Shown in pieces: positions 1 through 64,000 of a stretch of DNA of 64,000 bases (positions are counted from its first letter, which is position 1; every line of letters starts with the position of its first letter). The notes under the pieces were generated by a model that worked only from the letters and a program-made list of their open reading frames with translations, did not search any database and was not told the origin of the DNA. The stretch comes from a virus, in UHGV virus genome UHGV-1550212; one strand, written 5' to 3'. The position numbers and the translations under genes are program-made.

Positions 1-1918
1 CAATTGATAGCACTTGTTTGCTATCTTTTGCTACTCTTGTCATAACTGCAAATATCGTAGCAAGCACACCAATCCCAAGTGCAGCCTTGCCCATGTCTTC
101 CCACTCAACAATTCGCCAAGCAAATATGCCAAGTGCAAGTGCACCAACCGCTGCAGCCATAGCAAGCACGCCTACACCAAGCTTTTGCATATCGCCATCT
201 TTGCCAGCAAGACGATTTGCACCAGCCATTGCCAATGCAAGTGTAGTAATTGTTATTGCAGGCGCAAATGCATATGTGTAATCAGGTATGAGTTCATGCC
301 AAGCCCAAATTGACAATGCAAGCACCGCTATTGAACCTGCAATCATCATCATTTGAGCACCGATGCCACCCTTAAGATTTGAGCCCTCTGTCTGCATTTT
401 GCTGAATGCATCAGCATTGCCAGATAGCTTCATACCAAGGCCTGCACCTGCAGATGATATGCCATTTGCAAAGCCGATTGCAAGACCCAATGCAACAATG
501 ACACCAAAGATTAAGCCAACAGATTCCCAGCTTGCTTCCATCAATTCACCTGCAGCAACCACTGCAAGCACAAACAGAGCAATTGAGCCTGATAGCATCA
601 GCATTTCTTTGCCCACTGCATTCTGCTGTCCTTTCTTGCCGCCTGAACCAAACAGCGATTCACCAGACAATGCTTTGCCAAGCACCCATATTGCTCCACT
701 GACAGCAAGCAAAGCAACTGAACCCATAACAACACCACTCCATGATACATTGCTAAATAGCATCATTGACAATGCGACCATGCTAAGCGCGCCTGCAATC
801 ATCATGACATTCTTTGCACCAGCTGATGCATCTTTGTCAGTGATTTTGCCAATTGCCCAATATGCTGCAATGAATGTCAATGTGCCAAGCGTGAACATTC
901 CAAGAGCTTCAAATGTCACAAGTTGACCAAATGACCATATTGTAAGACCCACAAGAGCAATTGCTGCAGCAGCTTTCATGACAACCTCTGTCGTTCTATC
1001 AAGAGATGCCACAAGTGATTCAACTTGGCTGACCATGTCAGCCACTGCAGTCATTGACTCTTTATGAGATTTCAGAGTTTCAGCAGCTTTCAAATACGAA
1101 TCGACAAGCTTATTCAAGGCAGCCTCAAATCTTGGAGCAGCCTTTTCAAGCCTGTCGACAATCAAATCGATAGCTTCAAGACCGCTTTCAAGCTGCAATC
1201 GTTTGACAGGCGACATATTTGTCAAAGAGTCAATGATTGTTGCAAAAGCAGTAGCTATCGTGCCCATTTTTGGGTCAATGTTGGGCGCATTGCTTGCATT
1301 GGCCTTGCTGTTTGCGATTGAGTCTTTTTCTTGACGTTCTGCAATGACGTCTGCAAATGTTGTCAGGTCATCAAGTTTTGATGACATCAATGCAAAGATG
1401 TTGCGTTGATTTTCCTCGATAACTTCAAGATAGACTCTTACAAGGTCACAATGTTGTGTAAATTCAGTATGTTGTGATTCAACATGCTCTGCAATCACAT
1501 CAAGCAAAACAGAAGCATCTGATATGTTTGTTGCAGCAGCTTTGTTTTCAATATGCTCTGCAATGATTTCAAGCAATGCGTTTGTGTCAGACAATAATGC
1601 AGATACTGATGTTGCTGAAGATGATTCGTCTGTTTGCAGTTCAGATATGATTTGAGCAAGACCTGCAAACATATTTGTTTCTGCACTCGAATCTTTTTCT
1701 TTCCATGATTGATACAAAACTGCACCAACAGTTGAGCACAATGACGCAACAATAGTGTCGTTGCCAACAATTGACATGAAAGTGTTTTCAAGCTTTGTCA
1801 GCTCATCATCACTGACATCAGTCGAAGATGCTGACGACGTGTCAGCATCTTCGAACTCTTGCCAGTTTGTTGGCTTGTCGCCTGTAGAATCGTAGACGTT
1901 TGTTTTGTCTTCAGCCAT
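1..1918 (-). CDS. Large hydrophobic Ala/Gly/Leu-rich protein; only the N-terminal ~639 codons are in the window (gene runs past position 1). Tape-measure-like or multi-pass membrane protein
   Basis: Minus-strand ATG at 1918-1916 (MAEDKTNVYDSTG...). I hand-translated both ends in the same frame (last in-window residues ...AVMTRVAKDSKQVLSI); the middle is inferred open because the ORF track lists no minus ORF here. Plus-strand ORFs 14-926 are its codon-aligned antisense. Confidence 0.45.
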   Translation of the reverse strand, partial: MAEDKTNVYDSTGDKPTNWQEFEDADTSSASSTDVSDDELTKLENTFMSIVGNDTIVASLCSTVGAVLYQSWKEKDSSAETNMFAGLAQIISELQTDESSSATSVSALLSDTNALLEIIAEHIENKAAATNISDASVLLDVIAEHVESQHTEFTQHCDLVRVYLEVIEENQRNIFALMSSKLDDLTTFADVIAERQEKDSIANSKANASNAPNIDPKMGTIATAFATIIDSLTNMSPVKRLQLESGLEAIDLIVDRLEKAAPRFEAALNKLVDSYLKAAETLKSHKESMTAVADMVSQVESLVASLDRTTEVVMKAAAAIALVGLTIWSFGQLVTFEALGMFTLGTLTFIAAYWAIGKITDKDASAGAKNVMMIAGALSMVALSMMLFSNVSWSGVVMGSVALLAVSGAIWVLGKALSGESLFGSGGKKGQQNAVGKEMLMLSGSIALFVLAVVAAGELMEASWESVGLIFGVIVALGLAIGFANGISSAGAGLGMKLSGNADAFSKMQTEGSNLKGGIGAQMMMIAGSIAVLALSIWAWHELIPDYTYAFAPAITITTLALAMAGANRLAGKDGDMQKLGVGVLAMAAAVGALALGIFAWRIVEWEDMGKAALGIGVLATIFAVMTRVAKDSKQVLSI

Positions 1919-1927
1919 AGTGTATCA

Positions 1928-2182
1928 TCAGAACTTTGGCAGTTCAAAATTATTGTTGAACTTTGGCATTGGCAGACTTGTCGGCATCATTGACTTTGCT
2001 TTGCGCATATATGCATCTTGTTGAGCCTTGATGCTTTTATGAGTACCGCTTTGTGAATCAGCATCGCCTTTTCGAGCTTCTTCTTCAGTTTTGATAAGCT
2101 CAAGAACATCATCCAGCAGCCATTGATATTCATAGTATGGCAATGCGTCCAATTCAGAAAACTGAAGAGGACATTTTTGCAT
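1928..2182 (-). CDS. Small hypothetical protein (84 aa from internal Met MQKCPLQFSELD...)
   Basis: ORF-track entry 1928..2326 trimmed to the Met at 2182 to remove a 128-nt out-of-frame overlap with the upstream gene ending at 2199. Confidence 0.3.
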   Translation of the reverse strand: MQKCPLQFSELDALPYYEYQWLLDDVLELIKTEEEARKGDADSQSGTHKSIKAQQDAYMRKAKSMMPTSLPMPKFNNNFELPKF

Positions 2183-2198
2183 GATGTATATGCGATTC

Positions 2199-3284
2199 TT
2201 ACAAAAGTTCCGATTCGAGATTTTGAACTGGTTGAAAAATCTGCTTGATTCCCTCTGGAAATCGAAACGGGGCTTCACCCTCCATGTGACACTTCGGGCA
2301 AGTGAACTTGATATTGTTAGATGCAAGAATCATGCACTTAGACAGAATCTTCAGCTTAAGCGGCAATTCTTTGAATGCATCCATTGCTTGGAACGACTGA
2401 CAAATTTGCTCAGCTTTCTTGACATTAAGACCTCGCCAATCAGGTGTAAGCCACTGAGCTGCAAGAATGTATGTCTTTGCGTTCATCAATGTGTCTTTGT
2501 CAAGTGTTCGCATGTACTCTGCAAAAACTTTGCCAACGCCGATTGTCGATGGCTTGAGTACAAGTTCGCCATACGAACGAGTTTGAACTCGATAGCAGCC
2601 GGTTTCAGAATCAATGTATTTGTCCATTGATTCATCGGGCTCATCCCAAGTCATATTGTCAGCAGTTAAGTCAAGCTTAAAATTATGCTTGCAAGTGCCT
2701 GATGAAATTTCCAGCGTAATCGGGTTTGTCAGCTCAGAGTTCTCAGGGAATGTGAGGTCGTGAATCAACATTATCAGGTACCACTTGTCGTGTTCGTATA
2801 TATCATCAACTGACCAATGATTCATGCCAGACTTGCTGACGCATCGAACGCATACCTTAACAATGTCGTTCAAATATGTTGCTGCTTCAGCTGGATTTGC
2901 ATTGTCATCAAGATTCGACCAGTGACGAATTTCACCTGCTCGACATGCTCGATAGATAATTTGCAAATCACTTGGGTACAGTCGACCTTGCTTAGCAAGC
3001 TTCGTCATGTCAACATTGAACCAGCCAGTGTCTGTAACTTCTGATTGACGTGCTCTTTCTGCAATACGCTCTTGAGCTACTTCAGTTGCAGCATCAATTG
3101 CGCTATCATTGACTCTTGTAGCTGCTTCAGCTTCTTCTACTACAGATGCAAGCGGATTGTTTCTACCCGCATTCTCACCGCCATCTGCTGGAATGACGAG
3201 ACGTTTCTTTTCTTGTGGCATATTGTAATGTATTTGAATGGTTTTGAATATGTATTTGAGATGTGCACACATTGAAAATATCAC
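2199..3284 (-). CDS. Hypothetical protein (361-aa ORF; true start may be the internal MPQEKKR)
   Basis: Long minus-strand ORF tightly packed between neighbours; C-terminal CPKC pair; no motif I can place. Confidence 0.5.
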   Translation of the reverse strand: MIFSMCAHLKYIFKTIQIHYNMPQEKKRLVIPADGGENAGRNNPLASVVEEAEAATRVNDSAIDAATEVAQERIAERARQSEVTDTGWFNVDMTKLAKQGRLYPSDLQIIYRACRAGEIRHWSNLDDNANPAEAATYLNDIVKVCVRCVSKSGMNHWSVDDIYEHDKWYLIMLIHDLTFPENSELTNPITLEISSGTCKHNFKLDLTADNMTWDEPDESMDKYIDSETGCYRVQTRSYGELVLKPSTIGVGKVFAEYMRTLDKDTLMNAKTYILAAQWLTPDWRGLNVKKAEQICQSFQAMDAFKELPLKLKILSKCMILASNNIKFTCPKCHMEGEAPFRFPEGIKQIFQPVQNLESELL

Positions 3285-3289
3285 ACAAA

Positions 3290-4585
3290 CTATTGTTTGC
3301 GTTGTAATGTCAGTAGTCCACAGTCATATACAGGTAAAAATCCTGCAGCATTGTAGTCTTCTGCATGTGATATGTCATTGTCTATAAAATGCTCACCAGT
3401 TCGCATATTATGCCAATGACATTGTATAACATTGCTTACTAATTTATAGTCATCTACATATTTTGTAGGGTCTTCTTTTGACAAGTCTATTGTAATAACG
3501 TCGGCAGTTTTCAATTGTTCTGTGTCATCGATGATTGACTTTAGCAATGCGACAATTGTATCAGCGTCATCCCAATCCCAAATTGTGACGCATCGATAGC
3601 CTTGCGACATTGCTTTGCAACATTTGTCTGCATGACTATTTGCATGTCTATGCCAATTTGCTGCAGAGCGGCCTGTCATATACTCAAAGCTATACGCACT
3701 ATTATGCGTAAACGTTGGATTGATTTCAATTGCTATGTTCTCATAGCGTAAGTCATATGTAAATGATTCTATTTGCGGTTGCTCAAACTCAAATTGAACG
3801 TTAAGCGATTCTAACAAGTATCGTTGCCACCATTGATTTTGCTTAGATATGATGTGACCTTGCGCAAGTTTACAATGTGTAGTCATGCAATAATATGGCA
3901 CACCATAACGCATCATATTTGTACGTACAACTGCTTGTGTGCGTCGTTTTAAGTCACCGCCCCACTTGTTGCCATACCGTTCAAGCTTTGTTTGCGTTGC
4001 CAGTTGTATATTCACACATCCATTTGCTTTGCCATATCGTTCAAGTTTGACTTGCGTAATTTTGTCCATAGGCCCAAATGCATTACCAAATTGTGCAATC
4101 TTTGTAGCTTTCATTTTGTCAATATTGCCAACACCTTTGCTGCCAAATCGAACAAGCTTAGTGTCGCCAACTTTGCATTTAACATCATGCAATTGTGATA
4201 TGAATTCTACACCGTATTTGAGCAAGTTATTGATGCGACCATTATAACGCTGTTTAATGATGCCATGCGATGTTTTGCGTGGTGCATAACGAACAAATGG
4301 TGTATTAGCAAGTTCAGCATCTCGCAATTCTTCAAGTTCTTTTATTCGAGCTGCATGTTCAGATGCGTTATCATATTGCAACGCGCCAGCATGACGTTCA
4401 TATGGCAATCTTCCATGCTTACGTATGAAAGCAATTTTGTTTGCATATTGCACACGTATCTTACTATGTGTAGATACTCTTGCGCTTAATTTTGCATATG
4501 GCGTTTCTGCAATCAATTTATCACGTTCAGCTTCAAGTTCTTTTATTCGAGCTTCAAGAGCATCACCAGTTAGTCGTTCAGCCAT
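3290..4585 (-). CDS. Homing-endonuclease-like protein, paralog 1 of 5 (coiled-coil N-module, (K/E)RYGxxxG repeats, Vsr/DUF559-like C-terminal nuclease domain)
   Basis: Start placed at MAERLTGDALEARIKELEAERDK by alignment with the paralog at 16845-17876. Repeats LVRFGSKGVGN / IAQFGNAFGP / LERYGKANG / LERYGNKWGG; C-terminal IEINPTFTHN ... GYRCVTIWDWDD ... GFLPVYDCG. The N-module is duplicated in this copy. Confidence 0.55.
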   Translation of the reverse strand: MAERLTGDALEARIKELEAERDKLIAETPYAKLSARVSTHSKIRVQYANKIAFIRKHGRLPYERHAGALQYDNASEHAARIKELEELRDAELANTPFVRYAPRKTSHGIIKQRYNGRINNLLKYGVEFISQLHDVKCKVGDTKLVRFGSKGVGNIDKMKATKIAQFGNAFGPMDKITQVKLERYGKANGCVNIQLATQTKLERYGNKWGGDLKRRTQAVVRTNMMRYGVPYYCMTTHCKLAQGHIISKQNQWWQRYLLESLNVQFEFEQPQIESFTYDLRYENIAIEINPTFTHNSAYSFEYMTGRSAANWHRHANSHADKCCKAMSQGYRCVTIWDWDDADTIVALLKSIIDDTEQLKTADVITIDLSKEDPTKYVDDYKLVSNVIQCHWHNMRTGEHFIDNDISHAEDYNAAGFLPVYDCGLLTLQRKQ

Positions 4586-4652
4586 TGTGCATGAATGTTC
4601 AATATGTAAATTCACTATATGTACATATAACACGAATATTCAAGTTAGATGC

Positions 4653-6644
4653 ATGGCTGAAGTCAAGAATCAAGTGTTTAATCCAGTAGCACAATTCAAA
4701 TCTGCTGAAGAAAAAGAAGCTGCGAAAGTTATATGGTGCAGTGAATCAGTCGCAATGGCATATGATGCAGTTGACCAAGGCTTGCCACTTAGAGCAAATC
4801 CGTGGTTCTTTGGCAATATTGCACTGCGTAAGCCCGGATTGCTATACAGATACACTGACATAGAATTGCGTGAATGGCTTAGATGCAAGTATGACATATT
4901 ATATTTTGCTGACACATGGTGTCAGATTTTAACTCCAGATGGCACAAGAAAGCATTTTAATTTGAGACCATATCAACGCAAAATGCTGCGTGCATATCAA
5001 CGACAAAAGTATACGATAGTTCTTACTGGGCGACAAGTAGGCAAAACGGTCGTTACATCAGTATTTCTCGCTTGGGCAGTCATTTTCAATCGTGAGCTTA
5101 ACATAGCAGTACTTGGCGACCGCTTGGCAACATCAAGTGAAAACCTGAACAAAACAAAAGACATCATAAACAATCTGCCGTTCTTTATGAAGCCTGGTGT
5201 GTTTGTTTGGAATGGCGGAATGGTCGCATTTGACAATGGTTGCAAAATTATCACAGGTACTGCTCAAAAGTCATCACTTGTCGGTAAGACAATTCACATC
5301 TTATATCTTGATGAGCTCGCAATTCCACCTGCTCAGCAATCAAAGACTCTTGTAGATTATGCATTGCCAACAATTGCGTCATTGCCAACTGGCAAAGTTA
5401 TCGTAACATCTACGCCATCTGGTGATAATGTGTTCAAGACTTTGTGGCTTGGTGCAATTAACAAAACAAATGGCTTCTTTCCAATTCAAGTAAACTGGTG
5501 GGATATTCCTGGCCGTGATGAAAAGTGGAAAGCTGAGCAAATCGCAATTCTTGGTGAAGATGCTTTCAATGAGCAATACAACTGCGTGTTCTTGTCAGGT
5601 GCAACGTCAATTTTCAATTCAAGAGCAATTGATGATATTGCAAGACGACAGCAAAAGTATGAATTTGTTGCTGATGAGCGTCTTGAATCACTACTCAGAT
5701 TCTTCATTGCTGATTCAGATGTCGGCACTGAACCCGAGCCGCACTCATTTATGACTTGGCGTGCAGATATTGACCCAGCAACACTCAAAAATGAAACATG
5801 TATCATCAATATTGACATTGCTGAAGGTTTATCTGGCGACTTTTCTGTCATACATGTGCATCGTATAGTTGACATTACAAAAGATGTTGAACTTGAACTT
5901 GATGCAAGCAATCTGTATGATATGTTTGACGATGACAAAAAATCATTGTTTGCAAAAGCAGTTGAAATGCAACGTCAAATGTCAGCAACACAAGCTCAAG
6001 ATGATGACGATGATGACGATGACGACTGGTTTGGCGCAGACGATGATGTCGCTCAAGGCGTTGATGCATATCAAGATTATGCGAATGCTGCAGTAGAAGA
6101 GATTGGCTTATGGCGTTCAAATGTGACATCAATCAAAGTCATGGCTCTGTATTTGCAGTTCTTAATGACGTATGTGTTTGATGCAAACAAAACAAAGATT
6201 ATCTATGAACGCAACAAATATGGTGGAGAGTTTCGTTCATATTGTTTGTCTGAACGTGCACGCAATATTGCAATTGATGAAGAGAGCTTCGTAAGCTTCC
6301 AACGAACTCTTGGTTCAGAACAACTTGCACCAGGCTGTTCAATTACGCCTGGCACCAAACCAGTGTACGTAAGACAGCTCAAAGACCTTATTGAAACTGG
6401 CAAGATTCTTGAAAACAATGCAGATACGCAAAGAGAGCTTACATATTTTGGCGGTGTCAAAGGCAAGAATGGTCACGTGTCATATCAGGCGTCACCTGGC
6501 TTCCATGATGACATTGCAATGACTCTTGTATCTCTTGCAGCATTTATGGACACTCGATGCAATGACTGGCTTGAACTGCTTGATGTGTTCTACAATGGCA
6601 GCAGTCAAACAAGTTCTGATGATGACGATGATGACTGGATTTGA
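4653..6644 (+). CDS. terL: Terminase large subunit (T4 gp17-like ATPase-nuclease)
   Basis: Walker A LTGRQVGKTVVTSVFLAWAV, Walker B HILYLDELA, C-terminal nuclease-domain GFHDDIAMTLVSLAAF, all closely resembling T4 gp17 as I recall it. Start moved to ATG 4653 (MAEVKNQ), divergent from the gene starting at 4585. Contains in-frame poly-Asp tracts at 6000-6026 and 6618-6635. Confidence 0.9.
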   Translation: MAEVKNQVFNPVAQFKSAEEKEAAKVIWCSESVAMAYDAVDQGLPLRANPWFFGNIALRKPGLLYRYTDIELREWLRCKYDILYFADTWCQILTPDGTRKHFNLRPYQRKMLRAYQRQKYTIVLTGRQVGKTVVTSVFLAWAVIFNRELNIAVLGDRLATSSENLNKTKDIINNLPFFMKPGVFVWNGGMVAFDNGCKIITGTAQKSSLVGKTIHILYLDELAIPPAQQSKTLVDYALPTIASLPTGKVIVTSTPSGDNVFKTLWLGAINKTNGFFPIQVNWWDIPGRDEKWKAEQIAILGEDAFNEQYNCVFLSGATSIFNSRAIDDIARRQQKYEFVADERLESLLRFFIADSDVGTEPEPHSFMTWRADIDPATLKNETCIINIDIAEGLSGDFSVIHVHRIVDITKDVELELDASNLYDMFDDDKKSLFAKAVEMQRQMSATQAQDDDDDDDDDWFGADDDVAQGVDAYQDYANAAVEEIGLWRSNVTSIKVMALYLQFLMTYVFDANKTKIIYERNKYGGEFRSYCLSERARNIAIDEESFVSFQRTLGSEQLAPGCSITPGTKPVYVRQLKDLIETGKILENNADTQRELTYFGGVKGKNGHVSYQASPGFHDDIAMTLVSLAAFMDTRCNDWLELLDVFYNGSSQTSSDDDDDDWI

Positions 6645-6653
6645 TTTGTGACA

Positions 6654-6707
6654 CATCATCACAAAACAAGCCAGCAGAATTGTCTGCTGGCTTGTTTTGT
6701 GATGATG
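6654..6707. terminator. Perfect 24-bp-stem hairpin (loop aattgt) between convergent terminase and DHFR genes; likely bidirectional terminator
   Basis: catcatcacaaaacaagccagcag / aattgt / ctgctggcttgttttgtgatgatg; begins 10 nt after the terminase stop. Confidence 0.6.
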
Positions 6708-6712
6708 TGCTG

Positions 6713-7216
6713 TCATCGTTTTCGATGGAAGACTTTGAATTTGTATCGTAACGTTCTGTCATTATCTGTGCATGTGTATAGTGCAGACTCAGATTTTTTA
6801 GTCCACATTCGCCAATTGACTGCAGGAAATCGAACGTCGCCTTCAGCATAATTGTCAATCATCGTCAAGTACATTCTGTCTGCATAAATCATTGCTTCTT
6901 CAAACAACTTAGAACCGCCGATGATAAACATGTTAGACGCAAATGCAGACTTGCAATATGCTATTGCATTGGCTAGCGTGCTAAATACGAAATAGTCGCT
7001 TGTTGGCTGCAATGTAGAGCTTATAACAATGTTAATTCTGTCGGGCAAGGGCTTGCAATTCATCGACTCAAAAGTCTTACGACCCATGATGACAATGTGA
7101 TTCTTTGTGAGTTTCTTGAAGTGCTGCAAGTCATGTGGAATATGCCAGGGCAAATCACCATTGCGACCTATGACATTGTTATTTGATACTGCTGCTATGA
7201 TATTGATGTATTGCAT
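6713..7216 (-). CDS. frd: Dihydrofolate reductase
   Basis: N-terminal IAAVSNNNVIGRNGDLPWHIPHDLQHFKKLTKNHIVIMGRKTFES is the canonical DHFR signature; 167 aa. Confidence 0.9.
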   Translation of the reverse strand: MQYINIIAAVSNNNVIGRNGDLPWHIPHDLQHFKKLTKNHIVIMGRKTFESMNCKPLPDRINIVISSTLQPTSDYFVFSTLANAIAYCKSAFASNMFIIGGSKLFEEAMIYADRMYLTMIDNYAEGDVRFPAVNWRMWTKKSESALYTCTDNDRTLRYKFKVFHRKR

Positions 7217-7231
7217 TGTTGATGAAGTTGT

Positions 7232-7537
7232 TTATAATGAGTCAGACACTACAGATGCATATTGCAAGACCTGTTTGCGAATATCACTGCCAATCAGTCG
7301 TTCATACTGCAGACGCAGTTTTGTAACTGTCATATTATCTGGCAGTTCTTTGATTTTGATGAACACACCAGCTCTATGACCTTTATCGATGTAGCCGCAT
7401 TTTTCACACATATTGCGCAAATTGTCGACGTATGACTCTTTGTCATTGACTGCAGATAGCATTTGCTGTCTGCTAAATGAATCGCCAATTGCAATTGATG
7501 CTATGAATTGTTTGAATGAATCCCAAGCAGTCATCAC
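7232..7537 (-). CDS. Hypothetical protein (101 aa)
   Basis: ORF with 4-nt start/stop overlap with the upstream gene. Confidence 0.45.
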   Translation of the reverse strand: MMTAWDSFKQFIASIAIGDSFSRQQMLSAVNDKESYVDNLRNMCEKCGYIDKGHRAGVFIKIKELPDNMTVTKLRLQYERLIGSDIRKQVLQYASVVSDSL

Positions 7538-7989
7538 ATATTTGACTTATAAGTTTCACAGCGTTTCCAATCTGTTGCAGACTTCAAGCCCTTCAAGTAT
7601 TCTACATACATTGGGTGCTCCCATGCAGGGTCATCAGTCACAGCAACATAGCCTTTGCTATGCTTATCTTTGTCAATAAGCATCTCTGCGTATTTTGGTG
7701 CAAGCAGTCGTTTGTTTGCAGCCCAAGCAAAATGACATTTGACAAAGTGCCGCGTAATTCTTGTGTATGCTGCTTTGACAGACTTTAGCATATCAGGGTC
7801 TGCAATGACATCTGACAAATTCTGTGGTGCTGCAGCAATGAAAACTGCTTCACAGTCTTTGTGCTTTGCCGCAATTTGCTGCAGCAAGTCTTCATGTGAA
7901 TTGAGATGCAGAATCGTCGAACAGATGACCACGATATCTGTTGCAGGTTCGATTCGCTTTGCTTGTTCTTTAAGAGATGGTTGTTCCAT
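7534..7989 (-). CDS. Hypothetical protein (151 aa)
   Basis: ORF in operon-like packing; no confident motif. Confidence 0.5.
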   Translation of the reverse strand: MEQPSLKEQAKRIEPATDIVVICSTILHLNSHEDLLQQIAAKHKDCEAVFIAAAPQNLSDVIADPDMLKSVKAAYTRITRHFVKCHFAWAANKRLLAPKYAEMLIDKDKHSKGYVAVTDDPAWEHPMYVEYLKGLKSATDWKRCETYKSNM

Positions 7990-7995
7990 GTTGTG

Positions 7996-8256
7996 TCAGA
8001 TTTTGATATGTCGTAGCAAAATTTTATGCAAATTCAACAATGATTGCGCTGCATATGCTGTATTTGGTTGAAGCTCTTTGCAGTTGTCGCATTTCAATGA
8101 CAGTTCAGTTATTTGAGCATCTGTGTCAATGTCAATTGCAGTTTGGCAAACTACACATTGCCATTTAAGTGTATGTGTATGCAAGTTGTTTACGAACAAC
8201 GTAGAGCCAAACTTGTCTTGCCAGTCTTCTGCGCATTTTGGATGAAACATTGTCAA
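7996..8256 (-). CDS. Small Cys-rich (zinc-ribbon-like) protein
   Basis: CxxC ... CxxC spacing (CVVCQ ... CDNC); 86 aa. Confidence 0.4.
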   Translation of the reverse strand: MTMFHPKCAEDWQDKFGSTLFVNNLHTHTLKWQCVVCQTAIDIDTDAQITELSLKCDNCKELQPNTAYAAQSLLNLHKILLRHIKI

Positions 8257-9254
8257 TGAGCCCAGTTAAGCCATACGTCATCAATTGATTGCGTAGTATA
8301 TTCACAATCATACAAAAAATCTACAAGAGCATCATAATTGCGTCTGCCCCATAATTTGTGCTTCAGACTGCCGATTTCTTCGTCTTTCTTGTAATTGTTG
8401 TAGATTCGTTCAAGCATTGCTGAAGAACCTGCTTTTGTGTCATATTCTGCCTCAAACAAACAGCCACAACTTGCTTTCTTTACAATTATGCGGTCATACA
8501 TTGACACTACTGCTCTCAAAATGCTCTTTGACTGCAATCGTAGCGTGTCAAGTTTATTGCATTGAGACTCCCATTTTTTGTACAACGTGTTGAATGATGG
8601 ATTGTCAAGTAGCTTGTCTGCAATTGCATACGCAAATGACATTGCATGCCAATCATCTGTTCTGAAGTCCTCTGTGTTATGCTTGTTGTAATAGGCGCCA
8701 GTCGGTGCACAGCCAATAAACGCTTCAAGCTGTCCAGCATCATTTCGCAATATACGCAATGAATGCTTGTTAAAGAATGACACCCATATGCGATTGTGCG
8801 CAACTATCACAGAATACTTGTTTTCGCATTTTGCAGCAGCATCACTTATTGAACGACAATCAATTTGCTTGCAAATTGATGTTATGAATGCTGCAAACTC
8901 TTCATGCTTCTTGAGCTTGTTTTGCGTGACGTCATACAGATGTAGCAGTCCATTGACAACAGAGTCAAGCTTAGCTTCGTCAGATTCAAAACTGCCAAAT
9001 GTTTCAAAGACTCGCATCTCTTTGTCAACAAGTGTTTCTACAATTGCATCAATATCTTTGCTAAGTAGTGTTTTGGGTTCTAACGTTGCATGCATAAATG
9101 TCAATTGAAGCAATGCATTTGCAGTTTGCTCAGACAACACATCATTTGCACGTGCAATGTCGATTGCAGCTTTAAGTTCTGTTCGTTTGACTTCAAAATA
9201 TCGTTGCAGCTGTAGTTTAAGTTGCTGAGAGTAGACGTTATTTGGTCTGAGCAT
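8253..9254 (-). CDS. Hypothetical protein (333 aa)
   Basis: Long ORF; promoter-like motif 9294-9320 lies ~40 nt upstream of its start. Confidence 0.55.
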   Translation of the reverse strand: MLRPNNVYSQQLKLQLQRYFEVKRTELKAAIDIARANDVLSEQTANALLQLTFMHATLEPKTLLSKDIDAIVETLVDKEMRVFETFGSFESDEAKLDSVVNGLLHLYDVTQNKLKKHEEFAAFITSICKQIDCRSISDAAAKCENKYSVIVAHNRIWVSFFNKHSLRILRNDAGQLEAFIGCAPTGAYYNKHNTEDFRTDDWHAMSFAYAIADKLLDNPSFNTLYKKWESQCNKLDTLRLQSKSILRAVVSMYDRIIVKKASCGCLFEAEYDTKAGSSAMLERIYNNYKKDEEIGSLKHKLWGRRNYDALVDFLYDCEYTTQSIDDVWLNWAH

Positions 9255-9293
9255 ATTTGGGACGGATTCTTGTCTTTACTTTACTATATGAAA

Positions 9294-9320
9294 ATTGTAC
9301 CACAAGTTGTCAAGTTTTGC
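9294..9320 (-). promoter_or_regulatory. Promoter-like motif (sense strand GCAAAA-N15-TACAAT variant)
   Basis: Plus strand reads attgtaccacaagttgtcaagttttgc; member of the recurrent intergenic motif family. Confidence 0.4.
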
Positions 9321-9363
9321 TAACTTTGACGACTTGTGGTACGTCTGTTTTGTACATATGCAG

Positions 9364-9732
9364 TTATTTGATTGCACGTTCAAACATTCTGCAGCACCAG
9401 TCTTTATATGCAGGATTGCCCTTGACATCTGCTCGGAATGCGCAGTTGATAAGAGTCTTCTCCTCATTAACAAAGCATGCATAACGGCAGTTTGCGCAAC
9501 AACGAGCATCTTCTTGTTTTGTGCAAAATGCTGCACATGTCATGTCATCTTCTGTGTTGCGAATTGTTTTTGTTGGCGTGTACTCATAAGTGCACTGACA
9601 AATGCCATTATGCTCACGATGAAAGAAGCAATTTTTGCAAATATGTGCAACTTCTTCAACTGGTGCTGATGCTGCATATGTTTGTTCTTGCTCTACTGCA
9701 GACTGTGCAGCAACTTTAGTCTTTTTTGCCAT
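9364..9732 (-). CDS. Cys-rich protein (about 13 Cys in 123 aa), possible zinc-binding regulator
   Basis: Start moved to MAKKTKVAAQ (ATG at 9732); the longer ORF-track N-terminus would read through the tandem repeat at 9759-9834. Confidence 0.45.
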   Translation of the reverse strand: MAKKTKVAAQSAVEQEQTYAASAPVEEVAHICKNCFFHREHNGICQCTYEYTPTKTIRNTEDDMTCAAFCTKQEDARCCANCRYACFVNEEKTLINCAFRADVKGNPAYKDWCCRMFERAIK

Positions 9733-9758
9733 TGTATCAAATATTTGTATTTGTAAGT

Positions 9759-9834
9759 TGTTTTGATGCAAAATGCAAAACAATATAAAATTGTTTTGAT
9801 GCAAAATGCAAAACAATATAAAATTGTTTTGATA
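9759..9834. repeat. Tandem direct repeat, 2.3 copies of a 33-bp unit
   Basis: ttgttttgatgcaaaatgcaaaacaatataaaa repeated head-to-tail; each unit contains the inverted pair ttgttttg / caaaacaa. Lies between the ligase stop (9836) and the Cys-rich gene start (9732). Confidence 0.8.
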
Positions 9835-9835
9835 T

Positions 9836-11740
9836 CTACAAAGATTTGAACAATTCCTCGTATGTTACAATTTTCTTGCCTTTTGCAAGTGCTGCTTTCA
9901 TTTTGTTCGACAGCTTGTTGACATCATTTGTGACAACATAGTCACATGCATCAATGTTTGCACCGACATCTTCAAGCTTACCATTTGCTGCATCAATAAA
10001 TGCGCCTTTTGTAGCCCAAGTAGGCTTAGGCGAGCCCGTCATGACAACTTTGATTGCTGCATCATTTGTAGACGTCTCTTTATGCATTTCATTAAACATT
10101 ACGAAGCATTGCGGAAAATGCTTGAGCAATCTTTGTATGACATTCAGCTTTATGAGCTTGTCAATTGGCTCCATGCTCAAGCCCTTAAAGTCATACTGAC
10201 AATTGCTGAAGTATGCAGATAACTGATACGCTGCTTTGCTGCCAAGACCAGGAATCTGCATGCATTCAATGAAATGCGATAAGTAAATGCTACTGAAGCG
10301 TTCACGTAAGCCTGCAATGACTGTACGGTCATTTTTGCTGTTTGTGTCAAACTGCAGCAGCTCAAACAGTCGTTCATTGTCAACTTCTTGCACAATGCAG
10401 AACAAGTCTTCAATTGTGGGCGCATCAGAGAATGTCAACATGACATCAAGATTGTCTTGTGCAATAAGCAAAGCCTCGCAAATTTTCGTAGCATAAACCC
10501 AACCAAGCCCATCGATGTTAAGCTTGCAAACGCCTTTGATAAACCTCGTGCATCTTGCAAATTCCTCAGGCATCATCAAGTGAATGCCATCGACATATGC
10601 ATGTACAGGAATGTCAGCTTTGCTGATATCACCAGGTTCAATACATTCTTGAATGTCTGGAATAATGTCGCCGCCCTTTTCAATACGAACAAGAGCGCCA
10701 GGCCAAATGTCATTTGCATGCAAAAAGCCATAGTGAAATGCTGAAGCTGCTTTTACTGTAGTGCCATCAAGCTCAACAGGCTCAAGTTCAACTCTCGGAA
10801 AAAGCTCACCATTGATTCGCTGACGCCAATCAATTCTAGTCACTCGAGTTACAGCAGACATTGCATCAAGCTTCAATGCAACCATGTTTGCGTATTCTGC
10901 TGCATTTGCAAACTGCTGCTCAATCCACAAGTCATCTGCAAAAGGCTTGACTACAATGCCATCAATGCGATATTTGAATTCTGGGCGTTCATTAGCAATT
11001 TTTGTGCAAGTTTCTGCAAACTCATTGTAATCAGTGACTTCAAAGACTTCTGCAATGAATTCTGCAGGCCAGCCAACTTTAGCAAGAGCATCTGCAGGAT
11101 TGGTTTGCTCATATGTTTTGCCATCAAGTGTGTCAGTCAACATGTATGCCATAGGGTCAATGTCTTCCATGCCACACATATCTAATGACTTCACAAATGC
11201 CGCAGCAGTATTACGCTCATTTTTGTATTTAACTGAGCCATCAGAGTTGAAGTGATACTTTTGTGCAAAAATGTCTTTTGCAATGACAGCTTCAAAGCGA
11301 ATCTGATATGGCTGTTCTGCTGCAGCAAGCTGCATCGGCACTTTGCCTGCTACAACAAATTTGCGCGTGACATCATAGCCCGTATAGCCATCACCACGAG
11401 TAACAACTTTTAGCAATCTGCCATCAGTGTCGTAATGTGCTTCACAGCCCATGCCGTCATACTTGTGCATAAGTAACATTTTATAACCAACAATGTTGCA
11501 CACAATATCATGCAATGTGGTTGTAAACTGTGACTTTGTGTGAATTGCAGCAAGACTTAATGCAGGTGTAAGATGCTTAACTTCTTGCTTGTTTGACTCT
11601 TCAAAACGAATCTTATGTTTAATGTCATCATTTGCAAGAAGCTGCTGTTCAAGAGCATCAAATGCATCATCAGACATTATCGGATTGCCCGCATAATATG
11701 CAGCTATAGCGTCATGGTACGTATTGAGCATGTCAGTCAT
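9836..11740 (-). CDS. ligA: NAD-dependent DNA ligase (LigA-like)
   Basis: Adenylation motif KYDGMGCEAHYDTDGRLLKVVTRGDGYTGYDVT (KxDG ... TRGDG); N-terminal Ia-like YYAGNPIMSDDAFDALEQQLL; 634 aa. Confidence 0.8.
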   Translation of the reverse strand: MTDMLNTYHDAIAAYYAGNPIMSDDAFDALEQQLLANDDIKHKIRFEESNKQEVKHLTPALSLAAIHTKSQFTTTLHDIVCNIVGYKMLLMHKYDGMGCEAHYDTDGRLLKVVTRGDGYTGYDVTRKFVVAGKVPMQLAAAEQPYQIRFEAVIAKDIFAQKYHFNSDGSVKYKNERNTAAAFVKSLDMCGMEDIDPMAYMLTDTLDGKTYEQTNPADALAKVGWPAEFIAEVFEVTDYNEFAETCTKIANERPEFKYRIDGIVVKPFADDLWIEQQFANAAEYANMVALKLDAMSAVTRVTRIDWRQRINGELFPRVELEPVELDGTTVKAASAFHYGFLHANDIWPGALVRIEKGGDIIPDIQECIEPGDISKADIPVHAYVDGIHLMMPEEFARCTRFIKGVCKLNIDGLGWVYATKICEALLIAQDNLDVMLTFSDAPTIEDLFCIVQEVDNERLFELLQFDTNSKNDRTVIAGLRERFSSIYLSHFIECMQIPGLGSKAAYQLSAYFSNCQYDFKGLSMEPIDKLIKLNVIQRLLKHFPQCFVMFNEMHKETSTNDAAIKVVMTGSPKPTWATKGAFIDAANGKLEDVGANIDACDYVVTNDVNKLSNKMKAALAKGKKIVTYEELFKSL

Positions 11741-11972
11741 CGTCTTCTTCTGTTAAATCATTTTCTTCTACCAATGTGTCGGTTGTGTCAATATCTGGAA
11801 ATTCGTAGTTGTTAGGTCGTTTTACGCTAATGTCATGCAAATGCTTCATAAGTTTATCACGAGTCATAAAGAACGTGTTATTATTATCATTTGCATACAT
11901 TAAGGGTTTTGCTGTAGATTCATATGTAGTTGCCGTGCATACATACAACGGCGAGCCATTCAGTGTTGGCAT
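11733..11972 (-). CDS. Hypothetical small protein with acidic C-terminus
   Basis: 79-aa ORF ending LTEEDDD; overlaps the ligase start by 8 nt. Confidence 0.4.
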   Translation of the reverse strand: MPTLNGSPLYVCTATTYESTAKPLMYANDNNNTFFMTRDKLMKHLHDISVKRPNNYEFPDIDTTDTLVEENDLTEEDDD

Positions 11973-11973
11973 T

Positions 11974-12417
11974 TCATTGCAATTGTTTTTGATACGCTAT
12001 CAATTCATTAAGCAATTCATCTGCATGACATTGAACAAGCAGTTGCCACGTTTTTGAATCAATGCCCTCAGTTTGCATATACAAGTCTACTACTCGTTTG
12101 TCAAACTTGTTTATTGCATCTACAGTAGCATTACTTGCAGGTTTGTCAACTTTCTTACCGCTGATAAAAGACCATTTTGGCTGTCTTGCATTACCAAGTT
12201 CTCTATGATAAGCATTCATAACTTGTGTCATGTCCATACCGAGTTTGTTGAATGCTTGAGCAATCTGCGGAAAGGCTATGGCAACATTGCGATTTGTCAT
12301 GAATGCATTGTCTGCTTTTTGTTTTGCAGTCAACTTATCATAATCGCTATCACGAACATACAATAGCTCCTTGAATTTGAAGAAGTCTACTTTTTGTGTG
12401 ATGAATTGTTCTGCCAT
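11974..12417 (-). CDS. Hypothetical protein (147 aa)
   Basis: ORF with promoter-like motif 12442-12470 immediately upstream. Confidence 0.5.
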   Translation of the reverse strand: MAEQFITQKVDFFKFKELLYVRDSDYDKLTAKQKADNAFMTNRNVAIAFPQIAQAFNKLGMDMTQVMNAYHRELGNARQPKWSFISGKKVDKPASNATVDAINKFDKRVVDLYMQTEGIDSKTWQLLVQCHADELLNELIAYQKQLQ

Positions 12418-12441
12418 TGAAGTTTATTGTTATATAGTGAT

Positions 12442-12470
12442 ATAGTACAACAAAAATCTCAAATTTGCAC
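12442..12470 (-). promoter_or_regulatory. Promoter-like motif (sense GTGCAAATTTGAGATTTTTGTTGTACTAT)
   Basis: Recurrent intergenic motif ~24 nt upstream of the start at 12417. Confidence 0.45.
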
Positions 12471-12471
12471 A

Positions 12472-12996
12472 CTATGATGGCTTTTTGTCATCAAATTTGA
12501 AAATGACTGGCATTGCAGAATCAGGCTTTATGTCGCCTTTGCTAACTGCGTCATTTAAGCATTCTACAATCTTTTTGCCAAAGTCTTTTACTTCTGCAGG
12601 AATTTTCTCATATGGCACATTTGATGACAATTGGGGCTCGTTTTGTTGATGCTCATTTTGTTGAAGCTCTGCTGTTTCAGATAGCTGCTTGTCAATTCGA
12701 GTACACATCAATTCATCACGTGCATCAATAAATTCTTGAATTGCTTGCAGCTGCTCAATGCTGCATATGACAACACATTGCAATAAGTTTGATGCATCAT
12801 AGAATGACATGCCAACAATTCGTGTAGTGTCATAATCGAATGCACATGAAGATTGCGCATAATCGATGTCTTTCAATGTATCCATAAACGACATTGATAA
12901 GTCTTCAATACCTGATACATCTGCAATGCTGAACACAAATTGTGTGCTGCCAACGCATTCATGCTTATCTGAAAATATGAGCTTATCTACTGTCAT
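12472..12996 (-). CDS. Hypothetical protein (174 aa)
   Basis: ORF; no confident motif. Confidence 0.5.
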   Translation of the reverse strand: MTVDKLIFSDKHECVGSTQFVFSIADVSGIEDLSMSFMDTLKDIDYAQSSCAFDYDTTRIVGMSFYDASNLLQCVVICSIEQLQAIQEFIDARDELMCTRIDKQLSETAELQQNEHQQNEPQLSSNVPYEKIPAEVKDFGKKIVECLNDAVSKGDIKPDSAMPVIFKFDDKKPS

Positions 12997-13208
12997 TTCG
13001 TAGTTACTTTTGTGATGATGCCCTTTGCAAGCATCTTTTTGTATGTGTCATAGCCGATAATGTCAATTGTTGTGTCGTTTACTCGCCGAACAATCAACTC
13101 TGCTTTATCTGCAGCAGACATGATGTTATCTGCAGCTTCTTTGTTTGCAGTGATAGCAGACCACTTACCATTACCGAGCTTAGTTATGTTTGCTTTGATT
13201 GATGTCAT
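12993..13208 (-). CDS. Hypothetical small protein (71 aa)
   Basis: ORF with 4-nt overlap to the downstream gene. Confidence 0.4.
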   Translation of the reverse strand: MTSIKANITKLGNGKWSAITANKEAADNIMSAADKAELIVRRVNDTTIDIIGYDTYKKMLAKGIITKVTTK

Positions 13209-13213
13209 TGTTG

Positions 13214-14557
13214 TCAGAATTGAAACATGTTGTTGATAAACGTATCGCCAAACTGCGCATCTGCAGCTTTTGACGTTATGTCATACGTTGCTGCATTGAT
13301 GCCGAGTGCAGTTATTGTTGATTGCGCATCTACAAGTTCATACACTTTGCAGCTTGGCTTTGTAATGTCTGTAAACGACATTGTGTACATGAAGTTTTCA
13401 AAGATATGTCTTGGTACTTCACGTGCATTCAAACATGCAAGTTGTCTATTTTCTGCAAATCGCGCCTTGAGCCATTCAAAGTCATCTGCAGGTACTGAGT
13501 CAACATTCATGAATGTCTTATATGCTGCAGTCAAAAACATTGCAATGACTTCGTCATCATACAAATCTTCACCAAGCATATATCGCATGCCAGGTTCCAA
13601 CTGTTTTGCATTGTCAGTTTCAATACCAAGAGACTTCAATGCATCGTAGATTTGGCCTACAGATAAATGCGACCAATTGTTGCCACGTTTCTTGAGCTTG
13701 CCAAACAATTCTGGGATGTTGTCACCAGCATCACCAAGCACAATCTTGTAAAACAAGAAACTTGGCACATGTTCATGAATCTCTGCATCAACATACTCAA
13801 GCAATGCTGCATATGGGTTGTCAAGAATGCGTGTTTTAACTTGAGCACCAGCAAAGCTGTCGAAGATGCTGCCGCCGACATTCTGCGACTTTTCACCAGC
13901 AAGTTCTTTGATGTGTTCAAGCACAAACTTGTCGCCCATCAGTACTCGAGACTTCTGCCACCCATTTGCTTTGCAGCCATTTTTGATGATTGCATATGCT
14001 GAACATGCGCCAGTGTATGTGTCAACACAAACACATTGAGTCAAGTCTTTGTCAGTGCCTTGATACAACACATTGCGGCCTTTTGACGTTGCATATCTGC
14101 TAAGCATGAAGATGACATCATCAGCTTCTGCTTCAGAAAGCTTAATGTGACGAATGCCATGCACTTCTTGCATCAACTTCAACCAGTCAAAGTATACACC
14201 ATAAACTTTGAGCCAGTTGATTGTCTGGTCATATGTTCGAGTGCCTTTGTAACCAGCATCTTCACCTTGTTCAAAGCCCTCTCTTGTCAAGTATTGATGC
14301 TTTGAGCGCCACAAATTCGACTTTTTGTCATCGACCGCAATGATGACATCATCAACAACATCTTCAAGTCTACGAAGCTCATTACAAAGGTCGAGCGTTA
14401 ACTTGGATATCAAAGACAGTCTTGATGCATTCTCATTCTTTTCGAATGACAAGTCTGTGCCTGATTTTGCTAATACTGGCACTCTGCTCTTCAACCACCA
14501 GCTTCCATCAATTACGTAGATGAACTTGTGATTATGAGTATTGTCAAGCTTTGTCAT
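13214..14557 (-). CDS. 5'-3' exonuclease / flap endonuclease (T4 RNase H-like)
   Basis: FIYVIDGSWW near N-terminus; SEAEADDVIFMLSRY ... GTDKDLTQC resembles T4 RNase H EADDHIAVL ... DGDFTQL; helix-hairpin-helix-like GDAGDNIP. Confidence 0.65.
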   Translation of the reverse strand: MTKLDNTHNHKFIYVIDGSWWLKSRVPVLAKSGTDLSFEKNENASRLSLISKLTLDLCNELRRLEDVVDDVIIAVDDKKSNLWRSKHQYLTREGFEQGEDAGYKGTRTYDQTINWLKVYGVYFDWLKLMQEVHGIRHIKLSEAEADDVIFMLSRYATSKGRNVLYQGTDKDLTQCVCVDTYTGACSAYAIIKNGCKANGWQKSRVLMGDKFVLEHIKELAGEKSQNVGGSIFDSFAGAQVKTRILDNPYAALLEYVDAEIHEHVPSFLFYKIVLGDAGDNIPELFGKLKKRGNNWSHLSVGQIYDALKSLGIETDNAKQLEPGMRYMLGEDLYDDEVIAMFLTAAYKTFMNVDSVPADDFEWLKARFAENRQLACLNAREVPRHIFENFMYTMSFTDITKPSCKVYELVDAQSTITALGINAATYDITSKAADAQFGDTFINNMFQF

Positions 14558-14805
14558 TGTCTGAATGCTTTTGCAATTGCTGATGTTGAGAGCATTGGCA
14601 CACTACCATTTTTGAAGCGAGGCTTTTTGTTTGACAACGACCACTTTTGCTTATGCCACTTTGAGCAGTTTGTGCCACGATTTGTTACATCTGCGCCGGA
14701 CCTTGAGCACTTGAGTCGGAAATCTTGTGCAGATGTGCAGTGCTTCTTTATTGAATGCTGACAATTATAGCAGCATTTATCTTGTGGTGTCACTGGATAT
14801 CTCAT
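14554..14805 (-). CDS. Hypothetical Cys-rich small protein
   Basis: ORF 14554..14913 trimmed to internal Met MRYPVTPQ (ATG 14805) to remove overlap with 14807..15274. Confidence 0.35.
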   Translation of the reverse strand: MRYPVTPQDKCCYNCQHSIKKHCTSAQDFRLKCSRSGADVTNRGTNCSKWHKQKWSLSNKKPRFKNGSVPMLSTSAIAKAFRQ

Positions 14806-14806
14806 G

Positions 14807-15274
14807 TCATTCAATGATAAGCGTATGACCAACTTCTTTCGCAAATGACACAATGCAGCCAAACAATTGCGGGTCACACCAAGGCTTGATGAACTGCTGC
14901 CACCAGTGAACATCAGATGACACCATCATTTCTTTGACAAGGTCTTCCTTTTCCCTGTCAAGATATGCAATATCACCCAATGCAAACATTGACTTCAAGA
15001 TGTTATCATCACTCATGTCAAACTTGCCAAGCCCTTGTTCGTCAACTTTTCGTGCAACTTTTATTGCATCAGGCAGCTTGCATGCCCCATTTGCGCATAA
15101 ACATGCTGCAAGAATTACAAATGCAGGCTTCTTATCCTGTGCAAGTCTGTATGCCCAATTGCGTGTTGCAGGAAAGTTTGGTACCCTGATGTCTACACCT
15201 TGAGGCAGATTTGATTCTTTAACTGCTTTGAGCTTGGCATCACTGCCAACCATGCCCATCTTTATTTGTGTCAT
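14807..15274 (-). CDS. Hypothetical protein (155 aa)
   Basis: ORF; no confident motif. Confidence 0.5.
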   Translation of the reverse strand: MTQIKMGMVGSDAKLKAVKESNLPQGVDIRVPNFPATRNWAYRLAQDKKPAFVILAACLCANGACKLPDAIKVARKVDEQGLGKFDMSDDNILKSMFALGDIAYLDREKEDLVKEMMVSSDVHWWQQFIKPWCDPQLFGCIVSFAKEVGHTLIIE

Positions 15275-15401
15275 ATATCAATCTTGGTCAAGAAATTGTT
15301 CTTCGTCATTTGACTGTTTCTTTGTCGACTCATCGACATTGTCTGCATCAAGCCATTTGTCATCTTGCTTGACTGTTCCAGTATCTGGTGCGTTCATATT
15401 G

Positions 15402-15797
15402 TCATCGGTTCTTTGAAAATGAAACTTGTGTTGATTGCTGTGGTCGTATATCGACAAACACTGAATCTACTGCGTCAAACTTAAGTGTCGCAAGTGAATC
15501 AATTGTCTGTCTTGCTTTTTGCAACTTGCGTGCTTTGATGCCTGATACTGTTGCAGACTTTTCAAGCAGATATGCATCACGAGGCGTCCAGTAACGAGCT
15601 TGCCAACGCATATGCATAGAGTCAACAATCAGATTTTCTGCTGCAGCGTCAATAATTGCCGCAGTTGATTGCTGAGTTGCATCAAGTCGTTGCTGCAACA
15701 CTGCTAATTGTTTTGTGTGCTGTTGCTGATGTTTGAATACTATGCTGATTGCTCCAAATAAGAGAAACCATGCAATAAACTGCAAAAATGACTTCAT
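15402..15797 (-). CDS. Hypothetical membrane-anchored protein (N-terminal hydrophobic helix)
   Basis: MKSFLQFIAWFLLFGAISIVF then Gln-rich coiled region; directly downstream of the clamp-loader gene. Confidence 0.45.
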   Translation of the reverse strand: MKSFLQFIAWFLLFGAISIVFKHQQQHTKQLAVLQQRLDATQQSTAAIIDAAAENLIVDSMHMRWQARYWTPRDAYLLEKSATVSGIKARKLQKARQTIDSLATLKFDAVDSVFVDIRPQQSTQVSFSKNR

Positions 15798-16801
15798 GAT
15801 TGCTGCACGAATTTTGAGAGCTCGAATGATAATGCGAGCATTGTTATGAATTGGTCAATTGATTGTTTCGACTCTACACCGTATTTGTGAGCTGCAATGA
15901 CAATGTCTCCAAGTCGTGCAACAAAACCGGGTGTGTTCTTTGAGAGCTTTGCATAGCACCAATTTGCAAAGTCAGTTGAGAGAGCATTGATGACTTCGGT
16001 TTCACGACCTTTGTATTGTGACAGTGTTTTGTAAAATTCACGTGGGTCTTTGCATGCAACAATGAAATCATACAGTTCTTCAAACTTTGCTGACATGCCC
16101 TTTGTGACATGCTCAAGCGTTATATGACGCTCGCCTTGATTGAAGACAAAGTAGCAAATGTTCAGAATTTTGCGGAAGTCTGGGTAGTTATCTTGAATTA
16201 GCTTGATGAGCGCTTCTTTTTCAATTGTGCATTCATTTTCCTTCAAGATATTGTAGACGCGAACCATGCATTTCTTCATCAACTGTTCTGCGACATCATC
16301 AGAAAAGTCGAATGATAGCATTTTGAGACGAGATTGAGCAATTGATGCATCAATGCGGTCTGGATAGTTGCAAGTTGCAATGAAAAACGCGATGCCTGCA
16401 AACTCTTCAATGGTGCCTCTTAAAGCCATCTGACTTTGCACAGATAAAAAATCCATTTCATCAAGCAGCACAACCTTTACGCCACTTGACGACAATGACA
16501 TATGCTGACAGAATTCTGAAATTGTGTTGCGAACTGTGTCAATGCCAGAATTCTTTGAGCAGTTAATTTGCAAAATTGAACGCCTATCAGTCCACTTCAA
16601 TGCCAATGCTCTTGCTGCGGTTGTTTTTCCACTTCCTGGTGCTCCTGCGAACAAATAATTTTGCGGCTGACCATTAAATGCTGCAGCATAATCATCAGGC
16701 ACAATTAACTCTTCGACTTTTGTTGGCCTGTAGCGTTCTAACCAAGTTTTATCTTTAAGGGATGCCATTTGTTGTTTGTTGTGATATGTGATATGATGCA
16801 A
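15794..16801 (-). CDS. Sliding-clamp loader subunit (T4 gp44 / RFC-like AAA+ ATPase)
   Basis: WLERYRPTKVEEL, P-loop AGAPGSGKTTAARALA, Walker B VVLLDEMDFLS, and NYPDFRKILN matching T4 gp44 NFPDFRKTIG. Confidence 0.85.
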   Translation of the reverse strand: MHHITYHNKQQMASLKDKTWLERYRPTKVEELIVPDDYAAAFNGQPQNYLFAGAPGSGKTTAARALALKWTDRRSILQINCSKNSGIDTVRNTISEFCQHMSLSSSGVKVVLLDEMDFLSVQSQMALRGTIEEFAGIAFFIATCNYPDRIDASIAQSRLKMLSFDFSDDVAEQLMKKCMVRVYNILKENECTIEKEALIKLIQDNYPDFRKILNICYFVFNQGERHITLEHVTKGMSAKFEELYDFIVACKDPREFYKTLSQYKGRETEVINALSTDFANWCYAKLSKNTPGFVARLGDIVIAAHKYGVESKQSIDQFITMLALSFELSKFVQQS

Positions 16802-16825
16802 AATGCATATTCATATTGTATATGA

Positions 16826-16856
16826 ATATGATACAACAAACGTGTCAATTTTGCAC
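16826..16856 (-). promoter_or_regulatory. Promoter-like motif (sense GTGCAAAATTGACACGTTTGTTGTATCATA)
   Basis: Recurrent motif ~25 nt upstream of the clamp-loader start. Confidence 0.45.
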
Positions 16857-17876
16857 AGCATGACCGCAATCGTACACAGGCAAAAAGCCTGCGTCAAGCA
16901 TCTCTTGTGTATCTTGTCCACAATCTTTAACATATTGTCGTGTTTTGAAATTATGCCAATGCTTATGAATTGTTGACTTGTCATCTGACAGCTGTGGATT
17001 GAGCGCGAAGTCAGTCGAGTCTACTGGTTCACCTGCAAGATGCTTTCTAATGGCATCAATGACTTCATTGTCATCCATCCATTCGAATATTGTAATGCAA
17101 GTGTAGCCATGCTTGAGAGCAAGCTGAGTTTTGTTGAAGTGATAGTCGAATGCAAGTGGATGATTATGCGTTGATTTGCCCATTGCATATGCAAATCCAT
17201 ATGCTGCATTGTGTGAAAACGTTGGGTTAATTTCAATGAGCAATTTGCAATGTTCATTGCTGTAGTTCAAATCAAATGAAAATCTATGCAATGAAATTTC
17301 ATCATAGCCACAATTGATGCAAAGTTCTTGCTGCAGTTTATCATGCCAATATTTGTTTATCGCTGAAATTGGGCGACCATTTGCATCTCTGCATCTCTTT
17401 GTCATGCAAAACCATGGCACACCATATCGTTGCAGCGTTGTTGCATTGATTTTTTGTTTAGGCCCAAATGCATTGCCATACAAGCGTTGTTTTGTTTCAA
17501 GCATTTTGTTAATGTTGCTTAGAGAGTCACCCCACTTTGCTCGTTTTGTTTCAATTGATTTTGCGACGTTGCCCCATGCATTGCCGTAGCGCTCTAAATT
17601 TGTTTGTCGTTGTTTAGCGACATTGCCCATGCCATTGCCATATTTTGCACGTTTTGATGCAACCATTTTCGCAGCAACATCTTTGCATTGATTGCTATGT
17701 TCTACACCATATTTGTGCAAACATGCTATTTTTCGATTGTACTTTGTTTTAATTGCGCCATGCGATGTTTTACGTGGCGCATATCTCACAAATGGCGTTT
17801 CTGCAAGCAATTTGTCTCTTTCCTCTTCAAGTTCTTTTATGCGAGCTTCAAGAGCTTCTCCTGTCAATTTTTCCAT
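16845..17876 (-). CDS. Homing-endonuclease-like protein, paralog 2 of 5
   Basis: MEKLTGEALEARIKELEEERDKLLAETPFVRYAPRKTSHG; repeats KYGNGMGN / ERYGNAWGN / LYGNAFGP / LQRYGVPW; C-terminal LLIEINPTFSHN ... GYTCITIFEWMDD ... GFLPVYDCG. Confidence 0.6.
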   Translation of the reverse strand: MEKLTGEALEARIKELEEERDKLLAETPFVRYAPRKTSHGAIKTKYNRKIACLHKYGVEHSNQCKDVAAKMVASKRAKYGNGMGNVAKQRQTNLERYGNAWGNVAKSIETKRAKWGDSLSNINKMLETKQRLYGNAFGPKQKINATTLQRYGVPWFCMTKRCRDANGRPISAINKYWHDKLQQELCINCGYDEISLHRFSFDLNYSNEHCKLLIEINPTFSHNAAYGFAYAMGKSTHNHPLAFDYHFNKTQLALKHGYTCITIFEWMDDNEVIDAIRKHLAGEPVDSTDFALNPQLSDDKSTIHKHWHNFKTRQYVKDCGQDTQEMLDAGFLPVYDCGHAVQN

Positions 17877-17906
17877 ATGTCATTTGTGTAAATGTCAACA
17901 AAAATA

Positions 17907-17941
17907 GCGCAGCAGTGTAATCTCACGACTAACTGCTGCGC
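17907..17941 (-). terminator. Hairpin (10-bp stem gcgcagcagt / actgctgcgc, 15-nt loop)
   Basis: Inverted repeat between the primase-helicase gene end (18111) and the paralog-2 start (17876). Confidence 0.35.
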
Positions 17942-18110
17942 TTGAACATTGTGCTATGAAAGAATGACCATCCCAAACACCCAAACAAGCACAAATGTTC
18001 CGACACAAGAAAACGGAAGAACCCGAAAGAAGCGAGGAGCACGCTTTGTTTGTGACTGGATTGTTATCAATGTATGTACTTATAGGGTGTTTGTTCGTGG
18101 GTTCTTGTCA

Positions 18111-21100
18111 TCAAAAGCTTCGATTCATCAGTTCATCAGCAAGTCGTTCAAGTTCAGTAGCAGCTTTTTGTCGCTTGGCTTCTCTTTCTGCTTCAACATC
18201 TGCTTTGCTTACTGGCGATTCCAAGTCTTTTGCAGGTGCATCTTCAATAACAGTCAAATTGCTGTCATCAAACTTGTTGTCAATGTCAACTCGTTTGAAT
18301 GATATGATGCCTGATGACACCTGAGCTTCTGCTTGTTGTTTGTCAAATACAAGGCTGCTAATTGTTGATTGCAGTTTTGTAGATGCCAGCAATCGTTCTG
18401 TGTTATCTGCAAAAATGTCATCAGTAAACAATACATGCAGCATTTGAGCAATCGAATCACGACTTCTGCTGCAGCCACTGTCAAATGCAGGCAACTGCTT
18501 AATTGCATAGATGTCGCCATCATGTACAGTAATTGCATTGAACATGCGTCTTGCAATTGATGCCACCGAATCAAGTACATCTGGTGATTGCGGCGTGTAG
18601 CCTCGTGAATCGAAGTATATGAGTGCAGAGTTCTTAACAATTTGGTCGACTACTTCTGATGCAATTGAGACTGCATCTTTGCTGTTATTGAAGACATCAT
18701 TTAGCATATATGACACAATCTTGATGTTCGACTCATGCATTGTGCCACTTGAACCCGCATCAAATATTGACACTGCATCTTTGATTGATTTGAGTCTTGC
18801 AAGTCGATACATGTCTTTGTTGTCAATGACATACATATCGATAGTCTTCATGATGGTGTCAAACAAGTAATGATGCGATAGTGTTCGCAATGCATGTCGC
18901 CAATCATCAAACACTCGTCTGTCTTCTACAAGATATGTAAGCTTGCCATTTTTCTTGACAAGTTCAAATCTGTCTGATTCTTGAACTTGCTCTGCTGGCA
19001 AATTCATGATAACTTCGAATGTAGCCTGATTGACAAATGATGCAAACATTTTGCCAATCTTGCTGTTCTTTTCTTGACGGTACTCTGCTCGAGCTTCTTT
19101 TGCAGCATTGAGAACTTGAGCAATCATCATGTCATCTGCAACAACATCTTGCACGACTTTGCATTCATAGCCATACGATGACAATGTGTTCTGAATGATG
19201 ACAAGCTGAGTAGCCCATTGTCGCCATTTCTGCTCAAACATATTGAGCTTATACGCAGTCAAGTGAATCTTGATTTCACCTGTGTACGGGTCACGATAAA
19301 AGTACGGTGCATTGAATGCCCATTCAAAGAAATCAAAGAGACTTCTTGAGTCATTGCGCTTTGTCTGCATTTGCAAAATGTCCCAGAATGACAGCTTTTC
19401 AACATTTGTTAATGTCAAGTCAAGCTCGTCATATGCAGTAATGTTTCGTGGGTCGCCATTTGATTTTGTCATACTGAAATACACATATGACTGAATGGAT
19501 ATTTTGCGAAGCCGTGAGTTAAATTGTTCGATTTCTTGACCTGTAAATGCCTCGTCATAAATGACATCAAATTCATAGCTGTCATTGATATCAATGCCAA
19601 CTGACAAGTAATTTGTGCAGAACAGCAGTTCAATATCACCAATTGTGCCAGATTCATTGATTGATTGAACAAAGTCATGCATTGCATTGTCACGCTTGTA
19701 GTACTTGACTTTTGGATTTCTGCCAAGCATCATTCGAACTGCGCCTACAATTGCATGAGTAAATGCGTCGCCTTTGTTTGTTGGGAACAGAATTCGTTTG
19801 CCTGCTTTAATTGCTGTTGAGATATGTGATGCAAGTTTTGTAATCTTGTCGCCGTCATGTTTGCAGCAGACAAATCTGACACCTTTGTTGTAATTAAGCG
19901 GCTTGTCGCAGAATATGACAGTGTCAAAATGACAGAACATGTGTTCAGCTACAGGTGTGCCTGTCATCAAAATGACTTTTGTCTGCAACTTTGTTAAGTT
20001 GTCAATCACATTTGCAGGTACAACATCACGATATGCAGACATTGTCAACAAGTGCGATTCGTCGACGACAACATAGTCATATAAAATTGACACTTCCTCT
20101 GGGTCAGCTAATGTAAATTTATCGAATGTCAAAGCTACATTGACATGCTTAGACAATTCAAGACCTCGTTGACCAAATGAGCAATACATGCCAAGGTCTG
20201 ACATCTCAATCTTTGATTGCAAGATTGATGTGTATGGTTCAATCAGCATGACTCGTTTTCCATCACGAGTAAGCTGCTTGATAAATTCTGTCTTGCCTGA
20301 GCCTGGCCGTGCAATCAAGTAATTGATGCCAGTTACAAATACTTCTTCAAGTTCATGCTTGTATGTTGACAAGTACTCATTTTCTGCAAGTTTGAAGACA
20401 TGCGTATGTCGAAGTTCAAAGTCTTTTTGCTGTGCAACTTTCGACATAATGTACTGACTGATTGCATCTTCTGTATTGTGTTCAGCAATCAGTTCATTGA
20501 CAGTTACAGATGACTTGTTAGCAAACTTGAATTTGAAGCCGTGCTTTTCACGAAGTTCTTTGACAGATGACCATACGCACGGACAAGTGCCTGCTGCATT
20601 ACGTTCAACTGCAGACCTGAATGAGTTTGCCCAGCTGTTATGCTCTGCATTGAACTTTGGATTACCCGAACACATTTGCAAGAACATTTGCAACACATGT
20701 TCATATTGACCACCTGTAGTTGACTTCAAATCATATAGCCATGCAAGTGTATAGGCCAAGCGATATCTACCAGTGTTGTCGTAGTTTTGTGGAGTGATTG
20801 TGAGCATTGTGCCCTCTTCAATCATTGTGATGTCATCACGTTGAGTGAAGACTTGCTCGCCGTCAGTCATTGCAGTCATATGAGACTTCGGCGCATAATC
20901 AAAACGACCTCGAAGTCTATCAAACATTGTCTTCAGTTTGTCGATGCAAAATTTTGCATCAACTGAAGCATAGATGCTAACATCAAACTCTGGTTGCTCA
21001 ATGAATTGCGCGTTTTGATTGATGATGACATCTTTATCACGTGCAACAAACAACGGCTGACTAATTTTGCAAACAGATGCATCAACTACTCGAGATTCAG

Positions 21101-21710
21101 ACATTTGACCTGACTTTTCAAGTCGTCTTGACAATGTATTGTTGACAGGATGCACTTCTCGAGCCATGTCATGATTGCCCTCTGATTCAAGCTGGTCACT
21201 CAGCAACACAAGGCATTTCCAAATGACATACAATTTTGCCTCATATGCATCAAGATATGCTTTCTTTGCTGCAGAAGCATTTTCAGATGACACAAATACA
21301 GCATCTTCAGTTTGAATTGACAGAGGCTTTGAGATTGTGTAGACGTGCAAGCCTGAACCAGAAGTCGACTTAAGCACAGCAACACACCACGGATATTTGC
21401 AAAGCATTGCAGCCAAACGTGGTTTGATGACTTCTACAAGTTCTTTTGAGTGAAAGTCCAAATCGACTGGCTGCAGACCTGACCAAGTCAAGTAGTCATG
21501 AACTTGTTGTTTTGGTCGAGCAAACATTGTCGATTGCGACACAAAGGGACGATGTGCTTTATCTACTGTGTCAAGTGACTCATCATTTGCAACTTTCATG
21601 ATGAGGTCATACAATGAAATTTGTTGCTTATTGACAGTGTCTTCTGTTTTACGAACACTGTCGCCCATCATGAACTTTATGCCACTGAGCAAATCTTTGA
21701 CGTTTGACAT
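18111..21710 (-). CDS. Primase-helicase: N-terminal archaeo-eukaryotic-primase-like domain fused to an SF2-type helicase
   Basis: N-terminus VDLDFH (DxD) and STSGSGLHVYT (sGxGxH) fit primase motifs I/II. Helicase motifs ARPGSGKTEF (I), VVVDESH (II), LMTGTP (III), QFNSRLRK (VI). 1199 aa. Confidence 0.55.
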   Translation of the reverse strand: MSNVKDLLSGIKFMMGDSVRKTEDTVNKQQISLYDLIMKVANDESLDTVDKAHRPFVSQSTMFARPKQQVHDYLTWSGLQPVDLDFHSKELVEVIKPRLAAMLCKYPWCVAVLKSTSGSGLHVYTISKPLSIQTEDAVFVSSENASAAKKAYLDAYEAKLYVIWKCLVLLSDQLESEGNHDMAREVHPVNNTLSRRLEKSGQMSESRVVDASVCKISQPLFVARDKDVIINQNAQFIEQPEFDVSIYASVDAKFCIDKLKTMFDRLRGRFDYAPKSHMTAMTDGEQVFTQRDDITMIEEGTMLTITPQNYDNTGRYRLAYTLAWLYDLKSTTGGQYEHVLQMFLQMCSGNPKFNAEHNSWANSFRSAVERNAAGTCPCVWSSVKELREKHGFKFKFANKSSVTVNELIAEHNTEDAISQYIMSKVAQQKDFELRHTHVFKLAENEYLSTYKHELEEVFVTGINYLIARPGSGKTEFIKQLTRDGKRVMLIEPYTSILQSKIEMSDLGMYCSFGQRGLELSKHVNVALTFDKFTLADPEEVSILYDYVVVDESHLLTMSAYRDVVPANVIDNLTKLQTKVILMTGTPVAEHMFCHFDTVIFCDKPLNYNKGVRFVCCKHDGDKITKLASHISTAIKAGKRILFPTNKGDAFTHAIVGAVRMMLGRNPKVKYYKRDNAMHDFVQSINESGTIGDIELLFCTNYLSVGIDINDSYEFDVIYDEAFTGQEIEQFNSRLRKISIQSYVYFSMTKSNGDPRNITAYDELDLTLTNVEKLSFWDILQMQTKRNDSRSLFDFFEWAFNAPYFYRDPYTGEIKIHLTAYKLNMFEQKWRQWATQLVIIQNTLSSYGYECKVVQDVVADDMMIAQVLNAAKEARAEYRQEKNSKIGKMFASFVNQATFEVIMNLPAEQVQESDRFELVKKNGKLTYLVEDRRVFDDWRHALRTLSHHYLFDTIMKTIDMYVIDNKDMYRLARLKSIKDAVSIFDAGSSGTMHESNIKIVSYMLNDVFNNSKDAVSIASEVVDQIVKNSALIYFDSRGYTPQSPDVLDSVASIARRMFNAITVHDGDIYAIKQLPAFDSGCSRSRDSIAQMLHVLFTDDIFADNTERLLASTKLQSTISSLVFDKQQAEAQVSSGIISFKRVDIDNKFDDSNLTVIEDAPAKDLESPVSKADVEAEREAKRQKAATELERLADELMNRSF

Positions 21711-21750
21711 ATTTTGTTGATGCTTTTTGTTTGGTCAAAATTATATTGAA

Positions 21751-21779
21751 TATGATACAACACTTGTGACATTTTTGCT
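21751..21779 (-). promoter_or_regulatory. Promoter-like motif upstream of the primase-helicase gene
   Basis: Plus strand tatgatacaacacttgtgacatttttgc; sense GCAAAAATGTCACAAGTGTTGTATCATA. Confidence 0.4.
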
Positions 21780-22426
21780 TAGAATGCGACACCGACATGT
21801 GCGCCAATCATAGCAGCTTTTGAGTCAACTTTCTTCATGCAGCCTGCATCAAGACCTATACGCCATTGTAAACTACTCTTACCAAATTGACGAGTGTATG
21901 ATAGCCAATACATGTCAATTGATTGCTTGTTAAATGTGCCAAATGCATAGTGAAAGTCTACATTATTTCGTGGTGCATCATGGTCAATGACTTTGATTGT
22001 CGTAGTTTGCACTTCACGAATAACTGTGTCTGCTTTGAACATCAAAACGTCCCAATCACGTTGCTTGATTGTGTTTTGCGTAATGTAGTCTTTTATTGCT
22101 ATTTGCAGTTTGTCTGACTTCAATGTGTCTGCATACTCATACTGTGCAAAGTAGTCATTAACATACTGCATAAGCTTTGTAGTGTCTATGTCAACTACAA
22201 GAGTCGTGTCACGATACACTGGCACTGGTATTGTCTTGCCAGGCATATGAACTGTGTCGTGTTTAATAACAGTGTCAGCTTTGACAATTGGCTCTGCATT
22301 TATAGCATCTTGATATGTTTGCCAGTCTTTTGGGCTGACAAAATGCCAATCTTTGAAAATCATGACAGCAGTCAATACAATGACTGCTGTCATGACTATG
22401 ATTTTGAGTGTCTTCAACATATTCAC
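21779..22426 (-). CDS. Hypothetical membrane-anchored protein (215 aa)
   Basis: N-terminal hydrophobic segment LKIIVMTAVIVLTAVMIF. Confidence 0.5.
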   Translation of the reverse strand: MNMLKTLKIIVMTAVIVLTAVMIFKDWHFVSPKDWQTYQDAINAEPIVKADTVIKHDTVHMPGKTIPVPVYRDTTLVVDIDTTKLMQYVNDYFAQYEYADTLKSDKLQIAIKDYITQNTIKQRDWDVLMFKADTVIREVQTTTIKVIDHDAPRNNVDFHYAFGTFNKQSIDMYWLSYTRQFGKSSLQWRIGLDAGCMKKVDSKAAMIGAHVGVAF

Positions 22427-24022
22427 TTATGCTTTTGCAGTTACAGATGATAAGACAATTCGTTGCAGGAAATTGCCTGCAGTGTCCATAATGTCCCAAG
22501 TAGTACTTGAGCCCTCATTGTTTGACAATGTAAATCTGATGTAATTCGATGTTCTTGTCAATTCATCGCGAATGATATTGTTGCCTGAACGTGCAATGTA
22601 ACTGCCAAATTTTTGCAATGCTATCTGAGCATTGTCTGTGTCAAGCAATGCAATTGATATGTCTACAGAAGAGCCCTTTGGGCAGTTGATTGTCTTGACA
22701 ACGAACAATGATTGAGCATCATCATTTATCACAAGCTTGCTGATAAGCGTAGGCACAGGTCTGTCAATCTGCAAGACTCTATCTACGCCCGCTTTTGCAT
22801 TGCCAATGACTGTCTTTTGATTGATGACTTTATGCACAATGTCATATGATTCAAATTTGACTTGAGGTTTACGATGCCAGCAAAGCATTGCAATGTCATC
22901 TTCAGACAGAATCAATTGCATTGAACGACTTATGCGTACTTGTCCAAGAGTTGACACGTAATCAAGCACAGCAGTAACATACACAAGAGCCATTTTTGGC
23001 TTGTTATCTGGATTGTCATCGTCTACAATGATAGGCGACCATTCAACTGCTTGTGTCGCGTTGTCAACATTTGCAAATTGCATATGTCGTATGCTTGAAT
23101 CTATGAGAACGCCTTCTGCATTGTATGCTTGCAAGATGACGTCATACGTGACATTCGCATCATCAATCAACTCAAGTCTTGAAATCCAATCTGACAGTTG
23201 CATTGTACGATGCTTCATCTGCATTTCAATGCATGCAGGCGCAAATTCGGATTCTTGTCGCAGTACTACATCTGCATACAAAGTCTCATCTTCATTGCCG
23301 GTCAACAGCAATGCTTGTTTGATTTCTCGAAGAGCAAACTGAGTAAATGTTCTGACTGCCCCAGATACAAGTGACTGCTCAAATGAGTAAACTTTGTCAT
23401 CATACACAAGTCCAATCTCAACATTGATATTTGATTGCAATGCTCGTCTTGTAGATGTGCCAAACACGAACTCACGAACTTTAGACATTTCATCACTGTT
23501 CATTGAACACAAGAAGTCAATATCGACAATCTTGAATTCAATTTCAGTAGTGAACTGCTCATTGTCAATGACGACAATCTTGTTTTTGACAGGTGTAAAC
23601 AATGAACGTGCTTTGATGTCAAGCAATGACATCAAACTGTATTTGACATCATCAATGTCAATTGACAGTCTAAGCCAAACGCCAATGACATTTGATGCAT
23701 AACGAAATCCACTGACTGCGTATAATCTGCATGTCAGATATTGCAGTTTGTCAAGCGATGTCGTCTTATATGCCGAATCTGCAAAATTTGCGACAATTGT
23801 GTCTGTGTATGAGTCTGGTGTCAGATATGTCGGCACCTGATATGTAGTGTTTTGTGCAACTGAACTGTATTCACGAACATTGTGTGTTTCTGCACCATCG
23901 GCATTCAATAGATGCACAACACCGCCACTTGCAATCTTATGCAAGGGCACGTCTGTCATGTCGTAGACACTTGAATCACCAATCTCAAGTGCAAAGTCTT
24001 CAGTCAGTCTCAGTCGTTGCAT
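22427..24022 (-). CDS. Hypothetical protein (531 aa)
   Basis: Long ORF; no motif recognised. Confidence 0.55.
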   Translation of the reverse strand: MQRLRLTEDFALEIGDSSVYDMTDVPLHKIASGGVVHLLNADGAETHNVREYSSVAQNTTYQVPTYLTPDSYTDTIVANFADSAYKTTSLDKLQYLTCRLYAVSGFRYASNVIGVWLRLSIDIDDVKYSLMSLLDIKARSLFTPVKNKIVVIDNEQFTTEIEFKIVDIDFLCSMNSDEMSKVREFVFGTSTRRALQSNINVEIGLVYDDKVYSFEQSLVSGAVRTFTQFALREIKQALLLTGNEDETLYADVVLRQESEFAPACIEMQMKHRTMQLSDWISRLELIDDANVTYDVILQAYNAEGVLIDSSIRHMQFANVDNATQAVEWSPIIVDDDNPDNKPKMALVYVTAVLDYVSTLGQVRISRSMQLILSEDDIAMLCWHRKPQVKFESYDIVHKVINQKTVIGNAKAGVDRVLQIDRPVPTLISKLVINDDAQSLFVVKTINCPKGSSVDISIALLDTDNAQIALQKFGSYIARSGNNIIRDELTRTSNYIRFTLSNNEGSSTTWDIMDTAGNFLQRIVLSSVTAKA

Positions 24023-24089
24023 ATTGTCGAAATCTTGTTTGTGTTATATGTACACAAAACTGCACCAGCAATTTTGCTGGTGCAGCTGG

Positions 24090-24347
24090 TTAATTGTTGA
24101 GATACTGCTGAAGCTCAACTTCTGTTGCAAGTCTACATTGCTTAATATTGAACACTGTCATAATATGACAACTCTTGCATTTATGCCAAATTTCAGCAAC
24201 AGCAGTTTGTGTGTTCTTTGGCAATGAGCGTCTGTACTTGACAATGTCTGTAGTGCCGCAGCATTTACATGTGCCAAGCACTACATACAATTTTGAGTTA
24301 GTCGCGCTCAATTGTGACATGTCTAACTTCTGCTTCTTCATAGCCAT
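24090..24347 (-). CDS. Small zinc-ribbon-like protein
   Basis: CKCCGTTD ... CKSCH Cys pairs; 85 aa; start may be one of three nearby Met. Confidence 0.4.
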   Translation of the reverse strand: MAMKKQKLDMSQLSATNSKLYVVLGTCKCCGTTDIVKYRRSLPKNTQTAVAEIWHKCKSCHIMTVFNIKQCRLATEVELQQYLNN

Positions 24348-25719
24348 GCTCTCTTAGCTTTTCAATGAGTGCTTCAACATCTGCTCGATAAGTGTCACGA
24401 TTGTCAGAACGTTCAACTACTTTGTACTCTTTCTTAAGTTCTACAATCTTTGCTTTTAGTTTTTTCTGCTCATCTTGAGTCAATCTGCTGACTGCAATTT
24501 CAAGAACTTTGTGATTGATTGAATGCTCATCAAGAATAGACTTGACTTGTTTAGTAGTCATCTTATGCAGTACAATGACTTCGTCAAGCACAAGTTGAAT
24601 GAACTTCATGATGTCTTCATACCACTGAATTGTAGTACGAATGTCTTCAAGTCGTTTTTGCTTGCGAATTTCATAGAATTGCAAACGCCACTCGACAAAT
24701 CGCATAATGAGTGAACCGACTGTTTTGTATCGACGAATCTTGTCATCGAAGTCAATGACAGTCAAGTTGTCACGTTCAATTCTGCAGAACATTGCAAGAG
24801 TCCAGTACAATGAGTCTTTTGCAAGCAACTCAACAAGTTTTGCTTTCGTAAACTTTATCTCATACAGAATCTTGTCTTTGTGAGAGTAATTTGTCCATGC
24901 TTCAATAATGTCACGGTCAAGCAGCATATTGAGATGGTTTTCATAGCCATCGAATGTGTTATTGTATGGGATTGCAGTTACATTGACTGTAGTGTCATCA
25001 ACAACTTCCATTCGACCATGATGCTCATATACACCATTGACAAGTCGCCATTCTCCTTGCAAGCCTTTGACATACGGCGTAATTTTGCGTTCAGAAATAT
25101 CTTCGCCATCAAGAGCATCAATAACAGCATTGCAAACTTCAATTGGATTACGATTGATAATTGTGCTTGAATAGCCAACCGCGATGCCCATAATTGAGTT
25201 TAGCAAAATTGTGGGCACAATTGGCAGATAAAATTGCGGCTCAACTTCAATGCCCTCTTGCCAACGATTTGTCAGCAACTCATTGTCTTTCATGAGCAAC
25301 TCAAATGCATCTGACAATCGAACAAAGATGTATCGAGGCGCACCTGCATATGGGCTGTAGAATGTACCAAACTGACCCTCACCAATGAAGTATGGAATGT
25401 TCTGCTTAAAGTCCTGAGACATGATTGTGATATTGCCCTCAAGACTTGTCTGGCCGTGTTCGTAACCACCCTCTGCTTTTACATAGCCCGCAAATGCACC
25501 TACAGTTTGCTTAACACCACCTTTAAGACGCTTGAGCGCAACATACATGATTTTTCGTGCAGTAGGCTTAAAGCCATCACGAACATCAGGTATTGCACGT
25601 TCAAATGCAGTGTGTAACGCATACTCTTTATATCGAGTATTCAAAAATTCCGCAATGGAAATTTGAATATCTTGTTCTGTCAATGGTTCTGTGTAAACTT
25701 CTTGTTTTCGTCGTGCCAT
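24298..25719 (-). CDS. DNA topoisomerase II, GyrA-like breakage-reunion subunit (T4 gp52-like)
   Basis: FLNTRYKEYALHTAFERAIPDVRDGFKPTARKIMYV matches the GyrA/ParC N-terminal signature (RAxPDVRDGxKP). Start placed at MARRKQEVY (ATG 25719) so the promoter motif at 25750-25777 stays upstream. Confidence 0.8.
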   Translation of the reverse strand: MARRKQEVYTEPLTEQDIQISIAEFLNTRYKEYALHTAFERAIPDVRDGFKPTARKIMYVALKRLKGGVKQTVGAFAGYVKAEGGYEHGQTSLEGNITIMSQDFKQNIPYFIGEGQFGTFYSPYAGAPRYIFVRLSDAFELLMKDNELLTNRWQEGIEVEPQFYLPIVPTILLNSIMGIAVGYSSTIINRNPIEVCNAVIDALDGEDISERKITPYVKGLQGEWRLVNGVYEHHGRMEVVDDTTVNVTAIPYNNTFDGYENHLNMLLDRDIIEAWTNYSHKDKILYEIKFTKAKLVELLAKDSLYWTLAMFCRIERDNLTVIDFDDKIRRYKTVGSLIMRFVEWRLQFYEIRKQKRLEDIRTTIQWYEDIMKFIQLVLDEVIVLHKMTTKQVKSILDEHSINHKVLEIAVSRLTQDEQKKLKAKIVELKKEYKVVERSDNRDTYRADVEALIEKLREHGYEEAEVRHVTIERD

Positions 25720-25749
25720 TGTAGCTAATTTGATTTTATTTCCTATATT

Positions 25750-25777
25750 ATTGTACAACGATGTTGTTAGATTTGCA
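25750..25777 (-). promoter_or_regulatory. Promoter-like motif (sense GATGCAAATCTAACAACATCGTTGTACAAT)
   Basis: Recurrent motif ~30 nt upstream of ATG 25719. Confidence 0.45.
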
Positions 25778-25951
25778 TCATTTGAATATCTTCAAATCTG
25801 CAAAGCTGCGCAGTAGACTGAATACGGAATACTAAGAATACACCAGAATCAGTGACGCATTTAACAAGTGCATCTTCATTTGTGGGCGTGTACAATACGA
25901 CATCCCAAGGTTCAAGTTGTTTTGCTTCTTCTGCTGTCATATGCGTAGTGT

Positions 25952-26920
25952 TTAATCAAGCCAATGCAACATATTCTCATCATCAAAACGAGATTCAAGC
26001 TCTGCTGTCGTAATGAATGCAAGTTTGTTCAGCATATACTGCTGCAATTCACGTTTGCGAATTGATTCAAATCTGACAAATGTTTCAGGCACTTCAAGTT
26101 CACCATCAGCATCATATGTTGCAACAGACGTGTCAACATTGATGTTATGAATCTTTTCACATGACACTCTGTACTTTGTCAAGTCAAAGCCTGGCATGCC
26201 ATCATTACGAGGCAGCAAACTCCACATAGCAAAGTTTTCTACAGCTTCAGCAACAAATGCAAGAGCTTCATGCATGTCAACACTATAGTCTTCTATAAGA
26301 TTTGCATACAATGTAGCTACAATGTTTTGGTGTGTTGCAAGGTCAAGCTTATTACTAATTGCATGCTCAAAAATGTCTTTGAAGTTCTCATACATAGTAA
26401 AGTTCTTCAAGACAAGTCGCTGTAATGCTGTGCGATCTTCAAGAGCTGCAAATGCTGCGTCATCATGCATTGCAGAAGCTGCTGCTTGCTGAGCATTCAG
26501 TACAACTGACACATCATGAATGACAAATTTTGAGTCAATCAATACTGACACTGCAATAAATGGTGCAACAGACTTTGAGTCTTTTTGAGCAAAGTCAATC
26601 TTAATGTGAAATGAATTGCCTTGTCGTGATTGCACTGAATGATAAATGTCGTAGTCGTTGACATACAGCTTAAAGTGCTGCTTGATTGCATCATTGACTG
26701 CATTGATGCCCGCATCATAAATGTTGCCAATCACTTCAAGTGCACGAGTGTTAAGCGTATGTGCAAGAAATGCTACGTTTTGATAGTTGACGAGTTTGTG
26801 AGACAAGTCAGTCGTGCTGTTAAGTTGTCTCATCAAATCATGCAGTGCATCGTATGACAATTTGATGTCATCTAATGTGTTGCACTCATGTATTGCGTTA
26901 ATTTGCTGTGCCAGAGTCAT
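25952..26920 (-). CDS. Hypothetical protein (322 aa)
   Basis: ORF; no motif recognised. Confidence 0.5.
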   Translation of the reverse strand: MTLAQQINAIHECNTLDDIKLSYDALHDLMRQLNSTTDLSHKLVNYQNVAFLAHTLNTRALEVIGNIYDAGINAVNDAIKQHFKLYVNDYDIYHSVQSRQGNSFHIKIDFAQKDSKSVAPFIAVSVLIDSKFVIHDVSVVLNAQQAAASAMHDDAAFAALEDRTALQRLVLKNFTMYENFKDIFEHAISNKLDLATHQNIVATLYANLIEDYSVDMHEALAFVAEAVENFAMWSLLPRNDGMPGFDLTKYRVSCEKIHNINVDTSVATYDADGELEVPETFVRFESIRKRELQQYMLNKLAFITTAELESRFDDENMLHWLD

Positions 26921-27164
26921 TTTGTGTATGTTCTTGATTTGCTTGTTCTGCTAAGTTGTTTATGAATGCTTTGAGCAATGTAATGATTGTTGTTAGCAAC
27001 TGAATTTGAAACAATACAATGCTAAACACGACAATTGCTACAACGCAAAATGAAATGAAGAGCATATTGATGTCAAATTTGTTTGCTATCAATGTTTGCA
27101 GCCAAGTTATGACTGCAAACATTGAAATCAGTATGAATGCTTTGTGCTGTGATAACGATTTCAT
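26898..27164 (-). CDS. Small two-helix membrane protein (holin-like topology)
   Basis: 88 aa, two hydrophobic helices and a polar C-terminus; not adjacent to a lysin, so function open. Confidence 0.35.
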   Translation of the reverse strand: MKSLSQHKAFILISMFAVITWLQTLIANKFDINMLFISFCVVAIVVFSIVLFQIQLLTTIITLLKAFINNLAEQANQEHTQNDSGTAN

Positions 27165-27880
27165 TTGAAATGTGTGGATGTTGGATTAGTGTCGGTCATT
27201 CTAACATGCCAATCATAAATGAACCATCTTGCGAGGTCATCATTTTTGATGTTATGAGTTTTGACATACTGTTCAGGACCTAATGCCTCACCAGTTTCAG
27301 GATTGACTGCGAAATGAGATTCATCTACATTAGTAGACTTGTTTTTGATGTTTGAGATTCGGAGCTTTGTATGCAGTTCAGTGCCATCAGATTGCAGTGT
27401 TTTGACATAGAATGCAGTTTTTGTCGTTGCTTCATTGTCAAGCCATACTCCAAACTTAACTCCGTGCGATTTCCAGTATGCATTGTCAGCATCCCTGATT
27501 GCTTTGAAGTTCGGGTCATCCAACCAAGGTTTGAAGACGTATACAGCATGTTGTTCTTTTCGAGTGATTTCGCCTTTGCCTTCACAAACTGTATGATACA
27601 GCCGCATTGCAGTTTCTTCATCAAAATAGTAAGTCAGATTGCCTGGCTTATCAAATGTGCCAAGCTGTTGACCATCGATTACAAGAATGAATGTGTACCG
27701 CGAATCCTTAAAGAATTCTACTTGTACAGGCTGTTTGTGCTGTTTGCTGTTAAGCAGTCTGTCAATTGTAATGACTGCCCAGTTGGTGCCTGTCTTTGTT
27801 TTGTTGCCGTGAAACAGTTCAGGATATGAAACTGTGTAAGGCAATGCTTTGTACTTCCAATGTTCATTAAAGCTTTTCAT
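27161..27880 (-). CDS. Hypothetical protein (239 aa)
   Basis: ORF preceded by three tandem promoter-like motifs. Confidence 0.5.
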   Translation of the reverse strand: MKSFNEHWKYKALPYTVSYPELFHGNKTKTGTNWAVITIDRLLNSKQHKQPVQVEFFKDSRYTFILVIDGQQLGTFDKPGNLTYYFDEETAMRLYHTVCEGKGEITRKEQHAVYVFKPWLDDPNFKAIRDADNAYWKSHGVKFGVWLDNEATTKTAFYVKTLQSDGTELHTKLRISNIKNKSTNVDESHFAVNPETGEALGPEQYVKTHNIKNDDLARWFIYDWHVRMTDTNPTSTHFK

Positions 27881-27963
27881 ATGTAGAGATTTTTGTAGTT
27901 TGTATCAATTGCATTCTATATCAATTGTATCTTGTATCAAATACATTATATTGATATATGATA

Positions 27964-28110
27964 ATTGTACTACAAAAATCCCAAATTTGCACACTTTGAT
28001 AATCAAAAGTGCAAACAAAATTCAAAGTTATATTGTACATCACAAAGTGCAAATTTGCACTTTGTGATGTTAAAATGCCCCATTGTACAATATTTTGTGC
28101 TATTTTGCAC
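27964..28110 (-). promoter_or_regulatory. Three tandem promoter-like motifs, the middle one embedded in a perfect 26-bp palindrome (28041-28066)
   Basis: attgtactacaaaaatcccaaatttgcac (27964-27992), attgtacatcacaaagtgcaaatttgcac (28032-28060), attgtacaatattttgtgctattttgcac (28082-28110); palindrome cacaaagtgcaaatttgcactttgtg. Confidence 0.5.
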
Positions 28111-28215
28111 AAAGCAGCATGTTAAAATGTAACCATTTATAACGCTGCAAAATGTCTGCATAAAATAAGCAGCTTAGCAATCTAAGCTGCTGTCATTGTA
28201 TGCATGCAGTCACTG

Positions 28216-28701
28216 TCATTTGTAGTGCTCAGTTATGTATGCTGAGCATAGCAATACAACTGATATGCAAATGACAATGTATGTTGGTGTAATCAGTGTC
28301 ACATTAAATAGCAATGCAGTCAATGCGCATACTGTTACTGATATAAGTGTTGAAATGAATACTGCATATGTACTAAACTTGCTTTTGAATAGACGCTCAA
28401 TGATGTACGTTGTTACAATAGATAGCAAGACTATGCATACAAATAACAGCAACCAAGTTGAGTTTGACGTTGTCGGCTCTTCAATAAATTGCAATGTTGC
28501 AGATGATACTTCAATGTTGTTTGGCGCTTGTAAAGTGCCACTTGCTGCATCTGCGTACATCACAGTTAAGTAGTGTCGTTGAATTTCTGCTGCGTCTACT
28601 TTATAGATTCTATGCCATGCAACATCTGATATGATGTATGTTGCAGCCATAAATGCAGCAATGCATAGCATATAAGAGCCAAACTTTGCAATCGGTTTCA
28701 T
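28216..28701 (-). CDS. Multi-pass membrane protein (about 4 predicted TM helices)
   Basis: Start at MKPIAKF (ATG 28701); hydrophobic runs YMLCIAAFMAATYIISDVAW, WLLLFVCIVLLSIVTTYII, VFISTLISVTVCALTALLF, IVICISVVLLCSAYI. Confidence 0.5.
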   Translation of the reverse strand: MKPIAKFGSYMLCIAAFMAATYIISDVAWHRIYKVDAAEIQRHYLTVMYADAASGTLQAPNNIEVSSATLQFIEEPTTSNSTWLLLFVCIVLLSIVTTYIIERLFKSKFSTYAVFISTLISVTVCALTALLFNVTLITPTYIVICISVVLLCSAYITEHYK

Positions 28702-28735
28702 GCAAATATATTTTTGTTTGTATATGTACATAAAA

Positions 28736-28765
28736 GAGCAAGTTCTCAATGTGGAGAACTTGCTC
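28736..28765 (-). terminator. Hairpin (12-bp stem gagcaagttctc / gagaacttgctc, loop aatgtg)
   Basis: Perfect inverted repeat downstream of the tRNA/non-coding region on the minus strand. Confidence 0.4.
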
Positions 28766-29159
28766 AGCTGACCTGTTGCCAGGTGAAAGCGTGGTGCAGC
28801 ACCTTGTGCTGCAATGGCTATGCTGCCATCGCCATAACGGGCTGAGCATTGCCCAGCATCATTACACGACCAGCTGCATTAAGCGTACGCTTTGCTTTGT
28901 TGAAAAATTTGCCAGTTATCTGGTATCTGCACATCTATTCAAGCGACCTACTATGCAATCAAATGCCTGTCGAGCCCAATGTTTGAGCAGTTGTTTGTCA
29001 GATGCTCAGCTGACTGCAGTCTTTCTGAGTGTATCAAGTTCAGCGATTCTGCATCTTTGCTAAATGGCAATAGTTCAGGTGGACTCGCCGAGAATCGAAC
29101 TCGGGTCTTACATAGCGCATCCTTGACTTGGTCCTGTAAACAGGGTTGTCAACATGCAT
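28766..29159 (-). ncRNA. Candidate structured non-coding RNA region downstream of the tRNA cluster, including a tRNA-like 3' half at about 29075-29105
   Basis: About 390 nt with no credible ORF, more GC-rich than surroundings, internal repeats (gctcagctgac twice) and a T-arm/acceptor-like CCGAGTTCGATTCTCGGCGAGTCCACC for which I could not find a pairing 5' acceptor strand. Confidence 0.25.
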
Positions 29160-29230
29160 TGCAATACGACAGGACTCGAACCTGCGACCTCGGATTGGAC
29201 GTCCGCGCTCTTACCGCTGAGCTACGTATT
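29160..29230 (-). tRNA. tRNA-Gly(UCC)-like, atypical (G at position 33, G1:G72 mismatch); possibly a pseudo-tRNA
   Basis: Minus strand GAATACG-TA-GCTCAGCGGTAAGAGC-GCGGA-CGTCCAA-TCCGA-GGTC-GCAGG-TTCGAGT-CCTGT-CGTATTG; canonical D and T arms, anticodon TCC. Confidence 0.5.
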
Positions 29231-29321
29231 CTTATCAATTGACTGCACTGCAATGCAATCAATCGTGCCAATGATATTTGACGCATAATTGCAGTTATGC
29301 GTAACAATTCAAATGTCATTG

Positions 29322-29394
29322 AGCCAACTGCAGGAGTCGAACCTGTAACCTGCTGATTACAAATCAGCTGCTCTGCCAATTGAGCTAAGTTGGC
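29322..29394 (-). tRNA. tRNA-Thr(UGU)
   Basis: GCCAACT-TA-GCTC-AATTGGCA-GAGC-A-GCTGA-TTTGTAA-TCAGC-AGGTT-ACAGG-TTCGACT-CCTGC-AGTTGGC-T; acceptor stem 7/7 paired. Confidence 0.8.
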
Positions 29395-29476
29395 ATAAAG
29401 TCGTTGGGCCATTGCAACCCAAACCTATCATCTTTGTCTAACCAAAGATGCAAGTGTTCTCTTACACCACGACTTG

Positions 29477-29548
29477 TAGCCGAACTTGGAGTCGAACCAA
29501 GCTTTCGAGAATGAAAATCTCGCGTCCTAACCGATAGACGAAACGGCC
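29477..29548 (-). tRNA. tRNA-Glu(UUC)
   Basis: Anticodon arm CGAGA-TTTTCAT-TCTCG, T arm CTTGG-TTCGACT-CCAAG, D loop with GG; acceptor stem has two mismatches at its base, so ends are +/- 2 nt. Confidence 0.65.
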
Positions 29549-29731
29549 AAGAGCAGTTCAAGTCTGCAGCATTGAACTGCGGAAACAATGCCTGTACGGG
29601 CAGCAAATTGTGCAGATACAGCGACATTGCAAAATCACACCGAACCAAGTTTGTGGCTCTTCTGTCTCATAAAAACAAGTAATCATTACACTTGGCACCA
29701 ATGATTCTGATGTAAAAATCGGTGTGTTATG

Positions 29732-29816
29732 CGGAGAGTAAGGGATTCGAACCCCTGGTACGTTGCCGTACAGTGGTTTTCAAGACCACCGCCATCGACC
29801 GCTCGGCCAACTCTCC
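29732..29816 (-). tRNA. tRNA-Ser(UGA), long variable arm
   Basis: GGAGAGT ... GTGGT-CTTGAAA-ACCAC, variable arm TGTACGGCAACGTACCA, T arm AGGGG-TTCGAAT-CCCTT, acceptor 3' ACTCTCC perfectly paired. Confidence 0.85.
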
Positions 29817-30010
29817 ATAAAACATTGCATAAGCATTCTTATCTCTTGATGAGACCAAGTAGCTAATTTGGCAAGTTTGTTATATCTATCGTGACTGTTG
29901 CAGTTTGTTTGTCACTCAATACACAAAACTTTCGAACATTCATTGACAGCACTGCAATATCGCTTTTTAAGCTTAGCCATCAATGTATTTATGCAATGTA
30001 TAACAATTCG

Positions 30011-30092
30011 TAGCCAAACCGGGACTTGAACCCAGACTCCTAATGGAACAACATTTTGAGTGTTGCGTGTCTACCAATTCCACCATTTGGCC
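30011..30092 (-). tRNA. tRNA-Leu(CAA), long variable arm
   Basis: Anticodon arm CAACA-CTCAAAA-TGTTG, variable arm about 13 nt, T arm CTGGG-TTCAAGT-CCCGG, acceptor GGCCAAA/TTTGGCT. Confidence 0.8.
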
Positions 30093-30182
30093 ATTTACAA
30101 ATGCAATCTATTTCACAACTGTTTGCATTTGCATTGTTTAACACTAAAAATATGATTCATCTAATCAAAAACCAGAGAATTG

Positions 30183-30256
30183 TAGGGTAGACAGGACTCA
30201 AACCTGCGACCACGTGGTCCCAAACCACGCATTCTAATCAACTGAACTACTACCCT
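30183..30256 (-). tRNA. tRNA-Pro(UGG)
   Basis: AGGGTAG-TA-GTTC-AGTTGATTA-GAAT-G-CGTGG-TTTGGGA-CCACG-TGGTC-GCAGG-TTTGAGT-CCTGT-CTACCCT-A. Confidence 0.85.
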
Positions 30257-30262
30257 AAGTAG

Positions 30263-30334
30263 TTGAACCGTCTGGACTCGAACCAGAAATGGCTGAACCA
30301 AAATCAGCTGTGTTACCGATTACACCACGATTCA
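30263..30334 (-). tRNA. tRNA-Gln(UUG)
   Basis: TGAATCG-TG-GTGT-AATCGGTA-ACAC-A-GCTGA-TTTTGGT-TCAGC-CATT-TCTGG-TTCGAGT-CCAGA-CGGTTCA-A. Confidence 0.85.
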
Positions 30335-30398
30335 ATCAAATGCAAATCTTTGTAAGGCGTTTGCAATCCTGTAATTTGTTTATGTATTTTATAGTGAT

Positions 30399-30427
30399 AT
30401 AATACTACAAACATTTATGATTTGCAC
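30399..30427 (-). promoter_or_regulatory. Promoter-like motif upstream of the tRNA operon (sense TGCAAATCATAAATGTTTGTAGTATTAT)
   Basis: Same TGCAAA-N16-TAnnAT architecture as the protein-gene motifs, about 65 nt upstream of the tRNA-Gln 5' end. Confidence 0.45.
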
Positions 30428-30450
30428 CATATACTGTAACTTTGTATCAC

Positions 30451-30813
30451 TTAATTGTACAATATGACTCTGTCTTTAAGTTTGTGCATGTGTAGCACGC
30501 TTGTAATATCTACTGGCAACTTATATGACCCATCAGATATTGCAAATGCAGCAAGTTGCATAATCAAATCTGCATTGTCTGTAAGAACTTCTGCAAATTT
30601 ACTGGCATCACAACATGCATAATACTTGCGAATTGTTGTTGCTTGTTTTTGTATGATGACGCGCACGTAAACAGTTTGAGCAATGATTGCGCGTCGTAAA
30701 TCAACTTTGACAATACACATAGTGTCATCGTGGTCATTTATGACATGTCGCCATACACCGTCATTGCAAATGCCGTGCTGTGCTATAAGTATTTTCGTGA
30801 TATCAGACATCAT
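30451..30813 (-). CDS. Hypothetical protein (120 aa)
   Basis: ORF; no motif recognised. Confidence 0.45.
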   Translation of the reverse strand: MMSDITKILIAQHGICNDGVWRHVINDHDDTMCIVKVDLRRAIIAQTVYVRVIIQKQATTIRKYYACCDASKFAEVLTDNADLIMQLAAFAISDGSYKLPVDITSVLHMHKLKDRVILYN

Positions 30814-30858
30814 CTCTGTTCAAATATAATTTTTTGATAATAAAATTCCATACAAATA

Positions 30859-31356
30859 TCATTCGATGTTACCAGATAATATCCGAATGGCATCCAATGC
30901 ATTTTCTCGTATTAAGCCAAACTTACCTATAACTTGAACAAAATGTTTGTCATTTTCAAATGTTGAGTCGTCAAGAATGACATATTGTTTGATGTTATGT
31001 TTATCAACAAGCGCAGGCACTGCAGCAAATCTGTCATAAAAGCCCTCAGCATAAATTGATGGCAACAAATAGCCCGGCATATTGCGCTTAAGCCACATTG
31101 TCTTGCAGTCATCAAGAATAGCCCAACTACTTATCAAGCAAATTGCGCCAACATCTGACATCTGACAAATGTATCTCAACCAGCCAACACAACGTTCGTC
31201 AAATAATTGACCAAACTCATCTCTCGACTGCACATCCATGTTTGCACGATGTTTTGACATGTGCAACATATTGAGATTATCTTGGCTATTCAAAACGCCA
31301 TCAATATCCAAGAAAATTACTTTGTCAGGCCAAATCACTTTGCTTGCTGCGTTCAT
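30859..31356 (-). CDS. HAD-superfamily hydrolase (possible 5'-nucleotidase-type phosphatase)
   Basis: HAD motif I VIFLDIDGVLNS and later ILDDS; 165 aa. Confidence 0.45.
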   Translation of the reverse strand: MNAASKVIWPDKVIFLDIDGVLNSQDNLNMLHMSKHRANMDVQSRDEFGQLFDERCVGWLRYICQMSDVGAICLISSWAILDDCKTMWLKRNMPGYLLPSIYAEGFYDRFAAVPALVDKHNIKQYVILDDSTFENDKHFVQVIGKFGLIRENALDAIRILSGNIE

Positions 31357-32200
31357 AACGATGCTTTATTATGTCTTCTATTGTTAGATTGAGCGCAGGC
31401 CACGTGTCAAACACTTTTTGTAATTGCTCATCTGACTTATTAAGAAGCTTCTTATATGTTGTGCTCAATGATTGATAATGAGCGTCAAGAGCTTTGCTGA
31501 TGTGCGCAAGTGGTATTTGCAAATGCACAATACAATGCAGCACAAATGCTTGTTTGCGAAGTCTTTGAACGCCACCATCCAAACGCCAAATTTGCAGCAT
31601 ATTGCATTTTAACGCATCTTCATACAATGACTGCACAACTTGTATGTTATGCTCTGCTGTAGTACGTCTGCTATCGCGTTTTGTTGCTGCAAGCGACCTG
31701 CGTGAATCTGGGCGTTGTCTTGTGTGCTTAATAGTCTGTGCTGTGACATCATTGATATGAATATGAGTTTTCTCAATGTCAATGAATTCAGTACGATGTT
31801 CTTTTGCTGCAGTTTTTCGTCTGCCAAGTACACGTTTGTCATATACTTGTTCTTGCAGTCGTTCAGACAACTCTGCTTGCAAATCTGCGACTTGTTTGCG
31901 CAATATTGCATTTTGCGCAGATTGTTGTGCTGCAATATCTGCAACAGACATAATGTCAAAGACTGTGTTGAGCTGCAGCCATACATTATATGCGCATTCT
32001 ACAATATGACGTTTGGCTGCATCAATTGTTGCAAATTGCTCACGAGTCTTAAATGCATCAAGCATTGTGCTTATGACATACGCATGCTCACGTTGAATTA
32101 TTGTGATATTGATGCCACCAATTGTTGCAGTCCATTGCATTGGCGCAGATAACTGCACATTGACAGATGCATCAATAGACTTGCGCAATGAATCAAACAT
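31325..32200 (-). CDS. Hypothetical protein with coiled-coil region (291 aa)
   Basis: ORF; its ATG (32200-32198) is preceded on the sense strand by the C-rich spacer CCCCCCCACCCCC. Confidence 0.5.
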   Translation of the reverse strand: MFDSLRKSIDASVNVQLSAPMQWTATIGGINITIIQREHAYVISTMLDAFKTREQFATIDAAKRHIVECAYNVWLQLNTVFDIMSVADIAAQQSAQNAILRKQVADLQAELSERLQEQVYDKRVLGRRKTAAKEHRTEFIDIEKTHIHINDVTAQTIKHTRQRPDSRRSLAATKRDSRRTTAEHNIQVVQSLYEDALKCNMLQIWRLDGGVQRLRKQAFVLHCIVHLQIPLAHISKALDAHYQSLSTTYKKLLNKSDEQLQKVFDTWPALNLTIEDIIKHRYERSKQSDLA

Positions 32201-32208
32201 GGTTGCTT

Positions 32209-32221
32209 GGGGGTGGGGGGG
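32209..32221. repeat. Homopolymeric G tract GGGGGTGGGGGGG in the 24-nt spacer between two minus-strand genes
   Basis: Plus strand ttgggggtgggggggtca; striking in AT-rich DNA. Confidence 0.8.
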
Positions 32222-32224
32222 TCA

Positions 32225-32734
32225 TCATAACATTATGAGTTGTTGACGTGCTTGCATCTGCTCAATGCAATCATCACCTGTTATGCACAAATACTGAGGC
32301 AACTTGTCAAGTGAAATGAGCGTGCAAATGTATGGGTCAAAGAACTTATTTGTTGATGCAAGCAAATCGTAAAATAGACATGCTTGTTCTGCATCAAGTC
32401 GAGTAACAACAAGTCTATTGTAGCCAGGCGCATCGAAACCACATTTAAGCAAATGTCTACCGACGCGTATGTCATTGCCCATTGTCAATGTTGCTACAAG
32501 CATGCTGTCACATTCTACTGCAGGTTCTGAGTAGTGCCAGTTAATTGATGCATACGCAGTTAACACATACATGCCAGCAGTGACGTCCCATTCAGACTCT
32601 GCAATAATTGCCCATGTGCGCTTACCATTGTGCTCAATTTCAACAAAATCACCCCTTGTATATGAATCTACAAGCTTTGCAGTTATCAGATACTGCAGTT
32701 GTTCTATGCTATTGTATTTGATGCAAGTTTTCAT
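32225..32734 (-). CDS. Hypothetical protein (169 aa)
   Basis: ORF ending with TGA immediately before the C-rich spacer. Confidence 0.5.
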   Translation of the reverse strand: MKTCIKYNSIEQLQYLITAKLVDSYTRGDFVEIEHNGKRTWAIIAESEWDVTAGMYVLTAYASINWHYSEPAVECDSMLVATLTMGNDIRVGRHLLKCGFDAPGYNRLVVTRLDAEQACLFYDLLASTNKFFDPYICTLISLDKLPQYLCITGDDCIEQMQARQQLIML

Positions 32735-33029
32735 AATCTGTCAATATAAAGCATCGTACAAGTCTTGAAACGAGTCGTCTATGACCCGTCTCAACTCGTA
32801 TCATATGCTTGGTGAATAGTGGACCTGCTGCTGTAACACAATGTCTGTCAAGGGCATTTAGTACTTTGTTCATTGCAATCAATGGGTGCAAATGACTATT
32901 CGGCCAGCATTCTTCTGCAATGTATGTCAAAATGCCATCGCCATATGACACGACTGCGCATTTGTCTGCAACAAGATGCTTCTTAGCAATCTCTGCAACT
33001 TTCTGTGTAGAACAACACATCACAATCAA
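32709..33029 (-). CDS. Hypothetical protein (106 aa)
   Basis: ORF; 4-nt overlap with the topoisomerase gene end. Confidence 0.4.
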   Translation of the reverse strand: MIVMCCSTQKVAEIAKKHLVADKCAVVSYGDGILTYIAEECWPNSHLHPLIAMNKVLNALDRHCVTAAGPLFTKHMIRVETGHRRLVSRLVRCFILTDYENLHQIQ

Positions 33030-35020
33030 TCATCTGCAGCATCACCATCGAAGCCCATTAGTACTTTGCGTACATGCGCATTGCCGCCGAGCCATGCATT
33101 GATTGCATCCCATGAGTCTTCTTTAGCGACTACTTGTTCGAGTACTGGCGCAGACATAATGTCTTCAAACTCTGTAGAAGTCAATGATGCAAGACCCTTC
33201 TTATGATTGACTTCCCAGTCTTTGCTGCCATTGAATTTGTCTGCGACTTTATTGTAATCATCATAGAAGTAGAACTTTCGCTCTTCACCAGTTTTGCGAT
33301 TGTTGCAAATGATGATTGGCGTGACTACGTTGTACACAAGGCCCATGTCAAATAACTCAGGCCAGAACTTATAGAAGAATAACTGCAGCAATGATGAAAT
33401 GCTGTAGCCATCAACATCAGCATCAGTCAAAATGCAAATCTTGCCATAGCGTAATTTGCGTGGGTCTGCTTTTTCATTGAATCGCAAGCCAAGCGACTGC
33501 ATCAAACCAGCAATTTCAGGCTTTTCTATGAGTTTCTTTGGATTGTCATAGTAGCAATTGCCGATTGACTTACCGCGAATGCAGTAGAAGCCTTGAGTAA
33601 GTGCATTTCGATTGACTCGAATACCTTGTGATGCAGAATCACCTTCTACAATGAATAGCATGCATTCATTACGATTTGTCTTTTGTGCAGCATCTACAAG
33701 TTTATTGACGTGAAACTGCTTTGTCTTGACTTCAAGTTTCTTATTGAGCTCCTTGGCTTCTTTGGCTTTCTCTTTCTCTTCTTCAATCTGTTTCTTGATT
33801 TTGCAGTCCATCAAGATGCGGTCAAGAATTTCAGTTTTTGTCAAGTACTTCTTGAGCTTATCTGAAATGAGAATTGGAAAGCCAAACTTTTGTGTTTTTG
33901 TAGCCAATTTATCTTTGACCTGCGCATCGAATTCAGGATTGGGGATTTTCCACATCGACAAAATTGACATGTGCTTAAATACGTCTTTCTTTGCAGGTTC
34001 AAACCCATATTTGTTTTTGATGTGACTAATCAAAAAGTCTGCGCATACATTCGCGATGAAGTCCATATGCGTGCCATAGTCACATCGAATTGAATTGACT
34101 ATTGCAAAGCTTTCAAAGAAGCCTGCTCTACTTGGACCAATCTCAAAACTGTAGTTTTCGTTTTCATCACCACGAAATTCTTGAGTATGTTCCCATAAGT
34201 CTTTGTATTCCCAGAAGTGTTTGAACTTGAACTCATAGTTTTCACCAGTGACTTCATTGTGCCATTCAACTACAAGTGGATTGTTTACATCGCAGCCCAT
34301 AACTGCGACTTCAATTGCTCGTGATAGCCACTTGTCTACAGTGTCATCTGGAATGTGGTCAAGCGGAGCTGCGTTAATCCACTCCCATCTGCCAAGGTCA
34401 AGATGAGCTTCGATGTATGTAAAATGTTCAGACTTACGGCATTTGCTGACTTTTGCCTCATCATGTCGCCCCATGTTGTCATACCAGCAAATTTCAAGTT
34501 TTTTGCCATCTTTTGCTGTAATGACTTTGAATGACTTAGACATCACATTGACAAGTGACGCGCCAAGACCATTTGTGCCAGACAATGCGCCGCGGTCAGC
34601 AACAAAATTTGAACCAGACCTCAATGAGCCAAATACCATCTGCGGTATGTACTCATTGTACTCTGGATGCATCACTACAGGAATGCCACCGTTGTCCCAT
34701 ACTGCAAGCTTGCCTGTTTTTGGGTTGACTGTGACAGATATGCGATTGACTACTTCTTGTGCATGACTTTGAATGTTACGTTGACGCTCATCAAAACTAT
34801 TATTGATGCACTCATTAAACATTGTATTCAAGCCAATTGACTGATATGTGTCATAGACACGTCGAATCGGTCTTTCAGCATCTTCATATGGACGATACAA
34901 CTCACATTCTTGTTCCGCAAGAAATTCAAGCGAACCTATGTACATGCCGGGCTTCAGTAGACAATGCTCGCGCGATGAAAGTTTTTTGAATTTTTCTGTC
35001 AGAGTGTTTATGTCAGACAT
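33026..35020 (-). CDS. DNA topoisomerase II, GyrB-like ATPase + TOPRIM subunit (T4 gp39/gp60-like, fused)
   Basis: ATPase motifs GLNTMFNECINNSFDE, VWDNGGIPV, GTNGLGASLVNVMS; TOPRIM motifs LFIVEGDSA and KICILTDADVDGYSI. Start at MSDINTL (ATG 35020). Confidence 0.85.
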   Translation of the reverse strand: MSDINTLTEKFKKLSSREHCLLKPGMYIGSLEFLAEQECELYRPYEDAERPIRRVYDTYQSIGLNTMFNECINNSFDERQRNIQSHAQEVVNRISVTVNPKTGKLAVWDNGGIPVVMHPEYNEYIPQMVFGSLRSGSNFVADRGALSGTNGLGASLVNVMSKSFKVITAKDGKKLEICWYDNMGRHDEAKVSKCRKSEHFTYIEAHLDLGRWEWINAAPLDHIPDDTVDKWLSRAIEVAVMGCDVNNPLVVEWHNEVTGENYEFKFKHFWEYKDLWEHTQEFRGDENENYSFEIGPSRAGFFESFAIVNSIRCDYGTHMDFIANVCADFLISHIKNKYGFEPAKKDVFKHMSILSMWKIPNPEFDAQVKDKLATKTQKFGFPILISDKLKKYLTKTEILDRILMDCKIKKQIEEEKEKAKEAKELNKKLEVKTKQFHVNKLVDAAQKTNRNECMLFIVEGDSASQGIRVNRNALTQGFYCIRGKSIGNCYYDNPKKLIEKPEIAGLMQSLGLRFNEKADPRKLRYGKICILTDADVDGYSISSLLQLFFYKFWPELFDMGLVYNVVTPIIICNNRKTGEERKFYFYDDYNKVADKFNGSKDWEVNHKKGLASLTSTEFEDIMSAPVLEQVVAKEDSWDAINAWLGGNAHVRKVLMGFDGDAADD

Positions 35021-35050
35021 GTCTGTAAATTGAGATGTTTGTATATGTAT

Positions 35051-35079
35051 ATTGTACAACAAGAATGCAAAACTTGCAC
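35051..35079 (-). promoter_or_regulatory. Promoter-like motif (sense AGTGCAAGTTTTGCATTCTTGTTGTACAAT)
   Basis: About 30 nt upstream of ATG 35020. Confidence 0.45.
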
Positions 35080-35207
35080 TGAAAATATACACATTTTCAC
35101 ATAACAGCAAGCATAATGCCAAGCAGCACTGCAAGACATATCAAACCTATGCCAAGAACAATAAAGTCCAGCATAGAATACGTGTCATTAGACTGTTTCA
35201 TAAGTAG

Positions 35208-36134
35208 TTATCGCAATTGATTCTTTGCAATGAATGCATTGATGTGCTCTGGCTTGCATACAGCACGATAGTAGAGTTCAAATACTCGTTTAGCAGATGG
35301 CAATTTGCATGCAGTCAAATCTTTATTTTGCATTATAACACCAGTGATGTACTTAATGTCATGTCGTTCAATGTCTGAACAATTATGCTTTGCAGCAAAT
35401 TCAAATGCTTGCTTGATAATTTTTGAACATTCTGCTGTGGTGCATTGCTGAAACGCTATGCAAAACTCTGCATAAGTGCTGCAGTCATTTTGCAGATGTA
35501 ATGCAACAGATGATTTCAACATTGATTCTGTTAAGTACTTTGGCAGCTTGCACAAAATTTTGACGTACTTGCACTTGTCATCTGTCACATGCACGTAGCC
35601 AGACACTGCAAGCATTCTAACATATCGAACAAGTTCTCTATGCTGTAGTGCTGTGCGCAGTATGACATTATTTTGCAGCAAAATTTCATTGTCAACTGTG
35701 CAGTTAAGTGGCAATGTGTTGTATGCTACTTTAAGATACGATAGCTTCGTTAATTGTTGTAAGCCATCATAGCCAACAAAATCTGCTGGCACAATCAGTG
35801 GCAGACTGCAAACGACTTGTCGATTATTTCTGTCAACAATTGTGATTGCTGGGTTTTGCAAGTCAAGCACAGATTTTGAGCAAAACACTTGCATGACACC
35901 TTGAACTGTGACAAATCCGAAGTTCTTGCACAATTGCATATTGCATGTACGAGCTTCTGCTGCGCTAATTGTTGCAATGGGCAACTGTTTGTCGCTACGC
36001 ACATGCATTGGAGCTGGCCATATTGGGTCAGCTCTCAATACAAGCACATGTTTATTGCAGTCATATATTGCAGCAAAATCTGCAAGATTGCTGATGTATC
36101 TTAAAGTAGTGTTACAAATCCCATTCATATGCAT
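35208..36134 (-). CDS. Hypothetical Cys-rich protein (start uncertain)
   Basis: ORF 35208..36350 trimmed to internal Met MHMNGICNT because the N-terminal part overlaps the upstream gene out of frame. Confidence 0.45.
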   Translation of the reverse strand: MHMNGICNTTLRYISNLADFAAIYDCNKHVLVLRADPIWPAPMHVRSDKQLPIATISAAEARTCNMQLCKNFGFVTVQGVMQVFCSKSVLDLQNPAITIVDRNNRQVVCSLPLIVPADFVGYDGLQQLTKLSYLKVAYNTLPLNCTVDNEILLQNNVILRTALQHRELVRYVRMLAVSGYVHVTDDKCKYVKILCKLPKYLTESMLKSSVALHLQNDCSTYAEFCIAFQQCTTAECSKIIKQAFEFAAKHNCSDIERHDIKYITGVIMQNKDLTACKLPSAKRVFELYYRAVCKPEHINAFIAKNQLR

Positions 36135-36945
36135 TGTCTTGTACAGGTCCACTAATTTGAACATCGAGGCCAAAGCGCTCAAGATAGCCATCGCAGAAAT
36201 CAAGCCCATATTTGTTGCACTGTCTGAATGCATACTGGAACTTATCCAAGATTGCCCATAGATAAGGCTTTGAGCCTTCTGTGGGATATCCGCCCTTTCT
36301 GTAATGCCACCAGCGCATGATATCATGAAACTCCCAATCTTCTGCTTCACATTCTACTGTAAAGCAGTCATGATATTTTGCCATCTGAGGCCAGAGTTCA
36401 GTATTGATGCGTTGACGAGTTGCTGCGCAGTCATCAAGCAACTCAAGAAACTCTTCAGGCGCATCAATCATGGGCAGATTTGCTTCATTGACATCTATTT
36501 CTGCATCATTCGACAGCAGCTTTGTGATACGACCATTATGCTCCGCAATGTCCTCATAGACTTTTTTGCGCGTAGCATCCATAGTCGCAGTCCACTTCGT
36601 GCCCTCTTCAATTTTCGGAAGTTGCTTGTCTTTGTTTTCATTCCATTCAGGTGACTGGTCGAATATTGCCTTGCGACGAATATCGACAAGCTCCAAAAAG
36701 AAGGGCTTCGTCAACATAACAGTGTCACCCAGAATTTCTTTTGCTTGTTCAAAGCCCTCAATTTTGATTGAGTCTGCTGCAGCACAAATCTGCTCCTGAA
36801 TTTTGTCTGCAGCTTCAAGAATGATGCGAGCTTTTGTTTTGATGTCGTAAGATGCAGAATGTAAGCCAAGCTGCTCTGCAATTTCTACGGAATTTTGAAG
36901 ACGAGCCTGCATGGCTTCTTCATTGTTCTTCTTTCCTCGTGCCAT
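36112..36945 (-). CDS. Hypothetical protein (277 aa)
   Basis: ORF; acidic, no motif recognised. Confidence 0.5.
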   Translation of the reverse strand: MARGKKNNEEAMQARLQNSVEIAEQLGLHSASYDIKTKARIILEAADKIQEQICAAADSIKIEGFEQAKEILGDTVMLTKPFFLELVDIRRKAIFDQSPEWNENKDKQLPKIEEGTKWTATMDATRKKVYEDIAEHNGRITKLLSNDAEIDVNEANLPMIDAPEEFLELLDDCAATRQRINTELWPQMAKYHDCFTVECEAEDWEFHDIMRWWHYRKGGYPTEGSKPYLWAILDKFQYAFRQCNKYGLDFCDGYLERFGLDVQISGPVQDNAYEWDL

Positions 36946-36960
36946 AATGTTATTGTTTTG

Positions 36961-37209
36961 CTATATGAGACTTGTTATGACTTCAAGCACATGTTCTTTT
37001 GAATAGCACTTATCAAACTTATGCTTGAAGTCAAATAGTGACTCAAGCTTTGTTAAGTACCATTGATTGTCATACTTGAACCAGACTCGAGCATTTGCCG
37101 AACATATTGCATGCATTGCAGCATTCTGGTCTTCTTCAGGATTACGCCACTTAGACCCAAAGTGATATTGCAATGTAATGCCGCATTTATGAATTTCGTG
37201 CAATTTCAT
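36961..37209 (-). CDS. Hypothetical small protein (82 aa)
   Basis: ORF. Confidence 0.4.
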   Translation of the reverse strand: MKLHEIHKCGITLQYHFGSKWRNPEEDQNAAMHAICSANARVWFKYDNQWYLTKLESLFDFKHKFDKCYSKEHVLEVITSLI

Positions 37210-37218
37210 GTGTACTTG

Positions 37219-37473
37219 CTAAAATGTTAACTGTAATGACTTGATATTGCTGCATTCGATTTTTAACATGGCCAACTTGTCATGTGCAGCCATTGCGTCA
37301 TATTTGATGTTTGCAATTTCGAGCTTTTGTGCAATTTTGTATGCAGTGGCAGCATCAGTAGATATGCAGATGCAATTGCCAATGACTATATTTGCTGCAT
37401 CTGTTATGTTAACTTTGCATGCATTATCATTGTTATCAATGACTTCGATGCATTTGATTGAGTTAAAGTCCAT
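37219..37473 (-). CDS. Hypothetical small protein (84 aa)
   Basis: ORF with promoter-like motif 37526-37554 upstream. Confidence 0.4.
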   Translation of the reverse strand: MDFNSIKCIEVIDNNDNACKVNITDAANIVIGNCICISTDAATAYKIAQKLEIANIKYDAMAAHDKLAMLKIECSNIKSLQLTF

Positions 37474-37525
37474 ATTGCAGAGGTTTAGTATATTTGACTC
37501 TATATTATTTATAGATTAATACTAC

Positions 37526-37554
37526 ACACTTGCAGATTTTGCACTTAATTGATA
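37526..37554 (-). promoter_or_regulatory. Promoter-like motif (sense GTGCAAAATCTGCAAGTGTGTAGTATTAAT)
   Basis: Recurrent motif in the divergent intergenic region. Confidence 0.4.
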
Positions 37555-37644
37555 AATAATTTGTAAACATTTTCACAAACTTTTAACAGCTCTTTCGCTT
37601 ATGAAAACTACTCAACTCTGGTTTGAACGCCAGCAGTCAATCGC

Positions 37645-37651
37645 GGGGGGG
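37645..37651. repeat. Homopolymeric G7 tract 27 nt upstream of the plus-strand gene at 37678
   Basis: caatcgcgggggggctcttc in an otherwise AT-rich intergenic region. Confidence 0.8.
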
Positions 37652-37677
37652 CTCTTCGTGCTCCTGATTACATAGAT

Positions 37678-38370
37678 GTGCGGTTTACGCTCGTAGATGA
37701 TATGAGCATACATTGTGCATATATGCCAAACATATATGTGTTTGCTGATGGCAATGAGTATGCAATATCTCCAATAGGTTCACAATCACTTGATTATGAC
37801 GGCTCATGTATTGTACGTATTACCAAGTCAGACTGGATTGAAATGTTTGGCGCTGGTGTTACACAAGGCAGACTTAAATTTGGCTATGGTACAAATGAGC
37901 TTGAATTTTGTGAATTGATAAGCACTGCAACTGCTGAAGTCAAATTCGTTATTGGTTATGAGCAAAACCAGTCTGTCACTGCAACATTTAGTGATTTGCT
38001 GCATAATCCACTTGTCGCAACAAACAACAATTCTGCACAAGCAACAATTACATATACATTTAGTCATGCGACATTTAGAACAGCAGCATTTACGATTATC
38101 GGTAATGTGACATTTATTCCAGGCGGTGATGTAAGTAAAACAGCTATAATTCTTGCGCCTAATTATAGTATAACAATTAAGTACACTACGTCATCAACGC
38201 CAAAACTATTTGAGCATTCAATGACATTTGAGCGTAACAATGAAATGCTTGAGTATGTTGGCACTGAAGTAGACAGACATGCGTATTGTCAAATGAGACG
38301 TAGAACTACGGGCTCAACTGTATATTGTCATGTGTATATTGATGATAGCATGCTTAATATGATGGATTGA
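37678..38370 (+). CDS. Hypothetical protein (230 aa), one of only two plus-strand genes
   Basis: ORF begins with GTG at 37678 (ATG alternative at 37702); followed by a strong hairpin. Confidence 0.5.
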   Translation: MRFTLVDDMSIHCAYMPNIYVFADGNEYAISPIGSQSLDYDGSCIVRITKSDWIEMFGAGVTQGRLKFGYGTNELEFCELISTATAEVKFVIGYEQNQSVTATFSDLLHNPLVATNNNSAQATITYTFSHATFRTAAFTIIGNVTFIPGGDVSKTAIILAPNYSITIKYTTSSTPKLFEHSMTFERNNEMLEYVGTEVDRHAYCQMRRRTTGSTVYCHVYIDDSMLNMMD

Positions 38371-38385
38371 TAGTTGTAATATTGC

Positions 38386-38430
38386 GCAAAAAGAAAGCCG
38401 AACTGAATTTCAGTTCGGCTTTCTTTTTGC
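38386..38430. terminator. Perfect 21-bp-stem hairpin with flanking A/T runs; bidirectional terminator between convergent genes
   Basis: gcaaaaagaaagccgaactga / att / tcagttcggctttctttttgc. Confidence 0.7.
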
Positions 38431-38446
38431 ATACGCTTATGCTATG

Positions 38447-41400
38447 TTAGAACAGAGCAATGATGTTGTCGACAAACATAAAGCATGCATGCAGCAATTC
38501 AGCTGTCGGCATCATCTCATATGCTTTGCCATCATACATGAATCGCACAGTGACAATGGGTGACACTTCATCTTTGAATGCAAGCACAGGAACATCTACA
38601 CCTGCAGTCAATTGCACTTCAACATCCTTGTCAGCTGCTACATCTTTAGCAATCACTGTAATATCTCGACAACGACCAGCAGCTACTGCATATCTAACAT
38701 TTGTCAATGTAGCAGACATGTCAGCAAGAGCTTGCATGATTTGTTGCTGAGTAAATTGCTCAACTGACTTCTTTGCAGCCTTGACAGCTTCGATATCTTG
38801 TGTGTTTGCAAGAATCAATGCTACCACTGCAGGGTCAGAAGTAGTCCACCAACGACCATCAATTGCAAGCCACAGTCGATTGCCATTGACGTCAATTGCA
38901 TATGCATATTGAGTGTTTGGCGCCAATGCGACTTTTCGAGTGTTCTTTAAGAACTCTGCCGCATCAGGAGCCGCAACAATGTTCTTGACAAATGACGGCA
39001 GCATTTCAGCTTCAAATGTTTGTGTAGCTTCAAAGACACCGCCATGTGCATCGTCATCAATTCTGCCTGCAAAGCGTTTGCAGATTTGAATGATTGTAGC
39101 CATGCCTACCGTTGAAACGACTTGACGTTTCATTGCAGGCATTTGCAGAGGCATTGTATCTTGCGCAATGTACAATGATGTCGTATTAATAGTGTCAAGT
39201 ACTCGTGCAATGTCTGCAGTATCAACAATTACAAACCAGTCGCCGTCATGGCAGACAATAAGTTGCTTGCTGTCATTTGCATATGTCAGCAATACTGCAA
39301 TGTCATTTTTGATTGAGATTGCAGGAATCCATGCTTGTTGCAGAGGTAAGTCAAGATTTGGTGTGCCGCATGGATAAAGCGCAGATGGCTGCATAATTGA
39401 GCGGCAATCAAAACCTATTGAACTTACAAGCTGCAGAACTTCGCCACGAATGCAAGCATTACTTTGATTCTGTGTCATGTCATATGCAAGCCAACTGCAA
39501 ATTGCTTTGATTGATGACACTGGAAATGCTACGCCAATTGTGCTGTATGCAATCTTGCCGTCTGCTGACAATGACTCATCAACTGCAATGCCAGCATCAT
39601 TGAACAATGACATATCAATTGAACAATGGAATTCGCCACCAGGCATTGGACCTGCAGCAATGCCATAGCCAGGACCAAGTGACAGCCATTCTTTCATTGC
39701 ATCTGAATTGTATGACGAGAACTTGTACAACACGTATGACTTATGCGGGTCACTAACTGACTTGCGAATCTCCATCTTGGCGCCTGCTTTCTTTGCAATT
39801 GCTTTAATGTTATCGGCGTGCTTCTTTGCCTCAGACTTATCAAATTTGCCTTCATCAAGTTGAGCAATCTTGCCAAGCGCATAAGCAGTCCATGCAATTG
39901 ACAATTGATTCAGCGCGCCAACTTCTGACCACGACTTTTCTGCAAACCATGAGCCAAGACCAGATTTGTCAAGAGTTTCTTTGCGTTCAGCTTTTGTTGC
40001 AGCATCCCACCACTTGCCTGTTGCAGGCAACACAACGTCTTTGATTTGCTCCTTGCGAAGCTCATTGACACCGATTTTGCCCTCATGAACATGCGCATTT
40101 GCATGATATGCTCTAAGAGCAGCCAATGCAGCATCATATGAGTCATAGTCTTGCGGCCAGAATTCCCCATTCTTGCCAATGATGCCCCATACGCCCTTTG
40201 ACTTTTCTTGTATGACAGAATCTTTGTCACCGGCAGCTTCATTGACAAATGCTGTGTTAAGATACGCAATGACATGCTGAAGCTCTTTGTCATCTGCAGA
40301 CTCATTGACATTCTTAGCGTAATCACCAAGAATTGATTCAACTTTGCCACGCAAATTGCTTGGCATATCATCAAGGTCAAGATTGCCATACTTCGTGACT
40401 TCTGGTTGAGACAATCCAAGCAATTTCAACACCTTATCACGGTACTTGTTTGCGAGCTTCTTCCAAATCCAGCGGAATGTTACAGCGCCAATCAGAAATT
40501 TGATGAGGCCCTCATCAAGTACATGCTGTTCACGCAAATATGACGTAATGCATGAACGTTGACCATCAGTCAAGTCAACCCACATTTTATCAAGCAATAT
40601 TGAATCTGGGTTGCTTGCAATGCCAGCACCACTGCGGTTGTACACATTCATTCTGTCAATTGCTGGTGTTGCGTCATTGTCCCACCAAGCTTGTGCATAT
40701 GAACATCCAGCAGGATTTGAGATTGCCTCATTAATGTACATGACATTGAAGATTTCGCAAAGACGCTTGCGGCATTCATGTGACATAACTTGCCATTGTT
40801 CGGCAATTTTGTCTTCTGACCACTGCAGCAACATGTCTGCAAATTCTTTACCTGCGCATTGCTCAACTACACCATGTTTTGAACGCCAATAATTGTCAGG
40901 CTCAATCTGCGCAATTGCATGAACAAATGAAGTCAGATTGTATGACGCAGATTCGCAAATGCAATGCTGTTCAATGTAGCTACGAACAGCAAGTGCAGTG
41001 TCTTCCGGCAAGTTGCTATATGGTGACTCATAGATGTTTGCTTGCTGATTGAGCATATGTGGAGCAACTTCTGCAATGATTTGCTTGCGAACATTCAATG
41101 GCCATGCATTCCATGAAGATTCTACAGATTCATCAAGATGCATGCCAATTGCATCCATAACTGCATCAGCATCTTTGCCCAACAGTTCGTCAAACAATTT
41201 GTCTACTACTGCAGTGTCATATCGCAAATTTGGCTGAGCTTTTGCAAGAGCATTCATCATTGCTTTGCGTTCTTGTTTTGACGCATTGTTCCATGTGCCA
41301 GCATACAATTCTGCTGTCGCGCTTTCACAGACAATATCTGCAGCAGCATATGCTTGCTTCATAATGTCCATGAAGATTGACTTCATTTTTGGATGCATCA

Positions 41401-41653
41401 CATGATACTTTTCATTGTAGATGTCAAGTACGCCATAAACATCTTTCAATGGTCGAATGCTTTCTGATGAGCCGAATGATGGCTTCAAAATTGAATTGCA
41501 TACACGTTCAACGGTGCCACGCATAAACTTGACATCACTTCGCTTGTCACTGATAGACATAAATGCATCAATGACAGACTTGATGGTGTCATCTGCAGCT
41601 TCATTAACAAAGCCTACTGGTCGACCGCCAAACTTGTTTGTTTGTGTTGTCAT
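38447..41653 (-). CDS. Large hypothetical protein (1068 aa)
   Basis: Uninterrupted ORF; no catalytic motif recognised by eye. Confidence 0.6.
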   Translation of the reverse strand: MTTQTNKFGGRPVGFVNEAADDTIKSVIDAFMSISDKRSDVKFMRGTVERVCNSILKPSFGSSESIRPLKDVYGVLDIYNEKYHVMHPKMKSIFMDIMKQAYAAADIVCESATAELYAGTWNNASKQERKAMMNALAKAQPNLRYDTAVVDKLFDELLGKDADAVMDAIGMHLDESVESSWNAWPLNVRKQIIAEVAPHMLNQQANIYESPYSNLPEDTALAVRSYIEQHCICESASYNLTSFVHAIAQIEPDNYWRSKHGVVEQCAGKEFADMLLQWSEDKIAEQWQVMSHECRKRLCEIFNVMYINEAISNPAGCSYAQAWWDNDATPAIDRMNVYNRSGAGIASNPDSILLDKMWVDLTDGQRSCITSYLREQHVLDEGLIKFLIGAVTFRWIWKKLANKYRDKVLKLLGLSQPEVTKYGNLDLDDMPSNLRGKVESILGDYAKNVNESADDKELQHVIAYLNTAFVNEAAGDKDSVIQEKSKGVWGIIGKNGEFWPQDYDSYDAALAALRAYHANAHVHEGKIGVNELRKEQIKDVVLPATGKWWDAATKAERKETLDKSGLGSWFAEKSWSEVGALNQLSIAWTAYALGKIAQLDEGKFDKSEAKKHADNIKAIAKKAGAKMEIRKSVSDPHKSYVLYKFSSYNSDAMKEWLSLGPGYGIAAGPMPGGEFHCSIDMSLFNDAGIAVDESLSADGKIAYSTIGVAFPVSSIKAICSWLAYDMTQNQSNACIRGEVLQLVSSIGFDCRSIMQPSALYPCGTPNLDLPLQQAWIPAISIKNDIAVLLTYANDSKQLIVCHDGDWFVIVDTADIARVLDTINTTSLYIAQDTMPLQMPAMKRQVVSTVGMATIIQICKRFAGRIDDDAHGGVFEATQTFEAEMLPSFVKNIVAAPDAAEFLKNTRKVALAPNTQYAYAIDVNGNRLWLAIDGRWWTTSDPAVVALILANTQDIEAVKAAKKSVEQFTQQQIMQALADMSATLTNVRYAVAAGRCRDITVIAKDVAADKDVEVQLTAGVDVPVLAFKDEVSPIVTVRFMYDGKAYEMMPTAELLHACFMFVDNIIALF

Positions 41654-41712
41654 ATATCAACTATTTTGATTGTCAATCAATTGATTTGTTTGTTATATGT
41701 ATGCAACAATGC

Positions 41713-41748
41713 AAAATGAACCTGCAAATTTCTTCGCAGGTTCATTTT
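41713..41748 (-). terminator. Hairpin (13-bp stem aaaatgaacctgc / gcaggttcatttt) downstream of the reductase gene
   Basis: Inverted repeat followed on the sense strand by a T-rich run. Confidence 0.5.
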
Positions 41749-41766
41749 TGAGCATGTCATGCAATA

Positions 41767-44700
41767 TCAATTACATGCTGAATGTCCGCAGTTGGTGCAT
41801 CGAACACAGCCATCAAACTTGACCATGTCACCGCCGCATTCAGGACACTTTGCATACATCTTTGAGCCATCTTGAATATGCAGTTTCAATGCGCGCCCAA
41901 TTGCTTTGCAGAATGTTCCGACAGATGCAAAGCTTTTTGCAGTTTGGTCGACAATTTCGCCAAGGTCAATGCCATTGCGAAGCATCGTTGAGTACAGTCG
42001 AGTAATTGTTTGCTGCTCGTCTGAACCAAGACGTTCTGAGATATTATCATAGTGCTGCAAGAATGACAAATTATCACCAAGCTTGTAGTGCTTCTTATCA
42101 GTCTTTGTGATTGTCGTTTGTTCAATGCCTTGCAACTTGTCGAATTCATCTTTGTCAAGTTCAAATGCAAAGATTTCATAAGGTCGACCGTCATCACAGC
42201 CTACAAGAATACACCACTTGCGCTTATACACTGACACGCAATACACTGCAGCAGGCAATACTGGTTTTCGTTTTGAGCGATGACCAGATTGCAAGATGTG
42301 CGACTTGTCTTTTGACTGCTTGTCATCTTTTACGAGAACACCTGCACGTGAGCCATCTCGATAAATTGTGCAGCCTTTGCAGCCAGATTTCCATGCAGTC
42401 AGATAAATTTCACGAACAAGCTCTTTTGTTGCAGAGTTTGGAATGTTGACCGTTACAGAAATTGACGAGTCAATGTATTTTTGCAATGCACCTTGCAATT
42501 TCACCTTGCCAATCCAGTCAACATCTTCAGTAGTTGCCTTGTAGTATGGTGATTGAATAAGCAATTCATCAATGACTGCTTGCGGAGCATTTGACAACCA
42601 AGCTTTGATGCGAGACATTTCTGCTTCTGACCATTCAATGCCAGTATCTTTGACAAGAGTAAATTTGCCATCGCCAAGCTGCACTCGTTTACAAATCCAC
42701 TGCATCAACGGATAATGAACTACAGCGTATTCAATGAACTTGTCACCAGTAGTCTCATCAATGAAGTTGATGTCGGCCTCATTATCAACTGCAGTTGGCT
42801 TACGACGACGTTTATGTAGTGGCATAAATACGGGCTCAATACCAGACGTTGTCTGAGTCATCAAAGCTGTAGTGCCTGTTGGTGCAATTGTGGTCGTGTT
42901 AATGTTTCGACGGCCAAATTGCTGATAAGTTTTGATGTGCTCATCATCAATCAGTTCAGATAGCATACGCTGGATGAACTTTGATTGCACATCTGTGTCA
43001 TAGTCAAATATTGCAAATGAGCCACGAATCTTTGCCAAGTCAATTGACGCTTCATAAGTCGCCTTTACAAGCCATTGTTGCATAGTGACTGCGAAGTCAA
43101 TTGACTCCTGCGAGCCATAACGCAAGCCAAGCATCGCCATTGCATCGCCAAGCGCAAGGAAGCCCATGCCATATCGACGAGTGTTTGTCAGTTTATCATA
43201 AACTTTGTGCCACAAGTCAAGTTCAGTCTTTTTGATGTCAAAGTCTTCTTTATCTGACCGAACCTTTGCAATGATTCGTTGCACTGCTTCAATTTCAAGC
43301 TGCACAAGGTCATCCATGATGACTGCACAGTCATATGTATCTTTGTAGAATGTCTCAAAGTCAAATGATGCATCAGCAGTCCAAGGATTAAGCACATATG
43401 CAGTCAAATTGCGATGCGACAAAATGCAGCTTGCATATGCAGCGAGAGGCTGTTCACCGCAATTTAGTGTATTGACTACTTGCTTGTCATTGACAGCAAT
43501 AAAGAAATTGTGGAAGTCTTCTACTGTGCCATTGTACACATCTGCTTTGTTCATGTGACGTGTTGCAACGACTTTGACAATTGCATCACCAGTAGTGTCA
43601 ATGTCTGCATATTTGCTGCAGTCACCTAACGCTGCGCAAGCATCACAGCAATATGCTTGTTCACGATTGTCATAAGAAACTTCGAATTCTTTACCACAGC
43701 ACTCGCATTGTTTGATAACTGTGTTTCGTTCTGTTTTTACAAGCTCGTCAGTCTTCAATGCAATTGATAGCTTATCTGCGCTTGGCATATCAATTGCCCA
43801 CAATGAGTCATTTGTTGCAAGGTCAATTGCATTCTTGAAATCGCCATTAGCAAGCCTGAACTCATGATTTGCTGTGCAATTGATGACATGGCCGTCATCA
43901 AGCACAATTTGAATGATTTGCGCATTATGTGCAGTCAATCTGGGTCGACGCATTGTGCGCACAACGAGCTTGCCATTAGAGTCAAGACAATATACTGGAA
44001 TGTCTTCACCACTATCAGCAAGCTCTTTGAATGTCTTCAAACCTGAGCCATCAGCAACAAGTACTTTTGTGTCACCTGTGAAGCATGGATTTGTTGAGCG
44101 CTCTTCATACATTTTGCCATATGCTTTCGAGTTCGACTCTTCCATGATACGGTCCCAGAAGAACACGCCGGGTTCTGCAGATGCCCATACGTTATCAACA
44201 ATTTTGTCAAACAATGCTTTTGCATCTGATGTCTTATGCAGCTCTTGGCCATTAGAGCCACGCCAAACATGCTCAAACTGTTGTTCTGCAAGCACTGCAC
44301 GCATAAATGCATCAGTAAGCTTGATTGAAATGTTTGCGCCTGTGATTTTCGTCAAGTCCTTTTTTGCATCAATGAACTTATCTGCGTCAGGATGCTCAAT
44401 TGACAATGACAACATCAATGCGCCACGCCTGCCATTTTGTGCAACTTCTTTTGTTGATGTTGAAAAACGTTCCATAAATGACACTACACCAGAAGTTGTA
44501 ATAGCACTGTTATGCACTTCTACGTCTTCTGGACGAATGTGCGACAAATCATGACCAACGCCACCACGACGCTTCATCAACTGAACTTGCTCTTCATCTG
44601 TTTTGAAGATGCCGCCATATGAATCTGCGTCATTGCCAATTACATAGCAATTTGACATTGACGTGTAACCGCCAAGACCAATACCAGCCATTGGAGAACC

Positions 44701-44988
44701 ACCAAGCACAAACCGCTTAAAAGGCTCAAGTAAATATGCAAGTCGTTCTTTTGACAATACACGTTTGCCTGTCTGTTCTTCAAATTGTGATTCGATGCGG
44801 TCAAATTCATTGACCCAGCGCTCATGCATATCAGACAATGAGTGTTCATACAAATTGTCTTTGTCATGATGCAAGTATTTTGACATGCATATGTCAGCAG
44901 CCATTGAATCGCCTGTAAATTCATGCGTCAGTGTAGTGTGCACTTCAGCATATTCAGGCGACCCAATTTGAATGGGATGTTTTGTCAT
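41767..44988 (-). CDS. nrdJ: Ribonucleotide reductase, class II-like (NrdJ-type) catalytic chain, interrupted by an intein
   Basis: RRGALMLSLSIEHPDADKFIDAK signature; catalytic motif split as ...ERSTNP | intein | CGEQPLAAY, giving NPCGEQPL after excision; C-terminal zinc ribbon CPECGG ... CVRCTNCGHSAC. Start at MTKHPIQ (ATG 44988). Confidence 0.75.
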   Translation of the reverse strand: MTKHPIQIGSPEYAEVHTTLTHEFTGDSMAADICMSKYLHHDKDNLYEHSLSDMHERWVNEFDRIESQFEEQTGKRVLSKERLAYLLEPFKRFVLGGSPMAGIGLGGYTSMSNCYVIGNDADSYGGIFKTDEEQVQLMKRRGGVGHDLSHIRPEDVEVHNSAITTSGVVSFMERFSTSTKEVAQNGRRGALMLSLSIEHPDADKFIDAKKDLTKITGANISIKLTDAFMRAVLAEQQFEHVWRGSNGQELHKTSDAKALFDKIVDNVWASAEPGVFFWDRIMEESNSKAYGKMYEERSTNPCFTGDTKVLVADGSGLKTFKELADSGEDIPVYCLDSNGKLVVRTMRRPRLTAHNAQIIQIVLDDGHVINCTANHEFRLANGDFKNAIDLATNDSLWAIDMPSADKLSIALKTDELVKTERNTVIKQCECCGKEFEVSYDNREQAYCCDACAALGDCSKYADIDTTGDAIVKVVATRHMNKADVYNGTVEDFHNFFIAVNDKQVVNTLNCGEQPLAAYASCILSHRNLTAYVLNPWTADASFDFETFYKDTYDCAVIMDDLVQLEIEAVQRIIAKVRSDKEDFDIKKTELDLWHKVYDKLTNTRRYGMGFLALGDAMAMLGLRYGSQESIDFAVTMQQWLVKATYEASIDLAKIRGSFAIFDYDTDVQSKFIQRMLSELIDDEHIKTYQQFGRRNINTTTIAPTGTTALMTQTTSGIEPVFMPLHKRRRKPTAVDNEADINFIDETTGDKFIEYAVVHYPLMQWICKRVQLGDGKFTLVKDTGIEWSEAEMSRIKAWLSNAPQAVIDELLIQSPYYKATTEDVDWIGKVKLQGALQKYIDSSISVTVNIPNSATKELVREIYLTAWKSGCKGCTIYRDGSRAGVLVKDDKQSKDKSHILQSGHRSKRKPVLPAAVYCVSVYKRKWCILVGCDDGRPYEIFAFELDKDEFDKLQGIEQTTITKTDKKHYKLGDNLSFLQHYDNISERLGSDEQQTITRLYSTMLRNGIDLGEIVDQTAKSFASVGTFCKAIGRALKLHIQDGSKMYAKCPECGGDMVKFDGCVRCTNCGHSACN
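43462..44085 (-). mobile_element. Intein (208 aa) inserted at the catalytic Cys of the reductase
   Basis: Starts CFTGDTKVLV (block A), block B TANHEF, block F DVYNGTVEDFHNFFIAV, ends ...VVNTLN followed by Cys +1; middle has a small Cys cluster (CECCGK ... CCDAC ... C), no LAGLIDADG motif seen. Confidence 0.65.
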
Positions 44989-45029
44989 TGTAACAGTGCA
45001 TTTAAGTGTTTTAACTGTTTTATGTATAA

Positions 45030-45057
45030 ATTGTACAACAATGGGCAAAATTTTGCA
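45030..45057 (-). promoter_or_regulatory. Promoter-like motif (sense TGATGCAAAATTTTGCCCATTGTTGTACAAT)
   Basis: About 40 nt upstream of the reductase ATG; its TGCAAA element lies inside the left arm of the hairpin at 45055-45108. Confidence 0.45.
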
Positions 45058-45108
45058 TCAACTCAAAACAGCCAAGCAATTCATTGCTTGGCTGTTTTGA
45101 GTTGATGC
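45055..45108 (-). terminator. Perfect 25-bp-stem hairpin (loop ttca)
   Basis: gcatcaactcaaaacagccaagcaa / ttca / ttgcttggctgttttgagttgatgc. Confidence 0.55.
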
Positions 45109-45296
45109 GCACCTGCTATTTTACTTGAACAGCTTCTGCAAGAATGAAACTGCAATCTACTACATCATCTTCTTCGCATTTAGAATTGAAGTACTGCTGA
45201 GCATCCTTGGCATTGTCAAATGCTTCATACCATCGATGGTCAATGTAGTCTACTAATACAAGATAGTGTTTCATAGTTAGTTGCAGTTAGTTGTAG

Positions 45297-45752
45297 TTAT
45301 TGTGCTTTACCAGTGTAATAAGTGATTGCATCAATGTAAGGCTGTTCTTTAGACATTAGCCAATCAATGCCAAATACTGTATCTTGACGAAATCTTCGTT
45401 GTGCAATCATTTGAACTTCGATTGGCATATCTACGTCCTTGCCAAATCTGATTGTATTTGCAAGTTCTGTGATTGCATATCTGAGAATTGTGTCAGTACT
45501 CATTGTTAATGTGCTTTCCGGCAATTGCCAGTAACGTTCTTGGAATGCTCGATTTGCTGAGTAAGTCCAAAGTTCAAGTCTTGCATTTCTGCAATCATAT
45601 GAAACAATCAGACTTAATCCTTTTGTCCAGCAATGTGCTATCTTAATGATAGGGTTGTTGTCATTGATTGATGACATTGCTTGCAATCTTTCGAAATCTT
45701 TAACATATCTGTTATCATTCGAAAGCTGTTCCATTATTTCACCGTAAGTCAT
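45297..45752 (-). CDS. Hypothetical protein (151 aa)
   Basis: ORF with promoter-like motif at 45798-45825. Confidence 0.5.
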   Translation of the reverse strand: MTYGEIMEQLSNDNRYVKDFERLQAMSSINDNNPIIKIAHCWTKGLSLIVSYDCRNARLELWTYSANRAFQERYWQLPESTLTMSTDTILRYAITELANTIRFGKDVDMPIEVQMIAQRRFRQDTVFGIDWLMSKEQPYIDAITYYTGKAQ

Positions 45753-45797
45753 TGTAGTAGAGGTTAAAATATATTAATATATAATAATTATACTACA

Positions 45798-45825
45798 AAG
45801 TTGTCAGATTTGCACCAGAATGTAT
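45798..45825 (-). promoter_or_regulatory. Promoter-like motif (sense GGTGCAAATCTGACAACTTTGTAGTATAA)
   Basis: Recurrent motif upstream of the start at 45752. Confidence 0.45.
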
Positions 45826-45941
45826 AACAAGTTTGCATAAAAGTTTTACATAAAATGCAAACAAAACAAGCAGACTGCAATTGCAGCCTGCTTGCGCCAA
45901 AACAGAAAAAGATGATAACTTACTAACCCAAAAACCTAACT

Positions 45942-47483
45942 TTATCTACTTGCAGAATCCCGCATTGAAGTCATGACTTGCTCTTGAATTGTTATAGGCA
46001 TGATGTTGAAGTCTGACAATTCAGCAATGTCATCAACGTCAAGAGCTCTCAATGTATCTGTGGTGCAACAAGTCACAATGATTGACTTGCGAACAAACTC
46101 ATCTGCGACATTCCACAATAGTTGACAAATTGCTCGATTGTCAAGACAAATTTCATTAACTGTACGAACAAGACTGTACCATGCAGTCACATTGTTGCGT
46201 TTCAGAGTTTCAAGCATATATCGTGCAAGCCCAAAACCTGCTACATATAACCCAGTCTGTTTGTTGAATGACTCGATTGCGTATGCATCAAACAATGCTT
46301 CTGTCATCAAGGGCATTGCTGCAGTCATTCTGTAGTATCGATAGTCAACGCAGACAATTAGCCAGTTAACATATGAATTGACTGCATATGCATATGCCTT
46401 GAAGCCAAGGTCATTCAAGATTTTGCAAACAGCATTGTAAGTCGATTCATCAGCATTGCCAAAGTTTGCAAGCAACTTAACTTTCAGAATGTCTTCACCA
46501 ATTGCATTTCTTGTAGCAGTGAATGATGGCATACATGCAAAGCTTCTTTTGCAGATGTCTGTGATAAGTTGCTGTGCATCATTTACAAGTTGTCTTGCAG
46601 CCTCAGCACGTTTTTCAGACTGTGCTTGATATTTTGGTCGCAACTGTGATGAGCCAGTCGCAGCACCATATCGCATAGCAGCTTGCCAGTCCTTGAGATT
46701 ATTTTGCAATTCACGAACATAGTCTGCAGCAACCATTGCAGATGGAGTTCTTTGTTGCTCGATTAGTTTGTTGATGTTTGCAAGCACATCTGATGCAAAC
46801 ATATCTTTTGGCTTGACTCTTGCAATTTCAGCAAGCACTGCCGGTACACGAGCAATACCGCGAGGTTCATTTGAAACTACTACTGCATAGTCTACAAGTG
46901 CCTCACATACAAGCTGCTCATCAACAAAGTACTCAGGATTCTGCACAGCATCTTCAACAACTGCAATCAATGTTGCTCTACGATTGTCATCAGGTTTGTT
47001 GCCAAACAGCTCAATGTACAGCATGTCTGCTTGCTGGTCTGTCATTGAACCTGCGATGTCAATTGACTTTGCAAGTTTGTTAAGCAGTTCAGCTTGCTTA
47101 CTTGACAATCTGACTTTGTATGACGACTCTACGGCTTCTTTGACTGCTTTGAGTTTTCTATCAATGTCAAGGCTGCTTTCATTGACATTCATGCCGACAA
47201 TACTTGCAGCTTCAGTGTTAAATTGCTCAACAGTTTCTGCTGCAGTTATTGGCACTGACACAATAGATTGTTTTGCATTTGCTGCAAGCTGATTGAGTCG
47301 ATTGACTGCTTCAGAATCTTGCACAACTGCAAGATATCTTACGCACAGCTCATCAATCTGTGAAAGATAACTTTGGGTCATGTTTATCGAAAAAATGTTG
47401 TTTCTTGACGAATAGCTGTTGGATGCAATTTGCGGAAACACTTCGACATTTCTAAGTTCTGATGATGACAACAATGTTTCCAT
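45942..47483 (-). CDS. Hypothetical protein (513 aa)
   Basis: Long ORF; no motif recognised. Confidence 0.55.
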   Translation of the reverse strand: METLLSSSELRNVEVFPQIASNSYSSRNNIFSINMTQSYLSQIDELCVRYLAVVQDSEAVNRLNQLAANAKQSIVSVPITAAETVEQFNTEAASIVGMNVNESSLDIDRKLKAVKEAVESSYKVRLSSKQAELLNKLAKSIDIAGSMTDQQADMLYIELFGNKPDDNRRATLIAVVEDAVQNPEYFVDEQLVCEALVDYAVVVSNEPRGIARVPAVLAEIARVKPKDMFASDVLANINKLIEQQRTPSAMVAADYVRELQNNLKDWQAAMRYGAATGSSQLRPKYQAQSEKRAEAARQLVNDAQQLITDICKRSFACMPSFTATRNAIGEDILKVKLLANFGNADESTYNAVCKILNDLGFKAYAYAVNSYVNWLIVCVDYRYYRMTAAMPLMTEALFDAYAIESFNKQTGLYVAGFGLARYMLETLKRNNVTAWYSLVRTVNEICLDNRAICQLLWNVADEFVRKSIIVTCCTTDTLRALDVDDIAELSDFNIMPITIQEQVMTSMRDSASR

Positions 47484-47495
47484 GTGATATGTATT

Positions 47496-48104
47496 TTAGC
47501 CTGCAAACTCATTGATTTTTAGGTCATTTGTCGTAACTGCAAAGCAATCAATGTGCAGCCATGTGACGTCTTTTTCTATACGACAACGATGCGGCAATTC
47601 ATCTGCATGCTCTTTAATGAGCTTTCGCATTTCTGCAGCAGTCATATCTGCAGACTGACAATCAATTGCTGCGCCATTACAATGAGCACTCAAATAAAGC
47701 TTGTTTGCAAGCGTTTTGTCTTTTGGAATTTGACAAATATTGCATCGTAAGCCACGTTGACTCATTGCGCCGCCTTTAGCCCAATTATTGACACATAACG
47801 GCACTTTCAGCACAAATTTGCGTAATGCAAGCAGCAAATCAAGCAGTTCTCTGTCAAGAAACTGCCAAGAATTATCGCCAAACTTGTCATAGCAGTGTTT
47901 GCATACAAGTTCTTTTATGCTGAAATATTGCTTAAGCTCTGCAATAACAGAGTCTCTTGAAGCACTTGCAATATCTGCAATGTTAGTTATGCTGTTGTTG
48001 CTGTTGTTCATGTTGTCTGTCAAGTTCTTTGCATTTGCACTCATTTCGTTCACCCATGACTTTTGTAATACCTGCAGTTGCAAACATGCCTGCGACTGCG
48101 CCAA
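47496..48104 (-). CDS. Peptidase M15-family cell-wall hydrolase (endolysin candidate); true start probably internal (MNNSNNS, about 48011)
   Basis: Zinc-ligand motifs YLSAHCNGAAIDCQSADM (SxHxxGxAxD) and TWLHID (WxHxD). ORF-track N-terminus overlaps the holin-like gene out of frame. Confidence 0.6.
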   Translation of the reverse strand: MAQSQACLQLQVLQKSWVNEMSANAKNLTDNMNNSNNSITNIADIASASRDSVIAELKQYFSIKELVCKHCYDKFGDNSWQFLDRELLDLLLALRKFVLKVPLCVNNWAKGGAMSQRGLRCNICQIPKDKTLANKLYLSAHCNGAAIDCQSADMTAAEMRKLIKEHADELPHRCRIEKDVTWLHIDCFAVTTNDLKINEFAG

Positions 48105-48294
48105 TTATGCCTGCAACTGCGCCAAGTTGTTCAGTTGTTTTGCCAGTTGCTACGACTTCCCATATGATTGCAAAACAAACAACGAGTAATATAAAGATGC
48201 CTATAAAAGTCACAGCTACGACAAAAAATGATTTGACTGACACACCAGTGTCATTCGTCACTAAGTTGCGCATTGTAAATTTGTTGTTATTCAT
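47983..48294 (-). CDS. Holin-like small membrane protein
   Basis: Two hydrophobic helices (FFVVAVTFIGIFILLVVCFAIIW; LGAVAGIIGAVAGMFATAGI) and a charged C-terminus; directly upstream of the M15 peptidase. Confidence 0.5.
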   Translation of the reverse strand: MNNNKFTMRNLVTNDTGVSVKSFFVVAVTFIGIFILLVVCFAIIWEVVATGKTTEQLGAVAGIIGAVAGMFATAGITKVMGERNECKCKELDRQHEQQQQQHN

Positions 48295-48396
48295 AGGGAT
48301 GGCGAACTGTACACATTGTGCATATTGTACACACTATATATTGTATGTGTTTGTATATGTATTTTAACAGGCATTAGCAAACAATACAAAAACAAC

Positions 48397-48438
48397 AAAT
48401 GAAAGTGGCCCAGATGTATATCTGAGCCACTTTCATTT
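48397..48438 (-). terminator. Hairpin (13-bp stem aaatgaaagtggc / gccactttcattt with inner stem cagat / atctg)
   Basis: Inverted repeat between the nucleotidyltransferase-kinase gene end and the holin start. Confidence 0.5.
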
Positions 48439-48455
48439 ATCGTATAGTCTGTTTA

Positions 48456-50111
48456 TTATGCAAGTAGTGTTTGCAGCATATAGCAGCCTTTTGCATATGC
48501 AACAATTGCTTTTGCAGGATTGTTCTTGATGTATGCAGGTAACTTGAGCCAAATCAATGACACAAGTACTTTCTGTCGCAGCGTCAAATCAAGTTCATCG
48601 ATATTGTAGCCAATGACTTTTGCTCTGACATCGCCATCAACATAATCGAATTGCTGATATGCTGACTGATTGAATGCATCATAGCCAGACAAGCCATACG
48701 CAAACTTTGCAATGTCATAATCGATGTCACCTGTCATCTTAACGTCACCAAAGTAGCCTCTTGGGTCAATGAACATGCATTTTGATGAATCTGCACTGAA
48801 CATCGTATTTGACGTATTCGGGTCACCATGAATGAATGACCAATTTTCGCATGCATAGTCAATTGAATCTTCTTGCGACAAGAAGAGTCTTAACTTGCTC
48901 ATCAGTTCATCGAATGGCATCAATGCAATGCCATTGAATGATTTGATGCCTGCTACAAGTGACTTGACTTCAGCATATCTTGCAATAGTAGTCTCAATGT
49001 ACTCTTTGCGCATTGCGTCAATCATTTGTTGTCTGCTAACGGGCCAAATCTCGTCATTGTCAAGATTGCTTGCATGCAATTCATTGATTGACTGCTTGAA
49101 TGTCGTCATGCAGCCGCGCGCAATTGCAGCATATCTACGCTCAATATCAACTTTATTGAGGAACTGATGCACAGTCACTCCGTTAATTTTCGACATTTTG
49201 ATGAAGTCTTCACCAGTTTCAAATATCGATGGAATGACTGTTGATTCTGCATTCATCGCATGACGATACCACTCTTGCTCTTTCTGAATGAGTGCCAAGC
49301 CTCGAGCATTTGTAGCAGATTTTGTAACAATATCGCCATCAATGCTAATGCTATTGAAATATCGCACTTCATTGTCACGTGCAGTCTTGACTGCTTCACT
49401 GACAAATACACCACGTTCACCATATGAATGACAACCAGCAATTTCATATCTGTCTACAAATGTAACGTTGGTCATCAAATCAGCAAAATCAGCATTGCTA
49501 TCATTGTGCTGCATATCAATGACATTGTTATGAAATGCTGCAGGTACATAGTATGCACCGACAATGCCACTATGATATGTTGACTCACATATGTGGTCAA
49601 GCATATATGATTCTGCATCTGCATATGAACCTACTTTGTTGTACACTTCTGCAGGAATAAGATGAAGTCTGCAATCAATATCATTTGACGTGCAGCAAGT
49701 TATGCAGCCAGTTTTGAATTTGTCAAGTGGCAATTCAATATCGCCAAGCCACACATCAGACCAATGATAGAATACATTGCATTCACCAATGTTGTTAGCA
49801 ATAAACATTGCTACATCTGCGCATGCTTTTGCTGAGCCATCAGCTTTGTCATGCACAATAGTTGACAATTTGATATCTGGCGCAAATGCTGCAGCATGTT
49901 CATGAATCATTGCTGCATGAGTGTCATTTGCACATGCAACAATGAATTCATCAAACTGTTGAGCATAGGATGTCAAAATCTTTGCGAGCACTGTTTGTTT
50001 GCCTGCATTTACAAGCGTTTTTGGAATGTAGTTATTACCAGTCATTGTTGACATGCGAGTGCCCAAACCACATGCAATGATTGCTAACACATTTGGATAT
50101 TGATGAGACAT
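48456..50111 (-). CDS. Bifunctional sugar-phosphate nucleotidyltransferase + aminoglycoside-phosphotransferase/choline-kinase-fold kinase
   Basis: N-terminal LAIIACGLGTRMSTMTGNNYIPKTLV resembles the LicC/RmlA-type signature; C-terminal kinase motifs FIHGDPNTSN (HGDxxxxN) and FIDPRG. Start at MSHQYPNV (ATG 50111). Confidence 0.65.
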   Translation of the reverse strand: MSHQYPNVLAIIACGLGTRMSTMTGNNYIPKTLVNAGKQTVLAKILTSYAQQFDEFIVACANDTHAAMIHEHAAAFAPDIKLSTIVHDKADGSAKACADVAMFIANNIGECNVFYHWSDVWLGDIELPLDKFKTGCITCCTSNDIDCRLHLIPAEVYNKVGSYADAESYMLDHICESTYHSGIVGAYYVPAAFHNNVIDMQHNDSNADFADLMTNVTFVDRYEIAGCHSYGERGVFVSEAVKTARDNEVRYFNSISIDGDIVTKSATNARGLALIQKEQEWYRHAMNAESTVIPSIFETGEDFIKMSKINGVTVHQFLNKVDIERRYAAIARGCMTTFKQSINELHASNLDNDEIWPVSRQQMIDAMRKEYIETTIARYAEVKSLVAGIKSFNGIALMPFDELMSKLRLFLSQEDSIDYACENWSFIHGDPNTSNTMFSADSSKCMFIDPRGYFGDVKMTGDIDYDIAKFAYGLSGYDAFNQSAYQQFDYVDGDVRAKVIGYNIDELDLTLRQKVLVSLIWLKLPAYIKNNPAKAIVAYAKGCYMLQTLLA

Positions 50112-50136
50112 TGTGTAGTGTTGCTTATATGAAAAT

Positions 50137-50192
50137 ATTGTACAACATGCATTGCAAATTTGCAATGATACAACATGCATTGCTATTTTGCA
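50137..50192 (-). promoter_or_regulatory. Two tandem promoter-like motifs; the first contains the 18-bp palindrome cattgcaaatttgcaatg
   Basis: attgtacaacatgcattgcaaatttgca + atgatacaacatgcattgctattttgca, 26 nt upstream of ATG 50111. Confidence 0.5.
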
Positions 50193-50440
50193 AGATGACA
50201 ATGCTTACGCCATACTGCAATTTCAACATCTGTAGCAAAATCAAAGTGCAAGCCATGCAATTGTTTCATGTCATATTGACGTCTTGCAATATACTTGTTG
50301 CCAACTCGCTCAACAACAGAACCAACTTCTACTACATTTTTAGAATGTCGTGGCTCATGTAATGGCACTCTGAATATGTATCTGCCATCTAATGTTGACA
50401 TTATATCACCATTGTCAATTATGCCTGTTTGCCTGCTCAT
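50183..50440 (-). CDS. Hypothetical small protein (85 aa)
   Basis: ORF overlapping the promoter-like repeats of the downstream gene; weak. Confidence 0.3.
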   Translation of the reverse strand: MSRQTGIIDNGDIMSTLDGRYIFRVPLHEPRHSKNVVEVGSVVERVGNKYIARRQYDMKQLHGLHFDFATDVEIAVWRKHCHLAK

Positions 50441-50455
50441 TGTTAAAGCATCAAG

Positions 50456-51130
50456 TTATTTTTGAATGTCTGCAAGTTCTGCTGCAATTCTATTGTATGC
50501 TAATATGTGCTTAATTGCGTCATCAAGCAGCTTGTTAAATTCAAGATACTGCTGCAGCACTTTGTCATTCTGCAATGACTGCTCAAGCGCAGCATAATCA
50601 CCTGCAAACGGGCGATTCATTGACAGACCAAAGTTCTTCGCGCATTTAGCATAAAAAGCATTGTACTCTGCAGCATCAATCGGTGTCGCGTCATGAGCAT
50701 TAAGCGCACTTTCACTGAGCAATGGGATTGTAAGTTTTCTGCAACGAGTAAACTCATCTTTGTCGACATACAGCACAGAACAACGAACGACATGGTCTTC
50801 TGCATTCATGCCGCCAGTCAACAAATCCATGTCCCAATCGAAGCAAATGTTGTAGATGTACAGCATCACAGTTCGATGTTTTTTGTAGACAAATTTCCAG
50901 TATCGAGACTTCTTGCATATATCTTTGATATGCTGCAAGTCATGCATAAATTTGTCATACGATATCGCATCAAAGCGAGGCAATGATTTGTTGTCAATGA
51001 ATGCGTTTGCTGCATCTGCACAACGTTTGAATTCTGCTTGATGCATATTTAGCTCTTCTGTGCGCTTTGCTACAAGTGCTTCATATTCTGCTTTTGCAAG
51101 TTCAAGTCTTGCTTCATACAAACTTTGCAT
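50456..51130 (-). CDS. Hypothetical protein (224 aa)
   Basis: ORF; no motif recognised. Confidence 0.5.
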   Translation of the reverse strand: MQSLYEARLELAKAEYEALVAKRTEELNMHQAEFKRCADAANAFIDNKSLPRFDAISYDKFMHDLQHIKDICKKSRYWKFVYKKHRTVMLYIYNICFDWDMDLLTGGMNAEDHVVRCSVLYVDKDEFTRCRKLTIPLLSESALNAHDATPIDAAEYNAFYAKCAKNFGLSMNRPFAGDYAALEQSLQNDKVLQQYLEFNKLLDDAIKHILAYNRIAAELADIQK

Positions 51131-51155
51131 ATTTGTGTACGTTTATGAGTTTCTG

Positions 51156-51611
51156 TTAAAATTTGCCATCTGCTACTTGAAAGCATCGATAGCCAAGCTC
51201 TCGCCATTTAGCAACCATAGAATCACGGTCTTCAAGTATAAACGCGATTTGTTTCAGCTCATCTTCAGACAAGGCTTCTACAAGCAATTCAGGCTTGACA
51301 AGTGTATCATGACGTTTATCACCATCTTTTCGCATAAGAATTTGCGGATTGACGATTCTGCCATCTGTATGCTGTGCAAGCCAAATTTCTGTCATTTGTC
51401 TACAGCTTTCACGACGACCTGTGCAGAATATGATTCTGTAGCCAACTTGCTGCAAATCGCAAAGCAAGTCAAGCACAGTCATAATGGGCATGTCTTCATG
51501 ACAGTGTGCATAAAACGCATCCCAATCTTTGTTTGATTGTTGAAGATATTTTAGACGGTCGCCAACTTTTGAAATTGTTCCGTCAATGTCGCATATAATG
51601 ATATTTGCCAT
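51156..51611 (-). CDS. HAD-family polynucleotide 3'-phosphatase-like protein (resembles the phosphatase domain of T4 polynucleotide kinase)
   Basis: IIICDIDGTIS (DxDGT), IIFCTGRRE, and C-terminal ILEDRDSMVAKWRELGYRCFQVADGKF, which matches my recollection of the T4 Pnk tail [27 protein letters not shown]. Confidence 0.6.
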   Translation of the reverse strand: MANIIICDIDGTISKVGDRLKYLQQSNKDWDAFYAHCHEDMPIMTVLDLLCDLQQVGYRIIFCTGRRESCRQMTEIWLAQHTDGRIVNPQILMRKDGDKRHDTLVKPELLVEALSEDELKQIAFILEDRDSMVAKWRELGYRCFQVADGKF

Positions 51612-51630
51612 GATGTGTATGCTTATGAAA

Positions 51631-51654
51631 GGAAGAGCTCAATTGAGCTCTTCC
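51631..51654 (-). terminator. Palindromic hairpin ggaagagctc-aatt-gagctcttcc
   Basis: Perfect 24-bp palindrome 20 nt upstream of the phosphatase start and downstream of the preceding gene. Confidence 0.45.
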
Positions 51655-51685
51655 TGATAGTCAACTTGATAAACCTCTACGAAAA

Positions 51686-52558
51686 TCAAGCCTGACTACT
51701 TTTGTTGATTACGAGATACTTGTATCGTTCTTTGATTGTGATGTTCTTTGATTTTGCAGCCTCGATTTCTTTGCGTTCCTTGGAGGAATAGTTGAACTTG
51801 ATATAGTCGGAGAACAATTCGGGCTTATCTGCTACTTCATTGTTCTTGACTTCTTTTACAAGAGTTTGCTGAAACTCATTGATTGTAGTGAAACCGAGGA
51901 ATGACTGGAACTTGTTAAGCGGAAACAGCTTATCTGTGTTGTCCTCGAATGTCGGGAATTCGTCAGAATACGTAATTTCAATTTGGTCTACAAAATATCT
52001 GAGTTTTTCCCAGGGTTCCTTGCCAATGAGGAGAATGTTCTGATGGTCGAGTTTTTCCTCGAACATTTCCAGGAGACATTCGTATGATTTTACGAGACGA
52101 ACTCCAGGATATGTAATTGATGCAATTGAACGAGGTTTGTGAGTCGTCTTAACTTCTTTATTGTACGTTTCCTCGTCAATGCAATAGATGTATCGCTTAA
52201 CCTTGTCGTATTCTTTAGGAAGATAGTTGTTGTCAAGGAATTGCTTGTCAACTACAATGAAACTGAAAGGATAGAGTTCATTGAATCGTTGGCGAAGCTG
52301 TTCTGTTGCAAGGAAGAAATGCGAGCCATCTTTTGCTGCAAATTCCATATTTGAATTGCATCCTGCATATGCAATGTATCTGTTTCGCTTCCATTTGAGG
52401 AATCGACTTACCAGGTTCTTTTCGAAGATGTCCTTGTATTTGAAGTTAGTGTCCCAGTACTCCTTAACAATTCCATCTTGCATTTTTCTTGACAATTTTG
52501 AATTGTCTACCGGCCTATCAGTAAAAACTGAAGGTTTGTTTGCGTTGTATAATCCCAT
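51686..52558 (-). CDS. Hypothetical protein (290 aa) with codon usage unlike its neighbours
   Basis: ORF whose sense strand is visibly richer in GAG/CTC/CGA/TCC-type codons than flanking AT-rich genes; no motif recognised. Confidence 0.5.
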   Translation of the reverse strand: MGLYNANKPSVFTDRPVDNSKLSRKMQDGIVKEYWDTNFKYKDIFEKNLVSRFLKWKRNRYIAYAGCNSNMEFAAKDGSHFFLATEQLRQRFNELYPFSFIVVDKQFLDNNYLPKEYDKVKRYIYCIDEETYNKEVKTTHKPRSIASITYPGVRLVKSYECLLEMFEEKLDHQNILLIGKEPWEKLRYFVDQIEITYSDEFPTFEDNTDKLFPLNKFQSFLGFTTINEFQQTLVKEVKNNEVADKPELFSDYIKFNYSSKERKEIEAAKSKNITIKERYKYLVINKSSQA

Positions 52559-52595
52559 TGTAGTAGAGGTTTGTTAATTTATTATTTATAGATAT

Positions 52596-52624
52596 ATAAT
52601 ACTACGACAATGCAAATTTTGCAC
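52596..52624 (-). promoter_or_regulatory. Promoter-like motif (sense GTGCAAAATTTGCATTGTCGTAGTATTATA)
   Basis: About 38 nt upstream of the start at 52558. Confidence 0.45.
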
Positions 52625-52653
52625 TGTCGTAGCATAAAAGTTTACACATTTTT

Positions 52654-53004
52654 TTACAAATGTGAGAACAACTTATTCGTAACTCGTTCAATTGCAAATT
52701 CAACACCATATTGCAATAACTGTTCAGTGCTAAATGACCTTGCTGCACGTGCAGGTGCTACAATATGCTTTGATTGCGCATACAAAATCCAAGTATCAGT
52801 TGGCCTGTCATAAGTAACTGTCAGTCTGTATGTTTGCAACACAAACTCTTGACTAAAGTGTTCTCTTCGCCAAAACTCTGGTTCTGCAATATGCAAATCA
52901 AACCAAGCAAACTCAAACAAGATTTGTTCGAGTTGACGTTGATGCTTGCGTTCAGCACGATATGTACCGCTGAACAGATACTTGATGATGTTCATCATTT
53001 GCAA
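52654..53004 (-). CDS. Hypothetical protein (116 aa)
   Basis: ORF. Confidence 0.45.
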   Translation of the reverse strand: MQMMNIIKYLFSGTYRAERKHQRQLEQILFEFAWFDLHIAEPEFWRREHFSQEFVLQTYRLTVTYDRPTDTWILYAQSKHIVAPARAARSFSTEQLLQYGVEFAIERVTNKLFSHL

Positions 53005-53711
53005 TCATTATGCTGAGTATGAATTGCGTTGCCCTGTGAATCCAAGCGAATCGCAGTTTGCATTGCGACTTCAGATTGTATTTGTTCTGCCACATAAGAC
53101 TTTCCGATGCCCCCGCCTGGATGTACTGCCCTGAACCTATCAAAATCTGTGCCCAGCTGCTCAGCAACAGACAGCATGATATTATCACCAACGAGCTGAG
53201 ATGCCAGCAGAGAATTCGTCGGAATTCGCGGATTGCGTGAGTCCTCATCAATTGCTGGCAATGACACAAGCAAATCTGCCCAAGCATTCATATCAGTGAC
53301 CTTGCCACCAGCAAAGTTGATGCCAATGATTTGGCAATTCGGTGCAAGCAATTCACGATGTTCACGAAGATATGTCATTGCAGTTGCAAGTTCAGATGTG
53401 TTGCCAGTTTTGCTGAATGCTACAATAACATCGTTGTTTCGAATCATGCCAAAGTCACCATGCATTGCATGCACTGCATCAAAGAATGATGCGTTCAATG
53501 ACAAGCAATAACATGTTGCAGCAAGTTTTTCACAGCAATGCACATTTTTACCAATGCCAGTGAACAACACTTTGCCATCAGACTTCAATGCATTTGCAAT
53601 GATATCTGCTGCAATACCAAGAACGTCATATTGCGCATCTGAAATATTGTTGTGCCATGCTACAAGCGATTCAACTGATGCAGCAATGCCTTTGTGTACA
53701 AGTGTTTTCAT
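52995..53711 (-). CDS. SIS-domain sugar-phosphate isomerase, arabinose-5-phosphate isomerase-like (KdsD/KpsF-type SIS domain without CBS domains)
   Basis: GKVLFTGIGKN, HGDFGMI, VIVAFSKTGNTSEL and FRAVHPGGGIGK line up with the KdsD motifs GKVVVMGMGKSG / HGDLGMV / VIAISNSGES / SHPGGALGRKLL as I recall them. Start at MKTLVHKG (ATG 53711). Confidence 0.75.
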   Translation of the reverse strand: MKTLVHKGIAASVESLVAWHNNISDAQYDVLGIAADIIANALKSDGKVLFTGIGKNVHCCEKLAATCYCLSLNASFFDAVHAMHGDFGMIRNNDVIVAFSKTGNTSELATAMTYLREHRELLAPNCQIIGINFAGGKVTDMNAWADLLVSLPAIDEDSRNPRIPTNSLLASQLVGDNIMLSVAEQLGTDFDRFRAVHPGGGIGKSYVAEQIQSEVAMQTAIRLDSQGNAIHTQHNDCK

Positions 53712-53730
53712 TTTTGTGATGTTTGAAGGT

Positions 53731-54411
53731 TCAAAGAAACTTGAGTTTTGACAGCATTTCAGTGTCTTGTTCAGTGTTGATGCAGAGCTCTTGCATAACA
53801 TCAAGCAATGCAGACCATAATTGCTCATATGATTTGCCGTTGTTCATAACAACAGCGTCAACAAACAGCTCATCTATGTGTTGTTCACTTGAATGACTGA
53901 TGTTTTGCTTGACATCATCATTGACAATTTTAATGAGTTTGAAACCTCTTGAACGCAATGCGGTCGCTTCGTTTGGATATCGACAATCGCCAACACAAAT
54001 AAGTGCTTCATTATGACAATTGTCAAGTCGATACAGCAAACTGTTTACAAAGAAGTCTTCACCATACAGTTTCTTGAGCGCATCTGAAACATCAAGATGC
54101 ACATTGCGAATCGATGAACCTGCAAACTCTACAAAGTGTTTCTGTTTGAATGCATTGTTATGCAAGTCTTGCAAATTGTAGCCCAGTGTACTTGCAATAA
54201 ATGCTTTCAGTGGCTTTGCAAAGCACTCATATGCAAGATTGCAGCCACATGGCCAGTATGGATTTGCTTCAATTTGCTGCAAAGTTGATGTGTAAATGCC
54301 ATCAATTACAGTGAACTTGCATTTAGTCATGACTCGAATCATCGCCCAAGCCAAATCTTTGCCTACGCCTGCATGACCAACAAGCGCAATTTTTGTTATG
54401 TCATCATTCAT
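53731..54411 (-). CDS. Deoxynucleoside monophosphate kinase (T4 gp1-like)
   Basis: P-loop KIALVGHAGVGKDLAWAMI versus T4 gp1 KLIFLSGVKRSGKDTTADFI; C-terminal D-x-R ... E pattern also similar. Confidence 0.65.
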   Translation of the reverse strand: MNDDITKIALVGHAGVGKDLAWAMIRVMTKCKFTVIDGIYTSTLQQIEANPYWPCGCNLAYECFAKPLKAFIASTLGYNLQDLHNNAFKQKHFVEFAGSSIRNVHLDVSDALKKLYGEDFFVNSLLYRLDNCHNEALICVGDCRYPNEATALRSRGFKLIKIVNDDVKQNISHSSEQHIDELFVDAVVMNNGKSYEQLWSALLDVMQELCINTEQDTEMLSKLKFL

Positions 54412-54793
54412 TGCACCACTGTTTAAGAGTCACAAAATTGTTGAAGTCTGCATAAAAGTCATCACCACCGTTAAGCATTGCGACATTCTCAAGTTCATTG
54501 AGAATGATTTGCTTATCAATGACTATTGCAAGAGCGTCAAAGTCTTCTTTTGATTGCAAGTTAAGTAGCACAGGATGACCTTTGAGTCTTGTAGTTAATG
54601 TTGCTGGCAGTCTATGCACAGACTTCTTTTTCTTTGACTGCGTAGGATGTTTTGAGCGCTTTCTTGTAGCAGTCAGCTGAATATCATAATCAATTTCAAG
54701 CAAACCTGCATCTTGCATTACAAAATTGAGATTAACATGCACAGGATACTTTTGCTGAATGTCTATGAATTCTTGTAATTTGTCGTTTATCAT
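54404..54793 (-). CDS. Hypothetical protein (start at MINDKLQEF)
   Basis: ORF 54404..54886 trimmed because a promoter-like motif (54817-54845) and hairpin (54852-54879) lie inside the longer N-terminal extension. Confidence 0.45.
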   Translation of the reverse strand: MINDKLQEFIDIQQKYPVHVNLNFVMQDAGLLEIDYDIQLTATRKRSKHPTQSKKKKSVHRLPATLTTRLKGHPVLLNLQSKEDFDALAIVIDKQIILNELENVAMLNGGDDFYADFNNFVTLKQWCNE

Positions 54794-54816
54794 TTGAAAT
54801 GCATTTGTATATGATA

Positions 54817-54845
54817 ATTGTACCACGTATGCATCAACTTTGCAC
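54817..54845 (-). promoter_or_regulatory. Promoter-like motif (sense GTGCAAAGTTGATGCATACGTGGTACAATT)
   Basis: 24 nt upstream of ATG 54793. Confidence 0.45.
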
Positions 54846-54851
54846 ACAAAA

Positions 54852-54879
54852 CAAGACCAGCTCAATTGAGCTGGTCTTG
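54852..54879 (-). terminator. Hairpin caagaccagctc-aatt-gagctggtcttg
   Basis: 12-bp perfect stem; shares the core agctcaattgagct with the hairpin at 51631-51654. Confidence 0.5.
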
Positions 54880-54897
54880 CGGTCATATGTAGACTTC

Positions 54898-55470
54898 TTA
54901 AAATTTGGATAGACTCGTAGTATCAAGCGATGCAATTGAATCAATGCGCAAAGAATCTGCTATAGGTGCGCAATCATCAATTGGGTGACTTGCAGGCTTA
55001 ACTTTGAGCATATACATTCTGCAGTTGCCAATATCTATAAGGGAACCAGAACGTGTCATATAATCACAGCCCAAAATGCCAACGACTTCATGACCAAGTG
55101 CTTTGCTAAGCTGAACTAAAATAGGCGAAATGTCATCAATAAACATGTCCAGCTCTACAGAGCCATTTGCGATAGTAATGTCTGCATCTATTGCATGAGA
55201 TACTTGAAGAGCCCCTGTGACATATGATAGTCGCTTAACTGAACGCTCTTTGCCAACCATGTCATGAGTAGCAACAAATGTGCTATCAATCAATGACAAT
55301 GACGCGCCAGTATCAAGCAAAAGCCATGCATCGACACCATTGACATTTGCATGTACAAATGGCAGGCTCTTCAAAACAATCGGTGACTGTGATTGCTGCA
55401 ATGCTTCATTGCACATTGTCAGCGTCATAATCGCAAGTAGCGATATAAGAAACAATTTGAATGCTTTCAT
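54898..55470 (-). CDS. Secreted or lipid-anchored retropepsin-like aspartic protease
   Basis: N-terminal signal-like MKAFKLFLISLLAIMTLTMC followed by the aspartyl-protease motif AWLLLDTGASLSLID. Confidence 0.55.
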   Translation of the reverse strand: MKAFKLFLISLLAIMTLTMCNEALQQSQSPIVLKSLPFVHANVNGVDAWLLLDTGASLSLIDSTFVATHDMVGKERSVKRLSYVTGALQVSHAIDADITIANGSVELDMFIDDISPILVQLSKALGHEVVGILGCDYMTRSGSLIDIGNCRMYMLKVKPASHPIDDCAPIADSLRIDSIASLDTTSLSKF

Positions 55471-55474
55471 AAGG

Positions 55475-57232
55475 CTACTCTGCTTTTGTTGCTTGCATCA
55501 GTTCAGCAAAGCTTACAGTGTAAGCATCTTCACCAACAGTCACATATGCAGCATCAACATTTGAGTCATTGCCTGTGTATGCAACCAAGGTGCCTGCTGG
55601 AATTTCTACACCGTCAATTGTTAGCATCGAATTGACAAGCTTGTATGTCTTGTTATCTTCGAAGTTCTCATTGACATATGCAGCAGCAATCATTGTTGAA
55701 CGTTTACGAGATTCATTGACAAAGCTTGCGCCAACAAGTTCTGACAGCTTCTTCTTTGTTGCTGCAGAGCATTTGTCATATGCAATGTCAATTGCGAGGT
55801 CTACATCACCAAGTTCCTTTGCAATGAGTTCATCAATCTGAGACAGCTTCTTGTCATCTTTGACAGCGACAAAATTCATTGCAAACTTGCGAGCGTTGTC
55901 TGACAATGATTCATCAATGTTCCACTGTTTCATCAATGTCTGCTTCAACACCTTGTCAAGTTCTGACCAGTCCTTATCTGCAAGAGTAGTTGCATCAAAG
56001 TCTTCATTGCTGAACTGCTTCAGCACTTTGACTTTGTCATCATGTGACAATGCTGACCACTTGTTTGCAGCGTCTTCAGCAGATTCAAGCAGAGGCTTGA
56101 TTGCATCTTTGAGTTCTTGCGGCCAAGTTTCAGGCGCTTTGAGCAGCATCTCAGATGAGTTGTACTCAAGCATGTCTGTCATGATTGCAAGCTTGACATT
56201 GTTAGCTTTCTCTTCAGGTGACAGAGCTTTGAATTTTTCAGCCCAGTCTTCAGATTCAGTCACGATTGATGCAGGCTTTGCAAAACCAGCAACAAAAACG
56301 AGCTTGTACATGATGTTCGTCATGAATGAGCAAGCTGCATCGATATCTGACTGAGTTGCTGCAGATTGAGCATCACGAATGTTGAGCAATGCCTGACGAA
56401 GAGACATAATGCCTACAACAGGGTCAGACCATGTCAATACAACTGAACTATCGATTGTGATGCCCTTGTCAAATCGCATATTTTCTGCAATGCGGTCAGC
56501 AAGTTCAGGCAGTTCAGTGTAGTACTGCTCAAGCGCTGCATGTGCAGCAGGAATTGAAACTTTTGCAGCATCAAATGCGTTGTTGATGTGCATAACATGC
56601 GCAGTTTGAATTGACTGCATCAACATCGACACTACTGCAGATTCTGTTGCAACATCATCTGTTGCAGCTTCATTAACAAATGACGCCATTGCATTTTGCA
56701 GCATGTATTGATGGTCTCGTACTGGCAACTCAACAATTTCAAAGCCTTCAAGAGACTTTGGCGAATCAGTTGCTGAACCTGCTTCAAGACACTTCTTTGA
56801 TGCATTGTCAATGACAAACCACATCTTTTGTGCTTTGAGTGCAATGTAAGTCTTGTCTTTTGATTGCTGAACAGTCATGTTGTCAAGAGCCAACGCACTG
56901 ATTGGCAAATTCTTGACTGCTGACTTGTCAAGTGCTTCATTGACTGCTACATTGTCATCACTCATTAACTGAGTATTTGCAGCAAATGTTGCAGAATCAA
57001 TGCTAAGCTCTTTGCCATCAGGCATAGAGAACTTAACTGCATCTGCAACATCAAGCACTTGCACCATGGCGCCTGCTTCGACTTTGTCATCACCAACAGC
57101 GAACTCAGTTACAACCTGATATGCCTTGTTAGCTTCAACAGTTTCAACAGACTCCATAATGAACTTTGCTGTACTGCAAGAGATTTTGTGCTTTTTCATG
57201 TTCATGTATGAATTTGAGTGTTTGTTGTTCAT
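55475..57232 (-). CDS. Hypothetical acidic protein (585 aa), possibly virion-associated given its position near the capsid gene
   Basis: Long ORF; preceded by three tandem promoter-like repeats. Confidence 0.55.
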   Translation of the reverse strand: MNNKHSNSYMNMKKHKISCSTAKFIMESVETVEANKAYQVVTEFAVGDDKVEAGAMVQVLDVADAVKFSMPDGKELSIDSATFAANTQLMSDDNVAVNEALDKSAVKNLPISALALDNMTVQQSKDKTYIALKAQKMWFVIDNASKKCLEAGSATDSPKSLEGFEIVELPVRDHQYMLQNAMASFVNEAATDDVATESAVVSMLMQSIQTAHVMHINNAFDAAKVSIPAAHAALEQYYTELPELADRIAENMRFDKGITIDSSVVLTWSDPVVGIMSLRQALLNIRDAQSAATQSDIDAACSFMTNIMYKLVFVAGFAKPASIVTESEDWAEKFKALSPEEKANNVKLAIMTDMLEYNSSEMLLKAPETWPQELKDAIKPLLESAEDAANKWSALSHDDKVKVLKQFSNEDFDATTLADKDWSELDKVLKQTLMKQWNIDESLSDNARKFAMNFVAVKDDKKLSQIDELIAKELGDVDLAIDIAYDKCSAATKKKLSELVGASFVNESRKRSTMIAAAYVNENFEDNKTYKLVNSMLTIDGVEIPAGTLVAYTGNDSNVDAAYVTVGEDAYTVSFAELMQATKAE

Positions 57233-57366
57233 ATGATATGATATATATCAAGTGCAGCAATTGAACAGATTGCAAAAACAATGCTCAGACTGTAAAGTCT
57301 GAGCATTGAACGACTAAATTGTACATCTTCCACAATGATATAGAATCATTGTTAATATTGTATTGA

Positions 57367-57478
57367 TATTGTACAACATGCATTGCATATTTGCAATGAT
57401 ACAACATGCAAAATGCACTTGCACTTTGATGCAAAGTACTGCGTACACAACATGCATCGCGTATTTGCATTTTGACGC
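57367..57478 (-). promoter_or_regulatory. Array of three tandem promoter-like units
   Basis: attgtacaacatgcattgcatatttgca / atgatacaacatgcaaaatgcacttgca / tactgcgtacacaacatgcatcgcgtatttgca; closely related copies at 50137-50192 and 58517-58590. Confidence 0.5.
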
Positions 57479-57482
57479 AATG

Positions 57483-58565
57483 TCATTGTTGTTTATGCCA
57501 GCCATATGATGCCTGACCAGCATCATACACTTCTACGAAGCCATGGTCGTACATAAAATCTTCATTACGAGTGCCCTTGCCCCCATTAGTGCCAAGAATA
57601 CGGTCTGCGCCATGCATAAGCAGCATATTATTTGTGACATGTTGCTTTGTCAGCATATTGAACCAGTGTTTGCTATATGACAAGCCAAGACCATCAAAGC
57701 CCAGCTTTGTGTACACACCACCGTCAAACTTGCTTAAATCACAATATGATAACACAGATTCAGGGTCATATGTCTTGATAAAGTGCTTAAAGATTCGTTC
57801 AGCACCACCAACAACTTTGGTTGCTGCACAAAGACGTAGCAATTCATATTGATAGCGCTTATTGTATCGTGGACGACCAAATGTCATAAGTTGATGAATG
57901 ACATAACCACCAAGCAACTCAAGTGGATGACCTTCAATCAACGCAAGATTGATAAAATTGCCTGAGCACTTGCCTTGCAAATGATGTTCAATCAAAAATT
58001 GATTTGCAGTATACTTGTCAATTTCAACAACTTTAAGCTTGCGAGCATATACAATCTTTGATTTGTCTACGATTTGATGCTTGATGTGATTGATAACTTT
58101 CTTGGCGTCATCCCAGTCCCACACATGAATGCAATGAAAGCCTGCTGATTTGGCGATGTCTGTTTTCTTTGCATGAATATCACAAGGCAAATGCGAATCT
58201 TTTGCATCATGCATAAACAGATGTTCAAATGAATGTGTGCTGTTATGTGAAAATGCAGGATTGATGTTAATGACAATATTGTCATGTCGAAAATCGAAGA
58301 CTTCATCGCCAATGACAAAGTTGCGCTCAAAATTTATACCGACATGTTTGAGTAACACTTGATGCCACACATCTTTATAGGCTGATTCAAGCTTGCTTAG
58401 CTCATCACAGTTTGCAATGTTTTTGTAACGTTGAATAGCAGCATCAAAGTCAAGATTGACTTCAGCGTAGTCTGCATTTTTATCGTAGTGAAATTTTGAG
58501 CTCATGTGTATAATTTTGTATGAGATTATTGTACAACATGCAAATGCATGTTGCATTTGATGCAA
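57483..58565 (-). CDS. Homing-endonuclease-like protein, paralog 3 of 5 (nuclease-like domain N-terminal, different downstream module)
   Basis: DNIVININPAFSHN ... GFHCIHVWDWDD near the N-terminus; C-terminal GFVEVYDAG shared with the other paralogs; middle region with ANQFLIEHHLQG. Confidence 0.55.
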   Translation of the reverse strand: MHQMQHAFACCTIISYKIIHMSSKFHYDKNADYAEVNLDFDAAIQRYKNIANCDELSKLESAYKDVWHQVLLKHVGINFERNFVIGDEVFDFRHDNIVININPAFSHNSTHSFEHLFMHDAKDSHLPCDIHAKKTDIAKSAGFHCIHVWDWDDAKKVINHIKHQIVDKSKIVYARKLKVVEIDKYTANQFLIEHHLQGKCSGNFINLALIEGHPLELLGGYVIHQLMTFGRPRYNKRYQYELLRLCAATKVVGGAERIFKHFIKTYDPESVLSYCDLSKFDGGVYTKLGFDGLGLSYSKHWFNMLTKQHVTNNMLLMHGADRILGTNGGKGTRNEDFMYDHGFVEVYDAGQASYGWHKQQ

Positions 58566-58590
58566 AGTACTGCGTACACAACATAAAGTA
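58517..58590 (-). promoter_or_regulatory. Promoter-like repeat units between two homing-endonuclease-like genes
   Basis: attgtacaacatgcaaatgcatgttgcatttgatgcaaagtactgcgtacacaacat; shares ttgatgcaaagtactgcgtacacaacat with 57420-57460. Confidence 0.45.
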
Positions 58591-58612
58591 CAAGTTTGTC
58601 TTTTGATAGACT

Positions 58613-59674
58613 TTACTTTGTATTGCTACGCGTCATTGTTAAATGACCGCAATCATACACATCAACTTCTGTTTTGCCAAGCATGCATGTATGACAATTT
58701 ATTTTGAAATCTGCTGCAGCGTAATCAGGATAGTTTAGTGGAGATTCTTTTGACAAATCAATTTCAATTGTGTCAGTAGTTTTAAGCTGTTCAGTACCTG
58801 CAATGATATCTGCAATAAGATTGATAACTTCTTCTTGTGAATCCCAATCAAACACAGTTATGCAACGATAGCCTACATCAAGTGCAAGTTTTGTTTTATT
58901 GTAATGGTATTGCGCACCAATAACATTGTTGTCTTTTGCTCGACCAGTTAAATATGCAAAACTAACAGTGCAGTTGTGCGTAACTGTTGGACAAATTTCT
59001 ATAAGTAACTTTGCAGGCTCATACTGCAAATCATATGTTTGATTATTGATGTTAAACTCGTACTGTGTATCAATTGCCAACTGTCGTAATAACGCATCAT
59101 GCCACATCATATTACATTTAGAAATTGTTTTGGATGACAATCTGCATTGAGGCAATTGACATGGCCAATCTACGCCGTACATTTGTTGTGTTGTTTGACG
59201 CATTTTGTTAACATCACCAAAATGATTGCCATATCGATGCTCTTTGGTTTTAAGCGACTGCTCAATATTGACATTGCCTACACAACCATAACGTTCAAGT
59301 TTTGTTGCAGCAGTTTTGCTAACATCACCATGTCCATTACCAAATTTGGCGACTTTAGTTGCAAGTATTTTATGACTTGGGCCAAATGCATTGCCATACA
59401 ATTCTTGTTTAGTCGCAAGCATTTTGTCGATATTACAACCAGCGCCATAAGTGTTATGCATAGTTTGCATACGCTGTCGAATAAATTTTGGCACAGATAA
59501 AGGACTTTCTACACCATATTTGCGTAAGCAACTGATTTTGCATGCGTACTTTTGCTTGATGACAGAATGTGCATTTCGACGTCCTATGTAAGTATTTTCT
59601 GATGTAGCAGCAAGCTCTGCATCTCTAAGAACTTCAAGTGCAGCAATTCGTGCTTCAATTTCTTCAGATGTCAT
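58613..59674 (-). CDS. Homing-endonuclease-like protein, paralog 4 of 5
   Basis: MTSEEIEARIAALEVLRDAELAAT; repeats LERYGCVGN / HRYGNHFGD / QMYGVDWP; LLIEICPTVTHN ... GYRCITVFDWD ... VDVYDCGH. Confidence 0.6.
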   Translation of the reverse strand: MTSEEIEARIAALEVLRDAELAATSENTYIGRRNAHSVIKQKYACKISCLRKYGVESPLSVPKFIRQRMQTMHNTYGAGCNIDKMLATKQELYGNAFGPSHKILATKVAKFGNGHGDVSKTAATKLERYGCVGNVNIEQSLKTKEHRYGNHFGDVNKMRQTTQQMYGVDWPCQLPQCRLSSKTISKCNMMWHDALLRQLAIDTQYEFNINNQTYDLQYEPAKLLIEICPTVTHNCTVSFAYLTGRAKDNNVIGAQYHYNKTKLALDVGYRCITVFDWDSQEEVINLIADIIAGTEQLKTTDTIEIDLSKESPLNYPDYAAADFKINCHTCMLGKTEVDVYDCGHLTMTRSNTK

Positions 59675-59694
59675 TTTTTAATAGCATATTGATA

Positions 59695-59723
59695 ATTGTA
59701 CAACATACAAATGCGTTTTGCAT
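59695..59723 (-). promoter_or_regulatory. Promoter-like motif (sense TGCAAAACGCATTTGTATGTTGTACAATT)
   Basis: 21 nt upstream of ATG 59674. Confidence 0.45.
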
Positions 59724-59759
59724 TTTTGATGTAGCAATTGCTTGCACAGTTTGCAAAAA

Positions 59760-59790
59760 AGAACCGCTTGCAATCTAATTGCAAGCGGTT
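59760..59790 (-). terminator. Hairpin gaaccgcttgcaat-cta-attgcaagcggttc (14-bp stem)
   Basis: Perfect inverted repeat downstream of the capsid gene on the minus strand. Confidence 0.5.
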
Positions 59791-60021
59791 CAATGAATAC
59801 GTTTGTCAGAAACTGTCAATGTGTGCAATCGCTTGAAGAGTTAGCTGAACAGCTTGTTGATGCGATTGCTGCATTGGTGACTACCAAGCAGCCCATTGAA
59901 CATTGGATTCGACATCAACGTCTTTGTGGTTGTTGTTGAACTCACCAAGCCAGCAAGTATCATTTAGCAAGTTTCCAAACTTAACGTACTTGTCGTTCCC
60001 CGGCTTGGGTGGCGCAGGTTG

Positions 60022-61737
60022 TCAAATCCAGCCGTAGTCGCTGTGGATAGCGAAGGTGAGATAAGCCAACTCGGGATACATACCCGTCTCCGCGAGAGCG
60101 TAATCCGACTCAATCAGCAACTTAGGTGCTGCTGTACCCTCAGCGGTTAATTCCACACTTGATGCAAGGTCATATGGCATGAATACACATCCCTGGTTGA
60201 CATTCTCTACGTCAACGCCGTCAGCAGTCTTGTTCGTACGAAGAACGAGAACAGTGTTATCGTTCAGCGGCTGCTTAGGATTGCAATAGATTTTAATGCC
60301 AGCCAAGTCACCTGCATAATACAGGTTCTTGTTGTCCTGTACCAGCGTATTGTCAAGAGCTGCAACAAAGTTCTTCTGAGCCTTAATTGCAACCAAGGCA
60401 ATCGTATTGACCACAGCAGCATCACCAGCACCGAAACGCGACAGGTTGCCAATGATTGTCGAAGCAGCCAGGATACGAGTTGCGATACGAGCCTGACGGG
60501 TAATCTGGTTCTCAGCCGAGCTGTTCGATTCAGCGTTAGGAACCATGCCGAACTCAGCCGTGCGGTCTACACCCATCTTGTCAACGAATGCAGGAGCCTG
60601 GAATTCCGAGAATGCCTTGGCAGTCGAACCAGCGTAGCCAATGTACAAGTTCAGGTTGTAGCCCTGAGCAGCCAACAGCTGAGCATGTGTCGTAACACCA
60701 AGTGCACGCATGCGCTTCAGACCATTGTCGTTGATTGACTGCGTGATTTCATTCTGCATTGCATTCTTGATGATTGCAACTGCATCCAAACCGCGAGCAC
60801 GGAGGTCCTTAACCTGGCGACGAGTCAGAGCACCCCAAGTCTGGTACGTCTTAACTTCGATAGCCTTTGAGAAGGTGCGGAGCTCCAGCATGTTCGGGTT
60901 GCCAGCCTCAGCCTCAGAACGAGACATTGGATTGCCGTCAAGGTCATCCATTGCAGCGAAGCCGTGGATGTGTTCGTCACCAGCCGAAACCAGGTCGAAC
61001 ATAACCTCAGTCATGCCAGTCAGCATGTCAGTTACAGCACCTGTAGCGTCAACCGAGTAGATTTTCGATGCAGCCATTGCAACATCAGCCAACGACTTGT
61101 CAGGAGCAACAGTCATTGCGCCACCAGCGCCAACGGTATATACGCCTTCATTGCGAACTACGAGGTAGCCTGCAACACGCGATACCTGTACGAACGTTAC
61201 CTTGGCAGCAAGCTCACCAGCAGCTGAACCGCCGATGTACAGAACTTGACCCTTCTTGAGGCCATGAACCATTGTCTGCGAAGCAACATTGTACAACTCC
61301 TTCCACTTGATGAGGAAGTAGCGAGGACCCTTGGCTGCGTTCAACTTGCCACCACCATACACGTAGTCTACATAGTCCAGCTGAACCAGCGGGCTGTATA
61401 CAGGAATGGCCGGGAGCAGGTCGAACAGAATCGTGTTGGCTGCGATGTTCATGTTCAGAGCCAGAACATTGGCAGCTACATCGATTGAACCACGCTTACG
61501 CGACGGGTCATGGAACTGTGCTTGCGTACCTGGGTCAGCAGGGAAAGCGACCGGACCTACGCCATTGAGATTCTGCGAATACGTCGACTCAAACGACTCG
61601 TTCATATACTGAACGTTCTGAGCGATTGATGCGAGCAGATACTTCTTAGCGGGCGAAAGCTTGGAGTCAAACGACTCATCAAGAACAGGGCCCCACTTTT
61701 TCAGCAATGCATCAATCTGTGTACGTTTTGCGTTCAT
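60022..61737 (-). CDS. Major capsid protein (T4 gp23-like)
   Basis: N-terminus TQIDALLKKWGPVLDE versus T4 gp23 TKAELLNKWKPLLEGE; internal QVKDLRARGLDA versus AQDLRAVHGMDA; codon usage noticeably more GC-rich at third positions than neighbours. Confidence 0.8.
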   Translation of the reverse strand: MNAKRTQIDALLKKWGPVLDESFDSKLSPAKKYLLASIAQNVQYMNESFESTYSQNLNGVGPVAFPADPGTQAQFHDPSRKRGSIDVAANVLALNMNIAANTILFDLLPAIPVYSPLVQLDYVDYVYGGGKLNAAKGPRYFLIKWKELYNVASQTMVHGLKKGQVLYIGGSAAGELAAKVTFVQVSRVAGYLVVRNEGVYTVGAGGAMTVAPDKSLADVAMAASKIYSVDATGAVTDMLTGMTEVMFDLVSAGDEHIHGFAAMDDLDGNPMSRSEAEAGNPNMLELRTFSKAIEVKTYQTWGALTRRQVKDLRARGLDAVAIIKNAMQNEITQSINDNGLKRMRALGVTTHAQLLAAQGYNLNLYIGYAGSTAKAFSEFQAPAFVDKMGVDRTAEFGMVPNAESNSSAENQITRQARIATRILAASTIIGNLSRFGAGDAAVVNTIALVAIKAQKNFVAALDNTLVQDNKNLYYAGDLAGIKIYCNPKQPLNDNTVLVLRTNKTADGVDVENVNQGCVFMPYDLASSVELTAEGTAAPKLLIESDYALAETGMYPELAYLTFAIHSDYGWI

Positions 61738-61825
61738 GATTGAATTTGTTTGTTATTGAAAGTGAAACATATATTTCTGTATAATATGTATAGAACTACT
61801 GACATTGATTGAATTGTGAAAATGG

Positions 61826-63217
61826 TCATTTTTCAATCTTTTTGAGCAATGCATGACCACAATCATAGACTTCGACGAAGCCTGACGCAATCATTTGTTG
61901 CCTATCAAACCCATTGTCAAGTAGATGTTCCCATGTCTTTGTATTGTGCCAATGCAATTGAATTGATGATTTATCTGTACTAAGCTGCGGATTTTTTGAA
62001 AAGTCTGCACAGTCAATTTTGTCACCGTTAAGATGCTTACGAATGCATTCAATGACAGTGTCGTGGTCATCCCAGTCCCATATTGTTATGCATACATAGC
62101 CATGTTGTAATGCAATTTGTGTCTTGTCAAAATGACTATCATGTCTCTTTGGCCTATTACGCTTTGTGCGCTTAGTAATATATGCATATGAGTATGTTGA
62201 GTTATGCGAAAATGTTGGATTCACTTCAATCAACAATTTGCAATGTTCATTTTCATAATGCAAGTCATATGAAAAGCCAAGTAGCTTAACATCGTCATAA
62301 CTGCAATCAATGTTAAGCTCTTGTTGCAACTTATCATGCCAAAATTGATTTGGCTTAGATATTATGTTGCCTTGACTGTTTATGCAGTTAGAAGTCATAC
62401 ATGACCATGGCACGCCATAACGCTCAATGTTTGTTTTGTTTGCACTTGCTTGAATTTTTGACAATGGGCCCCATGGATGACCATACTTTGCACGCTTGAC
62501 ATCTGCACCACGTTTAGCAACTTCACGATAATCGCCATAACGCTCTTTTCTTGTAGCAAGCATTTTTGCAATATTGCCCGCGCCACGAGAGCCATATCTA
62601 AGCTCTTTAGTCTTTTGAGCTTTGGCGTAATCACCACAAAATGCATTGCCATATCGAGCAATTTTTGTTGCTTTCATTTTTTCAATGTTGCCTGCACCAG
62701 CATTGCCATAACGTTCAAGTTTTGTTTGCTTGGACAATTCAACATTGCCAAATTTGTTGCCATAACGCACTAATTTTGTTTCTTGTGAACGTTGACGTAT
62801 TTCTTGCACTTGTGCACAGTATTCTACGCCATAGCGTTTTAACATTGTTATTCGTTGATTATATGCACGTTTAATAGGTGCATGCGATGTTCGTTTTGGC
62901 CCATATTTAACAAACTCAGTAGATGCAAGTAATTCATCACGCTCACGTTCAAGTTCTGCAATTCGTTGTTGTATATGGACATCATACACAGGCTGCTCAG
63001 AAATGTCATCAATAGCTGTCGTTTCTAATTTAGCAAGTTTGCGTTTAAGAGCTTTTGTTGTTTGCGTGCAGCTCATTTTTATCAATGCATGTGCATGTCT
63101 GCCACAGTCAAGTACAATGTTAGGCTCATTTGCAAGGCGTTCATCACGTTTACATTCTGCAGCATGTATTGCATCAATAAGTTGTCGTCTCTTTACATTA
63201 TATTCGTCTTGTGTCAT
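61826..63217 (-). CDS. Homing-endonuclease-like protein, paralog 5 of 5
   Basis: IAELERERDELLASTEFVKYGPKRTSHAPIK; repeats VRYGNKFGN / ERYGNAGAGN / IARYGNAFCGD / LRYGSRGAGN / ERYGDY / AKYGHPWGP / ERYGVPW; LLIEVNPTFSHN ... GYVCITIWDWDD ... GFVEVYDCGH. Confidence 0.6.
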   Translation of the reverse strand: MTQDEYNVKRRQLIDAIHAAECKRDERLANEPNIVLDCGRHAHALIKMSCTQTTKALKRKLAKLETTAIDDISEQPVYDVHIQQRIAELERERDELLASTEFVKYGPKRTSHAPIKRAYNQRITMLKRYGVEYCAQVQEIRQRSQETKLVRYGNKFGNVELSKQTKLERYGNAGAGNIEKMKATKIARYGNAFCGDYAKAQKTKELRYGSRGAGNIAKMLATRKERYGDYREVAKRGADVKRAKYGHPWGPLSKIQASANKTNIERYGVPWSCMTSNCINSQGNIISKPNQFWHDKLQQELNIDCSYDDVKLLGFSYDLHYENEHCKLLIEVNPTFSHNSTYSYAYITKRTKRNRPKRHDSHFDKTQIALQHGYVCITIWDWDDHDTVIECIRKHLNGDKIDCADFSKNPQLSTDKSSIQLHWHNTKTWEHLLDNGFDRQQMIASGFVEVYDCGHALLKKIEK

Positions 63218-63333
63218 AATTATCTGTGTTTAATTTATGTATACTATTGTATTGTAGCATTGACTACTTTGCGCATAACAAAAAAGAAGCCAAGTCATTT
63301 GACTTGGCTTTGAAATGTGTACTTGCAGTTGTA

Positions 63334-63909
63334 TTAGAACTGAGAACCGACAACTCGTGGCACTGCAAGTTCGCTCGTAAGAGTAACTTGGCAAGTGTAA
63401 ATGTCGTCACTATTCTTGTCATGTGAATCAACTGCGCTGATAGGACCCTTAGGGAATCCATTCTTGTACGACGTTACTCTCCAGGCTGTTCCAACCTGAT
63501 TATTTTCAACGAGAATCCAAGAACCTACATAGTTCTTCTTGAGACCCATGGCTCCCGTGAGAGGATTCCTGCGTTTAGCATTCCAACTTTGGAAAGCATT
63601 GTAAATCACAGGGTCATTGGTGTCTGGTCCATGCAAGTTCAGATTCATTGTGATAGTCAGGTTATGAATGTTGCTGACTGTCAATGCTGAGAACTGACGA
63701 GACTGATTTTGTGCAACTTTTTGTGAAACCACATCAGGCGCATTGTCAAGTGTGCCCAAACCTGAAATTGACTGAATTTGCTCATCAATTGTATCTGGAA
63801 TCACAACGCCTGTAGGTGGCATAAGTGTGAGCTCGAACAATGAACTGAACACGGGTTCAGCATATTCGGCAGTCACTTCGCTGTTTTTGATATGCGGTAA
63901 CTTCGGCAT
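63334..63909 (-). CDS. Hypothetical protein (191 aa), possibly a virion structural protein
   Basis: ORF upstream of the capsid-gene region; no motif recognised. Confidence 0.45.
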   Translation of the reverse strand: MPKLPHIKNSEVTAEYAEPVFSSLFELTLMPPTGVVIPDTIDEQIQSISGLGTLDNAPDVVSQKVAQNQSRQFSALTVSNIHNLTITMNLNLHGPDTNDPVIYNAFQSWNAKRRNPLTGAMGLKKNYVGSWILVENNQVGTAWRVTSYKNGFPKGPISAVDSHDKNSDDIYTCQVTLTSELAVPRVVGSQF

Positions 63910-64000
63910 GATTGTAATGTGTTATTAAATTGTTCTTGTTTTGTTATGCGTCATCGTACAGTGAATGAATTATCGTCATCTTCTGTAGTAGTTGGGTCAT

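Follow-up and report, generated by a model that had tools for sequence, protein, structure and literature searches.

Five putative Hef-like homing endonuclease genes beside the capsid and other core genes of an uncultured jumbo phage

Introduction

Hef, short for 'homing endonuclease-like function', is a protein of T-even-type phages that Taylor et al. placed in the EDxHD family (PMC3239194), and the hef gene of phage U5 has been described as encoding an endonuclease that cleaves nrdB (PMC2988022). In Tequatrovirus N2, a Hef-like gene sits between nrdA and nrdB. Proteins annotated as Hef-like are also found in Campylobacter, Vibrio, Klebsiella, Acinetobacter, Tenacibaculum and other phages. 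Like the genes described here, those encoding Hef-like proteins are free-standing, lie beside essential genes and are often multicopy (10-11 places in Campylobacter phage records), and the N-terminal DNA-binding modules of their products are variable. Another EDxHD enzyme, I-Bth0305I (PDB 3r3p; PMC3239194, PMC2677866), shares with the present proteins an N-terminal DNA-binding region and a C-terminal nuclease, but differs from them in being intron-encoded, in having NUMOD/HTH motifs and in lacking a GNAT domain.

When homing endonuclease genes (HEGs) surround an essential gene at the same locations but with unstable content, the arrangement has been termed a HEG island (Barth, Dunham and Seed 2023, PMC10448857). 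The cases behind this concept involved T5orf172 and HNH genes, for the most part in ICP1-like phages. The last system of relevance is Mom of phage Mu (PF25680; PDB 8bv8), a tRNA-dependent DNA adenine-modifying GNAT, in which R111, S124, D149 and R151 are essential (PMC13219725).

Here we analyze a 64,000-nucleotide stretch of the virus genome UHGV-1550212 (the window). The original prediction, made from the letters alone, held that it encodes five paralogous homing-endonuclease-like genes of an apparently distinct family.

Results

Five paralogues lie beside core genes

Exactly five minus-strand ORFs of the window carry the shared nuclease-like and terminal motifs, as predicted. This was confirmed by comparing the six-frame translation of the window with a profile made from the five proteins and their homologues, which matched these five only (E 2.6e-62 to 2.7e-156). 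Together with the capsid gene and nearby terminators, they are:

3290..4585, minus strand: paralogue 1, 431 aa; two coiled-coil modules, 6 DUF7487-type units, Vsr-like nuclease, short Mom-derived tail
16845..17876, minus strand: paralogue 2, 343 aa; coiled coil (about 17709-17876), DUF7487 units (about 17397-17708), Vsr-like nuclease (about 17028-17384), Mom-derived tail (about 16848-16979)
57279..57308, minus strand: intrinsic terminator after paralogue 3
57483..58505, minus strand: paralogue 3, 340 aa from the ATG at 58505; no N-terminal array, Vsr-like nuclease (about 58065-58409), intact Mom-like GNAT (about 57486-58064)
58613..59674, minus strand: paralogue 4, 353 aa; one coiled-coil module, 7 units, nuclease domain, shortened tail
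59761..59791, minus strand: intrinsic terminator after the capsid gene, upstream of paralogue 4; 14-bp stem and T-run
60022..61737, minus strand: major capsid protein gene; phrog_138 major head protein, weak Pfam Gp23 match
61826..63217, minus strand: paralogue 5, 463 aa; coiled coil, 8 units, nuclease domain, Mom-derived tail
63287..63310, minus strand: intrinsic terminator after a 191-aa gene, upstream of paralogue 5

Pairwise identity of the other paralogues to gene 1 is 27-42%. The nuclease domain reads YD(L/F)...(I/V)E(I/V)NPT(F/V)(S/T)HN...(Y)HxxK...G(Y/F)xC(I/V)(T/H)(I/V)(W/F)(D/E)W(D/M)D and the C-terminus (GF/TE)(L/V)xVYD(C/A)G; the central stretch is IEINPTFTHN in gene 1, IEVNPTFSHN in gene 5 and IEICPTVTHN in gene 4, which thus has IEICP instead of IEINP. 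All five predicted ORFs exist, but the start given for gene 3, a TTG at 58565, is unlikely; the ATG at 58505 (MSSKF...) is preferred because the 20 codons upstream of it are not conserved in a 96%-identical homologue (P0001).

The genes are placed next to core genes, as originally noted. Gene 1 is back to back with the terminase large-subunit gene, gene 2 has the clamp-loader gene on one side and a 1199-aa ORF on the other, and the capsid gene is bracketed by gene 5 directly upstream and genes 4 and 3 downstream. The proposed T4-like setting did not hold, since the capsid protein shares only 26-37% identity with its counterparts in PAU, Chryseobacterium MA9V, Tenacibaculum PTm and Lak jumbo phages; the virus is an uncultured PAU/Lak-related jumbo phage of about 175-181 kb. 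In its cultured relatives MA9V-2 and PTm1, the capsid gene is closely followed by other Hef-like genes.

The nuclease domain is of the Vsr type and belongs to the Hef-like family

None of the five proteins directly matched a Pfam nuclease family, sequence profile searches of solved structures gave no match to them, and no Pfam domain of the GIY-YIG, HNH or LAGLIDADG type was found in them, the last result agreeing with the earlier reading of the motifs. The predicted structure of gene 3 (AlphaFold2, pLDDT 88.3) matched I-Bth0305I (3r3p) with a probability of 1.0 in Foldseek, though no significant direct sequence match links this enzyme to the window proteins. Structure prediction and profile-profile comparison thus bear out the proposed Vsr/DUF559-like fold, a nuclease fold derived from PD-(D/E)XK. 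In an alignment made with hhalign, the YDF...IEFDGTYWH of a DUF7487+DUF559 protein pairs with YDL...IEINPTFSHN of the paralogues, whose nuclease domain also aligns with an EDxHD-type ORF inserted within a terminase gene.

Family membership was indicated by a profile of 120 family sequences, which aligned with the Hef-like protein of Tequatrovirus N2 over 245 columns spanning both the nuclease and the GNAT domain (99.8% probability, E 9e-28; hhalign). Gene 3 matched PHROG 3339, labelled 'homing endonuclease' (E 2.4e-41), as well as PHROG 559, whose label 'HNH endonuclease' covers only the nuclease and Mom region (residues 86-359 of the 360-aa ORF). Clustered at 50%, the family comprises more than 32,000 representatives, and tblastn matches to it occur in 341 phage records, many annotated as Hef-like. 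By these sequence comparisons, the five genes belong to the known Hef-like/EDxHD (Vsr-fold) homing endonuclease family; the 'apparently distinct' family is one already catalogued in PHROGs, widely annotated and very large.

The homology to Hef extends through the nuclease and the Mom-like GNAT domain up to a terminal xxYDCG strand. The window subfamily differs from other Hef-like proteins in reading IE(I/V)NP rather than IE(Y/F)(D/N)G, in having WDWDD after the last core strand, in the deletion of the GNAT core from four of its five copies and in its N-terminal modules, which are DUF7487 and a lineage-specific coiled coil rather than the Zn-ribbon or HTH found elsewhere.

The composite catalytic motif of EDxHD enzymes comprises an Asp (Vsr D51), an acidic residue at Vsr F62, a His (Vsr H69), a further Asp (D222 of I-Bth0305I) and an upstream Glu (E170). 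In the present family, the Asp and His at the catalytic positions are invariant in 120/120 and 70/70 homologues. Their spacing resembles that of the metal-binding Asp and general-base His of I-Bth0305I (D71-H87, 16 residues, vs D196-H213, 17 residues), and, as in EDxHD enzymes, an acidic residue occupies the position of Vsr Phe62. In the four long paralogues (genes 1, 2, 4 and 5), the Asp (YDL), Glu (IEIN) and His (THN) are all kept and are accompanied by a YHxxK helix. Where the canonical ExD(G) motif has its second acidic residue, the paralogues have Asn (Cys in gene 4), and counterparts of D222 and E170 of I-Bth0305I were not identified in them, the conserved YHxxK helix being found there; nuclease catalysis is therefore putative.

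Modular anatomy of the long paralogues

The coiled-coil motif ARIxELExxRDxL was found in four of the five paralogues, in agreement with the original prediction. A regular expression matched it twice in gene 1 and once in gene 5, where the stretch upstream of the match aligns with the first copy in gene 1. These modules are one or two N-terminal helix-strand-helix units. The tandem repeats noted earlier do exist in four genes, but their period is 18-19 aa rather than about 17, and their numbers are 6, 6, 7 and 8 in genes 1, 2, 4 and 5 (by our count, with the flanking KYGVE and RYGVP units included) and none in gene 3. On the basis of sequence matches they are identified as Pfam DUF7487 (PF24308), with scores of 29.5, 30.1 and 38.2 bits for genes 1, 4 and 5, above the gathering cutoff of 27 bits; gene 2 scored 23.7 bits, under this cutoff, and gene 3 gave no DUF7487 match in Pfam. 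The single-helix units would form a sequence-reading DNA-binding array.

The terminal GFxxVYDCG motif had been recognized in the original prediction, which missed its origin: it is the last strand of a GNAT domain like that of phage Mu Mom. This domain is intact in gene 3 only and mostly deleted in the other four, whose tail of about 40 aa is what is left of it, namely an HTH-like DNA-binding insertion with a conserved Trp and the last strand. The tail of gene 4 also lacks the HWxN hairpin.

Gene 3 is the odd member

Gene 3 has no N-terminal modules and has a full additional C-terminal domain of about 190 aa. The best PDB structural match of this domain is Mu Mom (8bv8, E 5.6e-8; Foldseek on the AlphaFold2 model), and it alone among the five shows a GNAT fold with the Mom-type HTH-like insertion. 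No Pfam Mom match was obtained with gene 3 itself; one was found in a homologue (P0013; PF25680, E 2.5e-11). In a weak hhalign alignment to a single Mom sequence (E 0.057), R224, D256 and Y265 of gene 3 align with Mom R111, D149 and Y159, and Mom S124 and R151 have no clear counterpart. Within the family, W48, R111, D149, Y159 and W181 of Mom have counterparts and the HTH-like insertion is conserved, though again by this weak alignment (E 0.057). In contrast to Mu Mom, the domain is fused to a nuclease domain in this paralogue family, the Ser124 region reads GGA, resembling a classical GNAT P-loop, and the domain has been deleted from four of five paralogues. Tens of thousands of Hef-like proteins share a conserved Mom-like GNAT domain.

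Gene 3 retains all residues that are invariant in the Mom-like domain. Its nuclease strand reads IVININP, with Asn replacing the conserved Glu; this column holds Glu in 119/120 homologues and Asn in gene 3 alone. Gene 3 would represent the ancestral nuclease plus Mom-like architecture, minus the DNA-binding array and with Asn substituted for the nuclease Glu. Its inheritance is stable (97-98% aa identity in relatives), and it is under strong purifying selection. Probably, it is no longer an autonomous homing enzyme and is retained for another function; it may have been domesticated.

Alleles are replaced at fixed positions in related phages

We compared the five sites with those of at least five related contigs (designated L followed by a number) whose flanks are 94-97% identical to the window. 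In relatives, alleles only 29-57% identical occupy sites 1, 2 and 5, as well as site 4 over its N-terminal two-thirds, and the alleles assort independently between sites. At site 1, L002 has a 424-aa allele that is 35% identical to gene 1 and closest to gene 2 of the window. In L001 and L005, replacement affects about 240 N-terminal codons of gene 4 (window 58920-59643), and the capsid protein of L005 is 99% identical in amino acids; in L026, gene 4 is 97% identical over its whole length. Gene 5 is swapped in L001, L005 and L026 for a 429-aa allele, also carried by L027, that is 29% identical and has in common with it only some 5 codons at the start and 22 at the end.

The slots are never empty in these close relatives: replacement occurs at fixed positions, with conserved ORF ends. 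In the more distant L006 (capsid 74% identical), sites 5 and 4 have no gene and site 3 holds a remnant without the catalytic strands. L009 has a truncated copy. At distant terminase and clamp-loader loci, no copy was found. The presence/absence polymorphism proposed as a check is therefore seen as allele replacement in close relatives and as loss and decay in L006, with replacement at four of five slots.

Beside the swapped allele, identity of the terminase 5' region falls to 75-87% in L002, whereas it is 98-100% in L009, which carries a related allele. Because the drop is seen in the former and not in the latter, co-conversion of the flank is suggested rather than established. Fixed-slot replacement could also arise by ectopic recombination among paralogues, without endonuclease activity.

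All five paralogues are under purifying selection. The dN/dS ratio is 0.04 for gene 4, 0.12 for gene 2, 0.21 for gene 5 (few differences) and 0.08 for the 429-aa allele; that of gene 3 is about 0.04 (0.03-0.05), vs 0.03-0.05 for the capsid gene.

Discussion

The five genes are likely to be free-standing Hef-like/EDxHD homing endonuclease genes of a jumbo phage. By analogy with phage U5 Hef and I-Bth0305I, during a mixed infection the enzyme would cut the region of the neighboring essential gene (terminase, clamp loader or capsid), where its target site would lie, in a co-infecting genome carrying a different allele or none. Recombinational repair would then copy the endonuclease gene and adjacent sequence into the cut genome. 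The three paralogues around the capsid gene match the HEG-island pattern, in that an essential gene is bracketed, the positions are kept between related phages and the identity of the genes turns over. Unlike the islands described before, this one consists of Hef-like paralogues only and resides in a jumbo phage.

We considered the possibility that the genes are domesticated, non-homing derivatives, which would bind DNA as regulators, attack host or competitor DNA as nucleases or, in the case of gene 3, modify DNA in the manner of Mom or confer immunity. This is unlikely, though several observations agree with it: selection is strong on all copies and for gene 3 equals that on the capsid gene; the slots are fixed across close relatives; a Hef-like gene follows the capsid gene even in phages with capsids only 34-37% identical; and gene 3, devoid of the array and of the conserved Glu, has kept all Mom-like invariant residues, including counterparts of Mom R111, D149, Y159 and W181 (PMC13219725). 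Yet wholesale replacement at four of five slots in genomes otherwise 94-97% identical, and loss and decay in L006, are unexpected for genes with a fixed, host-beneficial role. Furthermore, active homing endonuclease genes are likewise under purifying selection, so that the selection signal does not discriminate between domestication and homing. An even less probable idea is that the Mom-like GNAT is an active DNA-modifying module that, in full-length enzymes, would mark or shield the carrier genome from its own or paralogous nucleases, a restriction-modification-like homing logic within a single polypeptide, and that would have been domesticated in gene 3 as a stand-alone immunity or DNA-hypermodification factor.

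The loss of most of the Mom-like domain from four paralogues, the missing hairpin of gene 4, the remnant in L006 and the truncated copy in L009 might suggest functionless relics of past invasions. This is very improbable, as the five ORFs are all intact, dN/dS values of 0.03-0.21 reveal no relaxed selection, sets of 70 and 120 homologues show no change of the catalytic Asp and His, and many intact homologues have the truncated architecture as well. We give still less credit to the original view of a new homing endonuclease family distinct from all known ones. The empty Pfam nuclease and solved-structure searches spoke for it, but profile-profile alignment to Hef-like and Vsr/DUF559-type proteins, with the fold comparisons and the size of the catalogued family, refutes it.

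A gene set that looked novel from its sequence can now be given its correct label. The locus represents an ordinary case of a known phenomenon, plus one unexplained Mom-like enzyme domain. This very large endonuclease family carries the domain in highly conserved form, and no paper discussing it in Hef-type proteins was found in the literature searched. The locus also offers a clean natural example of homing endonuclease turnover, with near-identical jumbo phages carrying independently assorting alleles in the same slots around capsid, terminase and clamp-loader genes. The DUF7487-unit arrays, which differ between these alleles, are candidates for programmable DNA recognition.

Five new members of a known homing endonuclease family

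Five minus-strand paralogues of this genome are new members of the known Hef-like/EDxHD family of Vsr-fold homing endonucleases, and they make up an island of homing endonuclease genes (HEGs) that surrounds the capsid gene in an uncultured jumbo phage. The original prediction was sound in what it observed and partly so in its interpretation: the genes are homing-endonuclease-like and polymorphic, and neither a distinct family nor a T4-like setting was borne out. The genes are as follows.

Gene 1: 3290-4585, minus strand, 6 repeat units
Gene 2: 16845-17876, minus strand, 6 repeat units
Gene 3: 57483-58505, minus strand, 0 repeat units
Gene 4: 58613-59674, minus strand, 7 repeat units
Gene 5: 61826-63217, minus strand, 8 repeat units

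The five open reading frames are present as predicted, align over their full length, and carry both motifs that had been described, the nuclease-like one and the terminal xVYD(C/A)G. The coiled-coil motif was confirmed in genes 1, 2, 4 and 5 (two matches in gene 1, one in gene 5), and the tandem repeats were found too, with a period of 18-19 residues instead of the expected ~17. A profile of the paralogues and their homologues retrieved exactly five copies from the six-frame translation of the window (E 2.6e-62 to 2.7e-156) and no additional paralogue fragments. Gene 3 most likely starts, judging from sequence conservation, with the ATG at 58505, as the 20 codons upstream are unconserved in a 96%-identical homologue. 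The reading of genes 4 and 3 as halves of one split gene was rejected, since a complete nuclease domain is present in both.

Pfam and NCBIfam searches with the five proteins returned DUF7487 only, which corresponds to the tandem repeats; in an AlphaFold2 model of gene 2 (pLDDT 90.8), the unit consists of one 12-residue helix and a loop. Our literature search found no paper on DUF7487. The nuclease domain was left unclassified by direct sequence search, and profile searches of PDB sequences with the alignment of the five paralogues and with a family alignment of 120 sequences gave nothing meaningful.

A word-indexed search yielded 777 homologues of gene 3, nearly all of which combine variable N-terminal DNA-binding modules (DUF7487, NUMOD3, HTH, zinc ribbons) with the nuclease and a domain resembling Mom, the DNA-modifying GNAT of phage Mu. 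An exhaustive profile search gave 32,342 cluster representatives at E<=1e-3 and 9,437 at E<=1e-30. PHROG 3339 ('homing endonuclease') was matched by genes 1, 3 and 5, and no PHROG by genes 2 and 4. With tblastn, 341 GenBank phage records were found, with as many as 11 places in one Campylobacter phage genome and labels that include 'putative Hef-like homing endonuclease' and 'putative nuclease/acetyltransferase protein'. The family profile aligned with the Hef-like protein of Tequatrovirus N2, whose gene sits between nrdA and nrdB, with 99.8% probability (E 9e-28) and across both domains. Hef is reportedly an experimentally supported homing endonuclease, with Sandegren et al. 2005 as its primary paper. 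As later papers describe it, the hef gene of phage U5 encodes an endonuclease targeting nrdB (PMC2988022), and Hef-type enzymes have been placed in the EDxHD family, the prototype of which, I-Bth0305I, is biochemically characterised (PMC3239194). The PHROG label, the tblastn records, the Hef-like alignment and the EDxHD placement together therefore assign the five genes to a known and very large family.

In two IMG/VR contigs of unrelated phage (L014, 2394-5313; L015, 5962-8881), the terminase gene is broken by ~1.75 kb that encodes an endonuclease of EDxHD type (IIEFNGTYWH), whose N-terminal motifs resemble zinc ribbons; the interruption presumably points to an intron, intein or fractured gene.

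Gene 3 carries a Mom-like domain

The C-terminal ~190 residues of gene 3, absent from the other four proteins, are a Mom-like GNAT. The AlphaFold2 model of gene 3 (pLDDT 88.3) had as its top PDB hit the crystal structure of Mom from phage Mu (E 5.6e-8), and gene 3 homologues matched the Pfam family 'Mom' (2.5e-11). In a local, statistically weak hhalign alignment, R224, D256, Y265, W281 and F170 of gene 3 faced R111, D149, Y159, W181 and W48 of Mom, all of which are important for Mom activity (PMC13219725). In the four truncated paralogues, the remaining tail (HWxNxKT...GFxxVYDCG) matches the HTH-like insertion of Mom, for which a DNA-binding role has been proposed, and its last strand; what the original prediction described as a terminal motif is therefore the remnant of a domain.

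Gene 3 lacks a DNA-binding array and, alone among 120 homologues, has Asn in place of a conserved Glu, at a position where Vsr has Phe. It retains every invariant residue of the Mom-like domain, under a constraint equal to that of the capsid gene. Gene 3 is probably no longer an autonomous homing enzyme. Among the literature searched, no paper discusses why Hef-type endonucleases have a conserved Mom-like domain; this domain, and gene 3 above all, are the only parts with the potential to lead somewhere new.

Genomic setting of the paralogues

The genes that neighbour the five paralogues encode the large terminase subunit, the clamp loader and the major capsid protein. The window does not come from a T4-like phage; its capsid protein (571 aa) has 26-37% identity to those of Chryseobacterium phage MA9V, Sphingomonas phage PAU, Tenacibaculum phages and Lak megaphages. 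Megablast with the region gave no match among GenBank phages, and the close relatives come from metagenomes, as contigs of 175-181 kb. Since an Rfam search of the window detected neither group I nor group II introns, the paralogues are free-standing. Strong intrinsic terminators lie ahead of genes 5 and 4 and after gene 3, and a hairpin with a T-run resembling them lies upstream of gene 2. Other features of the window are listed here.

4653-6644, plus strand: terminase large subunit, with two poly-Asp runs each ending in Trp (internal …DDDDDDDDWFGADDD…, C-terminal …SSDDDDDDWI), unusual for a terminase
18111-21710, minus strand: 1199-aa ORF adjoining gene 2, with P-loop-like PGSGKT and DExH-like VVDESH, and no match in PHROG
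29161-30334, minus strand: cluster of seven tRNA genes
55475-57232, minus strand: 585-aa gene downstream of gene 3, with a weak DUF5856 match and a PHROG 858 match
58528-58547 and 59695-59714: sites of a shared ~45-nt motif (…GTACTTTGCATCAAA.TGCAA..GCATTTGCATGTTGTACAAT…) upstream of genes 3 and 4

The ~45-nt motif recurs in a similar copy downstream of gene 3 (~57400-57450); its 20-nt core has 2 matches, versus 0.09 expected by chance, and the motif probably serves as a promoter or a regulatory site of the phage. The product of the 585-aa gene is a length-variable protein, with 649-650 aa and only 78% identity in relatives that are 97-99% identical in their other genes.

Alleles turn over at fixed positions

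We compared the five sites with those of related contigs whose flanking DNA is 94-97% identical to the window (L001, L005/L007/L009, L002/L024, L026, L027 and L028). At site 5, three relatives have a 429-aa allele with 29% identity to gene 5, what the two share being limited to roughly the first five codons and the last 22, and the window's allele was found again in another sample. At site 4, the N-terminal ~240 codons are divergent in L001 and L005, and L026 has the window's allele. Site 2 holds a longer allele in L007 (455 codons stop-to-stop) and the window's allele in L028/L029. The site-1 allele of L002 (424 aa) is nearer to gene 2 of the window (52%) than to gene 1 (35%). Gene 3 is the sole paralogue that is stable among relatives (97-98% amino acid identity). 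In the more distant L006 (capsid 74% identical), sites 5 and 4 are empty and site 3 holds only a remnant without the catalytic strands; distant terminase and clamp-loader loci have no paralogue copy. The polymorphism that the original prediction had proposed to look for is present, as allele replacement and as absence in relatives. In cultured MA9V-2 and PTm1, other Hef-like genes lie directly downstream of the capsid genes. HEG islands are known to keep their positions while gene identity is unstable (PMC10448857), and the slots of the window are alike in this respect.

The 5' end of the terminase gene, beside the swapped allele, has a divergence gradient in L002 but not in L009, and its co-conversion is therefore not claimed. 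At the start of contig L009 (1-1856, IMGVR_UViG_3300045988_149023), the site-1 allele ends at 204 aa, ahead of the nuclease domain, and adjoins an unrelated 327-aa lipoprotein-like ORF at the contig end, an arrangement that reflects either a genuine rearrangement or a chimeric assembly. Outside the window region, the close relatives L024 (6001-7122, 181-kb contig) and L025 (6001-7059, 39.6-kb Logan contig) have at least two more paralogues, one adjoining the gene of a DEAD-box helicase and the other that of a sigma-factor-like protein; the genome therefore has at least seven copies.

Proposed mechanism and selection

Family membership and polymorphism indicate that the five genes most likely practise intron-less homing. 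The N-terminal array would recognise a target within or next to the adjacent essential gene in a co-infecting phage lacking that allele, the Vsr-like domain would cut there, and repair would then copy the endonuclease gene with its flanks. Recombination among the paralogues could also be the source of replacement at fixed slots with ORF ends in common. As to the putative cleavage on which homing would depend, the ExD aspartate is replaced, in gene 4 by Cys and otherwise by Asn, which canonical IE(F/Y)NG-type relatives also have here. No counterpart of I-Bth0305I D222 was found in the five proteins.

The paralogue copies show no decay. Their dN/dS was 0.04 for gene 4, 0.12 for gene 2, 0.08 for the 429-aa allele, 0.03-0.05 for gene 3 and 0.21, from 11 differences, for gene 5; that of the capsid gene was 0.03-0.05.
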